From assembly GCA_000091165.1 (NCBI GenBank), contig FP565575.1, positions 1,680,001-1,712,000 of the forward strand: a stretch of 32,000 bases of DNA. The letters are read 5' to 3'. How positions within the stretch are numbered: the stretch's first letter is position 1; the number at the start of each line of letters is the position of its first letter. The translations under genes and the position numbers were made by a program. This DNA comes from Candidatus Methylomirabilis oxygeniifera (GTDB lineage: Bacteria; Methylomirabilota; Methylomirabilia; Methylomirabilales; Methylomirabilaceae). Positions 1 through 32,000 of the stretch are shown here, piece by piece. The notes under the pieces are model-generated. The model saw nothing but the letters and a program-made list of their open reading frames with translations. It was not told where the DNA came from and ran no database searches.

Positions 1-1
1 C

Positions 2-877
2 ACTGACGACACTATTGATGCCGAAGACCAGGAGTCTCTCGAATTTGACGCCTCATCCGTCGAGCCGCTCTATCAACTCGATCTGACGGCGTTGATACCG
101 GGCACCATCATCATCGGACAAGGAATTGCACGCATTCGACATGCAAGCGTCGGCGATTCCCTCTTCTTTCTCGCGTTCGACGGCACCGTGTTGGATTTAC
201 GGATCGGCGGTTTTTTGTCCTCCAGATCGGAACTGGTGTCGTCCGATCTCATCTTGACGACCGAGGCGGACTTTCGACGGCTGTTTGGAATCCCTCACGA
301 CGCCGTAACGGACGTTACCGTATCGGTTCGAAACCCGAGAGAGATTCCAACTATTGCCGGGAAGATCGCGCGACTTCTGCCCGATGCCCGGCCCATTACT
401 CGGGACGAAATCCTGAGAACCTACGATTCAATCTTTAATTGGCGCGGGGGAATGATGCTCGTCATCCTGGCCTCCGCCGTACTCGCGTTTGTCATCTTTG
501 CATGGGACAAGGCCTCCGGCTTGAGCGCCGGGGAGAAACAGGAAATCGGCATTCTCAAGGCCATCGGCTGGGAAACCTCGGACATTATCGAGATGAAGTT
601 CTGGGAAGGAGCGGTGGTGTCGCTGACCGCCTTCTTCACCGGGGTCATCCTGGCCTATCTCCACGTCTTCTTTTTCTCGTCGGTGGTGTTTGAGCCGGCC
701 CTCAAAGGATGGTCGACCCTCTACCCGCAATTTCATCTGACTCCATTTATCGACGTCGGACAACTGACCACGCTCTTCTTCCTGACGGTAGTCCCCTATA
801 CCGCCGCCACCATCGTGCCGGTCTGGCGCGCCGCAACAATCGATCCCGATACGGCGATGCGCCGCACAGGGGAGTAA
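2..877 (+). CDS. ABC transporter permease, FtsX/MacB-type (5' end lies outside the window)
   Basis: The frame is open from nt 2 with no stop (TDDTIDAEDQ...), so the listed start at 92 is internal. A soluble (periplasmic-type) domain is followed by the FtsX signature GILKAIGW, hydrophobic helices and an RAATIDPDTAMR tail. Its ATPase gene starts 3 nt downstream. Confidence 0.85.
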   Translation, partial: TDDTIDAEDQESLEFDASSVEPLYQLDLTALIPGTIIIGQGIARIRHASVGDSLFFLAFDGTVLDLRIGGFLSSRSELVSSDLILTTEADFRRLFGIPHDAVTDVTVSVRNPREIPTIAGKIARLLPDARPITRDEILRTYDSIFNWRGGMMLVILASAVLAFVIFAWDKASGLSAGEKQEIGILKAIGWETSDIIEMKFWEGAVVSLTAFFTGVILAYLHVFFFSSVVFEPALKGWSTLYPQFHLTPFIDVGQLTTLFFLTVVPYTAATIVPVWRAATIDPDTAMRRTGE

Positions 878-880
878 CCG

Positions 881-1561
881 GTGATCGAACTGATCAACGT
901 CACAAAAACCTTTAATGCCGGAACGCCGAGCGAATGTTCCGCTTTGAACGGGATTACCTTGACGATCAGCGACAAGATGGCGACGGTACTGGTCGGTCCA
1001 AGCGGGTCCGGCAAAACGACGCTGCTCACCATCATCGGCTGTATGGCAAGACCATCGGCCGGCCGCGTCACGCTCAACGGACGGGAAATTACCTCGCTCC
1101 CGGAACGGTTTCTGACCGAGATTCGACGCAAGACCTTCGGGTTCATTTTTCAGCAGCCGAACCTGATCAAAGGCATCACCGCGCTGGAGAATGTCATGTT
1201 GCCGGCGTACCCGGCCGGAACGGAACACGCGGCGCTCCGGGAACAGGCAATACGACTGCTCCAAGGGCTTCAGCTTTCCGAGAAGGCGGCATCGAAGGTC
1301 GAGTGGCTCTCCGGTGGGGAGGCGCAACGGGTCTCCATCGCCAGGGCGTTGATCAACAATCCGTCCGCCATTATTGCCGACGAGCCGACCGCGCACCTTG
1401 ACACAAGCTTGTCCCGCCGGTTTTTAGAGATTGTGGAGCGGTTCAAGGCGGAGGGGAAAACGATCTTGATGACCAGCCATGATCCGCTGATCTATCAGTC
1501 TCGCGTCGTCGATCGCGTGGTGCGGCTTCGAGATGGAAAGGTCGAAGAGGCAGGAGGATGA
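881..1561 (+). CDS. ABC transporter ATP-binding protein (MacB/LolD-like)
   Basis: Walker A GPSGSGKTT, ABC signature LSGGEAQRVSIARAL, Walker B IIADEPT and H-loop TSHD. The GTG start lies 3 nt after the permease stop. Confidence 0.95.
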   Translation: MIELINVTKTFNAGTPSECSALNGITLTISDKMATVLVGPSGSGKTTLLTIIGCMARPSAGRVTLNGREITSLPERFLTEIRRKTFGFIFQQPNLIKGITALENVMLPAYPAGTEHAALREQAIRLLQGLQLSEKAASKVEWLSGGEAQRVSIARALINNPSAIIADEPTAHLDTSLSRRFLEIVERFKAEGKTILMTSHDPLIYQSRVVDRVVRLRDGKVEEAGG

Positions 1562-2553
1562 TTCTCCACCCGGCAGTCATCGCCAATGTCGTGTCCTCTT
1601 TGATTATCAGCGTCACGATCGTGTATGCGGCGGTGTACGGCGTACAGATTCTGTTGAAGTGGGATCTTCAAAGCGGCGATGAACTTCAGTTGCGTCTCGA
1701 ACGACGGACGTATCTGATTTCAACCCTGCTGAGCTTTATTTTAGTCCTGGAGCTGACGTCGCTGTTTCTCTTCGTCTTTACCGCGGATACCCTCTGCCCG
1801 CTCTTCGTCGGCGCCATGTGCGCGGCTGGAACGCTGAACGTGAATGCGTTCGGCTACCCCACCCTGTTGATGAAAATGGTCAATTTTCTTCTCGCCGGGC
1901 TCTGGCTTGTCCTCAATTATGCCGACAACCAGGCGTACGATTATCCGCTGATCAAAAAAAAATATCTGCTGCTGGCCGTCATCGCGCCGCTGAGCGTCCT
2001 AGAAACCTTCCTGGAAGGAACCTACTTTCTGAACCTGCGCGCCGATGTGATCACCTCGTGCTGCGGCAGCCTCTTCAGCAGCGAGCAGGTCAGTGGGATC
2101 GGCTCAGAACTCGCGGCGTTGCCGAGCCGGCCGATGATGTGGACGTTTTTCCTGGGGATGGGAGGCATGCTGCTGCTCGGGCTCTATTTCTACACTAAAG
2201 GCAAGGGGGGGTATCTGTACGCGCTTGCCACATGGGTCATGTTCGGCGTCTCGCTCGTCTCCATCATTTCATTTATCTCCCTCTATATCTATGAGCTGCC
2301 GACCCATCATTGTCCCTTCTGTATCGTCATGAAGGAGTACGGGTATATCGGCTATGCCCTGTATCTCCCGCTCTTCCTGGGGGCGGTCACCGGTGGCGGC
2401 ATCGGGACATTGATCCCGTTTCGACGCATAGAGAGTCTTCGCGCGGTTCTTCCGGCGCTGATTCGCAAATTGACCATCATCTCGCTGGCCGCCTACGCGA
2501 CCTTTACGGCAATTGTGATCTATGAAATCGTGGCATCGAATTTGATTCTTTAG
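1558..2553 (+). CDS. Cys-rich polytopic (about 8 TM) integral membrane protein, family not recognised
   Basis: The ATG overlaps the upstream stop (ATGA). Long hydrophobic helices alternate regularly. There are three Cys clusters: CPLFVGAMC, CCGS and HHCPFC. Confidence 0.8.
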   Translation: MILHPAVIANVVSSLIISVTIVYAAVYGVQILLKWDLQSGDELQLRLERRTYLISTLLSFILVLELTSLFLFVFTADTLCPLFVGAMCAAGTLNVNAFGYPTLLMKMVNFLLAGLWLVLNYADNQAYDYPLIKKKYLLLAVIAPLSVLETFLEGTYFLNLRADVITSCCGSLFSSEQVSGIGSELAALPSRPMMWTFFLGMGGMLLLGLYFYTKGKGGYLYALATWVMFGVSLVSIISFISLYIYELPTHHCPFCIVMKEYGYIGYALYLPLFLGAVTGGGIGTLIPFRRIESLRAVLPALIRKLTIISLAAYATFTAIVIYEIVASNLIL

Positions 2554-2572
2554 GGGAGGGATTTTGAGGGTC

Positions 2573-3106
2573 ATGAGAAAAAGACCGTTCATCGCCTATA
2601 CGGCGCTCGTCCTGATGGCGATCGCGCTGATGACGCTGGCGGCCGTCGACAACGCCGCATCGGCAGACCGTCGACAACGAGGTCTGACCAGGAGAGACAA
2701 GTGCCCGGTGTGCGGCATGTTCGTCTATAAGTACCCGAAATGGGTCGCCAAGATCGAGTTCCAGGACGGCCACGCTCATTTTTACGACGGCGCCAAGGAT
2801 ATGTTTAAACATTATATGAATCTGTCGAAATATACGCCCGGGAGATCGGACCACGAGATCGCGGCCGTCTTTGTCACCGACTATTATGCGGTCGAACTGA
2901 TCGAGGCCAAAACCGCCTTTTACGTCATCGGCAGCGATATCCTGGGCCCGATGGGACACGAACTGATCCCGTTCAAGGATGAAGCCTCGGCGAAGGAGTT
3001 CCTGGAGGACCACAAGGGAACGCGCATTCTGCGATTTGAAGAGGTGACAAAAGAGGTCATCGACGCACTGGACGCGGCCCAACAAGAGAGAGGGGGAAAG
3101 CGATGA
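2573..3106 (+). CDS. nosL: NosL-family protein (putative periplasmic Cu(I) chaperone)
   Basis: N-terminal signal/anchor helix (no lipobox Cys), then CPVCGM (nt 2702-2719), which is the CxxCGM hallmark of NosL. The C-terminal pattern ...IPFKDEASAKEF...HKG is typical of the family. GGGAGGG lies upstream of ATG 2573; the tracked ORF starts at an alternative TTG at 2564. Confidence 0.85.
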   Translation: MRKRPFIAYTALVLMAIALMTLAAVDNAASADRRQRGLTRRDKCPVCGMFVYKYPKWVAKIEFQDGHAHFYDGAKDMFKHYMNLSKYTPGRSDHEIAAVFVTDYYAVELIEAKTAFYVIGSDILGPMGHELIPFKDEASAKEFLEDHKGTRILRFEEVTKEVIDALDAAQQERGGKR

Positions 3107-4479
3107 AGCAGATCTGGGTGTGTATCTTAGTCTGGGCGTGTCTCGGGTCGACTGTCGCGTTTGCGGACGACGCGGGTACAACGACTGCCGGCGAAAGGGA
3201 AGAGTGTCGGATCTGCGGCATGTGGATCGATCAATACCAACGGACCGCAGCGGAGCTGATCTACAAAGACGGTAGAAAAGAACATACCTGCGGAGTCGCC
3301 TGCATGTTCCGCATTCTGGACGAAGAAGGGGTAGACGCCTTTACCTCCATCACCGTTCGCGATTGGAAGACGGGCAATCGGGTGGATGCGCAGGATGCGA
3401 CGTATGTAATCGGAAGCCGCGTCATCCCGGAGATGATTCCGAACATTATTGCGTTCGAAAGCAAGGCCGCCGCTGAGACATTTCAAGCCCAGGAAGGCGG
3501 CGCATTGATCGACCTTGGGAGGGGTCTGCAAATCATCACACCACGCGGTCAGACGGTCCCGTTCCGGCTTCAGACCGCCGTCACAACGGGACGAGGATCG
3601 TTCGGGCTGGGAGCCGGGTTCGGGTACTTGCGAAGGGATGATATCAAGCTCGGATCGGACAGCCGCGATCCGCGCAAGTTTATCAGCAGCCGCGCTCAAC
3701 AACCACGCGCCCCCAGAAGGGTCGAATCGTACGGTCAATCGCTCTTCATTAATTATGGTATCACCGATCGCCTGGCAGTACTGGCGAATCTGCCGTACTT
3801 CGAAAGGGAAACCAGCCGGTTCGAAAAAAATCTGAAGACGGCTGAGATTACGACCATAGACGCCGATGCCGCCGGATTGGGCGATCTCGATCTTCGTTTT
3901 CGCTATAACCTGTGGCGGAATACCATTCAGGATACGTGGGTCACGGCAACATTGACGACAACCATCCCTACCGGGAGATTTAATAAGGCATTTATCGATA
4001 GCCCTGCTTTGCAGTCCGGGGCCGGCGCCCCATCGGTTGGTGGAGGGCTGCTCTTTTCTTACAGTTGGCGAGACCTGTGGTTTCACTCCTCTGCAACATA
4101 TACCGGCAGGCTACGAAACGGTGACGAATACAGGTTCGGCAACGAAGCGGCGGCCGGGGTGGCGGTCCATTATACGCCACGGTATGATGTCATGCTCGGG
4201 ATCGAGGCGGACGCGGTCCATGCTGAAAAAAATGAGTTTAAAGGGGTAACCGTCGGCAACACCGGGGGGACCAGAGTCAATCTTACGTTCGTTGCCGACT
4301 GGAGATTTCTCCTCGCGCTGGGCGGCAATTTTACGTTGCGGGCCGCCATGGGGTTGCCGATCCATGAAGATTTGAACCATCGCACGATCGGACCGAGAGA
4401 GCAGGTCCAGCTCGGTGGCGGCTATTTCGGCAACGTGGCCCTGACCTACGCCACTCGCTTTCCGTTTATTGAGGAGTGA
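3103..4479 (+). CDS. Fusion protein: N-terminal NosL-like domain plus C-terminal outer-membrane beta-barrel (Phenol_MetA_deg/transporter-like)
   Basis: The ATG overlaps the nosL stop (ATGA). Sec signal peptide ...TVAFA|DD. CRICGM lies at nt 3205-3222, followed by ...IAFESKAAAETF..., which is NosL-like. From about residue 150 there is an alternating beta-strand pattern with GLGDLDLRFRY and IPTGRF...LQSGAGAPSVGGGL motifs, typical of small OM barrels of the MetA-pathway family. Confidence 0.8.
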   Translation: MKQIWVCILVWACLGSTVAFADDAGTTTAGEREECRICGMWIDQYQRTAAELIYKDGRKEHTCGVACMFRILDEEGVDAFTSITVRDWKTGNRVDAQDATYVIGSRVIPEMIPNIIAFESKAAAETFQAQEGGALIDLGRGLQIITPRGQTVPFRLQTAVTTGRGSFGLGAGFGYLRRDDIKLGSDSRDPRKFISSRAQQPRAPRRVESYGQSLFINYGITDRLAVLANLPYFERETSRFEKNLKTAEITTIDADAAGLGDLDLRFRYNLWRNTIQDTWVTATLTTTIPTGRFNKAFIDSPALQSGAGAPSVGGGLLFSYSWRDLWFHSSATYTGRLRNGDEYRFGNEAAAGVAVHYTPRYDVMLGIEADAVHAEKNEFKGVTVGNTGGTRVNLTFVADWRFLLALGGNFTLRAAMGLPIHEDLNHRTIGPREQVQLGGGYFGNVALTYATRFPFIEE

Positions 4480-4607
4480 GGCTTATGTCGGCTCCTCCAT
4501 GTGTGTTTCCTACCTCGGACACATATTCAGTTTTTGTAGCATCCGTGAGCACGCATTAGTAGACACCTCTGCCGGAAAGGAGTAGAAAGTGACAGGTCGT
4601 TTCACCT

Positions 4608-4976
4608 GTGTTTCGTAATATCAAAGTGAACGGAGTCTTATCCGTGTCGCTCTCGAATAGGCTAATTCACAAATCTCGGTCGCTCACGCCCATTGCCGTA
4701 TCAGCACTTGGTCTCTATCTGCTGGTCAACGCGTTCCTCATTCTGTGTCTGGTTCATCCTCACAATACTCACCTCCAAGCTCAGGCCGATAGTCATCCCG
4801 TCTCAGTCTGTGCCTGGGTCCACAAAACAGTCGCCTCCCATGTCCCATCATCAGGAATTATCCTGCCCTTGGTGGCGGCCGGGCTACTCGCCTTCCTGCC
4901 ATTGCCGCAACGCAGTCCTGAGATCTTCCCGATCAAGCAGACCGGCCGCTCTCCACCCCTGCTCGCCTTCGTATAA
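4608..4976 (+). CDS. Small His-rich two-helix membrane protein (hypothetical; paralogue of 25559..25945)
   Basis: Architecture is TM helix, His-rich linker (HPHNTH...ADSHP), CAWVH, second hydrophobic helix, then a C-terminal GRSPP motif. The ORF at 25559 has the same architecture. The GTG start is uncertain and I saw no clear RBS. Confidence 0.45.
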   Translation: MFRNIKVNGVLSVSLSNRLIHKSRSLTPIAVSALGLYLLVNAFLILCLVHPHNTHLQAQADSHPVSVCAWVHKTVASHVPSSGIILPLVAAGLLAFLPLPQRSPEIFPIKQTGRSPPLLAFV

Positions 4977-5765
4977 GTCTGTTCACTCAAGCCTCTACCG
5001 GTACGCACCGCAATTCTCTTATTTGAACCACAGCGCCTCGGCCTTTTCGAAGGCGTAGGCAGGTTTTAAGAACGAAGAATGTTGTCGTGGGCGCCTCGGG
5101 CTTAAGCCCAGGCCCGCCTCAGCCCCATTATATGTTTGCCCGCTATCCTCCTGCATAGAGAGGTCGACTACGCGGGAAGGACGAGGGAACTTGAGGTGTC
5201 ATCGTGAACAATACGCACGGCGGAAGATCGCATCGAACCACGAGCCGACGCATTTCCCACGAAAAGAAGGTCCACCCGTCGCCTGACTACTTTGGTGACG
5301 CCCTCCGCATCCTTGACAATGACCTCACGCTCCAGCCACAGCGCGAGCACCTGGTAGCGTTGTGGGGATTGGTGGTTGGCCTGTCGCGCAGGCTTACGCA
5401 GGCCTATGTTGAATGCCAGGATCATCGGGATTCGACTGCAAGCACACATCATTCGAGCACAGTCGATCAAGACATCCACTCCTCCGGACAAAGAGCGATA
5501 AGAACGGGCATGGGAACGATCTGACAGCGCTGCTTCCGCGCTCGCCCGCCTCTTCCTGCCGGGGTCGGGCCGATTCTCAACGGCAGGAATTCCTCCCTCG
5601 AATGCGATGAGCCTCACCGGGACCGCCGTTCCTCTTCCGGCGGTCCCGAGGCTCACCGCAGCAAGCGGAGGATAGCGTGCGGCATCAAGCACTCTGCATG
5701 GTGAAACGCAATACATACGACACACGTAACTACGCAATCGACCTTTTCGAGGGAAGGAGACACGC

Positions 5766-8084
5766 ATGAAACAACGCGAACGTCAACGCACGCGCAGACG
5801 TACAGCGGCCCTTGTGGGGGTGGCCACACTACTCACATGGGGTGCCGTGGCACACGCAGAGGAAGAAAAGAAAACAGATGAGGTGACAACACTCAAGGAG
5901 GTAGTTGTCAGATCTACTGCTCTCAATGACGTCTTTGTGCCGTTGAATGCATCCGTCATCGATCAGACAACACTGCAGTCCATACCGCCGGCCACCAACG
6001 ACACGGCAACCCTTCTGAGAGATGTCCCCGGTGTCAGTCTGTACGGCGCCGGCGGCATTTCCAGCCTGCCGGTGATTCACGGCTTGGCCGACGACCGTCT
6101 GCGCATCAAGGTCGACGGCATGGATCTGATCTCCGCCTGCCCCAATCATATGACCCCGCCGCTTTCCTATATCGATCCGGCCGGCGTGGGGACCCTGAGG
6201 GTGTTCGCCGGTATTGCGCCGGTCAGCGTCGGCGGCGACAGCATCGGCGGCACGATTCTGCTGGAGTCCCCGGCGCCGGTATTCGCCGCACCCGGACAGA
6301 CCCCTCTGCTCACGGGCCATCTCAGCTCGTTTTATCGCAGCAATAACAAGGCGCGCGGCGGCGACTATTCGGCCACGTTCGCGACTGATAACTTCAGCGC
6401 CACTTATAACGGCTCGGTCATTCATGCCGACAACTACACGGCAGGCGGGAACTTCAAACCCGCCGGGCCGGCCGCTGTCGATAAGCCGGGGAACATTCTC
6501 GACGGCGATGAGGTTGGCGCCAGCGCCTTTAAGGCCGAAAACCACAACCTGGCCTTTGCGCTGAAACAAGGCAACCACCTATTCGAAGCGAAGTTTGGTT
6601 ACCAATATATCCCTGAACAGGGCTTTCCCAACCAACGCATGGATATGACCACCAATTCCGAGTGGCGTCAGAACCTGCACTACCTCGGCCAGTTCGGATG
6701 GGGCTCGCTGGATATCCGCGGCTATCATGAAATTGTCAACCACAAAATGGATTTCAGTGACGACAAACAATTTCTCTACGGAGCACCGCCGTTCGTCGCA
6801 CCGGGAATGCCGATGAAGACCGACAGCAGGAACATCGGCGGCTCGGTCAAGACCAACATCGACCTGACCAAGGAGCACACCCTCCGCGTCGGGGGTGAAT
6901 ATCAATATTACCGGCTGCACGACTGGTGGCCGCCGTCCCCCAAAGTCCTGCCGCCCGGCTACACATACGGCGGAATGGCGCCGGACACCTTCCTGAACAT
7001 CAATGACGGCACGCGTACGCGAGGGGCGGTATTTGCCGAATGGGAGGCGCGCCTGCATCCGCAGTGGCTGACGCTGTTGGGCGCACGATATGAACACGTC
7101 AAGATGACTGCCGACGACGTGCACGGCTACAACAGCGTCATGCCAAGTTACCAGTTTGCGGCAGAGGTCTTCAATGCCCGCGATCACGATCGCACCGACC
7201 ACAACTGGGACCTCACTGCGCTGACCCGCTATACGCCGACACCGATGCTGAGCCTCGAATTTGGCTACGCGCATAAGACCCGATCGCCGAACCTGTATGA
7301 ACGCTACCCCTGGTCCACGAACTCCATGGCGATGATCATGAATAACTTCGTTGGCGACGGCAACGGCTATGTCGGTAATCTGGATCTGGACCCGGAAAAG
7401 GCTCACACTATCAGCGGCACTGTCGACTGGCATGCCACGAATCGTACCTGGGAGTTTAAGGTCACGCCATACTACACCCACGTCACCGACTACATCGATG
7501 CGAAGCGTTGCCTGGGAAGCGGGAGCGGCATGAATTCGATGTGTGGCGGCCCGGCGAATAATACCGCAGTCAACAAGTTCGTCCTGCTTCAGTACGTCAA
7601 CCAGACGGCCCGGCTCTGGGGTGTCGACGTCTCCACCCATATGCCGTTGGCAAAGATCAACGGCATCGGCGAATTCAACCTTGCGGGACTGTTCAACTAC
7701 ACGAACGGCAAGAACCGCACGACCGGCGACGATCTCTACAACATCATGCCGCTCAACGGGAAGTTGTCGCTACGACATCAACTCGGCGGCTTCGACAGCG
7801 GTCTTGAGGTGGTCATGGCGAAGGGCAAGAACAACGTCTCTGATGTACGGAACGAAATCAAGACATCGGGTTATGTCCTCGCCAATCTGCGCGCTGGCTA
7901 TAGCTGGAAGATGATGCGACTCGATTTCGGGATCGATAATGTGTTCGACAAATACTACTCTTTACCGCTCGGCGGCGCCTATACCGGTCAAGGCGCAACC
8001 ATGGGCCTCAACTCAATCCCGTGGGGGACGGCCGTCCCCGGTATGGGACGTTCGTACAACACCAGACTGACCTATAGGTTCTGA
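5766..8084 (+). CDS. TonB-dependent outer-membrane receptor, OprC/NosA-like (copper)
   Basis: AGGAGA RBS, signal peptide, a plug domain with TonB-box-like EVVVRS, and a terminal beta-barrel ending ...TRLTYRF. CPNHM (CxxxM, nt 6138-6152) and HKM (HxM, nt 6741-6749) match the copper-site signature described for OprC. Confidence 0.93.
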   Translation: MKQRERQRTRRRTAALVGVATLLTWGAVAHAEEEKKTDEVTTLKEVVVRSTALNDVFVPLNASVIDQTTLQSIPPATNDTATLLRDVPGVSLYGAGGISSLPVIHGLADDRLRIKVDGMDLISACPNHMTPPLSYIDPAGVGTLRVFAGIAPVSVGGDSIGGTILLESPAPVFAAPGQTPLLTGHLSSFYRSNNKARGGDYSATFATDNFSATYNGSVIHADNYTAGGNFKPAGPAAVDKPGNILDGDEVGASAFKAENHNLAFALKQGNHLFEAKFGYQYIPEQGFPNQRMDMTTNSEWRQNLHYLGQFGWGSLDIRGYHEIVNHKMDFSDDKQFLYGAPPFVAPGMPMKTDSRNIGGSVKTNIDLTKEHTLRVGGEYQYYRLHDWWPPSPKVLPPGYTYGGMAPDTFLNINDGTRTRGAVFAEWEARLHPQWLTLLGARYEHVKMTADDVHGYNSVMPSYQFAAEVFNARDHDRTDHNWDLTALTRYTPTPMLSLEFGYAHKTRSPNLYERYPWSTNSMAMIMNNFVGDGNGYVGNLDLDPEKAHTISGTVDWHATNRTWEFKVTPYYTHVTDYIDAKRCLGSGSGMNSMCGGPANNTAVNKFVLLQYVNQTARLWGVDVSTHMPLAKINGIGEFNLAGLFNYTNGKNRTTGDDLYNIMPLNGKLSLRHQLGGFDSGLEVVMAKGKNNVSDVRNEIKTSGYVLANLRAGYSWKMMRLDFGIDNVFDKYYSLPLGGAYTGQGATMGLNSIPWGTAVPGMGRSYNTRLTYRF

Positions 8085-8141
8085 TTGGGCGCATCCGCCA
8101 AAACAGAGGTTCGGACACCTACACCACACAAGGAGAGAAAC

Positions 8142-9008
8142 ATGCGACGAGTACGAACCATCGCCTTTGCGGCCCTTCTGGCCGGGGCTTTCATCTCTGC
8201 CGATGCCTGGGCTTTTCCACACGCCAATATCCGATCGAAGGACACCCTTGATGCGTACACCGGCAGGAATTATCAGGAGGGGACCAGCGCGGTCCTGAGT
8301 ATTAACATAGGCCACGGTTGCACCCATTCAGGGGAGTCATATACGACCCGGCTGGTCACGGCGCTCTTCCCCAACAGTTCCAACCCGAATTTGAGCGGCA
8401 TCGCCTATACCACAGACGGCACAACGAACTATGAGGGCAACGCATTGTACGGAATCAAGCCCGTGGTCGATCAGAACTGGAAACAGATCCAGCCGATTAC
8501 AGGCACTGTCCCGACCTACTACAATCACGGCGCGAAAAGCACGGACGTTCGCGCCGTTCACTGGGAGTGGGGATACATCCCGGATAATTTCGCGGGGTAT
8601 GCGAATGTCAGCGTCAGTTTCCCGAAGTTTCAACCGAATACGTGCTACAACAAGATTCAAGTCGATATACCCGTGATACAGTACTGCCAGGCGGATTCGA
8701 AACACGCAGAGGATCATATGTGGAAACGGGACAGGATGAAGGCAAAAGGCGACTTTCATAGGGTCTATGCGTGGATGAAGGAGGCTACATCCGTGTTCCC
8801 GACCGAGACGATTGTCGCCCCCGGCTATGTCGCGTCTTTGACCATTGTCAGGAACCTCACCACCAACCCCTTGCCGGCATCCTGTGGAGGAACAGGACAG
8901 ACGATCGAGCTGTATCCGACAGCAGCCGAAATCGACATGTATTTGCCGCCCCTTGATGGCGACATCTCTGCCGGCAGCGGAAGCGGTGGCGGCGATCATA
9001 TGCATTAG
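8142..9008 (+). CDS. Secreted protein, tentatively YcnI/DUF1775-like (copper-binding fold), with a Gly/Ser linker and DHMH tail
   Basis: AGGAGA lies 6 nt before ATG 8142; the tracked TTG at 8085 is unlikely. Signal peptide ...SADAWA. The stretch HANI...(30 aa)...INIGHGCTHSGESYTTRLVTALFP resembles the DUF1775 H...RVxHGCxGSxTT block. The C-terminus is GSGSGGGDHMH. Confidence 0.75.
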   Translation: MRRVRTIAFAALLAGAFISADAWAFPHANIRSKDTLDAYTGRNYQEGTSAVLSINIGHGCTHSGESYTTRLVTALFPNSSNPNLSGIAYTTDGTTNYEGNALYGIKPVVDQNWKQIQPITGTVPTYYNHGAKSTDVRAVHWEWGYIPDNFAGYANVSVSFPKFQPNTCYNKIQVDIPVIQYCQADSKHAEDHMWKRDRMKAKGDFHRVYAWMKEATSVFPTETIVAPGYVASLTIVRNLTTNPLPASCGGTGQTIELYPTAAEIDMYLPPLDGDISAGSGSGGGDHMH

Positions 9009-9095
9009 GATCTGTTACCCCACCTCTACAGCTGTAACCCTGCCGTTGGCAAGAGCTGGAGGAGTGGGAATCCGCTTGCACCATTTGATCACCTA

Positions 9096-9135
9096 TTGAC
9101 AGATATTGACACTTGAAAAATCCTCGTGGTAGAGT
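9096..9135 (+). promoter_or_regulatory. Candidate sigma70-type promoter upstream of the SmbP-like gene, with a duplicated TTGACA
   Basis: TTGACA at 9096-9101 and again at 9106-9111. TAGAGT at 9130-9135 lies 18 nt after the second hexamer. The gene starts at 9212. Confidence 0.3.
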
Positions 9136-9211
9136 TGTCGTGCTCCTCCACCATTACGGTGTCGGCAGCATCGAGGGAAGACGAACAACTTGTCATGAGG
9201 AGGAAGTCAGG

Positions 9212-9550
9212 ATGAGGCGAAGGATTGCAGCAGCAGCGTTATTCCTGGGGGTGGTGACTTTCGTAGGAACTGGTATCTCCTGGGCAGCAAAGTCGCATAT
9301 GGTTGAGGCGACCGAGCACACCCAGGCAGCCGCCGAGCACGGCAAAGCGGGGCATGCCGATGTAGCAGCGACACACGCGACGGCGGCCCTGCAACATGCC
9401 GAGGCCGCTCAGAAGGAGAAGGCCGACCCCCATAAGGAAGCGGCCATCAAGGGATTGAAGGAGGCCGTTGAGCACGGCAAGGCTGGACACGCCGATGTCG
9501 CCGGCAAGGCCGCTGCAGGGGCACTCGAACACCTCAAAGCGGTAAAGTAA
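9212..9550 (+). CDS. Small periplasmic His-rich metal-binding protein, SmbP-like
   Basis: GAGGAGGA RBS before ATG 9212; the tracked start at 9113 gives a non-signal N-terminus. Signal peptide MRRRIAAAALFLGVVTFVGTGISWA. The mature ~87 aa is all-helical Ala/His/Lys/Glu with 10 His and a duplicated block EHGKAGHADVA. It resembles Nitrosomonas SmbP (as I recall it, ...HGKEGH...EHL...). Confidence 0.8.
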   Translation: MRRRIAAAALFLGVVTFVGTGISWAAKSHMVEATEHTQAAAEHGKAGHADVAATHATAALQHAEAAQKEKADPHKEAAIKGLKEAVEHGKAGHADVAGKAAAGALEHLKAVK

Positions 9551-9575
9551 GAACGCCTCTCTACTTAACGAATGA

Positions 9576-9613
9576 AGACAATAGGCAGGAAGATTTTTTC
9601 CTGCCTATTGTCT
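9576..9613. terminator. Bidirectional intrinsic terminator between the convergent SmbP-like gene and metH
   Basis: A perfect 14-bp stem, AGACAATAGGCAGG / CCTGCCTATTGTCT, encloses a 10-nt T-rich loop and is flanked by T-runs. It sits 26 nt after the + gene stop and 33 nt after the metH stop. Confidence 0.7.
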
Positions 9614-9645
9614 TTCTTGATCCTTCAGCCTACACACCTGAATCG

Positions 9646-12600
9646 TTACGTATCCACATCATAATTCAGATTCGCTGCAAGCCACCGCTCCACCGTCCGC
9701 ACATCCATCCGCTTGCGCTGGGCATAGTCCAGCACCTGATCCCGTCCGATCTTACCAACCGCAAAATAGGTCGCCTCGCGGTGGGCAAAGTAGAGCCCGC
9801 TCACCGAGCTGGTCGGAACCATCGCGCAACTATCCGTCAGGCGAATACCGGCGTTGCGCTCCACCTGAAGAAGATCGAAGAGCGTACGTTTCTCGGAGTG
9901 ATCCGGACAGGCCGGATAGCCGGGAGCGGGACGGATCCCGCGATACCGCTCTCGGATCAGATCCTCATTGGTAAGCTGTTCTCCGACTCCATACCCCCAC
10001 TCTGCTCGAACTCGGCGATGCAGGCATTCCGCGAAGGCCTCCGCCAGGCGATCGGCTAACGCTTTGGCCAGAATAGAGGTATAGTCATCATGGGAGGCTT
10101 CATATTGCGCGCAGAGGGCATCGAGGCCATGGCCGGTTGTCACGGCAAACGCTCCGAGATAGTCCGGACGTCCGGGTAATCTGGGCGCGATAAAATCGGC
10201 CAGCGCCAGGTTACATTGCCCCTCAGCTTTAGGCAGTTGCTGGCGAAGCGTATGAAATGTTGCCAGCACCTGCGACCGCGAATCGTCGGTATAGAGTTCG
10301 ATATCGTCGTCCACGCTGTTCGCCGGGAAGAACCCATAGACCGCCCTGGCAATAAGACGCCGATCACGGACGATCTGCTCCAGCAGATGTTGGCCATCAT
10401 CGAACAGTTCCCTGGCCTTGGGCTTCTGCAAGATCTCAGGGTACCGGCCCCGCATCTCCCACGCATGAAAGAATGGGGTCCAATCGATATACGGTACAAT
10501 CTGGTCGAGTGGAAACTCGTCCAGCATGCGGATGCCGATAGAAGATGGCGTGGGAATGTCCGCCGCGCGCCAATCAAGAAGGAGTTTCCGATCGCGCGCC
10601 TGGGTAAGCGTCAGCAGCGCTCTCGGTTCGCGGTCCTCATACGCCTGCCGCACCCGCTCCTGGTCCAGTCGATTATTTTCGATGAACGCCGATCGCTGGT
10701 CCCGGCTTGAGAGATGGCCGGCAACCACTACAGCCCGCGAGGCATCCGCGACGTGGACCACCGGCTGGTCATACAGCGGGGCGATCTTGACAGCCGTGTG
10801 GGTTCGGCTGGTGGTGGCACCGCCGATGAGGAGCGGAATCTTCAGCCCTTCCCGCATCATCTCCCGCGCGACGTGCATCATTTCGTTAAGCGACGGCGTA
10901 ATCAGCCCGCTCAGTCCGATCATGTCCACCTGCTGTTCTCGGGCGGTCTTGAGGATCGTGTCGCACGGCGCCATCACCCCCAGATCGATGACCTCATAGT
11001 CATTACATCCGAGCACGACCCCGACAATATTCTTGCCAATATCGTGTACGTCTCCCTTTACGGTCGCCATCAGGACCTTCCGCTGCGTGCGCTTACGGTC
11101 GGATGTCAGGCGCTCGACTTCAATAAAGGGGAGAAGGTAGGCCACTGCCTTCTTCATAACGCGGGCGGTTTTGACTACCTGCGGCAGAAACATCTTCCCG
11201 GAGCCGAACAGCTCCCCAACGAGGTTCATGCCGGCCATTAACGGACCCTCAATGACCTGAAGCGGCCTGTCGTACCGCTGCCGCGCCTCTTCCACATCCG
11301 ACTCAATATAGTCGGTGATCCCCTTGACCAGCGCATGCGTAAGCCGTTCCTCAACCGATCCCTGTCGCCAAGCTTCATCCTTCACGACCGCTCGCTCCTG
11401 CGCTTTCATGGTCTTGGCAAACTCGACCAACCGATCGGTCGCATCGGGACGGCGGTTCAGCAGCACATCCTCAACTACTTCAAGTAAATCCTTAGTAATA
11501 TCAGCATAAACCGTTAATTGTCCGGCGTTGACAATTCCCATATCCAGACCAGCATGAACGGCATGATACAGAAATGCCGAGTGCATCGCCTCACGAACGG
11601 CATTGTTCCCGCGAAACGAGAACGACACATTACTGACACCACCACTGACCTTGCAGTACGGCAGGTTGGCTTTGATCCAACGGGTCGCCTCAATAAAATC
11701 AACCGCATAGCGGTTATGCTCCTCGAGCCCGGTCGCCACCGTCAGAATGTTCGGATCGAAGATGATGTCCTGCGGCGGCATTCCGACCGTCCCGGTCAGG
11801 ATCCGGTATGCGCGGGCGCAGATCTCGGTCTTACGCTCCAGCGTATCGGCCTGGCCACGCTCATCAAACGCCATGACCACGACCGCAGCCCCATACCGTT
11901 TGATGAGCCTGGCGCGTTGGATGAATGTCTCTTCGCCCTCTTTAAGGCTGATGGAGTTCACTACCGGCTTACCCTGGGCGCACTTCAGCCCCGCCTCGAT
12001 CACAGACCAGTCGGAGCTGTCGATCATGACGGGCACCCGAGCAATGTCGGGCTCGCAGGCAACCAGGTTCAGGAACTGGATCATCGCCGCTTTCGCGTCA
12101 AGCATGGCCTCATCCATGTTGACATCGATGATCTGGGCGCCGCCCTCGACCTGCTGCCGCGCAATGGACGCGGCCGCCTCGTACTCGCCGCTCCGAATGA
12201 GCTTGGCAAATGCCGCGGATCCGGCGATATTGGTCCGCTCCCCGATATTGACGAAACCCACCTCCGGACAAATCGTCACCGGCTCAAGGCCGCTTAATCG
12301 GGTATGCGGCTGAGGGTGAGGGGGAACGCGTGGCTGATACTCCCGCACCGCCTTCGCAATGGCTCGAATGTGATCCGGGGTGCTGCCGCAGCAGCCGCCG
12401 ACGATGTTCAGCCAGCCGCTCTTTGCAAAGTCGCCGAGGTCCGCAGCCATGATCGCCGGTGTTTCATCGAAGCCTCCGAACGCGTTGGGCAGGCCGGCGT
12501 TCGGATAGCAACTGAGAAAAACTGAAGCAATCTGAGCAAGCTCCTCAAGATACGGGCGCATCTGCTTTGCCCCGAAGGCGCAGTTGATCCCTACGCTGAA

Positions 12601-13329
12601 CAAGGGCATATGGGCGATGGAATTCCAAAAGGCTTCCACCGTTTGCCCAGACAGTGTGCGTCCGCTGCGATCCGCAATGGTTACCGAGACCATGATCGGC
12701 ACACGCCGGCCGACCTCCTCGAAATACTGATCGATGGCAAACAGCGCAGCCTTACAGTTCAGCGTATCGAAGACCGTCTCAACCAACAGCAGATCGACTC
12801 CGCCGTCCAGCAGGCCGCGCACTTGCTCGGTATAGGCAGCGACCAACCGATCGAAGGTCACGGCGCGGAAGGCAGGATTGTGGATATCGGAGGGCATCGA
12901 CGCTGTGCGATTCGTCGGACCGATCGACCCGGCCACGAAGCGCGGATGGTTCGGGTCCTTCGCCATCGTACTCTCAACGGCGCTACGCGCGGCTCGTGCA
13001 CCGGAGAGGTTCAGGTCATAAGCCAGCGATTCCAGCCGATAATCGGCCATCGAGATCGACGTGGAATTGAATGTGTTGGTCTCGATGATATCGGCCCCGG
13101 CGTCCAGATACTGGCAATGAATCGCCTCGATGATGGCCGGCTGCGTGATGGCCAGCAGATCATTGCACCCCTTGAGGTCGCAGGGGTGGTCGGCGAACTT
13201 TTGCCCACGGAAGTCTGCTTCCGTAAGGTTGTGCATTTGAATCATTGTGCCCATCGCGCCGTCAAGAATGACGATGCGATGCCGCAACATCTGTTCAAGT
13301 TCAGCGAATCGACCGAACGTGTCAGTCAT
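9646..13329 (-). CDS. metH: Cobalamin-dependent methionine synthase
   Basis: 1227 aa covering all MetH modules: Hcy-binding (N-terminal ILDGAMGT...GGCCGSTP), pterin-binding, the B12-binding DxHxxG motif (GDVHDIGKN), and the C-terminal AdoMet activation domain. Confidence 0.98.
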
Positions 13330-13352
13330 CTCTATCCCGCACCTGCGAATTC

Positions 13353-13417
13353 GTCATTCCGGGCTTGACCCGGAATCCAGTCTTTCTGCGCTGGATTCCC
13401 GCCTGCGCGGGAATGAC
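13353..13417. repeat. REP/BIME-like pair of inverted hairpin units in the metH 5' leader
   Basis: Unit 1 is GTCATTCCGGGcttgaCCCGGAATCCA (13353-13379). Unit 2 is TGGATTCCCGCctgcGCGGGAATGAC (13392-13417), the inverted copy. They share GTCATTCC...GGAATCCA ends and have compensatory inner stems. Confidence 0.6.
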
Positions 13418-13786
13418 ATGGTGTCACTTTACTATTACACTCCTTCGTAACACCCGCTCAACCCCCTGAGACACATCCCACCCACAACGGCCCCCTGCCC
13501 ATACGGCCGGCTGTGCTCACTATACTGGATTCTCCAAGCCCTCGCAAGATAAGCTCTTAGACGCCGACCAAGCGGTCGGTCCGACCATCGCATGTTTCCA
13601 GCACCCGTATGCAACGTGCAGGCGACGACAAGCTAATGAACACAGTCTGGTCGATCGGTATTTTCTATTTGCCTCATCGGGCATAATCGATTAGTGTTTA
13701 GGCGCTTCGAGGTGCATGGGTCGATCGCCAGTATTACCGACCGACCCATCACCCACCAGTCCTACGAATAATCTGGAGGAGTTGTC

Positions 13787-15298
13787 ATGAACATGACCCG
13801 ATTCGTTATCGCGTGCGTTGCCGTGATCCTCTTGAGTCTCCACACCTCGGCGTGGGCCGACAAACTCATAGAGCTTGAGCAGACCTTCCAGGCGCAGCAG
13901 CAGTCGTTGCAGCAGTTGCAGCAGGAGATGCACCGACTGCGGCAAGAGCGGTTCGCACAACAGGACGAGGTAACCAGGCGTGTGATGGAGGTAGAGCAGA
14001 AGGCCGCCGAGGTCGCGGCATCGTCTATGCTCACCGGGTATGAGCCGGTACCAGGGAAGGGATTCTTCATGAGGTCGGCCGATGGCCAATTTGAACTGAG
14101 GGTGCGCGGGTTCATCCAGACTTGGATGCAAGTTGAAGGGGCGCGAAACGAAGAAGATTTCCCGGGTGTCGTCGACGGTCAGGATCTCACGAAGGCGGGA
14201 CTGGCGCGGCACGACCCGAGCACATTCCGACTCCGCCGCACCCGAATCATCATAAGCGGCCAGATCTATAAGGACTTCGGCTTTCTTATCGAGCCTGAGT
14301 TTACCGGTTCTACGCGGCTCGAGGAGACTTGGCTCAATTACACCTACGCCCCCTGGGCGAAGGTGACCGTGGGACAGTACAAGGCCCGATTCGGTCTTGA
14401 GATGCTCACCTCCTCTCGGGACCTGGACTTTGCTGAGCGGGCAGTCATCTCCAAGGCGCTTTCCCCGGAATATCAGATCGGCGCCACCGTCGAGGGCAAT
14501 CTGAAGCTCGCTACCCTGCCGGTCTACTACGGAGTAGGAATCTATAACGGCTGCGGCCGGGTCGATCAGTGTTCCGGCGGCATCGATAACGACGGCGATA
14601 AAGAGTTCACCGGTCGAGTGACCTTTTCGCCTCCGATGCCCTTCGGCAATCTCACTATCGGCCTGAATGCCGATCACCGTACCTTTCGAGTCGTGAGGGG
14701 GAAAGGCGCGGCCGATCCGGGCGGCGCTACGACACCGGTCGGTAGCGGCTCCCCGTTCCACCGCTTCAACCCGGTTGGTCCGACCGGCGTCAAGCTGGCC
14801 GGCAACGGCGAAGGCGGAACGCAGAACGGCTTCCTGATCAACGGCAACCGCGTGACCGGAGGCGGCGACATCGTCTTCGACATCTATCCGTTTATCATTA
14901 AAGGTGAGTACACCTACGCCTCCCAGGAGCGTGACGGATTAGGCGCCGGCAGCACGAATCTCGACAATCTCATCATGCAGGGTGGGTACGGATCGATCGG
15001 CTATTGGCTCTTCGGTAACAAGCTCAAGGGCCTTCAGGCCATCGGCCGCTATGAGCATGTGCGAATCGACGACAACAAGGGCAAATTTACTGCGCCGGTC
15101 ACAGTCGCCAATGAACGACCGATGGAGCTTCGTTCCGGCACCTTCGGTCTGAACTGGTTTATCAATTCCAACGTCCGTCTGCGGGGCAACTACATTCTCA
15201 CCGACCTCAGACCAGGCCGAAATGCCGTCGGGATGAGCAATAGCACGCACGGCGAAATTGCCCACCAAGGGATCGCTGAATTCCAAGTCCAGTTCTAA
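13787..15298 (+). CDS. Outer-membrane porin, OprO/OprP (Porin_O_P) family, with an N-terminal coiled coil
   Basis: GGAGGA RBS, signal peptide ...TSAWA, and a Gln/Leu heptad stretch (LEQTFQAQQQSLQQLQQEMHRLRQE). The family motif FRLRRTRIIISG is present, with beta-strand alternation and a terminal aromatic ...AEFQVQF. Confidence 0.85.
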   Translation: MNMTRFVIACVAVILLSLHTSAWADKLIELEQTFQAQQQSLQQLQQEMHRLRQERFAQQDEVTRRVMEVEQKAAEVAASSMLTGYEPVPGKGFFMRSADGQFELRVRGFIQTWMQVEGARNEEDFPGVVDGQDLTKAGLARHDPSTFRLRRTRIIISGQIYKDFGFLIEPEFTGSTRLEETWLNYTYAPWAKVTVGQYKARFGLEMLTSSRDLDFAERAVISKALSPEYQIGATVEGNLKLATLPVYYGVGIYNGCGRVDQCSGGIDNDGDKEFTGRVTFSPPMPFGNLTIGLNADHRTFRVVRGKGAADPGGATTPVGSGSPFHRFNPVGPTGVKLAGNGEGGTQNGFLINGNRVTGGGDIVFDIYPFIIKGEYTYASQERDGLGAGSTNLDNLIMQGGYGSIGYWLFGNKLKGLQAIGRYEHVRIDDNKGKFTAPVTVANERPMELRSGTFGLNWFINSNVRLRGNYILTDLRPGRNAVGMSNSTHGEIAHQGIAEFQVQF

Positions 15299-15415
15299 TC
15301 GGCAGCTATACATGGCAGGCTTCAGATGAAGCTCACCATGGTGTGTAAGCGGGGTCTCTCGCTTCTCCTGCGAACCATGCATCTGGTGGGCTTCGGCATC
15401 CTGCAGGGAGGGCAT

Positions 15416-15535
15416 TTGGGCGCGCTCGACGCCGACCTTCCTCGTTCCACCAAAACCCTGCTGGAGGAATTCGGTCACGAAGCCATAGACGTTCGAGACA
15501 TCGGACTGAAGAGCGCCAAAGACCGGGTCATCTGA
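15416..15535 (+). pseudogene. Truncated remnant of a DUF5615 (PIN/Mut7-C-like, toxin-type) gene
   Basis: (L)GALDADLPRSTKTLLEEFGHEAIDVRDIGLKSAKDRVI* matches the first ~38 residues of DUF5615 proteins (LDENLPxxLaxxLrxxGHdavhVrdlGLxxAsDxxI), then hits a stop. The upstream part of tracked ORF 15326.. shows no similarity. Confidence 0.4.
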
Positions 15536-15810
15536 ACCTGGAACTTTTCAAGGGCACTAAACTGACGTGCGATCTTCAAACCCCTGACCGGCTACCCTAG
15601 CCTTGGCTGTCTAACCGGAAGGGTACAATCCAGTTGCTCGCAGATTTCGACACAGGTGCTTTAAGTAATCATCACCTTGCCTCTGCGCTTAGTTATTTTT
15701 CGGTAATACACCTTCGCGACCATGCCGTCGCGCATGGCGATTCTACTCACCAACCGCTGCCCTAAAGAGAAAAAGGGGGCAGATCTATTGTTGTTCCCGA
15801 AGTCGGAACG

Positions 15811-16827
15811 CTAGGCTGCAAACTCGACTCCGCTGTTTCGCACCAACTGGTCGTCTGCCAGTGCCCACGTAGGCACGGCGAAGTTCGCAATTAGCGGTTG
15901 TCCGGAGAAGTGAATGCCCACCACTTTACCTGTTTCCACGTCAATCACCGCCGAACCGGAGTTTCCACCCAGTGTCGTGCAGTCATGTGCCAGTGCCTGG
16001 ACCGATCGCCCGAACGACTCCGCCTGTTGCACCCCCTTCAATCGCCCCGGTTGCAGACGCTTTTTGTCGAATACCCCCCGGAAGATCTGGATCTGCTGGA
16101 CAAGGTCCTCAGATGGGTCAAACGCTGGGTAGCCGATCACTGCCGCCATGCGATCCTCGATGCCCGCTGGTGCGGACGCGACCAGTGGCAACGGTGCCAC
16201 ATTTCCCGGCAGCGGCCCTATCTCCAACACCGCCATGTCCCACTCTTCTAGGATCAGCACCGGCGCAGTCACTTGGACTGCAACCGGCGCAGTCGAACCA
16301 ACTTCCTGCTTTAGATCCAGAGACGGAGTGATGCCAGGCGTAAACGACAACTGCACGCCGCTCCCCAAGCCCTGGGTGAAGAGTTGCGCCACGTGACGAT
16401 TCGTGATCAGGCGCCGCTCTCCACATACGAACGCTGTCCCTGCGTACGTTAGCTTCGGATGACCGGTCAGGTCCAGCCGTCCGATGCCCCGGATAAGGGG
16501 ATCTATCATCGCCCGTCGGTCATTGAGGTCCTGCCACAGCGAAGGAAGCACGCCAAAGGAGTCCCCCTGAATGTCAAACGCCGGCCGCAATCCGTTGCCT
16601 AGGATGATGCTTTCCAAATGGACTAGGTCCCGCTGGTCCAAGGACTCATCCCGCGCGAACCGCCGCCAGGAGTCGATCGCTTCCGGCGTTACTGTCGGGG
16701 GGCGGATCCCAGCCGACTCTAGCCTGAAAGCGGAGGCCGCCACCTCTTCCAGGTGTTCCGTCTTTACTCCGTCGCTATGTTGGATTTCCCGCAATCGGCG
16801 CAGCAGTAGTTGTTCGCGTTTAGTCAT
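15811..16827 (-). CDS. Cytoplasmic trypsin-like (S1/Trypsin_2) serine protease with an uncharacterised ~130-aa N-terminal domain
   Basis: Catalytic triad contexts are ITNRHVA (His), WDMAVLEI (Asp) and GGNSGSAV (Ser). There is no signal peptide. GGGAG lies 11 nt before ATG 16827; the tracked ORF extends to a TTG at 16893 with no RBS. Confidence 0.85.
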   Translation of the reverse strand: MTKREQLLLRRLREIQHSDGVKTEHLEEVAASAFRLESAGIRPPTVTPEAIDSWRRFARDESLDQRDLVHLESIILGNGLRPAFDIQGDSFGVLPSLWQDLNDRRAMIDPLIRGIGRLDLTGHPKLTYAGTAFVCGERRLITNRHVAQLFTQGLGSGVQLSFTPGITPSLDLKQEVGSTAPVAVQVTAPVLILEEWDMAVLEIGPLPGNVAPLPLVASAPAGIEDRMAAVIGYPAFDPSEDLVQQIQIFRGVFDKKRLQPGRLKGVQQAESFGRSVQALAHDCTTLGGNSGSAVIDVETGKVVGIHFSGQPLIANFAVPTWALADDQLVRNSGVEFAA

Positions 16828-16934
16828 TTTTTGATTGACTCCCTGTGCTCTACGACTATTATTTGTCATATTTAATTGTTTTTCGCAAATCAAAAAGAGC
16901 TATCTTTCTGAAATCGAATCAAGGAAGGGACTCT

Positions 16935-18356
16935 ATGGTCCGAGCAACTTTACTGGCATGCAGCCTCGCGGTGACAGGCGCACTCCTGTTGGGAGGACTC
17001 ATTCCGATGACATCCGCACAGAATCCAACTTTGGGTGAAACTCCACAGTCCACACCGAACTGGGAAACAATTAAGAAGGATGCCGATGCCGAGAAAGCCG
17101 CGCTGGACGCAAAGAGGCAGCTTCTCGATGCGCGAAGAGCGCTGGAAGCCGCTGAAGCGCCTCCAGACCAGACAAAGAAGGCGATGGACAACCAACTTGC
17201 CGCTTCCAAGGCTGCCAAGGATCTCGCCGATGCCGAGAAAGCCGCCGCAGACGCCCGTAAGGCCAAGGCGGATGCCACCCTCGCGGCCTTCAAAGCAAAC
17301 ATGGGTGAAGTGCCGGCATCCGGGTATACGGGTGACGTGACCCTGAAGGAGAAGACTGGCATAATCGAGACCGCTCTCCTCGCCGCCAAGGCTGTGAAGA
17401 CGGCAGCTCAACGCATCGTCGACGTACTCCCGCAGCAACCCGCCAAGAGGATCGTTGTATTGTACGCTGCCGCCGAGGTTCCGAATTTCCAGGCGCTGAT
17501 TATGTTCCGGGCTCAGATCGCTTTGGCGAACAAAGGGTTTGCCGACGCCCAGAAAGCATCCAACGATGCCGACCGAAAAGCCGTACCGCCCGACTTTAAG
17601 CTAGAGTTCGTCCCCCCCGCGGCTGCGGCAGGTCTTACCCTTGAAGCCGCGAATAAGTTGCTCGCCTTTTTCCGGACCGACTACACTGTTGGCGGAGTCG
17701 ATCTCACATCAGAAGACTCACTGCTCGTCCATGCACTGGCCGGACTCATCGCCGGTTCCAACAAGAATCTTGACGTACAACTCCCCGCCGTCTACAGTCC
17801 GGGCGCTTTGTCCGATGCCGGTTCCGGAATTCTGAACGACCTCACCACCCTGTCTCTGCTGAAGACGGGCGCTCAGGATAAGGCCAACCGCCACGATAAG
17901 TTCTCTGCTCGCTTCACGGAGGACGCTGGGAAGGAAGTGGACCCGGAAAAGAAGGCCGCCTTGCTGGATAAAGCCAAAACTCACAAGGCCGCCGCCGACA
18001 CCTGGAAAGCCGCCATCGGCTTGTACGATAGCTTCTTCAGCAAGCTCACCACCGTCGACGATAAAGGCGTGGCCCCGCTCGCCAATGTCATTCGCGATGG
18101 CGTCGTCGCTGACGTGCTGCTAAAGGACAATCTTCTCTTACTCGTGAAACTCCAGAAATTCGGCGGGGCGTACTATACTAAGAAAAATATGTTGACTCTC
18201 TTTGGAGGCATGCCCTTCTTCCACATGGGCGGCGTCGTTGCAAGCTTTGTCCTCCTGGATGGGAAAGCCGGAACCGTACAGGGGTCCGGCGTCATACCCG
18301 TGCACGGCGGTTTCGTGAAAGCCAGCGATCTGCCGCAGCAGATAAACGAGGATTGA
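16935..18356 (+). CDS. Secreted protein of unknown function with an N-terminal Ala/Lys/Asp-rich coiled-coil region
   Basis: AGGAAGGGA RBS before ATG 16935. Sec signal MVRATLLACSLAVTGALLLGGLIPMTSA|QN. The motif DAEKAA(L/A)DA(K/R) is repeated. The C-terminal ~300 aa is globular and I recognise no family. Confidence 0.8.
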   Translation: MVRATLLACSLAVTGALLLGGLIPMTSAQNPTLGETPQSTPNWETIKKDADAEKAALDAKRQLLDARRALEAAEAPPDQTKKAMDNQLAASKAAKDLADAEKAAADARKAKADATLAAFKANMGEVPASGYTGDVTLKEKTGIIETALLAAKAVKTAAQRIVDVLPQQPAKRIVVLYAAAEVPNFQALIMFRAQIALANKGFADAQKASNDADRKAVPPDFKLEFVPPAAAAGLTLEAANKLLAFFRTDYTVGGVDLTSEDSLLVHALAGLIAGSNKNLDVQLPAVYSPGALSDAGSGILNDLTTLSLLKTGAQDKANRHDKFSARFTEDAGKEVDPEKKAALLDKAKTHKAAADTWKAAIGLYDSFFSKLTTVDDKGVAPLANVIRDGVVADVLLKDNLLLLVKLQKFGGAYYTKKNMLTLFGGMPFFHMGGVVASFVLLDGKAGTVQGSGVIPVHGGFVKASDLPQQINED

Positions 18357-18522
18357 CGACCAGCCTATCGGGCTGCTCTTCTGGCTCGGTCCGGGCGTGA
18401 GTGTGCCTCGCTTGTGCGGTATAAACTTGAGTGGACGGACCGATAAAAACGCTACAAGAAATTGAAAAGGCGGCAGATTTCGTATGTGGACTACGATCTG
18501 CTAGTCGGGAAACCACTACTTG

Positions 18523-20892
18523 ATGCTAACCGAAGCCGATACCTGCCGAAAGTACGTCCTGCCGAAGCTTTACGCCGCTGGCTGGAGTGACGATCAAATC
18601 AGCGAGCAGAAGTATTTCACCGACGGACGCATTGTCGTGACCGGTCGGAGACACTTCAGGAAACCGGGGAAGAAGGCGGATTACCTGCTCAATTATCGGC
18701 CTGACTACCGGCTTGCTGTGGTTGAGGCCAAGGTCTCCTATAAGAACCCCGCCGACGGCCTTCAGCAGGCAATGGAGTATGCGGAAATCCTCGGGCTCAG
18801 ATTTGCCTATTCGACGAACGGCCATGGAATCGTAGAGCACGACTACACCACAGGTGGGCAGCAGGTCCTGGACATCTTTCCCTCTCCTGATGAACTGTGG
18901 CGTCGGGTTCGTGCGGCCGAAGGCCTGGCCGACGACAAGGCAGCCGAAGACCTGCTGTTTCCGTTTAACCGCGAACTTCGCAATCCAGACGGTTCCATCA
19001 AGACTCCCCGGTATTTCCAGGAGATCGCGATCCATCGAGCCGTGCAGGCCGTCCTGCAGGGCAAACCTCGCATCCTGATCACCATGGCCACGGGGACCGG
19101 CAAGACCTTTGTGGCCGTCCAGATCGTTTGGAAACTCTGGAAGACGGGACATAAAGGGCGGATCCTGTATCTGGTTGATCGGAACATCCTCGTAGATCAG
19201 CCTCTTGTCCGTGAGTTCAACATCTTTGGCGGTGCCGTCTGGAAGATCCAAGGAGAGGCGAAGAAGGGGCGAGAGATCTACTTCGCGCTCTACCAGGCTC
19301 TGGCAGAGGACGAGTCGCGGCTGGGTCTCTATAAGGAATACCCGCCGGATTACTTCGACCTGATCATCGTGGACGAGTGTCACCGTGGGAGCGCGACGGA
19401 TCAGTCCCGCTGGCGCCGAATCCTGGAGTACTTTGATGCGGCCACTCAGATCGGGATGACAGCTACACCCCGGCGCGAGGAGACCCGGGACACCTACGGG
19501 TACTTCGGCAATCCCATCTATACCTATCCATTGAGTCAGGGCATCGAGGATGGGTTCCTGGCACCCTATCGCGTGCATCGCATCGTTCCCAGCGTGGACG
19601 CCACCGGGTGGCGGCCGGAGCGGGACCAACTTGACCGCTTTGGACGCGAGATCCCGAACGGCGTGTACGAGACCAAAGATTTCGAGCGTGTAGTCTCCCT
19701 GCTCAGCCGGACCGAGGTCGTGGCCCAGCATCTGACCGCCTATCTGAAAAGAACAGACCGATTCGCTAAGACCATGGTGTTTTGCGTGGACCAGGAGCAC
19801 GCTGAAGACATGCGTGCCGCGCTGCACAAGGCCAATGAAGACCTTACGCAGCAATACCCACACTACGTGGCGCGCGTAACGGTCGATGAAGGGAAGGTGG
19901 GTCGGGGCCATCTGGATGACTTCGTGGATCCCGAGCGAGACATGCCGGTGATCCTGACGACGTCTAAGCTCCTCAATACCGGAGTGGACGCCCCCACGTG
20001 CCGAAACATTGTCCTGTTCAAGCCTATCGGCTCCATCGTGGAGTTCAAGCAGATCATCGGGCGAGGCACCCGCCTCTATCCGGACAAGGATAAGCTGTGG
20101 TTCACGATCCTGGACTACGCCGGGGCTACCCGCCTCTTCGCCGATCCCAACTTTGATGGGGAGCCTGAACGGATTACTGAGGAAAGGATTTACCCGTCTG
20201 GCGAAGAGCAAGGGTCACCCGTGATAGTCGGAGAAGGCCCTTCGTATGGAGGAGAAGAAGACGAAGACGTGCCCGTGAGCGACTGGCAGGAGCAGCCGCA
20301 CAGGAAGTACTATGTAGACGGGGTCGAGGTGCGGATCACCGCAGAGATAGTGTATGAGCTGGACAGTTCAGGGAAGCAGCAACGAGTCGTCAAGTACACG
20401 GACTATACAGCCGAACAAGTGCGCCGGCTGTACCCCACCCCCGCTGAACTTCGGACAGAGTGGATGGATGCAGAACACCGGGGGGCCATTCAGCAGGCCC
20501 TCGCTGAACGCGGCATTGACTTCTCCGCCCTGGTCGAAGCCACAAACCAGCCAGATGCGGATCCGTTCGATCTTCTCATCCACGTTGCGTGGAACGCTCC
20601 CCTCCGAACCAGGCGGGAGCGCGCCGAGAGTGTGTCCGGAGGGAAAGGAAAGACTTTTGGGACCTGTACACGCCTCAGGCTCGCGGCATTCTCAATGATC
20701 TGCTGGATAAATACACAGACTATGGTGTCACGCAGCTCGATGATCTCCAGATTCTTGAAGTTCCACCTCTCTCCAAGCGCGGAACCCCTATGGAAATCGC
20801 CGGTTTCTTTGGAGGAGTCGATCACCTGCGATCTGCAGTTGCTGAGCTTCAGTCTCTCTTGTACAGATAGGCATAGTAATACAAATAGGTAA
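18523..20892 (+). CDS. hsdR: Type I restriction enzyme R subunit (EcoEI/EcoAI-like), with its C-terminal domain frameshifted near nt 20635
   Basis: HSDR_N nuclease N-terminus (LTEADTCRKYVLPKL), helicase motifs MATGTGKT, DECHRGS and TATPRR. After ...PLRTRRERAESV the frame yields low-complexity nonsense until 20892, while the homologous sequence continues in another frame (see 20589..20870). Confidence 0.9.
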   Translation: MLTEADTCRKYVLPKLYAAGWSDDQISEQKYFTDGRIVVTGRRHFRKPGKKADYLLNYRPDYRLAVVEAKVSYKNPADGLQQAMEYAEILGLRFAYSTNGHGIVEHDYTTGGQQVLDIFPSPDELWRRVRAAEGLADDKAAEDLLFPFNRELRNPDGSIKTPRYFQEIAIHRAVQAVLQGKPRILITMATGTGKTFVAVQIVWKLWKTGHKGRILYLVDRNILVDQPLVREFNIFGGAVWKIQGEAKKGREIYFALYQALAEDESRLGLYKEYPPDYFDLIIVDECHRGSATDQSRWRRILEYFDAATQIGMTATPRREETRDTYGYFGNPIYTYPLSQGIEDGFLAPYRVHRIVPSVDATGWRPERDQLDRFGREIPNGVYETKDFERVVSLLSRTEVVAQHLTAYLKRTDRFAKTMVFCVDQEHAEDMRAALHKANEDLTQQYPHYVARVTVDEGKVGRGHLDDFVDPERDMPVILTTSKLLNTGVDAPTCRNIVLFKPIGSIVEFKQIIGRGTRLYPDKDKLWFTILDYAGATRLFADPNFDGEPERITEERIYPSGEEQGSPVIVGEGPSYGGEEDEDVPVSDWQEQPHRKYYVDGVEVRITAEIVYELDSSGKQQRVVKYTDYTAEQVRRLYPTPAELRTEWMDAEHRGAIQQALAERGIDFSALVEATNQPDADPFDLLIHVAWNAPLRTRRERAESVSGGKGKTFGTCTRLRLAAFSMICWINTQTMVSRSSMISRFLKFHLSPSAEPLWKSPVSLEESITCDLQLLSFSLSCTDRHSNTNR
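20589..20870 (+). pseudogene. hsdR: Displaced C-terminal segment of hsdR (second half of the EcoEI_R_C-type domain) in the -1 frame
   Basis: From nt 20637 this frame reads RRERKDFWDLYTPQARGILNDLLDKYTDYGVTQLDDLQILEVPPLSKRGTPMEIAGFFGG...LQSLLYR*. That is the expected continuation of type IB HsdR C-termini. Confidence 0.75.
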
Positions 20893-20962
20893 AATGCAAT
20901 ATGACCTTATATAATATATTATAGTTATAATTGATAAAGGTAATATATAATGATACATTACC
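20871..20962 (+). promoter_or_regulatory. AT-rich junction and likely abiE promoter/operator region
   Basis: About 90 bp that is visibly AT-dominated within a GC-rich context. It contains a perfect 14-bp palindrome TATAATATATTATA (20910-20923), which includes TATAAT hexamers. It also contains the inverted repeat GGTAAT-N12-ATTACC (20939-20962), which abuts the abiEi start. Confidence 0.5.
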
Positions 20963-20965
20963 TTG

Positions 20966-21574
20966 ATGATGGGAAGACGGGATCCACAAGAGGCCAGGCG
21001 TCGTCTTTACGAATATGCAGTTGCCCAAGGCGGCTATTTTACGGCTGCCCAAGCTAGGATAGCCGGCTACCCCAAGCAGCTCCAGTACTACCATGTCAGG
21101 CGTGGCAACTGGGTTCGGGAAGATCGTGGTATCTTTCGCCTCTGGGAATGGCCGAGGAGCTCGCACGAAGACCTCATTCGCTGGACGTTGTGGAGTCGGG
21201 GTGCGGCGGTGGTTTCCCACCAGAGCGCGATGGCGGTGCATGAGATCAGCGATCTAATGCCGGCCAAGATACACCTGACTGTCCCGCCGGAGTTTCGCAA
21301 AACTCCATCCCCAGCCATGGTCCTTCACCGGGACCGTCTTGCTCCCCACGAAATTGAACAGCGTGATGGGTTTCGTGTTACAACACCCCTGAGAACCCTT
21401 ATTGATGCCGCCCGCGTCGATGTGGATCCTGAGCGTCTATCCGCTGCAGTCCGGGATGCCGTTTTGAAAGGCCTCGTTGCAGACCGCCACATCGAGGCTG
21501 CCATAGACACACTCCAAGGAGCGGCGGCAGAACGCCTGTATCAGGCGCTCACTCTGGCCCGGAAGGCTGCTTGA
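20966..21574 (+). CDS. abiEi: AbiEi-family antitoxin / transcriptional regulator (type IV TA, abortive infection)
   Basis: The N-terminal wHTH pattern ...LYEYAVAQGGYFTAAQARIAGYPKQLQYYHVRRGNWVREDRGIFRL is typical of AbiEi_4. The stop overlaps the next gene's start (TGATG). Confidence 0.85.
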   Translation: MMGRRDPQEARRRLYEYAVAQGGYFTAAQARIAGYPKQLQYYHVRRGNWVREDRGIFRLWEWPRSSHEDLIRWTLWSRGAAVVSHQSAMAVHEISDLMPAKIHLTVPPEFRKTPSPAMVLHRDRLAPHEIEQRDGFRVTTPLRTLIDAARVDVDPERLSAAVRDAVLKGLVADRHIEAAIDTLQGAAAERLYQALTLARKAA

Positions 21575-22440
21575 TGAGATACGCCAATGCGGCAAGCTTC
21601 CGGATGGCCCTGGAGGAACGCATCAGGCAGCGCAGTGCCACCGATGGAGTGGCGATACAACGACTCAGAAAGCGCGTCACATTCGAGCGGTTTCTGGCTC
21701 GTCTTCAAGCGCCACCGGACAGCCCCTGGTTCTTGAAAGGGGCATTCGCCCTGGATCTTCGATTTGGGGATCGATCCCGCACCACGAAAGACCTCGACCT
21801 CGCAGTTGATCTTGCCATCGCGTCCAATGTTGTTCCCGCGACTCCAGCGGGGATCGCAGCACGTCTGCAGGCGGCCGCAGCTTACGAGCTGGACGACTTC
21901 ATCGTCTTTAGTGTCCCGGCGGAAGGAGAACGGATCCAGCAAGAACCAAGCGCTCAGACCTATCGGTTCCACGTTCGGGCACTCCTGGATAAACGTCCCT
22001 TCGAAGACTTCAAGGTCGATGTCGGTACCGTAACGCCACTGGTTGCACCAACGGAAGAGATTGCTGAGAGCGACACGTTGCGCTTTGCAGGGATTGTTCC
22101 CCGACGGTTCCGAGCGATCTCGCTCGCCCAGCACTTTGCCGAAAAGATTCACGCGCTCACCTTTCCGTGGGAAGATCGGGAACAAACCAGGGTGAAGGAT
22201 CTCGTGGACATTGTGCTGATCCTCGAGGTGAACGCACCCGATCCCCACACAGCCCGGAATGCCCTCCAAGCGGTGTTCGATGGAAGAGGCACGCATTCTC
22301 TTCCCTCCCAGATTTCCGATCCGCCACCCTCATGGACTGGGTCATATACCGCCACTGCAAGAGAGCTCACACTCACTCACATGACTATAGAAGACGGCAC
22401 CAGGCTTCTTCATCAATTTTGGGCCAAAGTTTTTCCATGA
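21574..22440 (+). CDS. abiEii: AbiEii/AbiGii-family nucleotidyltransferase toxin
   Basis: FLKGAFALDLRFGDRSRTTKDLDL is the NTase motif of the family. Length is ~290 aa and the gene is coupled to abiEi. Confidence 0.9.
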   Translation: MRYANAASFRMALEERIRQRSATDGVAIQRLRKRVTFERFLARLQAPPDSPWFLKGAFALDLRFGDRSRTTKDLDLAVDLAIASNVVPATPAGIAARLQAAAAYELDDFIVFSVPAEGERIQQEPSAQTYRFHVRALLDKRPFEDFKVDVGTVTPLVAPTEEIAESDTLRFAGIVPRRFRAISLAQHFAEKIHALTFPWEDREQTRVKDLVDIVLILEVNAPDPHTARNALQAVFDGRGTHSLPSQISDPPPSWTGSYTATARELTLTHMTIEDGTRLLHQFWAKVFP

Positions 22441-22449
22441 GGTAAGAGT

Positions 22450-23961
22450 ATGGCGAGACGCAGAAGAGAAGAGACCTCAGTGCCGCTGACAGCAAAGGCA
22501 CAACTGTCAGCGGCTACCAAGAGAGCACGGGATATCATGCGCAAGGACGCCGGACTGAACGGCGACCTGGATCGCATTCCCCAGCTCTCCTGGATCATGT
22601 TCTTGAAATGCTTCGACGACCTTGAGCAACGTCGCGAGGTGACGGAGAAGAAGTATCGGCTCGCAATCGAGCCACCCTACCGGTGGCGTGACTGGGCAGG
22701 CAACCCGGACAAGGGACTGACAGGAGAGTCGCTTCTCAAGTTCATCAACGACGAGCTGTTCCCATATCTGCGGAGCCTCACGGGAACGGTGGCAGGGGAT
22801 GCAAGAGACGTTCTGGCGGCTGTCTTCAAGGAAACCTATAACCGAATGCTTTCCGGATACCTCCTGCGGGATGTCGTGAATCTGGTCAACCGGCTCAATT
22901 TTAATTCTTCTGACGACATCCACACACTGGCCCACCTGTACGAGTCGATGCTCCGCGAGATGCGAGACGCGGCGGGGGACTCCGGCGAATTCTACACGCC
23001 CAGGCCAGTCATTCGGCTTATTGTGCAGCAGGTAAACCCTCGCCTGGGAGAGAGGGTGCTGGACCCGGCGGCGGGGACCGGCGGCTTTCTTGTGGAGTCC
23101 TACGAACACCTGAAGGCCCAGGTGAAAAGCGTGGAGGATCGACGGCGCCTTCAGGAGGATACGCTTTTCGGAATCGAAAAGAAGCCGATGCCATACCTGC
23201 TTGGGATGATGAACCTCCTGCTTCACGGCCTGGACCGCCCGAATCTGCTCCGCGACAACGCCTTGAGGAACCCGCTCGTCCAGATCACCGACAGCGGCGC
23301 ACGCTATCACGTGATCATGACAAACCCACCCTTTGGTGGTGAGGAGGAGAAGGGTGTCCAGGACAACTTTCCGGATGCCACTCGCACCTCGGAAACCGCC
23401 CTCCTCTTCCTGCAATTCATCATGCGTAGTCTCAAGCGCGGGGGTCGCTGCGGTATGGTCGTCCCCAACGGCACGCTCTTCGGTGATGGCGTCTGCGCCC
23501 GCGTCAAAAAGGAGCTTCTCGAACACTTCAACCTGCACACGATCGTCCGCCTCCCCAACGGGGTCTTCGCGCCCTATACCTCTATCCCCACCAACCTGCT
23601 CTTTTTCGACCGCTCCGGTCCCACGAAGGAGATCTGGTATTACGAGCAACCGCTGCCCGAGGGCCGGAAAAACTACACGAAAACCCAGCCTCTTCAGTTT
23701 GAGGAGTTCGCTCCTTGCGTGGCCTGGTGGAAGAACCGTGAGGAGAATGACCGTGCCTGGAAGGTTTCGATCAACAATGTGCTGAAGTATGACAAGAATA
23801 GTAATCTTATCTCCGCCAACCTCGACATCAAGAACCCGAATGGCAAGCGGGACTTCGAGCATTTGCCACCGGAGCAACTGGCCGATGACATTTTGAAGAA
23901 AGAGCAGCAGATTCTAGAGATCATGGCGGAGATTAAGCAGACGCTGGCGAGGGCAGGGTGA
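22450..23961 (+). CDS. hsdM: Type I R-M N6-adenine DNA methyltransferase subunit
   Basis: HsdM N-terminal domain, GEFYTPRPV, AdoMet motif VLDPAAGTGGFL and catalytic NPPFGG. Confidence 0.97.
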   Translation: MARRRREETSVPLTAKAQLSAATKRARDIMRKDAGLNGDLDRIPQLSWIMFLKCFDDLEQRREVTEKKYRLAIEPPYRWRDWAGNPDKGLTGESLLKFINDELFPYLRSLTGTVAGDARDVLAAVFKETYNRMLSGYLLRDVVNLVNRLNFNSSDDIHTLAHLYESMLREMRDAAGDSGEFYTPRPVIRLIVQQVNPRLGERVLDPAAGTGGFLVESYEHLKAQVKSVEDRRRLQEDTLFGIEKKPMPYLLGMMNLLLHGLDRPNLLRDNALRNPLVQITDSGARYHVIMTNPPFGGEEEKGVQDNFPDATRTSETALLFLQFIMRSLKRGGRCGMVVPNGTLFGDGVCARVKKELLEHFNLHTIVRLPNGVFAPYTSIPTNLLFFDRSGPTKEIWYYEQPLPEGRKNYTKTQPLQFEEFAPCVAWWKNREENDRAWKVSINNVLKYDKNSNLISANLDIKNPNGKRDFEHLPPEQLADDILKKEQQILEIMAEIKQTLARAG

Positions 23962-25151
23962 CGAACAAGGGCTTCCCAATGGTGCCGCTGGCACGAGTTA
24001 TTGGGCACCGTAAGGAGTTCATAACAGTCGACGATTTGGAAACCTATAAACGATGCCGTGTGCAACTCCACGCCCAGGGTATCGTTTTGCGAGACATCGT
24101 CTCTGGTTCGGAGATCAAGACCAAGAAGCAACAGGTCTGTCGGGCAGGTGAGTTCCTAGTGGCAGAGATCGATGCCAAGGTTGGGGGTTTCGGAATCGTT
24201 CCCGATGATCTTGATGGAGCCATTGTCAGCAACCACTACTTTCTCTTCCAAATTGATCATACGGTATTGGACTGTCGATTCTTGGACTTCTTCATCCGTA
24301 CGCCAACGTTTCGTGATCAGGTAGCAGCCCAAGGATCGACCAACTACGCGGCCATTCGCCCCAATGATGTGCTTGGCTACAAGATTTCACTACCTCCCCT
24401 GGAGGAGCAGTGGAGACTTGTGGCGCGGATCGAAGAACTGGCCGCCAAGATCGAGCAAGCCAGGGACCTTCGACGTGAGGCGGTGGAAGAGGCGGGAGCA
24501 CTGCTCTCTGCTGCGAGCAGGAATTTATTTGTTTCGGACGGTCTCAAAGCCCCACGGGGCCGACTCGAACACTTCGCTACGCGCATTACGAAAGGCGAAT
24601 CTCCTGAATGGCAGGGTTTTACGTATCAAGAGTTAGGTCCCGTGTTTGTCCGCAGTGAAAATGTCGGCTGGGGCACATTGGACCTTTCCCGGCGGACATG
24701 CATTCCTGAGGAATTTCACCATAAGTTGAAACGCTCCCAGTTACAACCAGGAGATGTCCTGATAAATCTTGTCGGTGCGTCGATCGGGCGCTCTTGCGTT
24801 GTTCCTGCAGATCTCGGGGAAGCGAATGTGAACCAAGCCGTTGCGGTTATTTCTCCAGATTCTCGGCAGCTAGACAGCAATTTTCTGATGCATTTTCTAA
24901 TCAGCGCACCGGCTCAAACTACTATTCACAGCGGGAAGGTTGAGACTGCACGTCCAAACATTTCCCTGGGAGATCTTCGAAATTTGATTCTGCCGGTCCC
25001 GCCCCTCTTCGAGCAGCAGCGCATCGTCGCGTACCTGGACAACTTGTGGGCGAAGGTTGACGCTCTGAAGCGCTTGCAGGCCGCGACCAACCCTGAACTT
25101 GGCGCGTTGCTCCCTTCCGTCCTCGACAAGGCTTTCAAGGGGGAACTCTGA
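23958..25151 (+). CDS. hsdS: Type I R-M specificity subunit (two target-recognition domains)
   Basis: The GTG overlaps the hsdM stop (GTGA); an alternative ATG lies at 23979. The central conserved helix is LPPLEEQWRLVARIEELAAKIEQARDLR and the distal one is LPVPPLFEQQRIVAYLDNLWAKVDALKRL. Confidence 0.92.
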   Translation: MTNKGFPMVPLARVIGHRKEFITVDDLETYKRCRVQLHAQGIVLRDIVSGSEIKTKKQQVCRAGEFLVAEIDAKVGGFGIVPDDLDGAIVSNHYFLFQIDHTVLDCRFLDFFIRTPTFRDQVAAQGSTNYAAIRPNDVLGYKISLPPLEEQWRLVARIEELAAKIEQARDLRREAVEEAGALLSAASRNLFVSDGLKAPRGRLEHFATRITKGESPEWQGFTYQELGPVFVRSENVGWGTLDLSRRTCIPEEFHHKLKRSQLQPGDVLINLVGASIGRSCVVPADLGEANVNQAVAVISPDSRQLDSNFLMHFLISAPAQTTIHSGKVETARPNISLGDLRNLILPVPPLFEQQRIVAYLDNLWAKVDALKRLQAATNPELGALLPSVLDKAFKGEL

Positions 25152-25391
25152 GTGGCTGCTGACTACACATCACGGCAAGGGCAGTTTCTCGCCTTCATTT
25201 ACTACTACACCAAGGTAAACGGGCGGCCGCCTGCCGAAACCGACATGCAGTGGTACTTCCGGGTCACGCCCCCTTCAGTGCATCAGATGGTCATCAAGCT
25301 GGAGGAGCGGGGACACATCGCTCGGGTGCCAGGACAGGGGCGATCAATACGTTTGCTGCTCCCCCGTGAACAATTACCCGACTTAGAGTAA
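25152..25391 (+). CDS. Stand-alone LexA-N-terminal-like winged-helix DNA-binding protein
   Basis: The GTG follows the hsdS TGA immediately, with GGGGGA 8 nt upstream. The pattern TSRQGQFLAFIYYYTKVNGRPPAE...VHQMVIKLEERGHIARVPGQGRSIRLL mirrors the LexA DNA-binding domain (TxRQxxvLxFI....G.PP....v..hL..Le.kG.I.R.....R.I.Ll). Confidence 0.7.
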   Translation: MAADYTSRQGQFLAFIYYYTKVNGRPPAETDMQWYFRVTPPSVHQMVIKLEERGHIARVPGQGRSIRLLLPREQLPDLE

Positions 25392-25558
25392 TCCAATCTG
25401 CGGCACATCACGCCCGACCAGATAGGGAGAGGAGAGACACGGCTTTCAAACAACATCAAAGGACTTGCCGGAGTAGGGGTAATCATCTATATTCACTTCC
25501 ATGAGCGACGCAGTAGAAACGTTTCGCTTCGTCGCCACTCACAACTAAAGGGAGTCTG

Positions 25559-25945
25559 GTGCTAGGCTGCGAGCGAGTACAGGCACGGGGTAGAGGCGAT
25601 CGTTGGGCTGCGGCTCTTATGGCCCTCGCTATCGGCTTTCTGCTGCTGGCTCCTGATCCGCACGATCATGGCGATGCCGCCTCACTCGGTGGTCTGCTTC
25701 GGCTGCTGCTACCCGGTTCGAGCCAAGCCGCTGATCCTCATCCGTCTCACGACGCGCCTCAGCCGGAGGCAAACGGGTCCTGTGCGATCCATTTCTGGCA
25801 CCAAGTCGCCGCGACCGGCCTCCTCTTCGCGCTCCTGCTGCGATTCTTCCTCAGCTCACTTTTCAGCACTCCCTCATTCGTCACAGTTCTCTCCATCACA
25901 CATCTCGAATCCTTTCACGGCCGCGCCCCACCTATTTTTTCCTAA
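25559..25945 (+). CDS. Small His-rich two-helix membrane protein (hypothetical; paralogue of 4608..4976)
   Basis: AGGGAG RBS 5 nt before GTG 25559. Architecture is TM helix, DPHDHGD...ADPHPSHD, CAIHFWH, second hydrophobic region, then GRAPP three residues from the C-terminus. Confidence 0.5.
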   Translation: MLGCERVQARGRGDRWAAALMALAIGFLLLAPDPHDHGDAASLGGLLRLLLPGSSQAADPHPSHDAPQPEANGSCAIHFWHQVAATGLLFALLLRFFLSSLFSTPSFVTVLSITHLESFHGRAPPIFS

Positions 25946-26068
25946 TACCCGATTCGTTCTAACCTGTAGACGGTAAGCCCGGGATATCCTTATCTCTACG
26001 GCTACCTTTCCGTGCGGGGTGGTCCAGCCCCCGTCAAATGCCGTCGTCTTTCTGAGGAGGAACAATCG

Positions 26069-27601
26069 ATGTGTACCCTCTCCATTAAGCGGCTAGGCCT
26101 GATTACGTTGACGTTCTTAGCCGCATTGATTATCGAAACTGGAGCTACATGGGCGCAGGTCAAGAATCCAGAGTTAGAAGCCCTCGTCAAAGAGGTTGCA
26201 GAGCTTCGCCGGCGTGATGCCGAGAAGGAGAAGAAGCTGGAGAAGCTTCAGCGTGAGATTGAAGCGATGCGATCTCAGTTGCCAACAGCGGAAAAACCCG
26301 CGACCTCTGAAGCGGCCCTCGAGAAGGCTTTGAAGGGCACAGAGGCGCCGTCGCCGGAATCGGCACTTGACAAGGCAGTACGGGCGCTTGAGACGCCCGC
26401 TCTTCAGCCCGTCACGCCCGATCTCTTCTCCCGTCAGGTCGGTGGCAGTACCTTCCGGCTGATCGACCTCTCGCTGGATGGGCTATTCGCCGCAGGAACG
26501 TCTACCAAACGAGAAGCCTCGATCCGGCAGCTTGAGGGCGGTGATCACGACCCCCGTAAGCGCGGCTTTACGGTTCAGAACGTTGAGCTGTCACTGGCAG
26601 GCGCCGTGGACCCGTACCTGACGGGCGAGGCCCATATCGTCTATAAGATCGACCCCGAGGTCGGCGATACCCATATCGAATTGGAGGAAGCCTTCTTTAC
26701 GACGCAAGCACTCCCGTATGGACTGCAACTCAAAGGCGGCCATTTTTTCACCGAGTTCGGTCAGATCAACCCCCAGCATCCGCATCAGTGGCACTGGATG
26801 GATCAACCGGTTATCAATACGCGGCTGTTCGGTCCCGATGGGATGCGCGCGCCAGGCGTTCGGTTAGGATGGCTGACGCCGCTTCCCTGGTACTCTGAAT
26901 TGCAGTTCGGGGTCCAGAACGCGAACGGCGAAACCATGTCGAGCTTTCTGGCCAACGAGGAGTTCTTCGAGGAGCGGCCGATCGGCGGTCGTCCGTTTGT
27001 CGAGCGTGATGTCAGGAATCTTGGGGATCTCACATATCTTACCCGTTGGGTGAACTCCTGGAACATCAGCGAGACGGTGACGACTAAGTTCGGTGCGTCG
27101 GGGCTTTTTGGCGCCAACGCAACCGGCTCGGATGGCCATACCCGCATCTATGGCGCCGATCTCAAGTTAACGTGGCGCCAGATAGCGAACTTCAGGGGGT
27201 GGCCGTTCTTCCTCTGGCAGTCAGAGGCAATGGGGCGGGATTACGTAGCAGATCGCTTCTCTGATGATACGATCAGCTTACCGCGGAAGACGCTTCGGGA
27301 CTGGGGATTCTACACGCAGGCGTTGTACGGCTTCTCATATGGATGGGCTGCCGGACTGCGTTACGAATATGCGAGCGGAACGGGGGCAAGCGTCCTCGTG
27401 TACGATGGCCGGAAGAATGACCCGTTCCGGGATGACCGACACCGAATCTCGCCGCTATTTGCCTGGCAGCCCTCTGAGTTTTCGAGAATCCGCCTGCAGT
27501 ATAACTACGATCGGGCGGATCACCTACAACATCACAACGCTCATTCCGTCTGGTTGGGGATCGAATTCATGTATGGCGCTCACGCCGCCCACAAGTACTA
27601 A
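26069..27601 (+). CDS. Outer-membrane beta-barrel/porin-like protein with an N-terminal coiled coil and His-rich segments (putative metal uptake channel)
   Basis: GAGGAGG RBS before ATG 26069. It has a signal peptide ...GATWA and a coiled coil LEALVKEVAELRRRDAEKEKKLEKLQREIEAMRSQL. Beta-strand alternation is present. His clusters are NPQHPHQWHW and a C-terminal DHLQHHNAH...GAHAAHKY. It lies directly upstream of a metal ABC importer. Confidence 0.8.
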   Translation: MCTLSIKRLGLITLTFLAALIIETGATWAQVKNPELEALVKEVAELRRRDAEKEKKLEKLQREIEAMRSQLPTAEKPATSEAALEKALKGTEAPSPESALDKAVRALETPALQPVTPDLFSRQVGGSTFRLIDLSLDGLFAAGTSTKREASIRQLEGGDHDPRKRGFTVQNVELSLAGAVDPYLTGEAHIVYKIDPEVGDTHIELEEAFFTTQALPYGLQLKGGHFFTEFGQINPQHPHQWHWMDQPVINTRLFGPDGMRAPGVRLGWLTPLPWYSELQFGVQNANGETMSSFLANEEFFEERPIGGRPFVERDVRNLGDLTYLTRWVNSWNISETVTTKFGASGLFGANATGSDGHTRIYGADLKLTWRQIANFRGWPFFLWQSEAMGRDYVADRFSDDTISLPRKTLRDWGFYTQALYGFSYGWAAGLRYEYASGTGASVLVYDGRKNDPFRDDRHRISPLFAWQPSEFSRIRLQYNYDRADHLQHHNAHSVWLGIEFMYGAHAAHKY

Positions 27602-27622
27602 CAAAGCCAAGGAGGATCAGCA

Positions 27623-28684
27623 ATGTTCACGGGATTGCGACGTATGTTTTGCCTCAGCGTCCTGGGCTGGCTTGTGGCAACCTTCGGCTTTGTCGGCCCA
27701 TCCGCCTTCGCCCAAGAGGGAATCAAGCCGATTGCCGTGTGCGTCACAGTAACTGACCTGAGCAGCCTCGCCGGCGAGATTGGAGGCGACCAGGTCTCCG
27801 TCACGGTCTTCGCAAAGGGAACAGAAGACGCGCATTTCATCGAGGCCAAGCCTAGTTTCATCAAGATGCTGAGTCAATGTGATCTCTATCTCCAGGTCGG
27901 GATGGACTTGGAAATCGGTTGGGCCCCGGTCCTCTTACAGAACGCCAGGAACGGGGCGGTCTTACCGGGCGGGCGCGGCTACGTCGACGCATCCAGGGTC
28001 ATCGCGCGTCTGGAAGTCCCCACAAGCCCAGTGGACCGCTCGATGGGCGATGTTCACCCACTGGGAAACCCACACTATCTGCTTGATCCGTTGAATGGCC
28101 TCAAGGTAGCAAGGCTGATCCGTGACAAGCTGATTGAGCTGCGACCGGACAGGAAGTCATACTTCGAGGATCGCTACACCTCGTTTCACCTGAGACTCGG
28201 CACAGCGTTGGTTGGCGAGAGGCTCGCCAAGAAGTACGATTTCGAAAAACTCGCGCTGCTCTACGAGCACGGAAAGCTTGCCCCCTTCCTGAAGGGCCAA
28301 GGAGAGGCGTCCCTGCTCGGGGGATGGTTGGGAAAGATGCTTCCTCACTTCGGAACCAAGGTCGTAGCCGATCACAATTTGTGGCCCTACTTCGCTCGCC
28401 GGTTTGGGATCGCCGTCATCGGGTTCATGGAGCCGAAACCAGGAATCCCCCCGACGACCAAGCAGTTGGGAGCGCTGGTGGACCTGATGCGAGCAGAACG
28501 GGTCGGGGTGGTTCTGACGGTGAGCTACTATGACCCTCGCCATGCCCGATTCATCTCGCAACAGACCGGCGCCAGGGTCGTGAACTTAGCTCACCAGGTA
28601 GGGGCGCGCGATGGTACCGATGATTATTTCGCCATGGTTGACTATAATGTGCGCAAGATGGCTGCAGCGTTGGAAGGTTCATAG
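27623..28684 (+). CDS. Metal ABC transporter substrate-binding protein (ZnuA/TroA family)
   Basis: Signal peptide. Family motifs are ...TDLSSLAGEIGGDQVSV, EDAHFIE, DVHPLGNPHYLLDP and ADHNLWPYFARRFG. There is no long His-rich loop, so metal specificity is open. Confidence 0.9.
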   Translation: MFTGLRRMFCLSVLGWLVATFGFVGPSAFAQEGIKPIAVCVTVTDLSSLAGEIGGDQVSVTVFAKGTEDAHFIEAKPSFIKMLSQCDLYLQVGMDLEIGWAPVLLQNARNGAVLPGGRGYVDASRVIARLEVPTSPVDRSMGDVHPLGNPHYLLDPLNGLKVARLIRDKLIELRPDRKSYFEDRYTSFHLRLGTALVGERLAKKYDFEKLALLYEHGKLAPFLKGQGEASLLGGWLGKMLPHFGTKVVADHNLWPYFARRFGIAVIGFMEPKPGIPPTTKQLGALVDLMRAERVGVVLTVSYYDPRHARFISQQTGARVVNLAHQVGARDGTDDYFAMVDYNVRKMAAALEGS

Positions 28685-28689
28685 GATAC

Positions 28690-28736
28690 TTCAGCCTTTA
28701 GCCTTCAGCCTAAATCCCTAATTGCTGACGGCTGAA
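28690..28736. repeat. Intercistronic heptamer repeats / stem-loop
   Basis: TTCAGCC TTTAGCC TTCAGCC (28690-28710) is followed 19 nt later by the inverted GGCTGAA (28730-28736). Confidence 0.4.
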
Positions 28737-28754
28737 CGCTATTTTCGGAGGACC

Positions 28755-29525
28755 ATGGAGAACAGCGATGTTATTCTGAAAGCGACAGGGCTGACTGTCG
28801 GCTACGGGCGCCGGACTGTGCTCGAAAGCGTCACCGTTGAATGCCGAAAGGGGGAGTTCTGGTTCTTTATCGGACCGAACGGCTCAGGAAAGACCACGCT
28901 GATTCGTACCATGCTGGGGATCCTTCGATCACAGGCCGGAGGGTTATGGCTCCACCCGGACCTGGCGCACCGGAAGGGCATTGGTTTTGTCCCGCAGCGA
29001 TGCGATCTGAATCCAGCTCTCCCCACTACGGTCAAGGAATTCGTCATACTGGGGCTCGTGGGCATTCAGCTCGGTGCTAAAGAGGAAGCGGAGCGCCTCG
29101 AGTGGGCGCTCCGCAAGGTCGGTCTGGAGGGGATGGCGGGGCGCGATTACTGGTCCCTTTCCGGCGGGCAGCGACAACGGGCGCTGGTGGCTCGAGCCCT
29201 CGTGCGACGGCCTGGCCTGCTGATCCTCGACGAACCGACTAATGGTCTCGACCTCTCAACGGAAGACTCATTTCTGCGATTGCTCGCTGACCTGAACCGG
29301 GAGGAACATCTGACCCTCTTCTTCGTCACCCACGATATCGCCATTGCCGCGCGATACGCCACGCACCTGGCGCTCTTCCGTTCCGGGAGCATAGAGTCCG
29401 GACCGCGTGAGCAGATGCTCAATCGGGCCGTTCTTGAGCGGGTGTATGGGGTGGGCGTGGAGGTGACCCGCGATCCATCGGGCACTGTCGCAGTCCAGGT
29501 CTACCCTCCCGGAGGACATTCGTGA
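28755..29525 (+). CDS. Metal ABC transporter ATP-binding protein (ZnuC-like)
   Basis: GGAGGA RBS before ATG 28755. Walker A GPNGSGKTT, signature LSGGQRQRALVARAL, Walker B LILDEPT and H-loop VTHD. Confidence 0.95.
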   Translation: MENSDVILKATGLTVGYGRRTVLESVTVECRKGEFWFFIGPNGSGKTTLIRTMLGILRSQAGGLWLHPDLAHRKGIGFVPQRCDLNPALPTTVKEFVILGLVGIQLGAKEEAERLEWALRKVGLEGMAGRDYWSLSGGQRQRALVARALVRRPGLLILDEPTNGLDLSTEDSFLRLLADLNREEHLTLFFVTHDIAIAARYATHLALFRSGSIESGPREQMLNRAVLERVYGVGVEVTRDPSGTVAVQVYPPGGHS

Positions 29526-30388
29526 TCGAGGAGTTCCTCTCATCATGGCCTCTATTTCAGAACACCTACCTCGTCGGGTGGTCAATCGCCCTGTTGCTCT
29601 CGTTGGTCGGAGTACTTGCAGTGGCCCGCGACCAGATCTTCATCGGGGCAGCCATGTCGCAGGCCTCAACCCTGGGGATTACCATGGCGATGTGGATCGG
29701 GGCATGGGTCGCTCCCGCTACGCTCCCCTGGCTTCACTCGGATAACTTTCTGTCCGCCATGGCCGTGGCGTTCTCCCTGGTCGCAGCTCTGATCACCACG
29801 CGCGGAGGCAAAGAGTCGGGAGAAAGTCATGAGACAATCACCGGCTGGGTGTTTCTTGTGTCGGCTAGTCTCTCGATCCTGATCGTCTCCAGGAGTCCGC
29901 ACGGGCTCGAGGAGATCCATCGGTTGCTTTCCTCCAGCATCATCGGAGCCACGAGAGCCGACGTCCGGACCTTCGGCCTGCTCGCCGGTTTGACCGCTCT
30001 TTTCCTTGCGGTCACCCATCGACGTACCCTGCTCTTCCTCATGGACCCTGCTATGGCCGCGGCGGTGGGAATGAACGTCACTCGCTGGGCAGCGCTCATC
30101 TCAACCTTACTCGGGCTAGCCGTGGGGTTGTCCATCAGATCTTCCGGGATGTTGTATACGTTTGGATGCCTGGTACTGCCCGCCCTTATCGCAAAGAATC
30201 TCTGCCGCGAGGTTCGCCCCATGTTCATTGTCGCCCCGCTCGTTGCCCTCATGACCGGCGCGATAGCGTTCGTGCTCGCAAACCATTATGATTATCCGCC
30301 GGCGCCGATGACGGTTGCGCTGCTGAGCCTGCTGCTAACGATCGCGTGGCTATTCCGGCGGCTGCGTCAGGTGAACGGGATATTCTGA
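29522..30388 (+). CDS. Metal ABC transporter permease (ABC-3/ZnuB-like)
   Basis: The GTG overlaps the ATPase stop (GTGA). About 8 hydrophobic helices and a length of ~288 aa are typical of the ABC-3 family. Confidence 0.9.
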   Translation: MIEEFLSSWPLFQNTYLVGWSIALLLSLVGVLAVARDQIFIGAAMSQASTLGITMAMWIGAWVAPATLPWLHSDNFLSAMAVAFSLVAALITTRGGKESGESHETITGWVFLVSASLSILIVSRSPHGLEEIHRLLSSSIIGATRADVRTFGLLAGLTALFLAVTHRRTLLFLMDPAMAAAVGMNVTRWAALISTLLGLAVGLSIRSSGMLYTFGCLVLPALIAKNLCREVRPMFIVAPLVALMTGAIAFVLANHYDYPPAPMTVALLSLLLTIAWLFRRLRQVNGIF

Positions 30389-30464
30389 CCGACTCACAGG
30401 CTCAAGCACCGCCGGATCGACGCGTTGCGCAAGAAGCTGAAGGCTGGGAGATCATAGAGAGGGA

Positions 30465-31109
30465 ATGGAGACGAAGAAACCCTTCGATGTCTTGAAACCC
30501 CTTCTGTACGTGGGATGGTTGGCGGCGCTGCTGGGTCTCACGATGGAAGCCATTCTCGTCGCGCTCGCGGCCGGCTTTGGGACGCTGAAAGGCGCGAATC
30601 CGGTTCTGGCCGATCTCGTCCAGAAGGTGTCCTGGTCAACCATCGTGTGCGTGGGCCTAGCCGTCGGCGCCACGGCAAAGAAGGCGCGGGGGCCGGTGAT
30701 GGGACTTGCGGGCCTGTTCGCTGCGCCCCTCGCGTTTATGGTTGCGCGCTCGCTGCACGACGGCGCGAAGGAGGCGCTCTCGGTCGCGGCGGACGCCGGC
30801 CCCGGCCCATCACTCATTCTGATCGCCATCCTCAAGGGATTCCAGTATGGCAGCTTTGGTCTGATGCTCGACTGGGTCGCGAAAAAGCCGTGGGGAGGAT
30901 TGTCGGCGCACCTCGCGACGGGGCTCGCCGTGGGCGTCGTGTTCGGCGGTGCGATGGTGGCCTTCTTCGTCCAGGCCGCGCCCCAGACGCCGCCGATGTC
31001 CTCGCTTGTCTCCCGCGCCGCTAACGAGTGTCTTTTTCCCGTCGGCTGCGCGTTCGTGGTCTATGTCTCGAAGGTCCTGAAGAAGCTGAGCGGGCGACCG
31101 GAAGAGTGA
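30465..31109 (+). CDS. Hypothetical integral membrane protein (about 6 TM, Ala/Gly/Leu-rich)
   Basis: GAGAGGGA RBS. The pattern of hydrophobic helices is consistent, which favours this frame over the overlapping Arg/Gly-rich alternative frame (30515..31024). I recognise no family. Confidence 0.65.
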   Translation: METKKPFDVLKPLLYVGWLAALLGLTMEAILVALAAGFGTLKGANPVLADLVQKVSWSTIVCVGLAVGATAKKARGPVMGLAGLFAAPLAFMVARSLHDGAKEALSVAADAGPGPSLILIAILKGFQYGSFGLMLDWVAKKPWGGLSAHLATGLAVGVVFGGAMVAFFVQAAPQTPPMSSLVSRAANECLFPVGCAFVVYVSKVLKKLSGRPEE

Positions 31110-31165
31110 GTATAGATTAATCCGCTTAGCCAAAAAATCGTTGTTCGCGCACGGCGAACTATCGA

Positions 31166-31180
31166 TTACAATAATAGTAA
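31166..31180. promoter_or_regulatory. Candidate Fur-family (PerR/Fur/Zur-type) 7-1-7 box upstream of the peroxiredoxin gene
   Basis: TTACAATAATAGTAA is a 7-1-7 inverted repeat with one mismatch. It matches 11 of 14 specified positions of TTATAATnATTATAA and lies 100 nt upstream of ATG 31280. An adjacent perfect palindrome ATATCCGGATAT lies at 31187-31198. Confidence 0.3.
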
Positions 31181-31279
31181 AGTACCATATCCGGATATAC
31201 GAGGGTTGGGCTGATTGATACGAGGAGCGCAAGGCTCGATTCTGACAACTCCATCAACGCAGCTTTAAAGGAGGTCACC

Positions 31280-31888
31280 ATGGTCAAGATCGGATCAAAA
31301 GCGCCGGATTTCACTGCCAATACCACCAAGGGCCCCATTACCCTGTCCCAGTTCCGCGGGAAGTGGGTCTTACTCTTTGCTCACCCGGCCGACTTTACAC
31401 CGGTCTGTACGACGGAGTTCATCGAATTCGCCAGGCGGCACAAGGAATTCAAGGACCTCGGATGCGAGATCGTCGGCCTGAGCGTGGATAGTATCTACTC
31501 GCACATCGAGTGGCTCCGCCATATGGAGGAGTCGGCCAAAGTCAAAATTGATTTCCCGGTGATCGCCGACCCCGAGAAAGAGGTCGCTAACCTTTACGAT
31601 CTGATCAACCCTGAACTCAAGCTCACCGTCCGCGGTGTCTTCTTCATCGATCCTGAGGGGATCGTCCGTTTCGCTATGTACTACCCGATCCCATTCGGGC
31701 GCAACATCGACGAGATCTTGCGGAGCCTACAGGCATTACAAACCGTGGACAAGTATGGGGTCGCCTGCCCGGTCAACTGGCAGCCGGGCCAGGATGTCAT
31801 CGTGCCTCCGCCGCAGACGATCGACGAGGCCGACAAGCGCGCCAAGGCCGGCGCCGACCGCTGGTACATCATGCGGAAAAAGATCTAG
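31280..31888 (+). CDS. Peroxiredoxin (Prx6/1-Cys-type AhpC/TSA family)
   Basis: AAGGAGG RBS. The peroxidatic Cys motif is HPADFTPVCTTE. ...IDPEGIVR... and ACPVNWQPG are typical of the family. Confidence 0.95.
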   Translation: MVKIGSKAPDFTANTTKGPITLSQFRGKWVLLFAHPADFTPVCTTEFIEFARRHKEFKDLGCEIVGLSVDSIYSHIEWLRHMEESAKVKIDFPVIADPEKEVANLYDLINPELKLTVRGVFFIDPEGIVRFAMYYPIPFGRNIDEILRSLQALQTVDKYGVACPVNWQPGQDVIVPPPQTIDEADKRAKAGADRWYIMRKKI

Positions 31889-32000
31889 CGTAAGCCTCCA
31901 ATCCTGGAACGTGGTCGAGGACAGGCCGATGCGGCGTATTGTGGTCCGTGCGCTTACGTGTAGTGCGGATATCATTACCTTCTTAAAGGGCACCCTCCGA

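Follow-up and report, generated by a model that had tools for sequence, protein, structure and literature searches.

A recurrent NosL-FtsX-Mem331 gene module in Candidatus Methylomirabilis oxyfera and its possible role in periplasmic copper hand-over

The window analyzed here, a stretch of 32,000 nucleotides from the methane-oxidizing bacterium Candidatus Methylomirabilis oxyfera (NC10), begins with five coupled genes that fill positions 2-4479 of the plus strand and encode, in order, an FtsX-type permease, an ABC ATPase, a membrane protein denoted Mem331, and two NosL-family proteins, NosL1 and NosL2. The five open reading frames sit where the initial annotation had placed them, and the gaps and overlaps between them were re-read from the sequence. 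The features are as follows:

2..877, plus strand: FtsX-type (type VII ABC) permease, C-terminal 291 codons, by Pfam FtsX
881..1561, plus strand: ABC ATPase of the FtsE/LolD/MacB subfamily, 226 aa, Pfam ABC_tran E 4e-31
1558..2553, plus strand: Mem331, 331 aa, eight TM helices, family unnamed, by AlphaFold2 model and hydropathy
1819..1821, plus strand: Cys88 of Mem331, GAMCAAG motif in the TM2-TM3 loop, invariant in alignments
2059..2064, plus strand: vicinal Cys168-Cys169 of Mem331, TSCCG motif in the TM4-TM5 loop, invariant
2305..2322, plus strand: H250-H251-C252-P-F-C255 motif of Mem331 in the TM6-TM7 loop, from alignments
2573..3106, plus strand: NosL1, soluble periplasmic NosL-family protein, Pfam NosL E 2e-35
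3103..4479, plus strand: NosL2, signal peptide followed by NosL domain (aa ~30-137) and 12-stranded outer-membrane barrel (aa ~160-455)

The stop codon of the permease gene (TAA, 875-877) is separated by three nucleotides (CCG) from the GTG start of the ATPase gene at 881, and an ATGA at 1558-1561 overlaps the ATPase gene with that of Mem331. The latter ends in TAG (2551-2553), and after a gap of 19 nucleotides NosL1 begins with the ATG at 2573, for which there is an alternative in-frame start, TTG, at 2564; a further ATGA overlap at 3103-3106 leads into NosL2, whose stop codon lies at 4477-4479. A GGAG/GGAGG-like sequence is found upstream of every start. While the genes are indeed coupled, as first described, the five-gene count needs amending. 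A sixth gene, which overlaps the FtsX start by 17 nucleotides and encodes a 102-aa single-TM protein (L001 7784-8092), lies directly upstream of the window, and the first gene is incomplete, its 5' end being cut by the window edge (full gene L001 8076-9320, 414 aa).

The permease matches Pfam FtsX above the gathering score (E 3.9e-8) and shows weak similarity to lolCE and LolF. By hydropathy, TM1 (27-45) is followed by a periplasmic domain of ~225 aa, TM2 (272-290) and then TM3-4, the fourth TM falling below the hydropathy threshold and being assigned by eye. An FtsX domain, four TMs, the first two separated by a large periplasmic domain, and a cognate ATPase together mark the transporter as type VII. 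In the translated ATPase, Walker A (GPSGSGKT), signature (LSGGEAQR) and Walker B (IIADEPT) motifs were recognized by eye, and the best NCBIfam matches were FtsE (180 bits), LolD (179) and MacB (175); because all are under the equivalog cut-offs, the protein is an ortholog of none of these. The pair had been proposed to form a MacB/FtsX-type ABC machine. The Pfam FtsX and ABC_tran matches bear out the FtsX-type assignment, but Pfam MacB_PCD has no match in the permease; a MacAB-TolC-type efflux pump was rejected on this ground and for want of a membrane-fusion protein or TolC in the conserved unit. Conserved Cys, His and Met are absent from the periplasmic domain, and FtsX itself is therefore unlikely to be a metal binder. 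In the clade with the barrel, this domain also contains an acidic insertion of 35-40 aa.

The AlphaFold2 model of Mem331 (pLDDT 94.1, pTM 0.91) contains eight TM helices, in agreement with hydropathy, and its family comprises 965 clusters at 50% identity. Neither Pfam nor NCBIfam yielded a match, a Pfam scan of 38 members was also empty, and the PDB contained no fold match at E<0.1 and no sequence match to the family profile. The protein thus remains, as it was originally described, a Cys-rich 8-TM protein of no known class. C88, C168, C169, H250 and C252 are invariant in both alignments (A1 and A2), and H251 and C255 are conserved in at least 90% of 11 closer sequences; C255 is not invariant, several members having CPFD. 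The three loops bearing these residues have 0.7, 1.4 and 0.8 K/R residues, versus 3.7, 2.7, 2.3 and 2.4 in the others. By the positive-inside rule, this scarcity predicts that the loops, and with them the conserved Cys/His cluster, face the periplasm. A DsbD/CcdA-type conduit was considered and rejected, since hhalign against DsbD_2 proteins of neighboring loci gave a probability of 0.2% and there is no Pfam match. Pfam CCG is likewise absent from all 38 members. As for NosB, judged on genomic context alone, adjacency of Mem331 to clade II nosZ was seen in no locus examined.

Both NosL domains that had been proposed are confirmed by the Pfam HMM (PF05573) well above its cut-off of 24 bits, with 122.3 bits for NosL1 and 70.2 bits (E 3e-19) for NosL2. 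NosL1 aligns to P. stutzeri NosL (7OSF, E 1.4e-9), and the N-terminal domain of NosL2 superposes on S. denitrificans NosL (7OG7, Foldseek TM 0.65). The Cu(I) ligands of the latter are the strictly conserved Cys62, Met64 and Met145 (PMC8457098), and their equivalents, by reading of the alignments, are C50/M52/M130 in NosL1 and C38/M40/M111 in NosL2. The residues C47-x-x-C50-G-M52, M130 and H150 of NosL1 are kept in 62/62 module homologues; in 32 sequences of NosL2, C35, C38, G39, M40 and M111 are invariant, as is C63. NosL1 has a signal peptide, no lipobox and no Cys ahead of the metal motif. Lipobox-like motifs occur in 2/62 of its homologues and 2/30 second NosLs, and the N-termini appear by eye to be signal peptidase I-type signals. 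NosL1 is hence not the outer-membrane lipoprotein typical of NosL, and NosL2 is anchored through its fused barrel instead.

The outer-membrane barrel proposed earlier was confirmed by Pfam (Phenol_MetA_deg, PF13557; E 3e-5, 24.5 bits versus a cut-off of 22), by the AlphaFold2 model of NosL2 (pLDDT 88.3) and by Foldseek, which retrieved FapF (5O65/5O67) and the COG4313 channel (4RL8) at E ~1e-13 and TM 0.65-0.73. The C-terminal 300 aa are modeled as the same 12-stranded channel as in FapF and COG4313 (Pput2725). In FapF, an N-terminal periplasmic domain precedes the barrel, whereas in NosL2 this domain is of the NosL metallochaperone type. Metals are not among the known substrates of the FapF/COG4313 relatives, these being amyloid subunits or hydrophobic molecules.

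The core of the module, consisting of NosL, the small TM protein, FtsX, the ATPase and Mem331, recurs at ~590 places in species-representative genomes. The ATPase is encoded at all 47 loci that have complete flanks, its gene immediately 5' of Mem331 at each, while the small protein and FtsX each occur at 46 of them and NosL at 45, so that the co-conservation expected of these genes is strong for the core. The module shows 50-77% identity across phyla and persists where Mem331 relatives are only ~30% identical; on one 6.6-Mb genome contig it stands as a bare five-gene unit. Conversely, the NosL::barrel fusion is limited to 10/47 complete loci and to none of 31 loci of the other arrangement. In every barrel-type locus but that of M. 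oxyfera (9/10), the two NosL genes flank one for a thioredoxin-like protein (ResA/TlpA-like Redoxin), which is present in 17/47 complete loci overall. Because neither the M. oxyfera operon nor most of the anaerobe loci have it, the TlpA-like thioredoxin is accessory and outside the core. The barrel fusion and the thioredoxin are add-ons of a clade whose named members are all methanotrophs or nitrifiers, and the conserved unit is an inner-membrane/periplasmic module. Of the trans-envelope device originally suggested, the fusion barrel is real in this clade, but the outer-membrane part does not belong to the core.

At 19 genome loci in which Mem331 is at least 63% identical, all 17 informatively named organisms are methanotrophs or nitrifiers. 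Strict anaerobes (Desulfobacterota, Syntrophales, Thermodesulfovibrionales), in which copper demand is presumably low, also commonly carry the module.

The statements that nosZ and nosDFY are missing from the window, and that the cluster lies outside any canonical nos locus, both hold: none of nosZ, nosD, nosF and nosY occurs in the window or within the 10 kb of source contig that precede it. The genome has been reported to lack nosDFYZ (PMC3198195). Furthermore, no NosZ-sized neighbor recurs at 82 loci or beside distant members, and a canonical nos cluster was rejected for lack of linkage to these genes here and at other loci. The neighbors instead include a CusA/CzcA-family RND pump (17 loci) and a CusB-like adaptor with a YHS domain (11), whose matched families do not separate Cu/Ag from Zn/Co/Cd, as well as YtkA (8) and a P1B ATPase (7) that is of the copper type above its curated cut-off. 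The M. oxyfera locus adjoins CDF and Metal_resist genes, and an SMBP homologue, encoded in the window, adds to the copper theme of the neighbors. A DsbD_2-cupredoxin fusion neighbors the module in methanotroph loci, and DsbD-type proteins lie close to it in barrel-type loci; the latter, together with Redoxin, fit a need for reduced metal-ligand thiols.

The operon resembles NosDFYL of P. stutzeri (cryo-EM, PDB 7OSF-7OSJ, 7ZNQ) in encoding a NosL chaperone, to whose chain NosL1 aligns, with an ABC ATPase and permease. In NosDFYL, this ABC pair is regarded as a conformational motor working in the periplasm, not a pump, and NosL docks on the NosDFY complex (PDB 7OSF series). The operon differs in that it lacks NosD and NosZ, has a four-TM FtsX-type permease rather than the ABC-2-type NosY, adds Mem331, the small TM protein and the NosL::barrel fusion, and encodes a NosL that is no lipoprotein. 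With the type VII systems (MacAB-TolC, LolCDE/LolDF, FtsEX, HrtBA) it shares the FtsX permease plan and an ATPase matching FtsE, LolD and MacB. Yet the scores are far under the equivalog cut-offs, no membrane-fusion protein, TolC, LolA/B or EnvC-type partner is present, and the operon instead pairs the transporter with metallochaperones and a Cys-rich membrane protein; in the literature searched, metallochaperones were not found associated with any type VII system.

Previous work has noted NosL homologues that lie outside nos clusters (PMC8457098). The S. oneidensis sir/nosL cluster is one such precedent, and the MccA/SirA octahaem haem-copper sulfite reductase clusters of Shewanella and Wolinella represent NosL copper delivery to non-NosZ enzymes, but they keep NosD, NosF and NosY beside the client enzyme, whereas the operon here has no nearby client. 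Similarly, MerP-MerT, CopC-CopD and YcnI-YcnJ combine a periplasmic metal-binding protein with a polytopic membrane protein, and the vicinal Cys pair of MerT receives metal by ligand exchange. These systems, however, need no ABC motor and have no sequence or fold relation to Mem331, in which the conserved Cys are all predicted on one membrane face. The Redoxin of the barrel-type loci recalls the TlpA/ResA reductases that work with ScoI/CoxB or in cytochrome c maturation, although its gene is missing from the M. oxyfera operon. As the initial annotation had supposed, no description of such a NosL-FtsX system was found in the open-access papers searched.

From family membership and the neighboring genes, we infer a copper function, and the operon probably serves to carry copper through the envelope. 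This sustains in part the earlier suggestion of a trafficking device for copper or another metal: the NosL Cu(I) ligands are kept and copper genes lie nearby, while the copper role itself comes from such inference. Our tentative reading, which we put at somewhat less than an even chance, is of an ATP-powered periplasmic Cu(I) hand-over machine that would parallel NosDFYL while using a type VII ABC transporter and a novel membrane protein. NosL1, a soluble chaperone, would carry Cu(I) through the periplasm. The FtsX-ATPase pair would not pump across the inner membrane; rather, as in other type VII systems, cytoplasmic ATP hydrolysis would drive motion of the periplasmic domain, which may force firmly bound Cu(I) to pass between NosL and the predicted periplasmic Cys/His site of Mem331, a putative membrane-resident Cu(I) acceptor or donor. 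In the Methylomirabilis/nitrifier/methanotroph clade, the second NosL domain would be tethered at the periplasmic mouth of the 12-stranded channel and could capture copper directly as it crosses the outer membrane, such that the relay would span the envelope. In aerobes, the TlpA/ResA-like thioredoxin may keep the thiols reduced. Counting against the hand-over reading, M. oxyfera has no thioredoxin gene, and its small protein lacks a Cys that is otherwise 92%-conserved.

A somewhat unlikely alternative is copper or silver detoxification, in which the NosLs would scavenge periplasmic Cu(I), and the FtsX-ATPase pair and Mem331 would strip it from the periplasm or the outer leaflet and pass it outward, to leave through the barrel in this clade and through neighboring CusCBA-type pumps in anaerobes. 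MacB-type transporters expel periplasmic substrates, and the RND, CusB-like, P1B and YtkA genes counted above lie beside anaerobe-type loci, as the CDF and Metal_resist genes do beside that of M. oxyfera; the efflux-gene neighbors in anaerobes are thus as compatible with detoxification as with supply. Nevertheless, they occur in a minority of loci (17/82 at most), the conserved unit has no membrane-fusion protein or TolC-like duct, and a passive 12-stranded barrel could not power export. The organisms with the barrel fusion, moreover, have a very high copper demand, and for this clade we favor copper supply (acquisition, and metallation of cuproenzymes in the periplasm or membrane, for example pMMO/AMO, at low copper) over detoxification.

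It is unlikely that the cargo is instead Zn, Cd, Hg, Ni or persulfide, or that the module serves thiol-disulfide maturation with Mem331 as oxidoreductase alongside the thioredoxin-like protein. A solved NosL does bind Zn(II) besides Cu(I) (PMC8457098). NosL and MerB also have a common fold. The vicinal CC pair with a periplasmic CxxC chaperone echoes MerT/MerP, and the C...CCG...CxxC order of Mem331 is similar to the CCG motif of HdrB-type disulfide reductases; in aerobes, Redoxin and DsbD-type genes accompany the module. Against these readings, each of the Cu(I)-specific Cys/Met/Met ligands is retained, the neighboring P1B ATPase is copper-type, the second Cys of the CxxC (C255) is not invariant, Redoxin is found in fewer than half of the complete loci, and Mem331 shows neither DsbD_2 profile similarity nor Pfam CCG.

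Still less probable is that Mem331 is the client. It would then be a novel cuproprotein or enzyme of the membrane, with a copper or copper-sulfur center at its Cys/His residues that NosL and the ABC transporter would assemble, by analogy with NosZ and NosL-NosDFY. Mem331 is the sole component without a known role, follows the ATPase at all complete loci, has a five-residue invariant Cys/His cluster, and often belongs to a module that makes up the entire operon, no alternative client being encoded near it. However, neither a redox partner nor a cofactor-binding domain is co-conserved, the translational coupling with the transporter, being stoichiometric, suggests a subunit and not a substrate, and the sequence offers no basis for proposing an activity.

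Finally, a functionless nos-cluster remnant, decaying after nosZ loss, is hardly credible: although M. oxyfera lacks nosZDFY (PMC3198195) and its nosL has been reported as apparently not expressed, all of the operon's reading frames are intact and translationally coupled, the unit is conserved across phyla and widespread elsewhere, and its ABC part is FtsX-type, not NosFY-type.

The initial annotation described five tightly coupled genes at positions 2-4479 of the window, and the reading frames and junctions are as it gave them: a 3-nt gap separates the first two genes (877/881), ATGA overlaps occur at 1558-1561 and 3103-3106, and a gap of 19 nt precedes the ATG at 2573. A GGAG Shine-Dalgarno-like sequence can be read ahead of each start. 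The FtsX gene is truncated by the window edge; the window sequence was matched exactly on the ENA contig 'Methylomirabilis_oxyfera_contig_238' (GCA_009026205.1), and the full FtsX product on the longer contig is 414 aa. At the M. oxyfera locus with its upstream flank (L001), an additional gene precedes that for FtsX and overlaps it by 17 nt, and the operon therefore comprises six genes.

Genes of the M. oxyfera operon
L001 7784-8092: small protein, 102 aa, one transmembrane (TM) helix
window 2-877, + strand: FtsX permease (5' end beyond the window)
window 881-1561, + strand: ATPase
window 1558-2553, + strand: Mem331, a 331-aa membrane protein
window 2573-3106, + strand: NosL1
window 3103-4479, + strand: NosL2, a NosL::barrel fusion

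The domains proposed for these products were recovered by Pfam, which matched FtsX, ABC_tran, NosL and, in the fusion protein, NosL together with Phenol_MetA_deg, while Mem331 had no match. The small protein, which also has no Pfam or NCBIfam match, carries the conserved region LTDLCLFTEARYTR...FQDxPxxxEHFPxG, and in M. oxyfera it has an alanine where 92% of its homologues have a cysteine.

The P. stutzeri NosDFYL complexes contain a NosL chain with which NosL1 aligns (E 1.4e-9), and the NosL1 motif C47-x-x-C50-G-M52 and residue M130 are conserved in every one of 62 homologues taken from loci of this kind. By our reading of the alignments, these residues would correspond to Cys62, Met64 and Met145 of S. 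denitrificans NosL, which are strictly conserved Cu(I) ligands (PMC8457098). Canonical NosL is a lipoprotein, however, whereas NosL1 has no cysteine before the metal motif, its leader resembles the signal peptidase I type, and a lipobox-like motif occurs in just 2 of the 62 homologues. NosL1 is a NosL-family protein in HMM score and copper ligands, but not in lipoprotein status or linkage to nos genes. The predicted structure of NosL2 is confident (pLDDT 88.3); in this model the N-terminal part overlays NosL (7OG7), and the C-terminal 300 residues overlay the 12-stranded barrels found in FapF and the COG4313 channel (E ~1e-13, TM-score 0.65-0.73). Putative further NosL fusions, longer NosL-domain proteins of 375-491 aa with extra regions, adjoin some modules at other loci (L044 13321-14787, L049 11096-12571 and L093 6665-7897).

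The closest known hardware for the transporter of the operon is that of the type VII ABC transporters (MacB, LolCDE, FtsEX), in which ATP drives periplasmic work rather than pumping across the inner membrane. Hydropathy gives the FtsX permease the type VII layout, with TM1 at 27-45, a periplasmic domain of ~225 aa and then TM2-4, and the catalytic motifs of the ATPase are intact by eye. Yet the transporter is orthologous to none of MacB, LolCDE and FtsEX and lacks the partners of those systems: FtsE, LolD and MacB are the top NCBIfam matches of the ATPase, every one far under its equivalog cut-off, and the similarity of the permease to LolC/E and LolF is weak. Homologue conservation revealed no conserved Cys, His or Met in the FtsX periplasmic domain. 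An acidic, poorly conserved insertion of 35-40 aa in this domain (residues ~120-155, window 2-100) is present in the methanotroph/nitrifier/NC10 clade and missing from anaerobe-type homologues.

Mem331 is a member of no described family. Its homologues number more than 6000 in a 90%-clustered database, and the family has 965 clusters at 50% identity; none of 38 members matches Pfam credibly, the family profile has no match among PDB sequences, and a Foldseek search of the PDB with the predicted model (pLDDT 94.1, pTM 0.91, eight TM helices) gave nothing better than E 0.18 and a TM-score of 0.3. Residues W35, Q44, G85, C88, G91, W116, C168, C169, Y245, H250, C252 and G265 are invariant in 38 sequences, down to 29% identity, and H251 and C255 are kept in at least 90% of 11 closer sequences. 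The Cys-bearing loops TM2-3, TM4-5 and TM6-7 average 0.7, 1.4 and 0.8 Lys/Arg, against 2.3-3.7 for the alternate loops. By the positive-inside rule, the few Lys/Arg on the former suggest that the Cys4-His cluster faces the periplasm, where NosL and the periplasmic domain of FtsX are also located. A predicted cytoplasmic loop holds the invariant W35...Q44...E48 stretch, which, we infer, may contact the ATPase.

Mem331 was also considered as a DsbD/CcdA-like reductant conduit, but hhalign against the neighbouring DsbD_2 proteins was negative, and as a NosB-like protein beside clade II nosZ, but the distant members inspected keep the NosL-FtsX-ABC context without nosZ. Neither a 4+4 TM internal duplication nor a domain fusion hinting at function was found in it. 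The cultured Methylococcus sp. Mc7 (complete genome CP079095.1), which could serve as an experimental host, encodes Mem331 twice, in distinct copies (P0095 and P0099).

A scan of species-representative genomes with an alignment of 11 Mem331 sequences yielded at least 593 confirmed relatives. The best 80 of these and exact look-ups made up 82 non-redundant loci, among which components were counted in the 47 whose flanks reached 3.5 kb or more upstream and 4 kb or more downstream. In these counts the genes for the ATPase, FtsX, the small protein and NosL are strongly co-conserved with Mem331.

Components beside Mem331 in loci with full flanks
ATPase: 47/47
FtsX: 46/47
small TM protein: 46/47
at least one NosL gene: 45/47
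two or more NosL-domain genes: 29/47
thioredoxin-like Redoxin: 17/47
NosL::barrel fusion: 10/47

Even beside Mem331 members of ~30% identity, the gene order remains NosL, small protein, FtsX, ATPase, Mem331, with nosZ absent, and on one 6.6-Mb genome contig the module consists of the five genes alone. Two arrangements recur. The first runs small protein, FtsX, ATPase, Mem331, NosL, (Redoxin), NosL::barrel and is found in Methylomirabilis, Nitrospira, Nitrosomonas and Methylococcales, phyla across which Mem331 is 63-77% identical. The second, with the NosL genes first and Mem331 last, is found in Desulfobacterota, Geobacteraceae (including the isolate Pelotalea chapellei DSM 13688), Syntrophales and Thermodesulfovibrionales. 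Among the matches listed, 19 genome loci had a Mem331 identity of at least 63%, and the 17 that were informatively named were all from methanotrophs or nitrifiers. The outer-membrane extension is lineage-specific and shared horizontally among methanotrophs, nitrifiers and Methylomirabilis. A ResA/TlpA-like Redoxin gene lies between the two NosL genes in 9 of the 10 full-flank loci with the barrel fusion (L007, L010-L024); M. oxyfera, the sole exception, is also the one without the conserved small-protein cysteine. A search for plasmid-borne copies in resistance islands found none.

The operon is no disguised nos locus: nosZ is absent from the 10 kb upstream and the 27 kb downstream. The upstream stretch (L001 116-7529), a metal-homeostasis neighbourhood, encodes, among others, a ZIP transporter, a CDF-metallo-beta-lactamase fusion, two weakly matching Metal_resist (CpxP/ZraP-like) proteins and a cytochrome c'-like protein; downstream lie genes for a TonB-dependent receptor, a 307-aa protein, an SMBP homologue, MetH, a porin, a protease, type I restriction-modification with AbiE, ZnuABC and a peroxiredoxin.

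Features downstream of the operon
window 5766-9550: TonB-dependent receptor, 288-307-aa protein without family, SMBP homologue; the receptor stop adjoins the next start
window 18520-25151: type I restriction-modification (R 18520-20892, M 22450-23961, S 23958-25151)
window 26012-30388: ZnuA/ZnuC/ZnuB-type zinc ABC importer (27623-30388), preceded by a 529-aa protein without Pfam match

The best NCBIfam matches of the receptor are of the haem/haemoglobin type, the copper-receptor match being weaker. The receptor, 307-aa protein and SMBP genes accompany the module in Methylomirabilis loci only, and they were therefore left out of the system. Elsewhere, anaerobe loci carry beside the module a CusA/CzcA-family RND pump (17 loci; TIGR00914, above cut-off), a CusB-like adaptor with a terminal YHS domain (11), a copper-type P1B ATPase (7; TIGR01511, above cut-off), YtkA (8) and a sigma-54 response regulator (8), and methanotroph loci carry a P1B ATPase and a full DsbD. 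In the first arrangement, the upstream genes often include one for a fusion of a DsbD_2 membrane domain (FHCVGMCGP and IICGP motifs) with a cupredoxin-like domain in which Cys and Met residues are conserved (for example L011 6093-7391 and L090 6146-7453). This fusion gene directly precedes the module in Methylococcales and is missing from the M. oxyfera locus; its product may act as a copper permease or conduct reductant. Together with the SMBP homologue in the window, these recurrent neighbours place the module consistently in a context of heavy-metal, mostly copper, homeostasis.

NosL binds Cu(I) and docks on the NosDFYL ABC complex, a periplasmic conformational motor, and NosDFYL is the known system closest in logic to the present one. 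With gene content, metal-ligand conservation, gene coupling and phyletic spread as the observed facts, the predicted function of the operon is Cu(I) handling, and each step of it is likewise a prediction. Soluble NosL1 would shuttle Cu(I), the ATPase-FtsX pair would provide the force moving it to or from the Mem331 Cys4-His site, and Mem331 would be its membrane acceptor or donor. In the methanotroph/nitrifier/NC10 clade, copper would be caught at the outer membrane by the barrel-tethered NosL2, and in aerobes Redoxin would keep the thiols reduced.

For this clade supply is the favoured direction, because its copper demand is high and because a chaperone tethered at a passive pore fits capture better than expulsion. 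Detoxification is nevertheless a serious rival, since efflux genes adjoin the module in anaerobes. Alternatively, the cargo could be a different thiophilic species, or Mem331 could act in thiol redox; its C...CCG...CxxC order is reminiscent of the CCG motif in HdrB-type disulfide reductases, but a Pfam CCG match is absent and the predicted location is periplasmic. Mem331 might, finally, itself be a client metalloprotein.

The system would be a form of chaperone- and ABC-driven periplasmic metal delivery, a kind already known, with one component from a new family. The view that the operon type is undescribed stands as far as open-access full text is concerned, where no NosL/FtsX-type system was found, although one may be described elsewhere. 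To our knowledge, the copper route to periplasmic and membrane cuproenzymes is understood mechanistically in few cases, namely Sco/PCuAC for CuA and NosDFYL for NosZ, and copper supply to pMMO and AMO, enzymes important to the methane and nitrogen cycles worldwide, is an open question in organisms without methanobactin. The conserved operon, in which a copper chaperone is coupled to a mechanotransducing ABC transporter and to a new membrane protein with a Cys/His cluster, is a concrete candidate open to testing and relevant to the copper-trafficking, methanotroph and nitrifier fields. In an unlikely further reading, Mem331 and FtsX-ATPase would form a general, previously unknown Cu(I) 'insertase' of the bacterial inner membrane, extended by NosL::barrel to the outer membrane in methanotrophs, ammonia oxidisers and Methylomirabilis as the missing methanobactin-independent copper route to pMMO/AMO. 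Should Cu(I) handling prove true, metal trafficking would be added to what type VII ABC transporters are known to do, the unnamed and widespread Mem331 family would gain a function, and the routine label 'nitrous oxide reductase accessory protein' would be corrected in genomes without that reductase.

In the 1.3 kb that separate the operon from the receptor gene (window 4480-5765), short ORF calls are inconsistent between near-identical contigs, and the sole ORF scanned there (4608-4976) has no Pfam match. Inverted repeats of GCAGGAAT/ATTCCTGC lie upstream of the operon (L001 7626-7677), in the form ATTCCTGC-AAAA-GCAGGAAT plus a 13-nt pair, and upstream of the receptor gene (window 5553-5597). 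A shared operator is one possible identity for them and a repeat element another; GCAGGAAT has 4 copies in L001 against 0.66 expected, but its enrichment in the window is not significant, too weak a case for adopting it as a shared operator motif. The receptor-gene leader further contains nested GC-rich inverted repeats with arms of 13 nt and 11 nt (window 5603-5660) that match no Rfam family, and the Rfam search of the leaders matched no riboswitch or known RNA. Within the restriction-modification locus, an inserted AbiEi/AbiEii toxin-antitoxin pair (window 20963-22440) separates the R gene from the M gene.

Follow-up and report, generated by a model that had tools for sequence, protein, structure and literature searches.

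The last gene of a conserved five- to six-gene operon in Candidatus Methylomirabilis oxyfera encodes a single polypeptide in which a NosL-type domain is joined to an outer-membrane β-barrel. The gene lies in a window of 32,000 nucleotides, the whole stretch of DNA that was analyzed, and the features of the gene and its partners are listed in Table 1. The encoded protein is identical to CBE69010.1 (UniProt D5MGX9) from this organism, by exact database match. The original prediction had read the open reading frame as such a fusion from a few short motifs, all of which are present: CRICGM at residues 35 to 40, GLGDLDLRFRY at 257 to 267, IPTGRF at 288 to 293, SGAGAPSVGGGL at 305 to 316, and RFPFIEE at the C terminus. 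The gene set to which the fusion belongs is undescribed, is common to many methane and ammonia oxidizers, and probably moves copper across the cell envelope.

Table 1. Features of the fusion gene and its operon partners, in window coordinates
Feature	Position	Strand	Basis and remarks
FtsX-type (MacB-like) ABC permease, 3' part	1..877	+	Pfam PF02687; begins upstream of the window
ABC ATPase, MacB/LolD/FtsE type	881..1561	+	Pfam PF00005; NCBIfam
TM331, polytopic membrane protein (331 aa) with 8 predicted TM helices; family unannotated	1558..2553	+	Homologs, invariants
Small periplasmic NosL paralog	2573..3106	+	177 aa from ATG at 2573; Pfam E = 2e-35; identical to CBE69009.1, "putative nosL family protein"
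NosL::barrel fusion gene, complete	3103..4479	+	458 aa, ATG start; open reading frame list
Sec signal peptide, aa 1-21, MKQIWVCILVWACLGSTVAFA↓DD	3103..3165	+	Read from sequence; family comparison
NosL-type metallochaperone domain, aa 30-145	3190..3537	+	Pfam, PDB profile matches, Foldseek, invariance
Conserved linker/putative lumen plug, aa 146-201	3538..3705	+	Conservation; DSSP; pLDDT 71-87
Outer-membrane β-barrel of COG4313/FapF (Phenol_MetA_deg) type, aa 202-453	3706..4461	+	Pfam, AF2, Foldseek, motifs, hydrophobic alternation
C-terminal tail PFIEE and stop codon	4462..4479	+	Variable in the family, 0 to 8 residues

A NosL-type domain fused to a barrel

The same fused architecture was found in 105 full-length protein clusters (34 to 100% identity) and in 107 genomes, which belong to NC10, Nitrospira, about 30 Methylococcales, Nitrosomonas, Desulfobulbales, and others; most of these homologs also match PF13557. 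In addition, an independent M. oxyfera assembly agrees with the window at 100% identity over 12.5 kb. A sequencing or assembly error that artificially joined two genes, one of the two refuting conditions named with the original prediction, is ruled out by this conservation. A search of the literature found no description of it or of its gene module.

The N-terminal part matches the Pfam NosL family (PF05573) over residues 30 to 137 (E = 2.9e-19; 70.2 bits, cutoff 24), in agreement with the predicted NosL domain. Profile searches matched it to the solved NosL structures 7OG7 (E = 1e-12) and 7OSF (E = 4e-10), and Foldseek placed the N-terminal part of the model on 7OG7 (E = 8e-6; TMt, 0.63; rmsd, 3.1 Å; 122 columns; 28% identity). 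In NosL from S. denitrificans, Cu(I) is bound by Cys62, Met64, and Met145 and Zn by Cys59, Cys88, and Asp92, the Zn ligands differing among NosL proteins (PMC8457098). Alignment of these six ligands with the fusion identified C35, C38, M40, C63, C67, and M111. Across 49 diverse homologs, five of the six positions never vary, and the sixth, position 67, holds Cys in 43 and Asp in 6. C38, M40, and M111 are the predicted Cu(I) ligands of the fused domain, and C35, C63, and C67 are its predicted structural Zn ligands.

The domain shares its fold and family with NosL proteins of the nos cluster (7OG7; 7OSF from P. stutzeri; 2HPU from A. cycloclastes), which the fusion also resembles in the six Zn/Cu(I) ligand positions, outer-membrane location, and pairing with an ABC system. 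The fusion differs from them in being held by a covalent β-barrel and not by an N-terminal lipid; its host lacks nosZDFY, its ABC partner is of the FtsX/MacB type in place of NosFY (ABC-2), there is no NosD, and next to it lies a gene for a second, soluble NosL paralog. In most family members A-x-A closes the signal peptide, some 10 residues ahead of CxxCGM. In the M. oxyfera protein the candidate lipobox, VWAC, fails the PROSITE pattern, and the signal peptidase I site AFA↓DD comes after it; a lipobox-like motif was present in only 8 of 49 relatives.

The barrel and the linker

Pfam Phenol_MetA_deg (PF13557) matches residues 246 to 370 with an E value of 3.2e-5 (24.5 bits, cutoff 22), a marginal match that is made solid by structural evidence. 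The AF2 model of the fusion has a mean pLDDT of 88.7 and a pTM of 0.80. A Foldseek search with its C-terminal part gave FapF as the top match (5O65; E = 1.3e-12; TMt, 0.69), with the COG4313 channel 4RL8 close by (E = 2e-11; TMt, 0.75); other TMt values were 0.69 for NanC, 0.3 to 0.47 for the 14-stranded FadL and OmpG, and a weak 0.25 for EstA. The C-terminal region accordingly folds as a barrel in the model, of the MetA type that had been predicted. By sequence, phmmer with the barrel alone gave no match among PDB sequences, a profile search against the PDB returned only a faint match to FapF (E = 0.07), and stand-alone barrel relatives are just 24 to 35% identical (E ≥ 1e-12).

The DSSP string alone gives 13 to 14 strand segments. 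Motif homology, and TM-scores that favor 12- over 14-stranded templates, suggest that the barrel has 12 strands; a 14-stranded barrel was rejected, since it would place the conserved extracellular PTG loop in the periplasm and since segment 427-438 is deleted in some members. The family motifs are G-D261 in L2, P289-T290-G291-x-F293 in L3, and N339 in L4; D261, the PTGxF residues, and N339 are invariant and common to stand-alone barrels. D261, PTGxF, and N339 match both the PTG motif of FapF and the conserved loop cluster of COG4313, which consists of Asp (L2), Pro-Thr-Gly-x-Tyr (L3), and Asn (L4) (PMC4493636). W326, H356, and D370 face the lumen and are specific to the fused clade; H328 and E368 also face the lumen and are invariant. 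The β-signal ends in R452-F453, which are conserved at 92 and 82%, respectively, and some members stop exactly at F453. The C terminus had been thought slightly atypical for an outer-membrane protein since it lacks a terminal aromatic residue; it is merely a short tail after F453, and the aromatic residue is kept in 82% of members.

Between the two domains lie about 55 residues that AF2 and DSSP assign to a coil (146-165), a Gly-rich strand (166-188), and a short helix (190-196). The coil is the best-conserved segment of the protein, with P147, G149, T151, P153, R155, A159, and V160, and the linker as a whole scores higher in conservation (0.70) than the NosL domain (0.65) or the barrel (0.59), so that a role as plug or gate is likelier than simple tethering. 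In sequence order the linker sits where the N-terminal lumen-inserted segments of COG4313 channels and FapF sit. Rather than being a passive tether, it probably lies folded inside the barrel lumen and acts there as a plug or gate. Its pLDDT of 71 to 87, taken with the pTM of the model, points to a fixed arrangement of NosL domain and barrel and not to a floppy connection.

In COG4313 channels the N terminus enters the lumen from the periplasmic side (PMC4493636), and FapF's N-terminal domain is periplasmic by experiment. Another barrel of the family bears a SPOR (peptidoglycan-binding) domain at the position of the fused NosL. By analogy, the NosL domain would be located in the periplasm, directly beneath the barrel.

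The known COG4313 channels (Pput2725, 4RL8; TcpY; SphA) give the best TMt and share with the fusion the GD, PTGx[YF], and Asn loop cluster and an N-terminal segment before strand 1. They are stand-alone proteins of about 270 to 340 aa, implicated in the uptake of hydrophobic compounds, whereas in the fusion the N-terminal segment is lengthened to about 55 conserved residues and follows a metal-binding domain of 115 residues, and the lumen residues W326, H356, and D370 are clade specific. FapF (5O65) has a layout of periplasmic N-terminal domain, linker, lumen plug, and 12-stranded PTG barrel that the fusion would share, but its substrate is an unfolded polypeptide, it belongs to the fap operon, and the sequence relation is limited to the barrel. 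When the features of FapF were looked for, the N terminus of the fusion was NosL and not a trimeric coiled coil, the linker was coil and strand and not a helical plug, and the window held no fap genes.

Operon partners and genomic neighborhood

The conserved order of the operon is FtsX permease, ABC ATPase, 8-TM Cys/His-rich protein, small NosL, and fusion, and these genes are colinear in NC10, Nitrospira, about 30 Methylococcales, and Nitrosomonas; the gene set also includes a gene for a protein of about 105 aa. The conserved operon is carried by about half of the well-flanked loci, a separate NosL gene is nearby in 28 of 42, and in about one-third the fusion is present with no module gene within 5 to 10 kb. 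The permease, 414 aa in full in locus L088, has no conserved Cys, His, or Met in its periplasmic domain. In NCBIfam, the permease (PF02687) and the ATPase (PF00005) are most like FtsE, LolD, and MacB, with scores below the cutoffs for those families. The stop codon of the ATPase gene overlaps the start of the gene for TM331.

TM331 gave no Pfam or NCBIfam match even at an E value of 10; it has homologs in more than 6,000 clusters. Its invariant residues, M87, C88, C168, C169, H250, H251, C252, and C255 (five Cys, two His, and one Met), are in loops, and the three loops that carry them are predicted by the positive-inside rule to face the periplasm. The AF2 model is of moderate quality (pLDDT, 69), and a Foldseek search with it against the PDB identified no fold match (best E, 0.35).

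A soluble NosL encoded immediately upstream of the fusion, as the original prediction had it, is indeed present. Its invariant residues are C47, C50, M52, D75, D79, and M130 (numbered from the TTG at 2564), and it shares 24% identity with the NosL domain of the fusion; it is also called as a gene in locus L088. An ATGA overlap of its stop codon with the start codon of the fusion indicates that the two are translationally coupled. The predicted arrangement, a Cu(I)-binding module placed where a pore opens into the periplasm and handing off to the soluble NosL, is consistent with these sequences.

The genomic contexts of the fusion are metal related and not catabolic. In a distant relative (locus L003, 33% identity), the module occurs in permuted order adjoining nosZ-nosDFLY; in Methylococcus, thioredoxin-like and DsbD-like genes are inserted into the module or adjoin it; and in some neighborhoods it is adjoined by uptake-type genes for a TonB-dependent receptor, Zip, and CopD. 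The operon encodes neither a membrane-fusion adaptor nor a TolC-type exit duct in the window or in loci L001, L087, and L088. Downstream of the fusion, an Rfam scan of the whole window gave no match, including in the 1.3-kb gap at 4480-5766, and a scan of this gap for promoters and terminators found none above chance. An unrelated TonB receptor gene is located 1.3 kb downstream of the fusion in the window; this gene and a gene for a 307-aa protein were rejected as module members, being syntenic in close relatives only.

The NosDFY-NosL machinery, which adjoins the fusion module in the one distant relative, likewise combines an outer-membrane-tethered NosL with an inner-membrane ABC complex, and its ATPase is thought to drive a periplasmic conformational change and not transmembrane transport. 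The fusion module differs in lacking the NosD β-helix and the ABC-2 permease, in having the 8-TM Cys/His-rich protein, and in a target enzyme that, in M. oxyfera, is not N2O reductase.

A candidate copper relay and its alternatives

There is, in our judgment, roughly an even chance that a single operon encodes a periplasmic copper relay in which this protein serves as the outer-membrane station. The fusion would be exported by Sec, its signal peptide cleaved, and its C-terminal 250 or so residues inserted as a barrel, with the NosL-type domain staying periplasmic beneath it. The fused NosL domain would capture, as Cu(I), copper that passes the barrel; the metal would then be handed to the cotranslated soluble NosL paralog and go on to an inner-membrane complex of the Cys/His-rich 8-TM protein and the MacB-type ABC transporter, where, on the analogy of NosDFY-NosL, ATP hydrolysis may drive conformational changes in the periplasm. 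We infer the periplasmic orientation, the role of the linker as a plug, copper as the metal, and the inward direction. A broader reading, which is tentative and on balance doubtful, is that the gene set may be an unrecognized ATP-driven, envelope-spanning system for copper acquisition and delivery, in which the NosL domain gates the outer-membrane channel by way of the conserved plug and a path from NosL to NosL to a thiolate-rich inner-membrane acceptor supplies pMMO/AMO and further cuproenzymes of methane, ammonia, and nitrite oxidizers.

Apart from the small NosL and the fusion, no nos genes were found in the window, and nosDFYZ are reported missing from the M. oxyfera genome (PMC3198195). 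The target is consequently not N2O reductase, and the destination would be other copper enzymes; in M. oxyfera the most plausible recipients would be particulate methane monooxygenase and other periplasmic or membrane cuproenzymes. The fusion family is concentrated in bacteria that depend on copper enzymes, namely, methanotrophs, ammonia oxidizers, and nitrite oxidizers, and according to a review NosL is a chaperone for copper delivery that is important when copper is low; the relay would probably be used under copper scarcity. M. oxyfera nosL was described as "not expressed" under normal culture conditions (PMC3198195), which argues against a housekeeping role and leaves room for conditional expression. 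A system of M. capsulatus that copper starvation induces, the "ABC transporter in CRC 3," was considered as a match and rejected, being ZnuABC-like and a different system. Against metal passage, known COG4313 channels are associated with hydrophobic compounds (PMC4493636) and FapF with polypeptide secretion, and in literature on COG4313/PF13557 and metals no family member is reported to carry metal ions.

As a real alternative, the same parts could form a relay that runs outward, for export or detoxification, with soluble NosL passing copper to an energized MacB-type ABC transporter, then to the fused NosL and out via the barrel. MacB/FtsX-type ABC systems act on periplasmic substrates, typically expelling them, and the closest barrel, FapF, is a secretion channel. 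Cation_efflux and Metal_resist genes lie upstream in L088, a CzcCBA-like operon (CzcB/RND/OEP) adjoins the lone fusion gene in L006, and the reported lack of nosL expression in normal culture would fit a stress-induced system (PMC3198195). We nevertheless think export rather unlikely, given that the family is enriched in organisms of high copper demand, that it adjoins nosZ-nosDFLY maturation genes in L003 and the TonB-dependent receptor, Zip, and CopD genes elsewhere, that NosL is known for delivery at low copper, and that the operon provides no membrane-fusion adaptor or TolC-like partner. That the barrel serves only as an anchor, replacing the lipid of NosL to keep the chaperone on the inner side of the outer membrane with no passage, seems a little less probable again. 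At about 300 residues it would be a costly anchor, the barrel family consists of channels, and selection on the barrel interior is indicated by the invariance of the linker and the lumen-facing W326, H328, H356, E368, and D370, several of which are found in the fused clade alone. In favor of an anchor, the M. oxyfera protein and most family members lack a lipobox; a subclade keeps a lipobox-like Cys, a hint of descent from a lipoprotein NosL, and the COG4313 and FapF crystal structures show occluded barrels.

The metal itself is unlikely to be other than copper. The three residues, Cys/Met/Met, with which solved NosL binds Cu(I) do not vary, and both host range and nos-cluster linkage point to copper, although a module for Ni, Zn, or another soft metal would fit a deltaproteobacterial neighborhood (L005/L009) with CooT (a Ni chaperone), NikA-like SBP_bac_5, an Opp/Nik-type permease, and a TonB receptor, as well as Nramp adjoining the gene in L056, FeoABC nearby in L087, and the Zn bound by solved NosL (PMC8457098). 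Surface display, in which the linker would thread the barrel as in an autotransporter and the NosL domain would capture environmental copper from outside, we regard as highly improbable. The order of an N-terminal passenger-like domain, conserved linker, and C-terminal 12-stranded barrel would suit it; COG4313/FapF barrels have been described as autotransporter-like, EstA is among the Foldseek matches, and motif-anchored parity makes strand 166-188 antiparallel to β-1, which would put residue 166 near the lumen's extracellular end. However, the N terminus of COG4313 channels goes into the lumen from the periplasm (PMC4493636), and the SPOR domain at the equivalent position must be periplasmic. 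Pfam gave no type Va autotransporter match in the fusion, the AF2 model has no helix in 146-188 that could serve as a helical linker, and the Cys-thiolate Zn/Cu(I) site, the periplasmic paralog, and the thioredoxin-like and DsbD-like neighbors all fit the periplasm.

For the passage of copper over the outer membrane to periplasmic and membrane cuproenzymes, the fusion, the ABC machine, and the thiol-rich membrane protein provide a concrete and testable candidate pathway. They are found in bacteria that carry out copper-dependent steps in the cycles of methane and nitrogen: NC10, Methylococcales, Nitrosomonas, and Nitrospira. A review names three outer-membrane copper routes only, porins, TonB-dependent receptors, and chalkophores; in the broader reading the gene set would add a fourth. 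A part of the fusion in copper handling would be the first metal-related role in the COG4313/FapF barrel family. The TonB-dependent copper receptors NosA and OprC are also outer-membrane proteins for copper acquisition with Cys/Met ligands, but they are 22-stranded TonB-energized barrels that have a plug domain inside and a metal site facing the extracellular side, unrelated to the fusion in sequence and fold. NosL-type chaperones would then act outside N2O reduction, M. oxyfera having no nosZ, and the routine label "nitrous oxide reductase accessory protein" is misleading for metagenomic inventories of the nitrogen cycle. In the databases, the fusion proteins are named either "hypothetical" or "NosL."

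Fusion of a NosL domain to an outer-membrane barrel

The last gene of a tightly packed operon encodes a protein that the original prediction described as a NosL domain joined to an outer-membrane barrel. Every motif quoted for it was located in the open reading frame (ORF): CRICGM at residues 35-40, GLGDLDLRFRY at 257-267, IPTGRF at 288-293, and SGAGAPSVGGGL at 305-316; the protein ends in RFPFIEE. Pfam assigned residues 30-137 to NosL (PF05573; E = 2.9e-19) and residues 246-370 to Phenol_MetA_deg (PF13557), the latter at 24.5 bits, barely over the curated cut-off of 22. The gene is preceded by a ribosome-binding site, and ATGA overlaps occur at two junctions, between the ABC ATPase and 331-residue protein genes and between the fusion gene and the soluble NosL gene, which lies immediately upstream as predicted. 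The window is 100% identical to a Candidatus Methylomirabilis oxyfera contig across 12.5 kb.

Features of the operon and of the remainder of the window
Feature	Position	Strand	Remarks
FtsX-type permease, 3' part	1-877	+	operon
MacB/LolD-like ABC ATPase	881-1561	+	operon
331-residue membrane protein	1558-2553	+	operon
Small NosL	2573-3106	+	operon
Fusion gene	3103-4479	+	ATG start, 458 residues
Small ORF	4608-4976	+	122 aa from GTG; 110 aa as called in related loci L088 and L002
TonB-dependent receptor	5766-8084	+	nearest to heme/hemoglobin-type models, partly to the TonB-copper model; all under cut-offs
307-aa protein without family	8085-9008	+	directly after TonB receptor
MetH, B12-dependent methionine synthase	9646-13329	-	1227 aa; downstream of metal-related genes
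Phosphate-selective porin O/P homolog	13787-15298	+	downstream of metal-related genes
Type I restriction-modification system	18520-25151	+	HsdR 18520-20892, HsdM 22450-23961, HsdS 23958-25151
AbiEi/AbiEii toxin-antitoxin pair	20963-22440	+	between hsdR and hsdM

How widespread this architecture might be, a question raised with the original prediction, was answered by a search of 5.8 billion proteins, which returned 105 full-length clusters (437-522 aa, 34-88% identity), most with both Pfam domains, and by a scan in which a single genome stood for each species, which found the fusion encoded in 107 genomes. Carriers include a Nitrospira defluvii MAG, Nitrosomonas communis, Desulfobulbales, Geobacteraceae, Thermodesulfovibrionales, and about 30 Methylococcales, with Methylomicrobium lacus, Methylobacter tundripaludum, a Methylocaldum sp., and Methylomonas rivi among the cultured ones. 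An artefactual joining of two genes was rejected, given this recurrence across clusters and genomes. The protein and its architecture are already in the databases, but unrecognised and mis-named: the entry (CBE69010.1; UniProt D5MGX9) is an "uncharacterized protein," and orthologs are called "nitrous oxide reductase accessory protein NosL" or "transporter, partial."

An exhaustive phmmer search of 1.8 billion representatives was carried out with the barrel alone (residues 146-458). All strong matches (E ≤ 1e-30) were either proteins of ∼430-480 aa aligned from about residue 145 or fragments cut by contig ends; stand-alone barrels of 300-340 aa matched only at E ≥ 1e-12, with 24-35% identity. 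Because the strong matches are of fused size or truncated and the stand-alone barrels are only distant, the fused form is a distinct and old clade.

Predicted structure and metal site

An AlphaFold2 model, built from an alignment of 49 sequences, gave a mean pLDDT of 88.7 and a pTM of 0.80, with low confidence only in residues 15-29, which follow the signal peptide, and in the final three. The linker (residues 146-201) has a pLDDT of 71 to 87; this and the high pTM suggest that the two domains are fixed relative to each other in the model. The C-terminal region, proposed at the outset to be a barrel, was modelled as one; a Foldseek search of the PDB gave as best matches FapF (E = 1.3e-12, TMt 0.69) and the COG4313 channel Pput2725 (4RL8; E = 2e-11, TMt 0.75), with far poorer scores for the 14-stranded FadL and OmpG (TMt 0.3-0.47). 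The N-terminal domain matched NosL (7OG7; E = 8e-6, rmsd 3.1 Å, 28% identity). The Pfam assignments, the confident model, and these matches to both NosL and barrels bear out the presence of the two in one polypeptide.

COG4313 channels share a conserved cluster of an L2 Asp, an L3 Pro-Thr-Gly-x-Tyr, and an L4 Asn (PMC4493636), and FapF has a PTG motif within its β5-β6 extracellular loop (PMC5557850). The invariant fusion residues D261, P289-T290-G291-x-F293, and N339 are their counterparts. With the register anchored on these L2, L3, and L4 motifs, we infer 12 strands, from about residue 202 to 452; segment 427-438, missing from some members, is a loop hairpin in that register. Five residues predicted from hydrophobic alternation to face the lumen (W326, H328, H356, E368, and D370) are all invariant; W326, H356, and D370 are confined to the fused clade; the GD, PTG, and LQxG motifs, by contrast, occur in stand-alone barrels as well. 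The linker, made up of coil, a Gly-rich strand (166-188), and a short helix, matches in position the N-terminal segment that is inserted into the lumen in COG4313 and FapF, and probably forms a lumen plug; its residues 146-165 are the best-conserved segment of the protein (mean top-residue frequency 0.70, against 0.65 for the NosL domain and 0.59 for the barrel). The C terminus, originally considered slightly atypical, proved ordinary: a normal β-signal (R452 92% and F453 82% conserved) is followed by a tail of 0 to 8 residues, and some members stop exactly at ...RRF.

A conserved C-[DGPA]-S-x-x-C directly follows the signal peptide in the nearest stand-alone COG4313-type barrels (homologs P0254, P0260, P0262, P0267, P0268, P0275, P0306, and P0331; alignment A3), in the N-terminal plug part that aligns to the linker of the fused clade; this motif may represent a disulfide or a small metal site. 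Another homolog (P0292, 558 aa) has an N-terminal SPOR (peptidoglycan-binding) domain where the fusion has NosL, followed by a Phenol_MetA_deg barrel.

In S. denitrificans NosL, Cys59, Cys88, and Asp92 are Zn ligands, Cys62 is bridging, and Met64 and Met145 are Cu(I) ligands (PMC8457098). Profile alignment to 7OG7 places fusion residues C35, C63, C67, C38, M40, and M111, respectively, at these positions. Five of the six are invariant in 49 diverse homologs, and position 67 is occupied by Cys in 43 of them and by Asp in the other 6; the predicted metal site of the fused domain thus appears intact. The small NosL shares 24% identity with the fused domain; its Cu(I) trio is retained, but Asp/Asp stands in place of C63/C67. 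In a Nitrospira-like subclade (P0005, P0006, P0008, P0011, P0013, P0015, P0029, and P0042), the signal peptide contains a lipobox-like motif, e.g., LSAC or LGAC, which may be a relic of lipoprotein NosL ancestry or a sign of dual anchoring; residues 10-13 of the window protein (nt 3130-3141) read VWAC, which does not fit the lipobox pattern.

A conserved module and a putative copper relay

The order of the five genes is identical in a relative with 86% identity, the Nitrospira MAG, about 30 Methylococcales, and Nitrosomonas. Methylococcus sp. Mc7 (locus L087) keeps it with a thioredoxin/AhpC-TSA-like gene (9531-10073) inserted between the small NosL and a 501-aa fusion; upstream of the module lies a DsbD-like membrane protein joined to a cupredoxin domain (4146-5453). 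A similar thioredoxin gene is found beside the module in L003, a distant relative (33% identity) in which the partners are permuted and directly adjoin nosZ-nosD-nosF-nosL-nosY. Among 42 loci flanked by 5 kb or more on each side, the ABC and 331-residue protein genes were both present in 22, and one more had the permease and 331-residue protein genes with no ATPase detected; a separate NosL gene was found in 28. The fusion stood alone in about 14, chiefly Desulfobulbales, often with a histidine kinase and response regulator directly upstream; in three such loci (L062, L071, and L006) the regulator is short, a receiver domain plus a Fis-type HTH. An Nramp transporter lies upstream of the fusion in L056, and MutY downstream in L056 and L006. 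An ORF of ∼102-108 aa without family directly precedes the permease in four divergent modules (L088, 7784-8092; L087, 5744-6064; L002, 396-704; L003, 11391-11717) and may be a sixth conserved member; its position falls just beyond the window edge. In a groundwater deltaproteobacterium (L005/L009, 11464-21401) the neighbourhood is nickel-flavoured: two small NosL genes come after the fusion, and beyond them lie a stand-alone Phenol_MetA_deg barrel, DUF3842, CooT (a nickel chaperone), a TonB receptor, and an ABC importer resembling NikA/Opp.

The family of the 331-residue protein comprises more than 6000 clusters, all without annotation; no Pfam or NCBIfam model covers it, and a structural search with its model (eight transmembrane helices, pLDDT 69) found no match. 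M87, C88, C168, C169, H250, H251, C252, and C255 are invariant in modules down to 36% identity and, by the positive-inside rule, would lie in three periplasm-facing loops. No conserved Cys, His, or Met was found in the FtsX periplasmic domain when modules were compared, consistent with a mechanical role.

Canonical NosL, a lipoprotein of the outer membrane, serves N2O reductase by handing Cu(I) to the NosDFY ABC complex. M. oxyfera is without nosDFYZ (PMC3198195), so its NosL modules must have another client. They are most economically read as parts of a copper relay: copper would be let in or out by the barrel, with the conserved plug in control, the fused NosL domain would receive it and pass it to the soluble NosL, and the latter would deliver it to the thiolate-rich inner-membrane protein, coupled to the MacB-type ATPase. 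Inward delivery to cuproenzymes is favoured by the host range, by linkage to nos and to uptake-type genes, and by what NosL is known to do at low copper; pMMO is the obvious client in M. oxyfera. Running outward, the same relay would agree with how MacB-type systems usually behave and with the efflux genes of some neighbourhoods, which makes export a serious rival; a barrel that serves only as an anchor, or a metal other than copper, are lesser alternatives.

Three independent precedents put N-terminal modules of such barrels in the periplasm, among them Pput2725, whose N terminus reaches into the lumen from the periplasm, and the SPOR domain of P0292. We therefore take the fused domain, by analogy, to be periplasmic; the thioredoxin-like and DsbD-like genes at the Methylococcus module suit periplasmic Cys-based sites. 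Autotransporter-like exposure of the domain at the cell surface is a lesser alternative.

The fusion agrees with NosL in sequence, fold, and ligands, but lacks its lipoprotein anchor and nos-cluster setting. It likewise shares sequence, fold, and motifs with the COG4313 barrels, whose known substrates are hydrophobic; FapF is nearest in architecture, yet the fusion is not a FapF. No description of the fusion or the module was found in the literature searched, and in a recent review the outer-membrane routes given for copper are limited to porins, TonB receptors, and chalkophores. A new, testable role in copper trafficking is plausible.

Other genes in the window

The small ORF just downstream of the fusion gene, whose position is kept in two close relatives, encodes a hydrophobic product with a His/Cys-rich stretch, HPHNTHLQAQADSHPVSVCAWVH, and no Pfam match. 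In the 1.3-kb gap between the fusion and TonB receptor genes (4480-5765), Rfam matches were absent and no sign of a promoter or terminator exceeded chance, and no cobalamin riboswitch was detected across the whole window. The receptor and 307-aa genes are syntenic in close relatives only; in one related locus (L001) the pair is followed by genes for small metal-binding proteins (SMBP).

Follow-up and report, generated by a model that had tools for sequence, protein, structure and literature searches.

[quoted passage not shown]

The divergent gene pair and its protease

The window analysed here is a stretch of 32,000 nucleotides from Candidatus Methylomirabilis oxygeniifera (contig FP565575.1, positions 1,680,001 to 1,712,000). 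The ORF list places in it a protease gene and a second gene, here called the partner, which are divergently oriented and lie as first described (Table 1). Neither is a chance ORF, because both have many homologues: 1117 for the protease and, for the partner, 130 close homologues together with 2242, 1458 and 461 cluster representatives at E≤1e-3, E≤1e-10 and E≤1e-30.

The spacer between the two genes has a GC content of 33.6% compared to 57.4% for the window. A sequence-only reading of the locus had described this AT-rich spacer of about 107 bp and had taken it as a sign that the genes are co-regulated. The description was accurate, but the spacer does not serve as evidence of linkage, since most relatives are co-directional operons. 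Because the genes are arranged in other ways as well as divergently, the linkage rests on conserved adjacency and not on a shared spacer.

Table 1. Positions of the features at the locus, numbered from the first letter of the window
Feature	Position	Strand	Basis or remark
S1 (chymotrypsin-fold) serine protease gene, 338 aa from ATG 16827	15811..16827	-	ORF, Pfam, AF2, Foldseek
Catalytic triad codons: H145 16393-16395, D197 16237-16239, S290 15958-15960	15958..16395	-	motif positions
N-terminal region of protease, about 125 aa, without family assignment	16453..16827	-	AF2 secondary structure, alignment
Divergent spacer	16828..16934	.	107 bp, 33.6% GC
Sigma-70-like promoter, TTGACT-16-TATTAT	16835-16862	+ (partner strand)	promoter scan, 10/12 match
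Shine-Dalgarno AAGGAAGGGA upstream of ATG 16935	16921-16930	+	sequence
Partner gene, 473 aa, candidate latent effector, undescribed protease-associated family	16935..18356	+	ORF, homologues
Predicted Sec signal peptide, aa 1-28, predicted cleavage after TSA	16935..17018	+	inspection and hydropathy
Internal Shine-Dalgarno GGGAGGA (16991-16997), 9 nt upstream of in-frame ATG 17007 (Met25)	16991..17009	+	sequence
Ala/Lys/Asp-rich helical (coiled-coil-like) region, aa 43-122	17061..17300	+	AF2 helices 43-74, 83-122
Conserved loop MGEVPASGYTGDVTLKEKTG, aa 123-142, between helical region and globular domain	17301..17360	+	modelled disordered
Alpha/beta C-terminal domain, aa 143-473	17361..18353	+	AF2 model
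hsdR (frameshifted near 20630), abiEi, abiEii, hsdM, hsdS, directly after pair	18520..25151	+	Pfam, PADLOC

The protease matches Pfam Trypsin_2 over residues 130-305 (E 1.8e-16, 61.6 bits, cut-off 27.6). H145, D197 and S290 are invariant across 38 aligned homologues, which bears out the earlier claim of an intact His/Asp/Ser triad. When the AF2 model (pLDDT 91.3, pTM 0.91) was searched with Foldseek, the top matches among those listed were Deg/HtrA/DegS/V8-type serine proteases (probability 1.00, E ~1e-10). The H-D-S order of the triad, the Trypsin_2 match and the protease-fold matches identify the protein as an S1 peptidase. Its N-terminus is not hydrophobic (Kyte-Doolittle maximum 1.35, 19-residue window), in agreement with the earlier view of a cytoplasmic protein that has no signal peptide.

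In the N-terminal region AF2 places helices at residues 3-19 and 23-35 and then, beyond a linker (residues 36-47) whose length differs between relatives, at 48-58, 65-80, 96-103 and 105-112. L63, R81, P82, W98, G116 and R117 are invariant in the protease alignment, and the region is conserved jointly with the protease domain. No Pfam EAD match was obtained on the window protease. A whole-chain fold search aligned about 220-265 columns and all matches were protease domains, so the N-terminal domain appears unmatched in that search. This region had been called a novel domain. It indeed has no family assignment, and it belongs to a protease module that is widespread and carries fused effectors elsewhere.

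More than 2000 proteins carry the 345-residue module, made up of the N-terminal domain and the S1 domain, as a fusion with Endonuclease_NS, TIR, Lipase_3, Astacin, Metallophos or PLD. Its longer relatives are mostly Endonuclease_NS fusions of 676-750 residues, and residues 56-336 of the window protease share 44% identity with the protease half of a Trypsin-Endonuclease_NS-Astacin protein (locus L012). No C-terminally fused effector is present on the window protease, whose chain stops 48 residues past the catalytic serine. The window protease is this LypC-like, effector-carrying module in stand-alone form. [quoted passage not shown] The window protease is alike in length (338 residues) and in the position of its serine (Ser290), and the Endonuclease_NS fusions of the module have the architecture of LypC; the likeness is architectural only. 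In contrast to LypC, the window protease carries no effector domain of its own and is instead paired with a separate protein that is predicted to be exported.

The partner protein, its export signal and a candidate internal start

At 50% identity the partner family falls into 461 to 1458 clusters and spans at least five phyla. Residues 29-122 of the window partner are rich in alanine (29%), lysine (13%) and aspartate (11%). The model has pLDDT below 50 at residues 122-141, and G124, G133, V135 and G142 of the loop that follows the helical region are near-invariant in the alignment; we consider this loop (residues 123-142) one candidate processing or functional site. The C-terminal domain contains a long helical hairpin (residues 289-372, pLDDT >90) and a Gly-rich five-strand sheet (residues 400-457), together with the motifs FFRTDY, GG.YYTKKN, FGGMPF.HMGG and PVHGGF. 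Invariant residues in the alignment are G233, F246, G411, G432, P455, G458 and G459. We saw no invariant catalytic-type polar residue in the alignment and no transmembrane segment in the mature partner. Conservation is of Gly, Leu, Phe and Pro, and therefore a structural or pore-type protein fits better than an enzyme. This suggests that the family is apparently non-enzymatic.

The partner has no known fold. Pfam, which includes models for gasdermin, Trypco1/2 and EACC1, assigned no family to the window partner or to any of the 32 aligned members and returned only scattered coiled-coil noise. The PADLOC models did not recognise the partner, and a profile search of PDB sequences gave a best E of 0.25. 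Foldseek against the PDB returned no match at E≤0.001, and the top 50 matches listed contained no gasdermin; a gasdermin fold was found neither by this search nor by Pfam. The best matches, to an ABC-exporter helix bundle, GNA1162, the CsgG pre-pore and AhlB (E 0.08-0.9), were too weak to be accepted as the partner fold. Against BFVD only tape-measure-like coiled-coil matches were obtained, and the fold searches of the PDB and BFVD linked the partner to no known fold of a pore-former or toxin. Distant relatives such as P0296 and P0344 carry extra N-terminal domains, which likewise gave no Pfam match and nothing better than E 0.085 in the PDB. The modelled helices and these searches agree with the earlier picture of a 473-residue neighbour with a coiled coil and a globular domain of no recognisable family.

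That reading had also noted a clean Sec signal, and we find the same. The partner begins with a basic n-region (MVR), followed by the h-region ATLLACSLAVTGALLLGGLIP and an AXA-type site (MTSA, with predicted cleavage before Q) with small residues at -3 and -1; hydropathy reaches its maximum of 2.09 at residues 5-23. This assignment was made by inspection and hydropathy only. Basic n-regions and AXA-like sites occur in 13 of the 21 loci checked at the DNA level (~60%) and in further loci. The charges flanking the h-region favour an N-in orientation, and we rejected an uncleaved N-out anchor because the residues before the h-region are basic and those after it acidic in every signal-bearing relative inspected. 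A lipoprotein was also rejected: Cys9 is too near the N-terminus and is not conserved.

The proteases associated with the partner all lack a signal peptide. Since the partner carries a cleavable Sec signal here and in most relatives and the proteases have none, direct contact between protease and substrate is not obvious. This mismatch of compartments had been called unexplained. It is real and holds family-wide, but an internal start codon at Met25 may explain it. The internal Shine-Dalgarno is encoded by the Gly-Gly codons GGA GGA within the signal peptide. Its anti-Shine-Dalgarno duplex at Met25 is -10.2 kcal/mol, compared to a mean of -1.8 at the other Met codons of the gene. The same layout of Shine-Dalgarno and ATG is found in 12 of 18 signal-bearing relatives, and the database gene caller had picked Met25 as the start of the partner (P0001, 449 aa). 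A synonymous-codon test of the internal site is weak at each locus (p 0.04-0.5), because a Gly-Gly dipeptide by itself yields a G-rich site; only the test combined over loci and the bias toward GGA codons are convincing. The conserved internal Shine-Dalgarno and ATG just upstream of the cleavage site suggest that a second, cytoplasmic isoform of the partner may be made.

It is possible, although we hold it only tentatively, that the partner is a protease-gated, dual-localised death effector with two starts, ATG 16935 giving an exported and ATG 17007 a cytoplasmic protein. We know of no such effector in any protease-effector defence family. The protease, itself cytoplasmic, could have the cytoplasmic Met25 form as its substrate. 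In another version, export could act as a safety valve, with the latent toxin kept beyond the protease until export or the membrane potential fails. For PagC and OmpX of Salmonella, proteoforms with and without a signal peptide arise from alternative in-frame starts (PMC11005335). The proposed arrangement is alike, in that the upstream start would give a Sec pre-protein and the internal start, near the cleavage site, a cytoplasmic form of near-mature length. It differs in that the internal start of the partner is predicted only, from a choice of Shine-Dalgarno codons that is conserved across distant lineages, and in that a conflict system, not an outer-membrane protein, would make use of it.

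Linkage across genomes and the genomic slot

The two genes have homologues that co-occur in several phyla, as the earlier proposal had required. In 16 of the 28 assessable loci that were identified through the partner, an S1 protease of the window type lies no more than 3 kb away. A protease of a different class adjoins the partner in 5 more, so that 21/28 have an adjacent protease, and 6 have no neighbouring protease. The loci identified through the protease all carry the partner (3/3). Where the window-type protease is missing, the partner lies next to a CARD-like EAD1-trypsin (L006, L015), a papain-like C1 protease (L022), a C14 caspase with CHAT (L036) or a translationally coupled S8 subtilase with CHAT (L038). 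The partner is thus found beside proteases of several classes: S1, EAD-S1, C14/CHAT, S8 and C1. Gene order and strand differ between loci, and L027 and L028 (both found via the protease) as well as L042 are divergent like the window pair. Besides the source genome, the pair co-occurs in Acidobacteriota, Planctomycetota, Myxococcota and Pseudomonadota. Neither gene has a housekeeping homologue; such a homologue would have spoken against the proposal.

The two genes might have no functional interaction and merely hitch-hike on mobile islands, the partner being an ordinary periplasmic or surface protein. The different predicted compartments, the divergent transcription in the window and the six partner loci with no recognised protease would suit such an explanation. 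However, the genes stay adjacent in at least four phyla, and they do so in three different orders and with gaps of 3 to 90 bp or overlaps. The pairwise distances of partner and protease correlate (r=0.61, Mantel p ~0.001, 13 pairs), and a protease of another class steps in where the S1 protease is absent. We therefore regard hitch-hiking as very unlikely.

The pair and the R-M/AbiE genes fill a variable slot between a porin gene (13787-15298) and orf26012. The gap between these two flanking genes is 10.7 kb here and 2.1 kb and 6.3 kb in two genomes of the same genus. The pair is single-copy in the source genome and was not found in 18 genomes of the same genus and 12 of the same order; the partner was found in 2 of 401 sampled Acidobacteriota genomes. 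With type I R-M and AbiE genes in an accessory variable slot, the defence-island setting beside hsdR that had been proposed is upheld.

A cassette of this kind could also drive programmed lysis or death for purposes other than phage defence, for example death during development or the release of particles or public goods. LypABC is a precedent (PMC13236601), an exported coiled-coil protein would suit an envelope-directed lysis factor, and bacteria that are social or complex (Polyangiaceae, Planctomycetota, Acidobacteriota) are among the hosts of the pair. We consider this quite unlikely for the window pair. It lies in a variable slot between a decayed toxin gene and the R-M/AbiE genes, the neighbours of its relatives include HipA, PIN/DUF433 and STAND genes, and no phage-like or GTA genes were seen adjoining the pair.

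Comparison with known systems and proposed role of the pair

A close operon plan is that of the CARD-NLR/type II gasdermin system of Lysobacter enzymogenes (Wein et al., PMC10312443), which is matched by L020, L021, L026, L041 and L044. This plan consists of an effector, an adjoining first trypsin-like protease, a STAND ATPase and a second trypsin-like protease whose N-terminus is CARD-like (EAD). The partner, the CARD-like (EAD)-trypsin and the STAND ATPase occur together in L006, L020, L021, L026 and L041; the last four also have the window-type protease and L006 does not. In these CARD-NLR-like relatives the partner occupies the gasdermin slot of the Lysobacter-type layout. The protease module has its place in CARD-NLR operons immediately next to the effector. 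It has been reported that the gasdermin gene is often swapped for other effectors in CARD-NLR systems (PMC10312443). The effector position here, in contrast, is held by an undescribed family of about 450 residues, usually with a Sec signal, that is not a gasdermin, nuclease or phospholipase. A further difference is that protease and partner stand by themselves in the window copy and in about half of the relatives, with neither CARD-protease nor ATPase. We found no STAND ATPase, sensor domain or CARD-like protease near the window pair, whose neighbours are the porin gene and hsdR. EAD1 and EAD5 searches of the source genome gave no match, and control genomes likewise gave none.

Pepco, EACC1, MBL nuclease and alpha/beta-hydrolase modules are latent effectors that lie beside trypsin-, caspase- and subtilisin-like proteases (Evans et al., 10.1101/2025.11.14.688446; Tuck et al., PMC12799240). 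The same studies report that effector and protease co-vary in such modules, that bGSDM and MBL also occur with several protease classes, and that Pepco and EACC1 are non-enzymatic and form pores once cleaved. Adjacency to multiple protease classes and co-variation are features that the partner family has in common with them. However, the partner is four times larger than Pepco and EACC1 and has a long coiled coil, and it has an export signal in ~60% of loci, which is apparently unreported for those families.

The earlier suggestion that the trypsin-like protease and its partner are a conflict-type pair is supported by their linkage, by the effector position of the partner and by their accessory status. 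From our analysis as a whole we think it somewhat probable that the pair is a horizontally mobile protease-effector cassette of the bacterial gasdermin/CARD-NLR kind with a new effector family. The difference in compartments, the window copy having no sensor nearby, the six partner loci with no neighbouring protease and the lack of similarity to a toxin fold count against it. For such a cassette we infer cleavage of the partner, toxicity and a role in defence. The protease would be triggered, for instance by phage infection or through a protease or sensor that acts upstream of it, and would cut the partner. The cut partner would release an activity that harms the membrane or envelope, and the cell would be killed or lysed before the phage cycle is completed.

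It is also conceivable that the partner is linked to the protease and is not the executioner. It could be a regulator, an inhibitor, a decoy substrate or a sensor of envelope state, with the protease killing through host or phage proteins. LypC appears to act in such a manner, and so do effector-less caspase-like defence proteases. Lysis by LypC needs the protease rather than the nuclease, with its target unknown (PMC13236601), and protease defence independent of an effector has been reported (10.1101/2025.11.14.688446). An exported partner with cytoplasmic proteases, and one with no toxin-like fold, would be in keeping with this. However, association with five unrelated protease classes suits a common substrate or effector better than a fold-specific inhibitor, and the partner holds the effector slot of CARD-NLR-like operons. 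Thus we judge a non-executioner role unlikely and favour the protease-effector cassette.

In the present view, bacterial immunity relies to a large extent on protease-gated death effectors, and caspase-gasdermin signalling descends from them. A published survey of them lists ten effector families only. To these the partner family adds a fold unlike anything solved, five protease classes, links to CARD-NLR operons and an export signal. If the partner is an effector, it would represent a new way from a protease signal to cell death, and it may account for envelope lysis by LypC-type proteases. If the internal start is real, alternative translation initiation would place one toxin precursor in two compartments.

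The protease-partner cassette and its genomic slot

The protease and partner genes are present exactly as the divergent pair of ORFs that the sequence-only reading had described, and each is single-copy in the 2.75-Mb genome.

Features of the pair and its surroundings in the window
Feature	Position	Strand	Description
Porin gene-orf26012 interval	15298-26012		10.7 kb; contains the pair, hsdR, abiE and hsdMS
Protease ORF	15811-16827	-	338 aa from ATG 16827
Spacer between the protease and partner genes			107 bp; 33.6% GC vs 57.4% for the window
Sigma-70-like site TTGACT-16-TATTAT	in the spacer		facing the partner gene
Partner ORF	16935-18356	+	473 aa
Internal Shine-Dalgarno GGGAGGA	16991-16997	+	before ATG 17007
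hsdR frameshift	near 20630 (20589-20892)		similarity in the main frame stops past about residue 705
ORF in another frame	20589-20870		matches EcoEI_R_C model positions 84-163

Partner loci were read as DNA from named genomes and metagenomes, and 28 loci found via the partner could be assessed, a phylogenetically non-independent set that mixes isolates with metagenome bins. We found that a protease of the window type lies no more than 3 kb from the partner, on any side and any strand, in 16 of the 28. Another protease class adjoins the partner in five. L006 and L015 have an EAD1-trypsin, and L022 has a papain-like C1 peptidase; in L036 two TPR-CHAT proteins flank a caspase C14, and an HExxHxxGxxH-motif protein is also encoded; in L038 a subtilase S8, surrounded by CHAT genes, overlaps the partner stop by 4 nt. 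Caspase and CHAT genes lie 6-8 kb from the partner in one locus (L003, Bradyrhizobium; 1/28), and at six of the 28 there is no recognisable protease. The co-occurrence of homologues on which the sequence-only reading had made the pairing depend is found from both sides: the window-type protease lies near the partner in 16 of the 28 loci (a protease of any class in 21), and the partner adjoins the protease in all three loci picked via the protease and blind to neighbours (L026-L028). Two of these three, and also L042, have the divergent layout of the window. Sixteen long contigs are common to the match lists of the two proteins, each listed at one and the same length in both. In 13 pairs compared, the divergence of the protease correlates with that of the partner (r=0.61, Mantel p ~0.001), a value to which shared host ancestry may contribute. 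The protease and the partner form a conserved cassette.

The cassette is accessory. Searches of 30 genomes, 18 from the same genus and 12 from the same order, did not find the partner; 14 of them are at least 90% complete. Of 401 Acidobacteriota genomes sampled, only 2 contain it. Downstream of the partner lie the frameshifted hsdR, abiEi/abiEii, hsdM and hsdS, as had been noted for the location beside restriction-modification and AbiE genes. The porin-orf26012 interval is 2.1 kb and 6.3 kb in two same-genus genomes (L034 and L035), where it holds other content (one 909-aa ORF). Because this interval differs in length and content within the genus, we place the pair in a variable island slot. 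The frameshift may have cost the restriction subunit its activity, or it may reflect a sequence error. A second protease-based candidate conflict locus lies about 95 kb beyond the pair, outside the window, where a CHAT-domain ORF of 1384 aa stands near a caspase-like (Peptidase_C14) ORF of 285 aa (G000:C1:1791994-1795580).

Properties of the two proteins

The protease has a Trypsin_2 domain over aa 130-305 (Pfam, E 1.8e-16) and 1117 homologues by sequence search. All 38 homologues in an alignment share H145, D197 and S290, and no hydrophobic N-terminus was seen by hydropathy, bearing out the intact triad and missing signal peptide read from the window. The AlphaFold model has high confidence (pLDDT 91.3, pTM 0.91); a fold search matched its protease domain to Deg/HtrA/V8 proteases, and glutamyl endopeptidases are closest by sequence around the catalytic Ser. 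The N-terminal 125 residues are helical in the model, with a hairpin (aa 3-35) on a variable tether and further helices and a strand packed onto the protease domain. This region had been called novel. It is not peculiar to the window gene, as the first 345 residues of a fusion protein in L012, which are 39-44% identical to the window protease from about residue 56 onward, matched 2294 proteins. Among the best 120 of these 2294, all 120 carry a C-terminal effector domain, Endonuclease_NS most often, with Astacin in 8, TIR in 6, Lipase_3 in 4 and Metallophos in 1. Since the module is mostly fused to effector domains, stand-alone proteases are named 'endonuclease G' by JGI. By description, the fusions share the architecture of Caulobacter LypC (peptidase aa 1-335, Ser296, then endonuclease), in which envelope lysis needs the protease activity and not the nuclease (PMC13236601).

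The partner begins with a canonical signal peptide, MVR / ATLLACSLAVTGALLLGGLIP / MTSA|Q; inspection upheld the suspected Sec signal, with its basic n-region, h-region and AXA-type site. An Ala/Lys/Asp-rich stretch and then an alpha/beta domain follow. The presumed coiled coil is helical in the model (pLDDT 70.6 overall, >80 for most of aa 260-470), which has two long helices (aa 43-74 and 83-122), a conserved but disordered loop (aa 123-142, consensus GEVPASGYTGDVTLKDKAG), and an alpha/beta domain that includes a helical hairpin of 45+36 residues and a five-strand sheet rich in Gly. A sequence search gave 130 close homologues. Among 1.84 billion cluster representatives, a profile search retrieved 461 at E<=1e-30, 1458 at E<=1e-10 and 2242 at E<=1e-3, with lengths mainly of 380-520 aa. 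There was no significant Pfam, PADLOC (PADLOC-DB of 2023), PDB-sequence, PDB-fold or viral-fold match, so the partner belongs to no known family, although an earlier description outside the open-access literature is possible. The invariant residues of the alignment are Gly, Leu, Phe and Pro, and none of catalytic type was seen; this pattern fits an enzyme less well than a structural, oligomerising or membrane-active protein. Sequence inspection of the mature protein found no TM segment and no Cys.

Two distant relatives, P0344 (664 aa) and P0296 (709 aa), carry additional N-terminal domains (200-270 aa) that matched nothing in Pfam. That of P0344 has an H-x7-D ... H-x-H pattern and matches 9flh, deposited as 'LysM domain-containing protein', at a non-significant E of 0.085; it is possibly a cell-wall-related fusion.

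Compartment mismatch and a candidate second start

The puzzle of a cytoplasmic protease beside an exported partner is a property of the family and not an accident of the window locus. Canonical signal peptides (basic n-region, h-region, AXA-type site, acidic residues after) are present in 13 of 21 partner genes read as DNA and in all six further partner loci; the other 8 of 21 start at the mature N-terminus. Every associated protease inspected is without one, including the subtilase translationally coupled to a signal-bearing partner, and STAND ATPases, which some relatives encode, are cytoplasmic. That protease and partner do not interact is an unlikely reading of this mismatch.

Signal-bearing members have a Met 2-4 residues before the predicted cleavage site (..GG..xM(A/S/T)..A|Q). 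The signal-less L013, L014 and L016 start at the homologous Met, and many database entries are called from it, including the window's own (P0001, 449 aa). Gly codons place a GGAGG-type Shine-Dalgarno 6-9 nt upstream of this ATG. We found an anti-SD duplex of <=-9 kcal/mol in 12 and <=-5.5 in 16 of 18 signal-bearing loci, against averages of -0.7 to -5 at the remaining internal Met codons of these genes. Of the 34 Gly codons that fall within seven codons upstream of this Met, 26 are GGA, a codon that accounts for 6-47% (median ~16%) of Gly codons in the rest of those genes. Synonymous resampling gave a combined p of 3e-5, uncorrected for relatedness of loci; of the 280 signal-like ORFs in the window's own genome, only 4 combine such an internal ATG with so strong an SD. 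Read most simply, these features mark a putative second start of translation, which would yield a cytoplasmic isoform; Salmonella PagC and OmpX, which occur with and without signal peptide, are a precedent (PMC11005335). Ribosome pausing at the SD-like site is an alternative.

Larger operons and the proposed role of the cassette

In L020, L021, L026, L041 and L044 the pair sits in a larger operon with a second trypsin-like protease that has a CARD-like (EAD1/EAD5) N-terminus. A STAND ATPase (AAA_16) is present in the first four, L044 being cut by the contig end, and L006 combines an EAD-protease, a STAND ATPase and the partner. The CARD-NLR gasdermin system of Lysobacter has this layout, with an effector, a first protease, a CARD-protease and an NLR-like ATPase, and other effectors often stand in for the gasdermin gene (Wein et al., PMC10312443). 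The partner occupies the gasdermin/effector position in these CARD-NLR-like operons. L026 additionally encodes a Trypsin-PLD fusion, a Trypsin-Endonuclease_NS-Astacin fusion lies directly upstream of the partner in L012, and HipA, PIN/DUF433 and PDDEXK genes stand beside relatives of the pair.

Two loci have further neighbours. In L036 a PIN_10/DUF5615-DUF433 toxin-antitoxin pair adjoins the partner cassette (L036:12093-12706), and a 267-aa protein between TPR-CHAT and caspase genes (L036:3180-3983) carries HEAGHTLGFPHEH, a metzincin/astacin-type zinc motif; the L012 protease is fused to a domain of this kind. L010 is a further protease-rich arrangement: downstream of the pair (L010:12272-18854) it encodes a 587-aa subtilase S8, a sigma-70-region-4 protein and a 1085-aa anti-sigma zf-HC2-CHAT protein.

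In protease-effector modules, a latent protein has neighbouring proteases of various classes, varies in step with them and needs cleavage to become active (10.1101/2025.11.14.688446, PMC12799240). The partner differs from the known families in that it is much larger than Pepco or EACC1, lacks the gasdermin fold, matches no Pfam model and is usually exported. We lean towards a protease-activated effector cassette. The remaining probability is shared by a partner that acts as regulator or sensor, a non-defence lysis function, and no interaction. The window cassette lacks a sensor, which leaves three possibilities: a self-contained system whose N-domain serves as regulator or pro-region, dependence on unlinked activators such as the CHAT protein and the caspase-like gene about 95 kb away, or an orphan.
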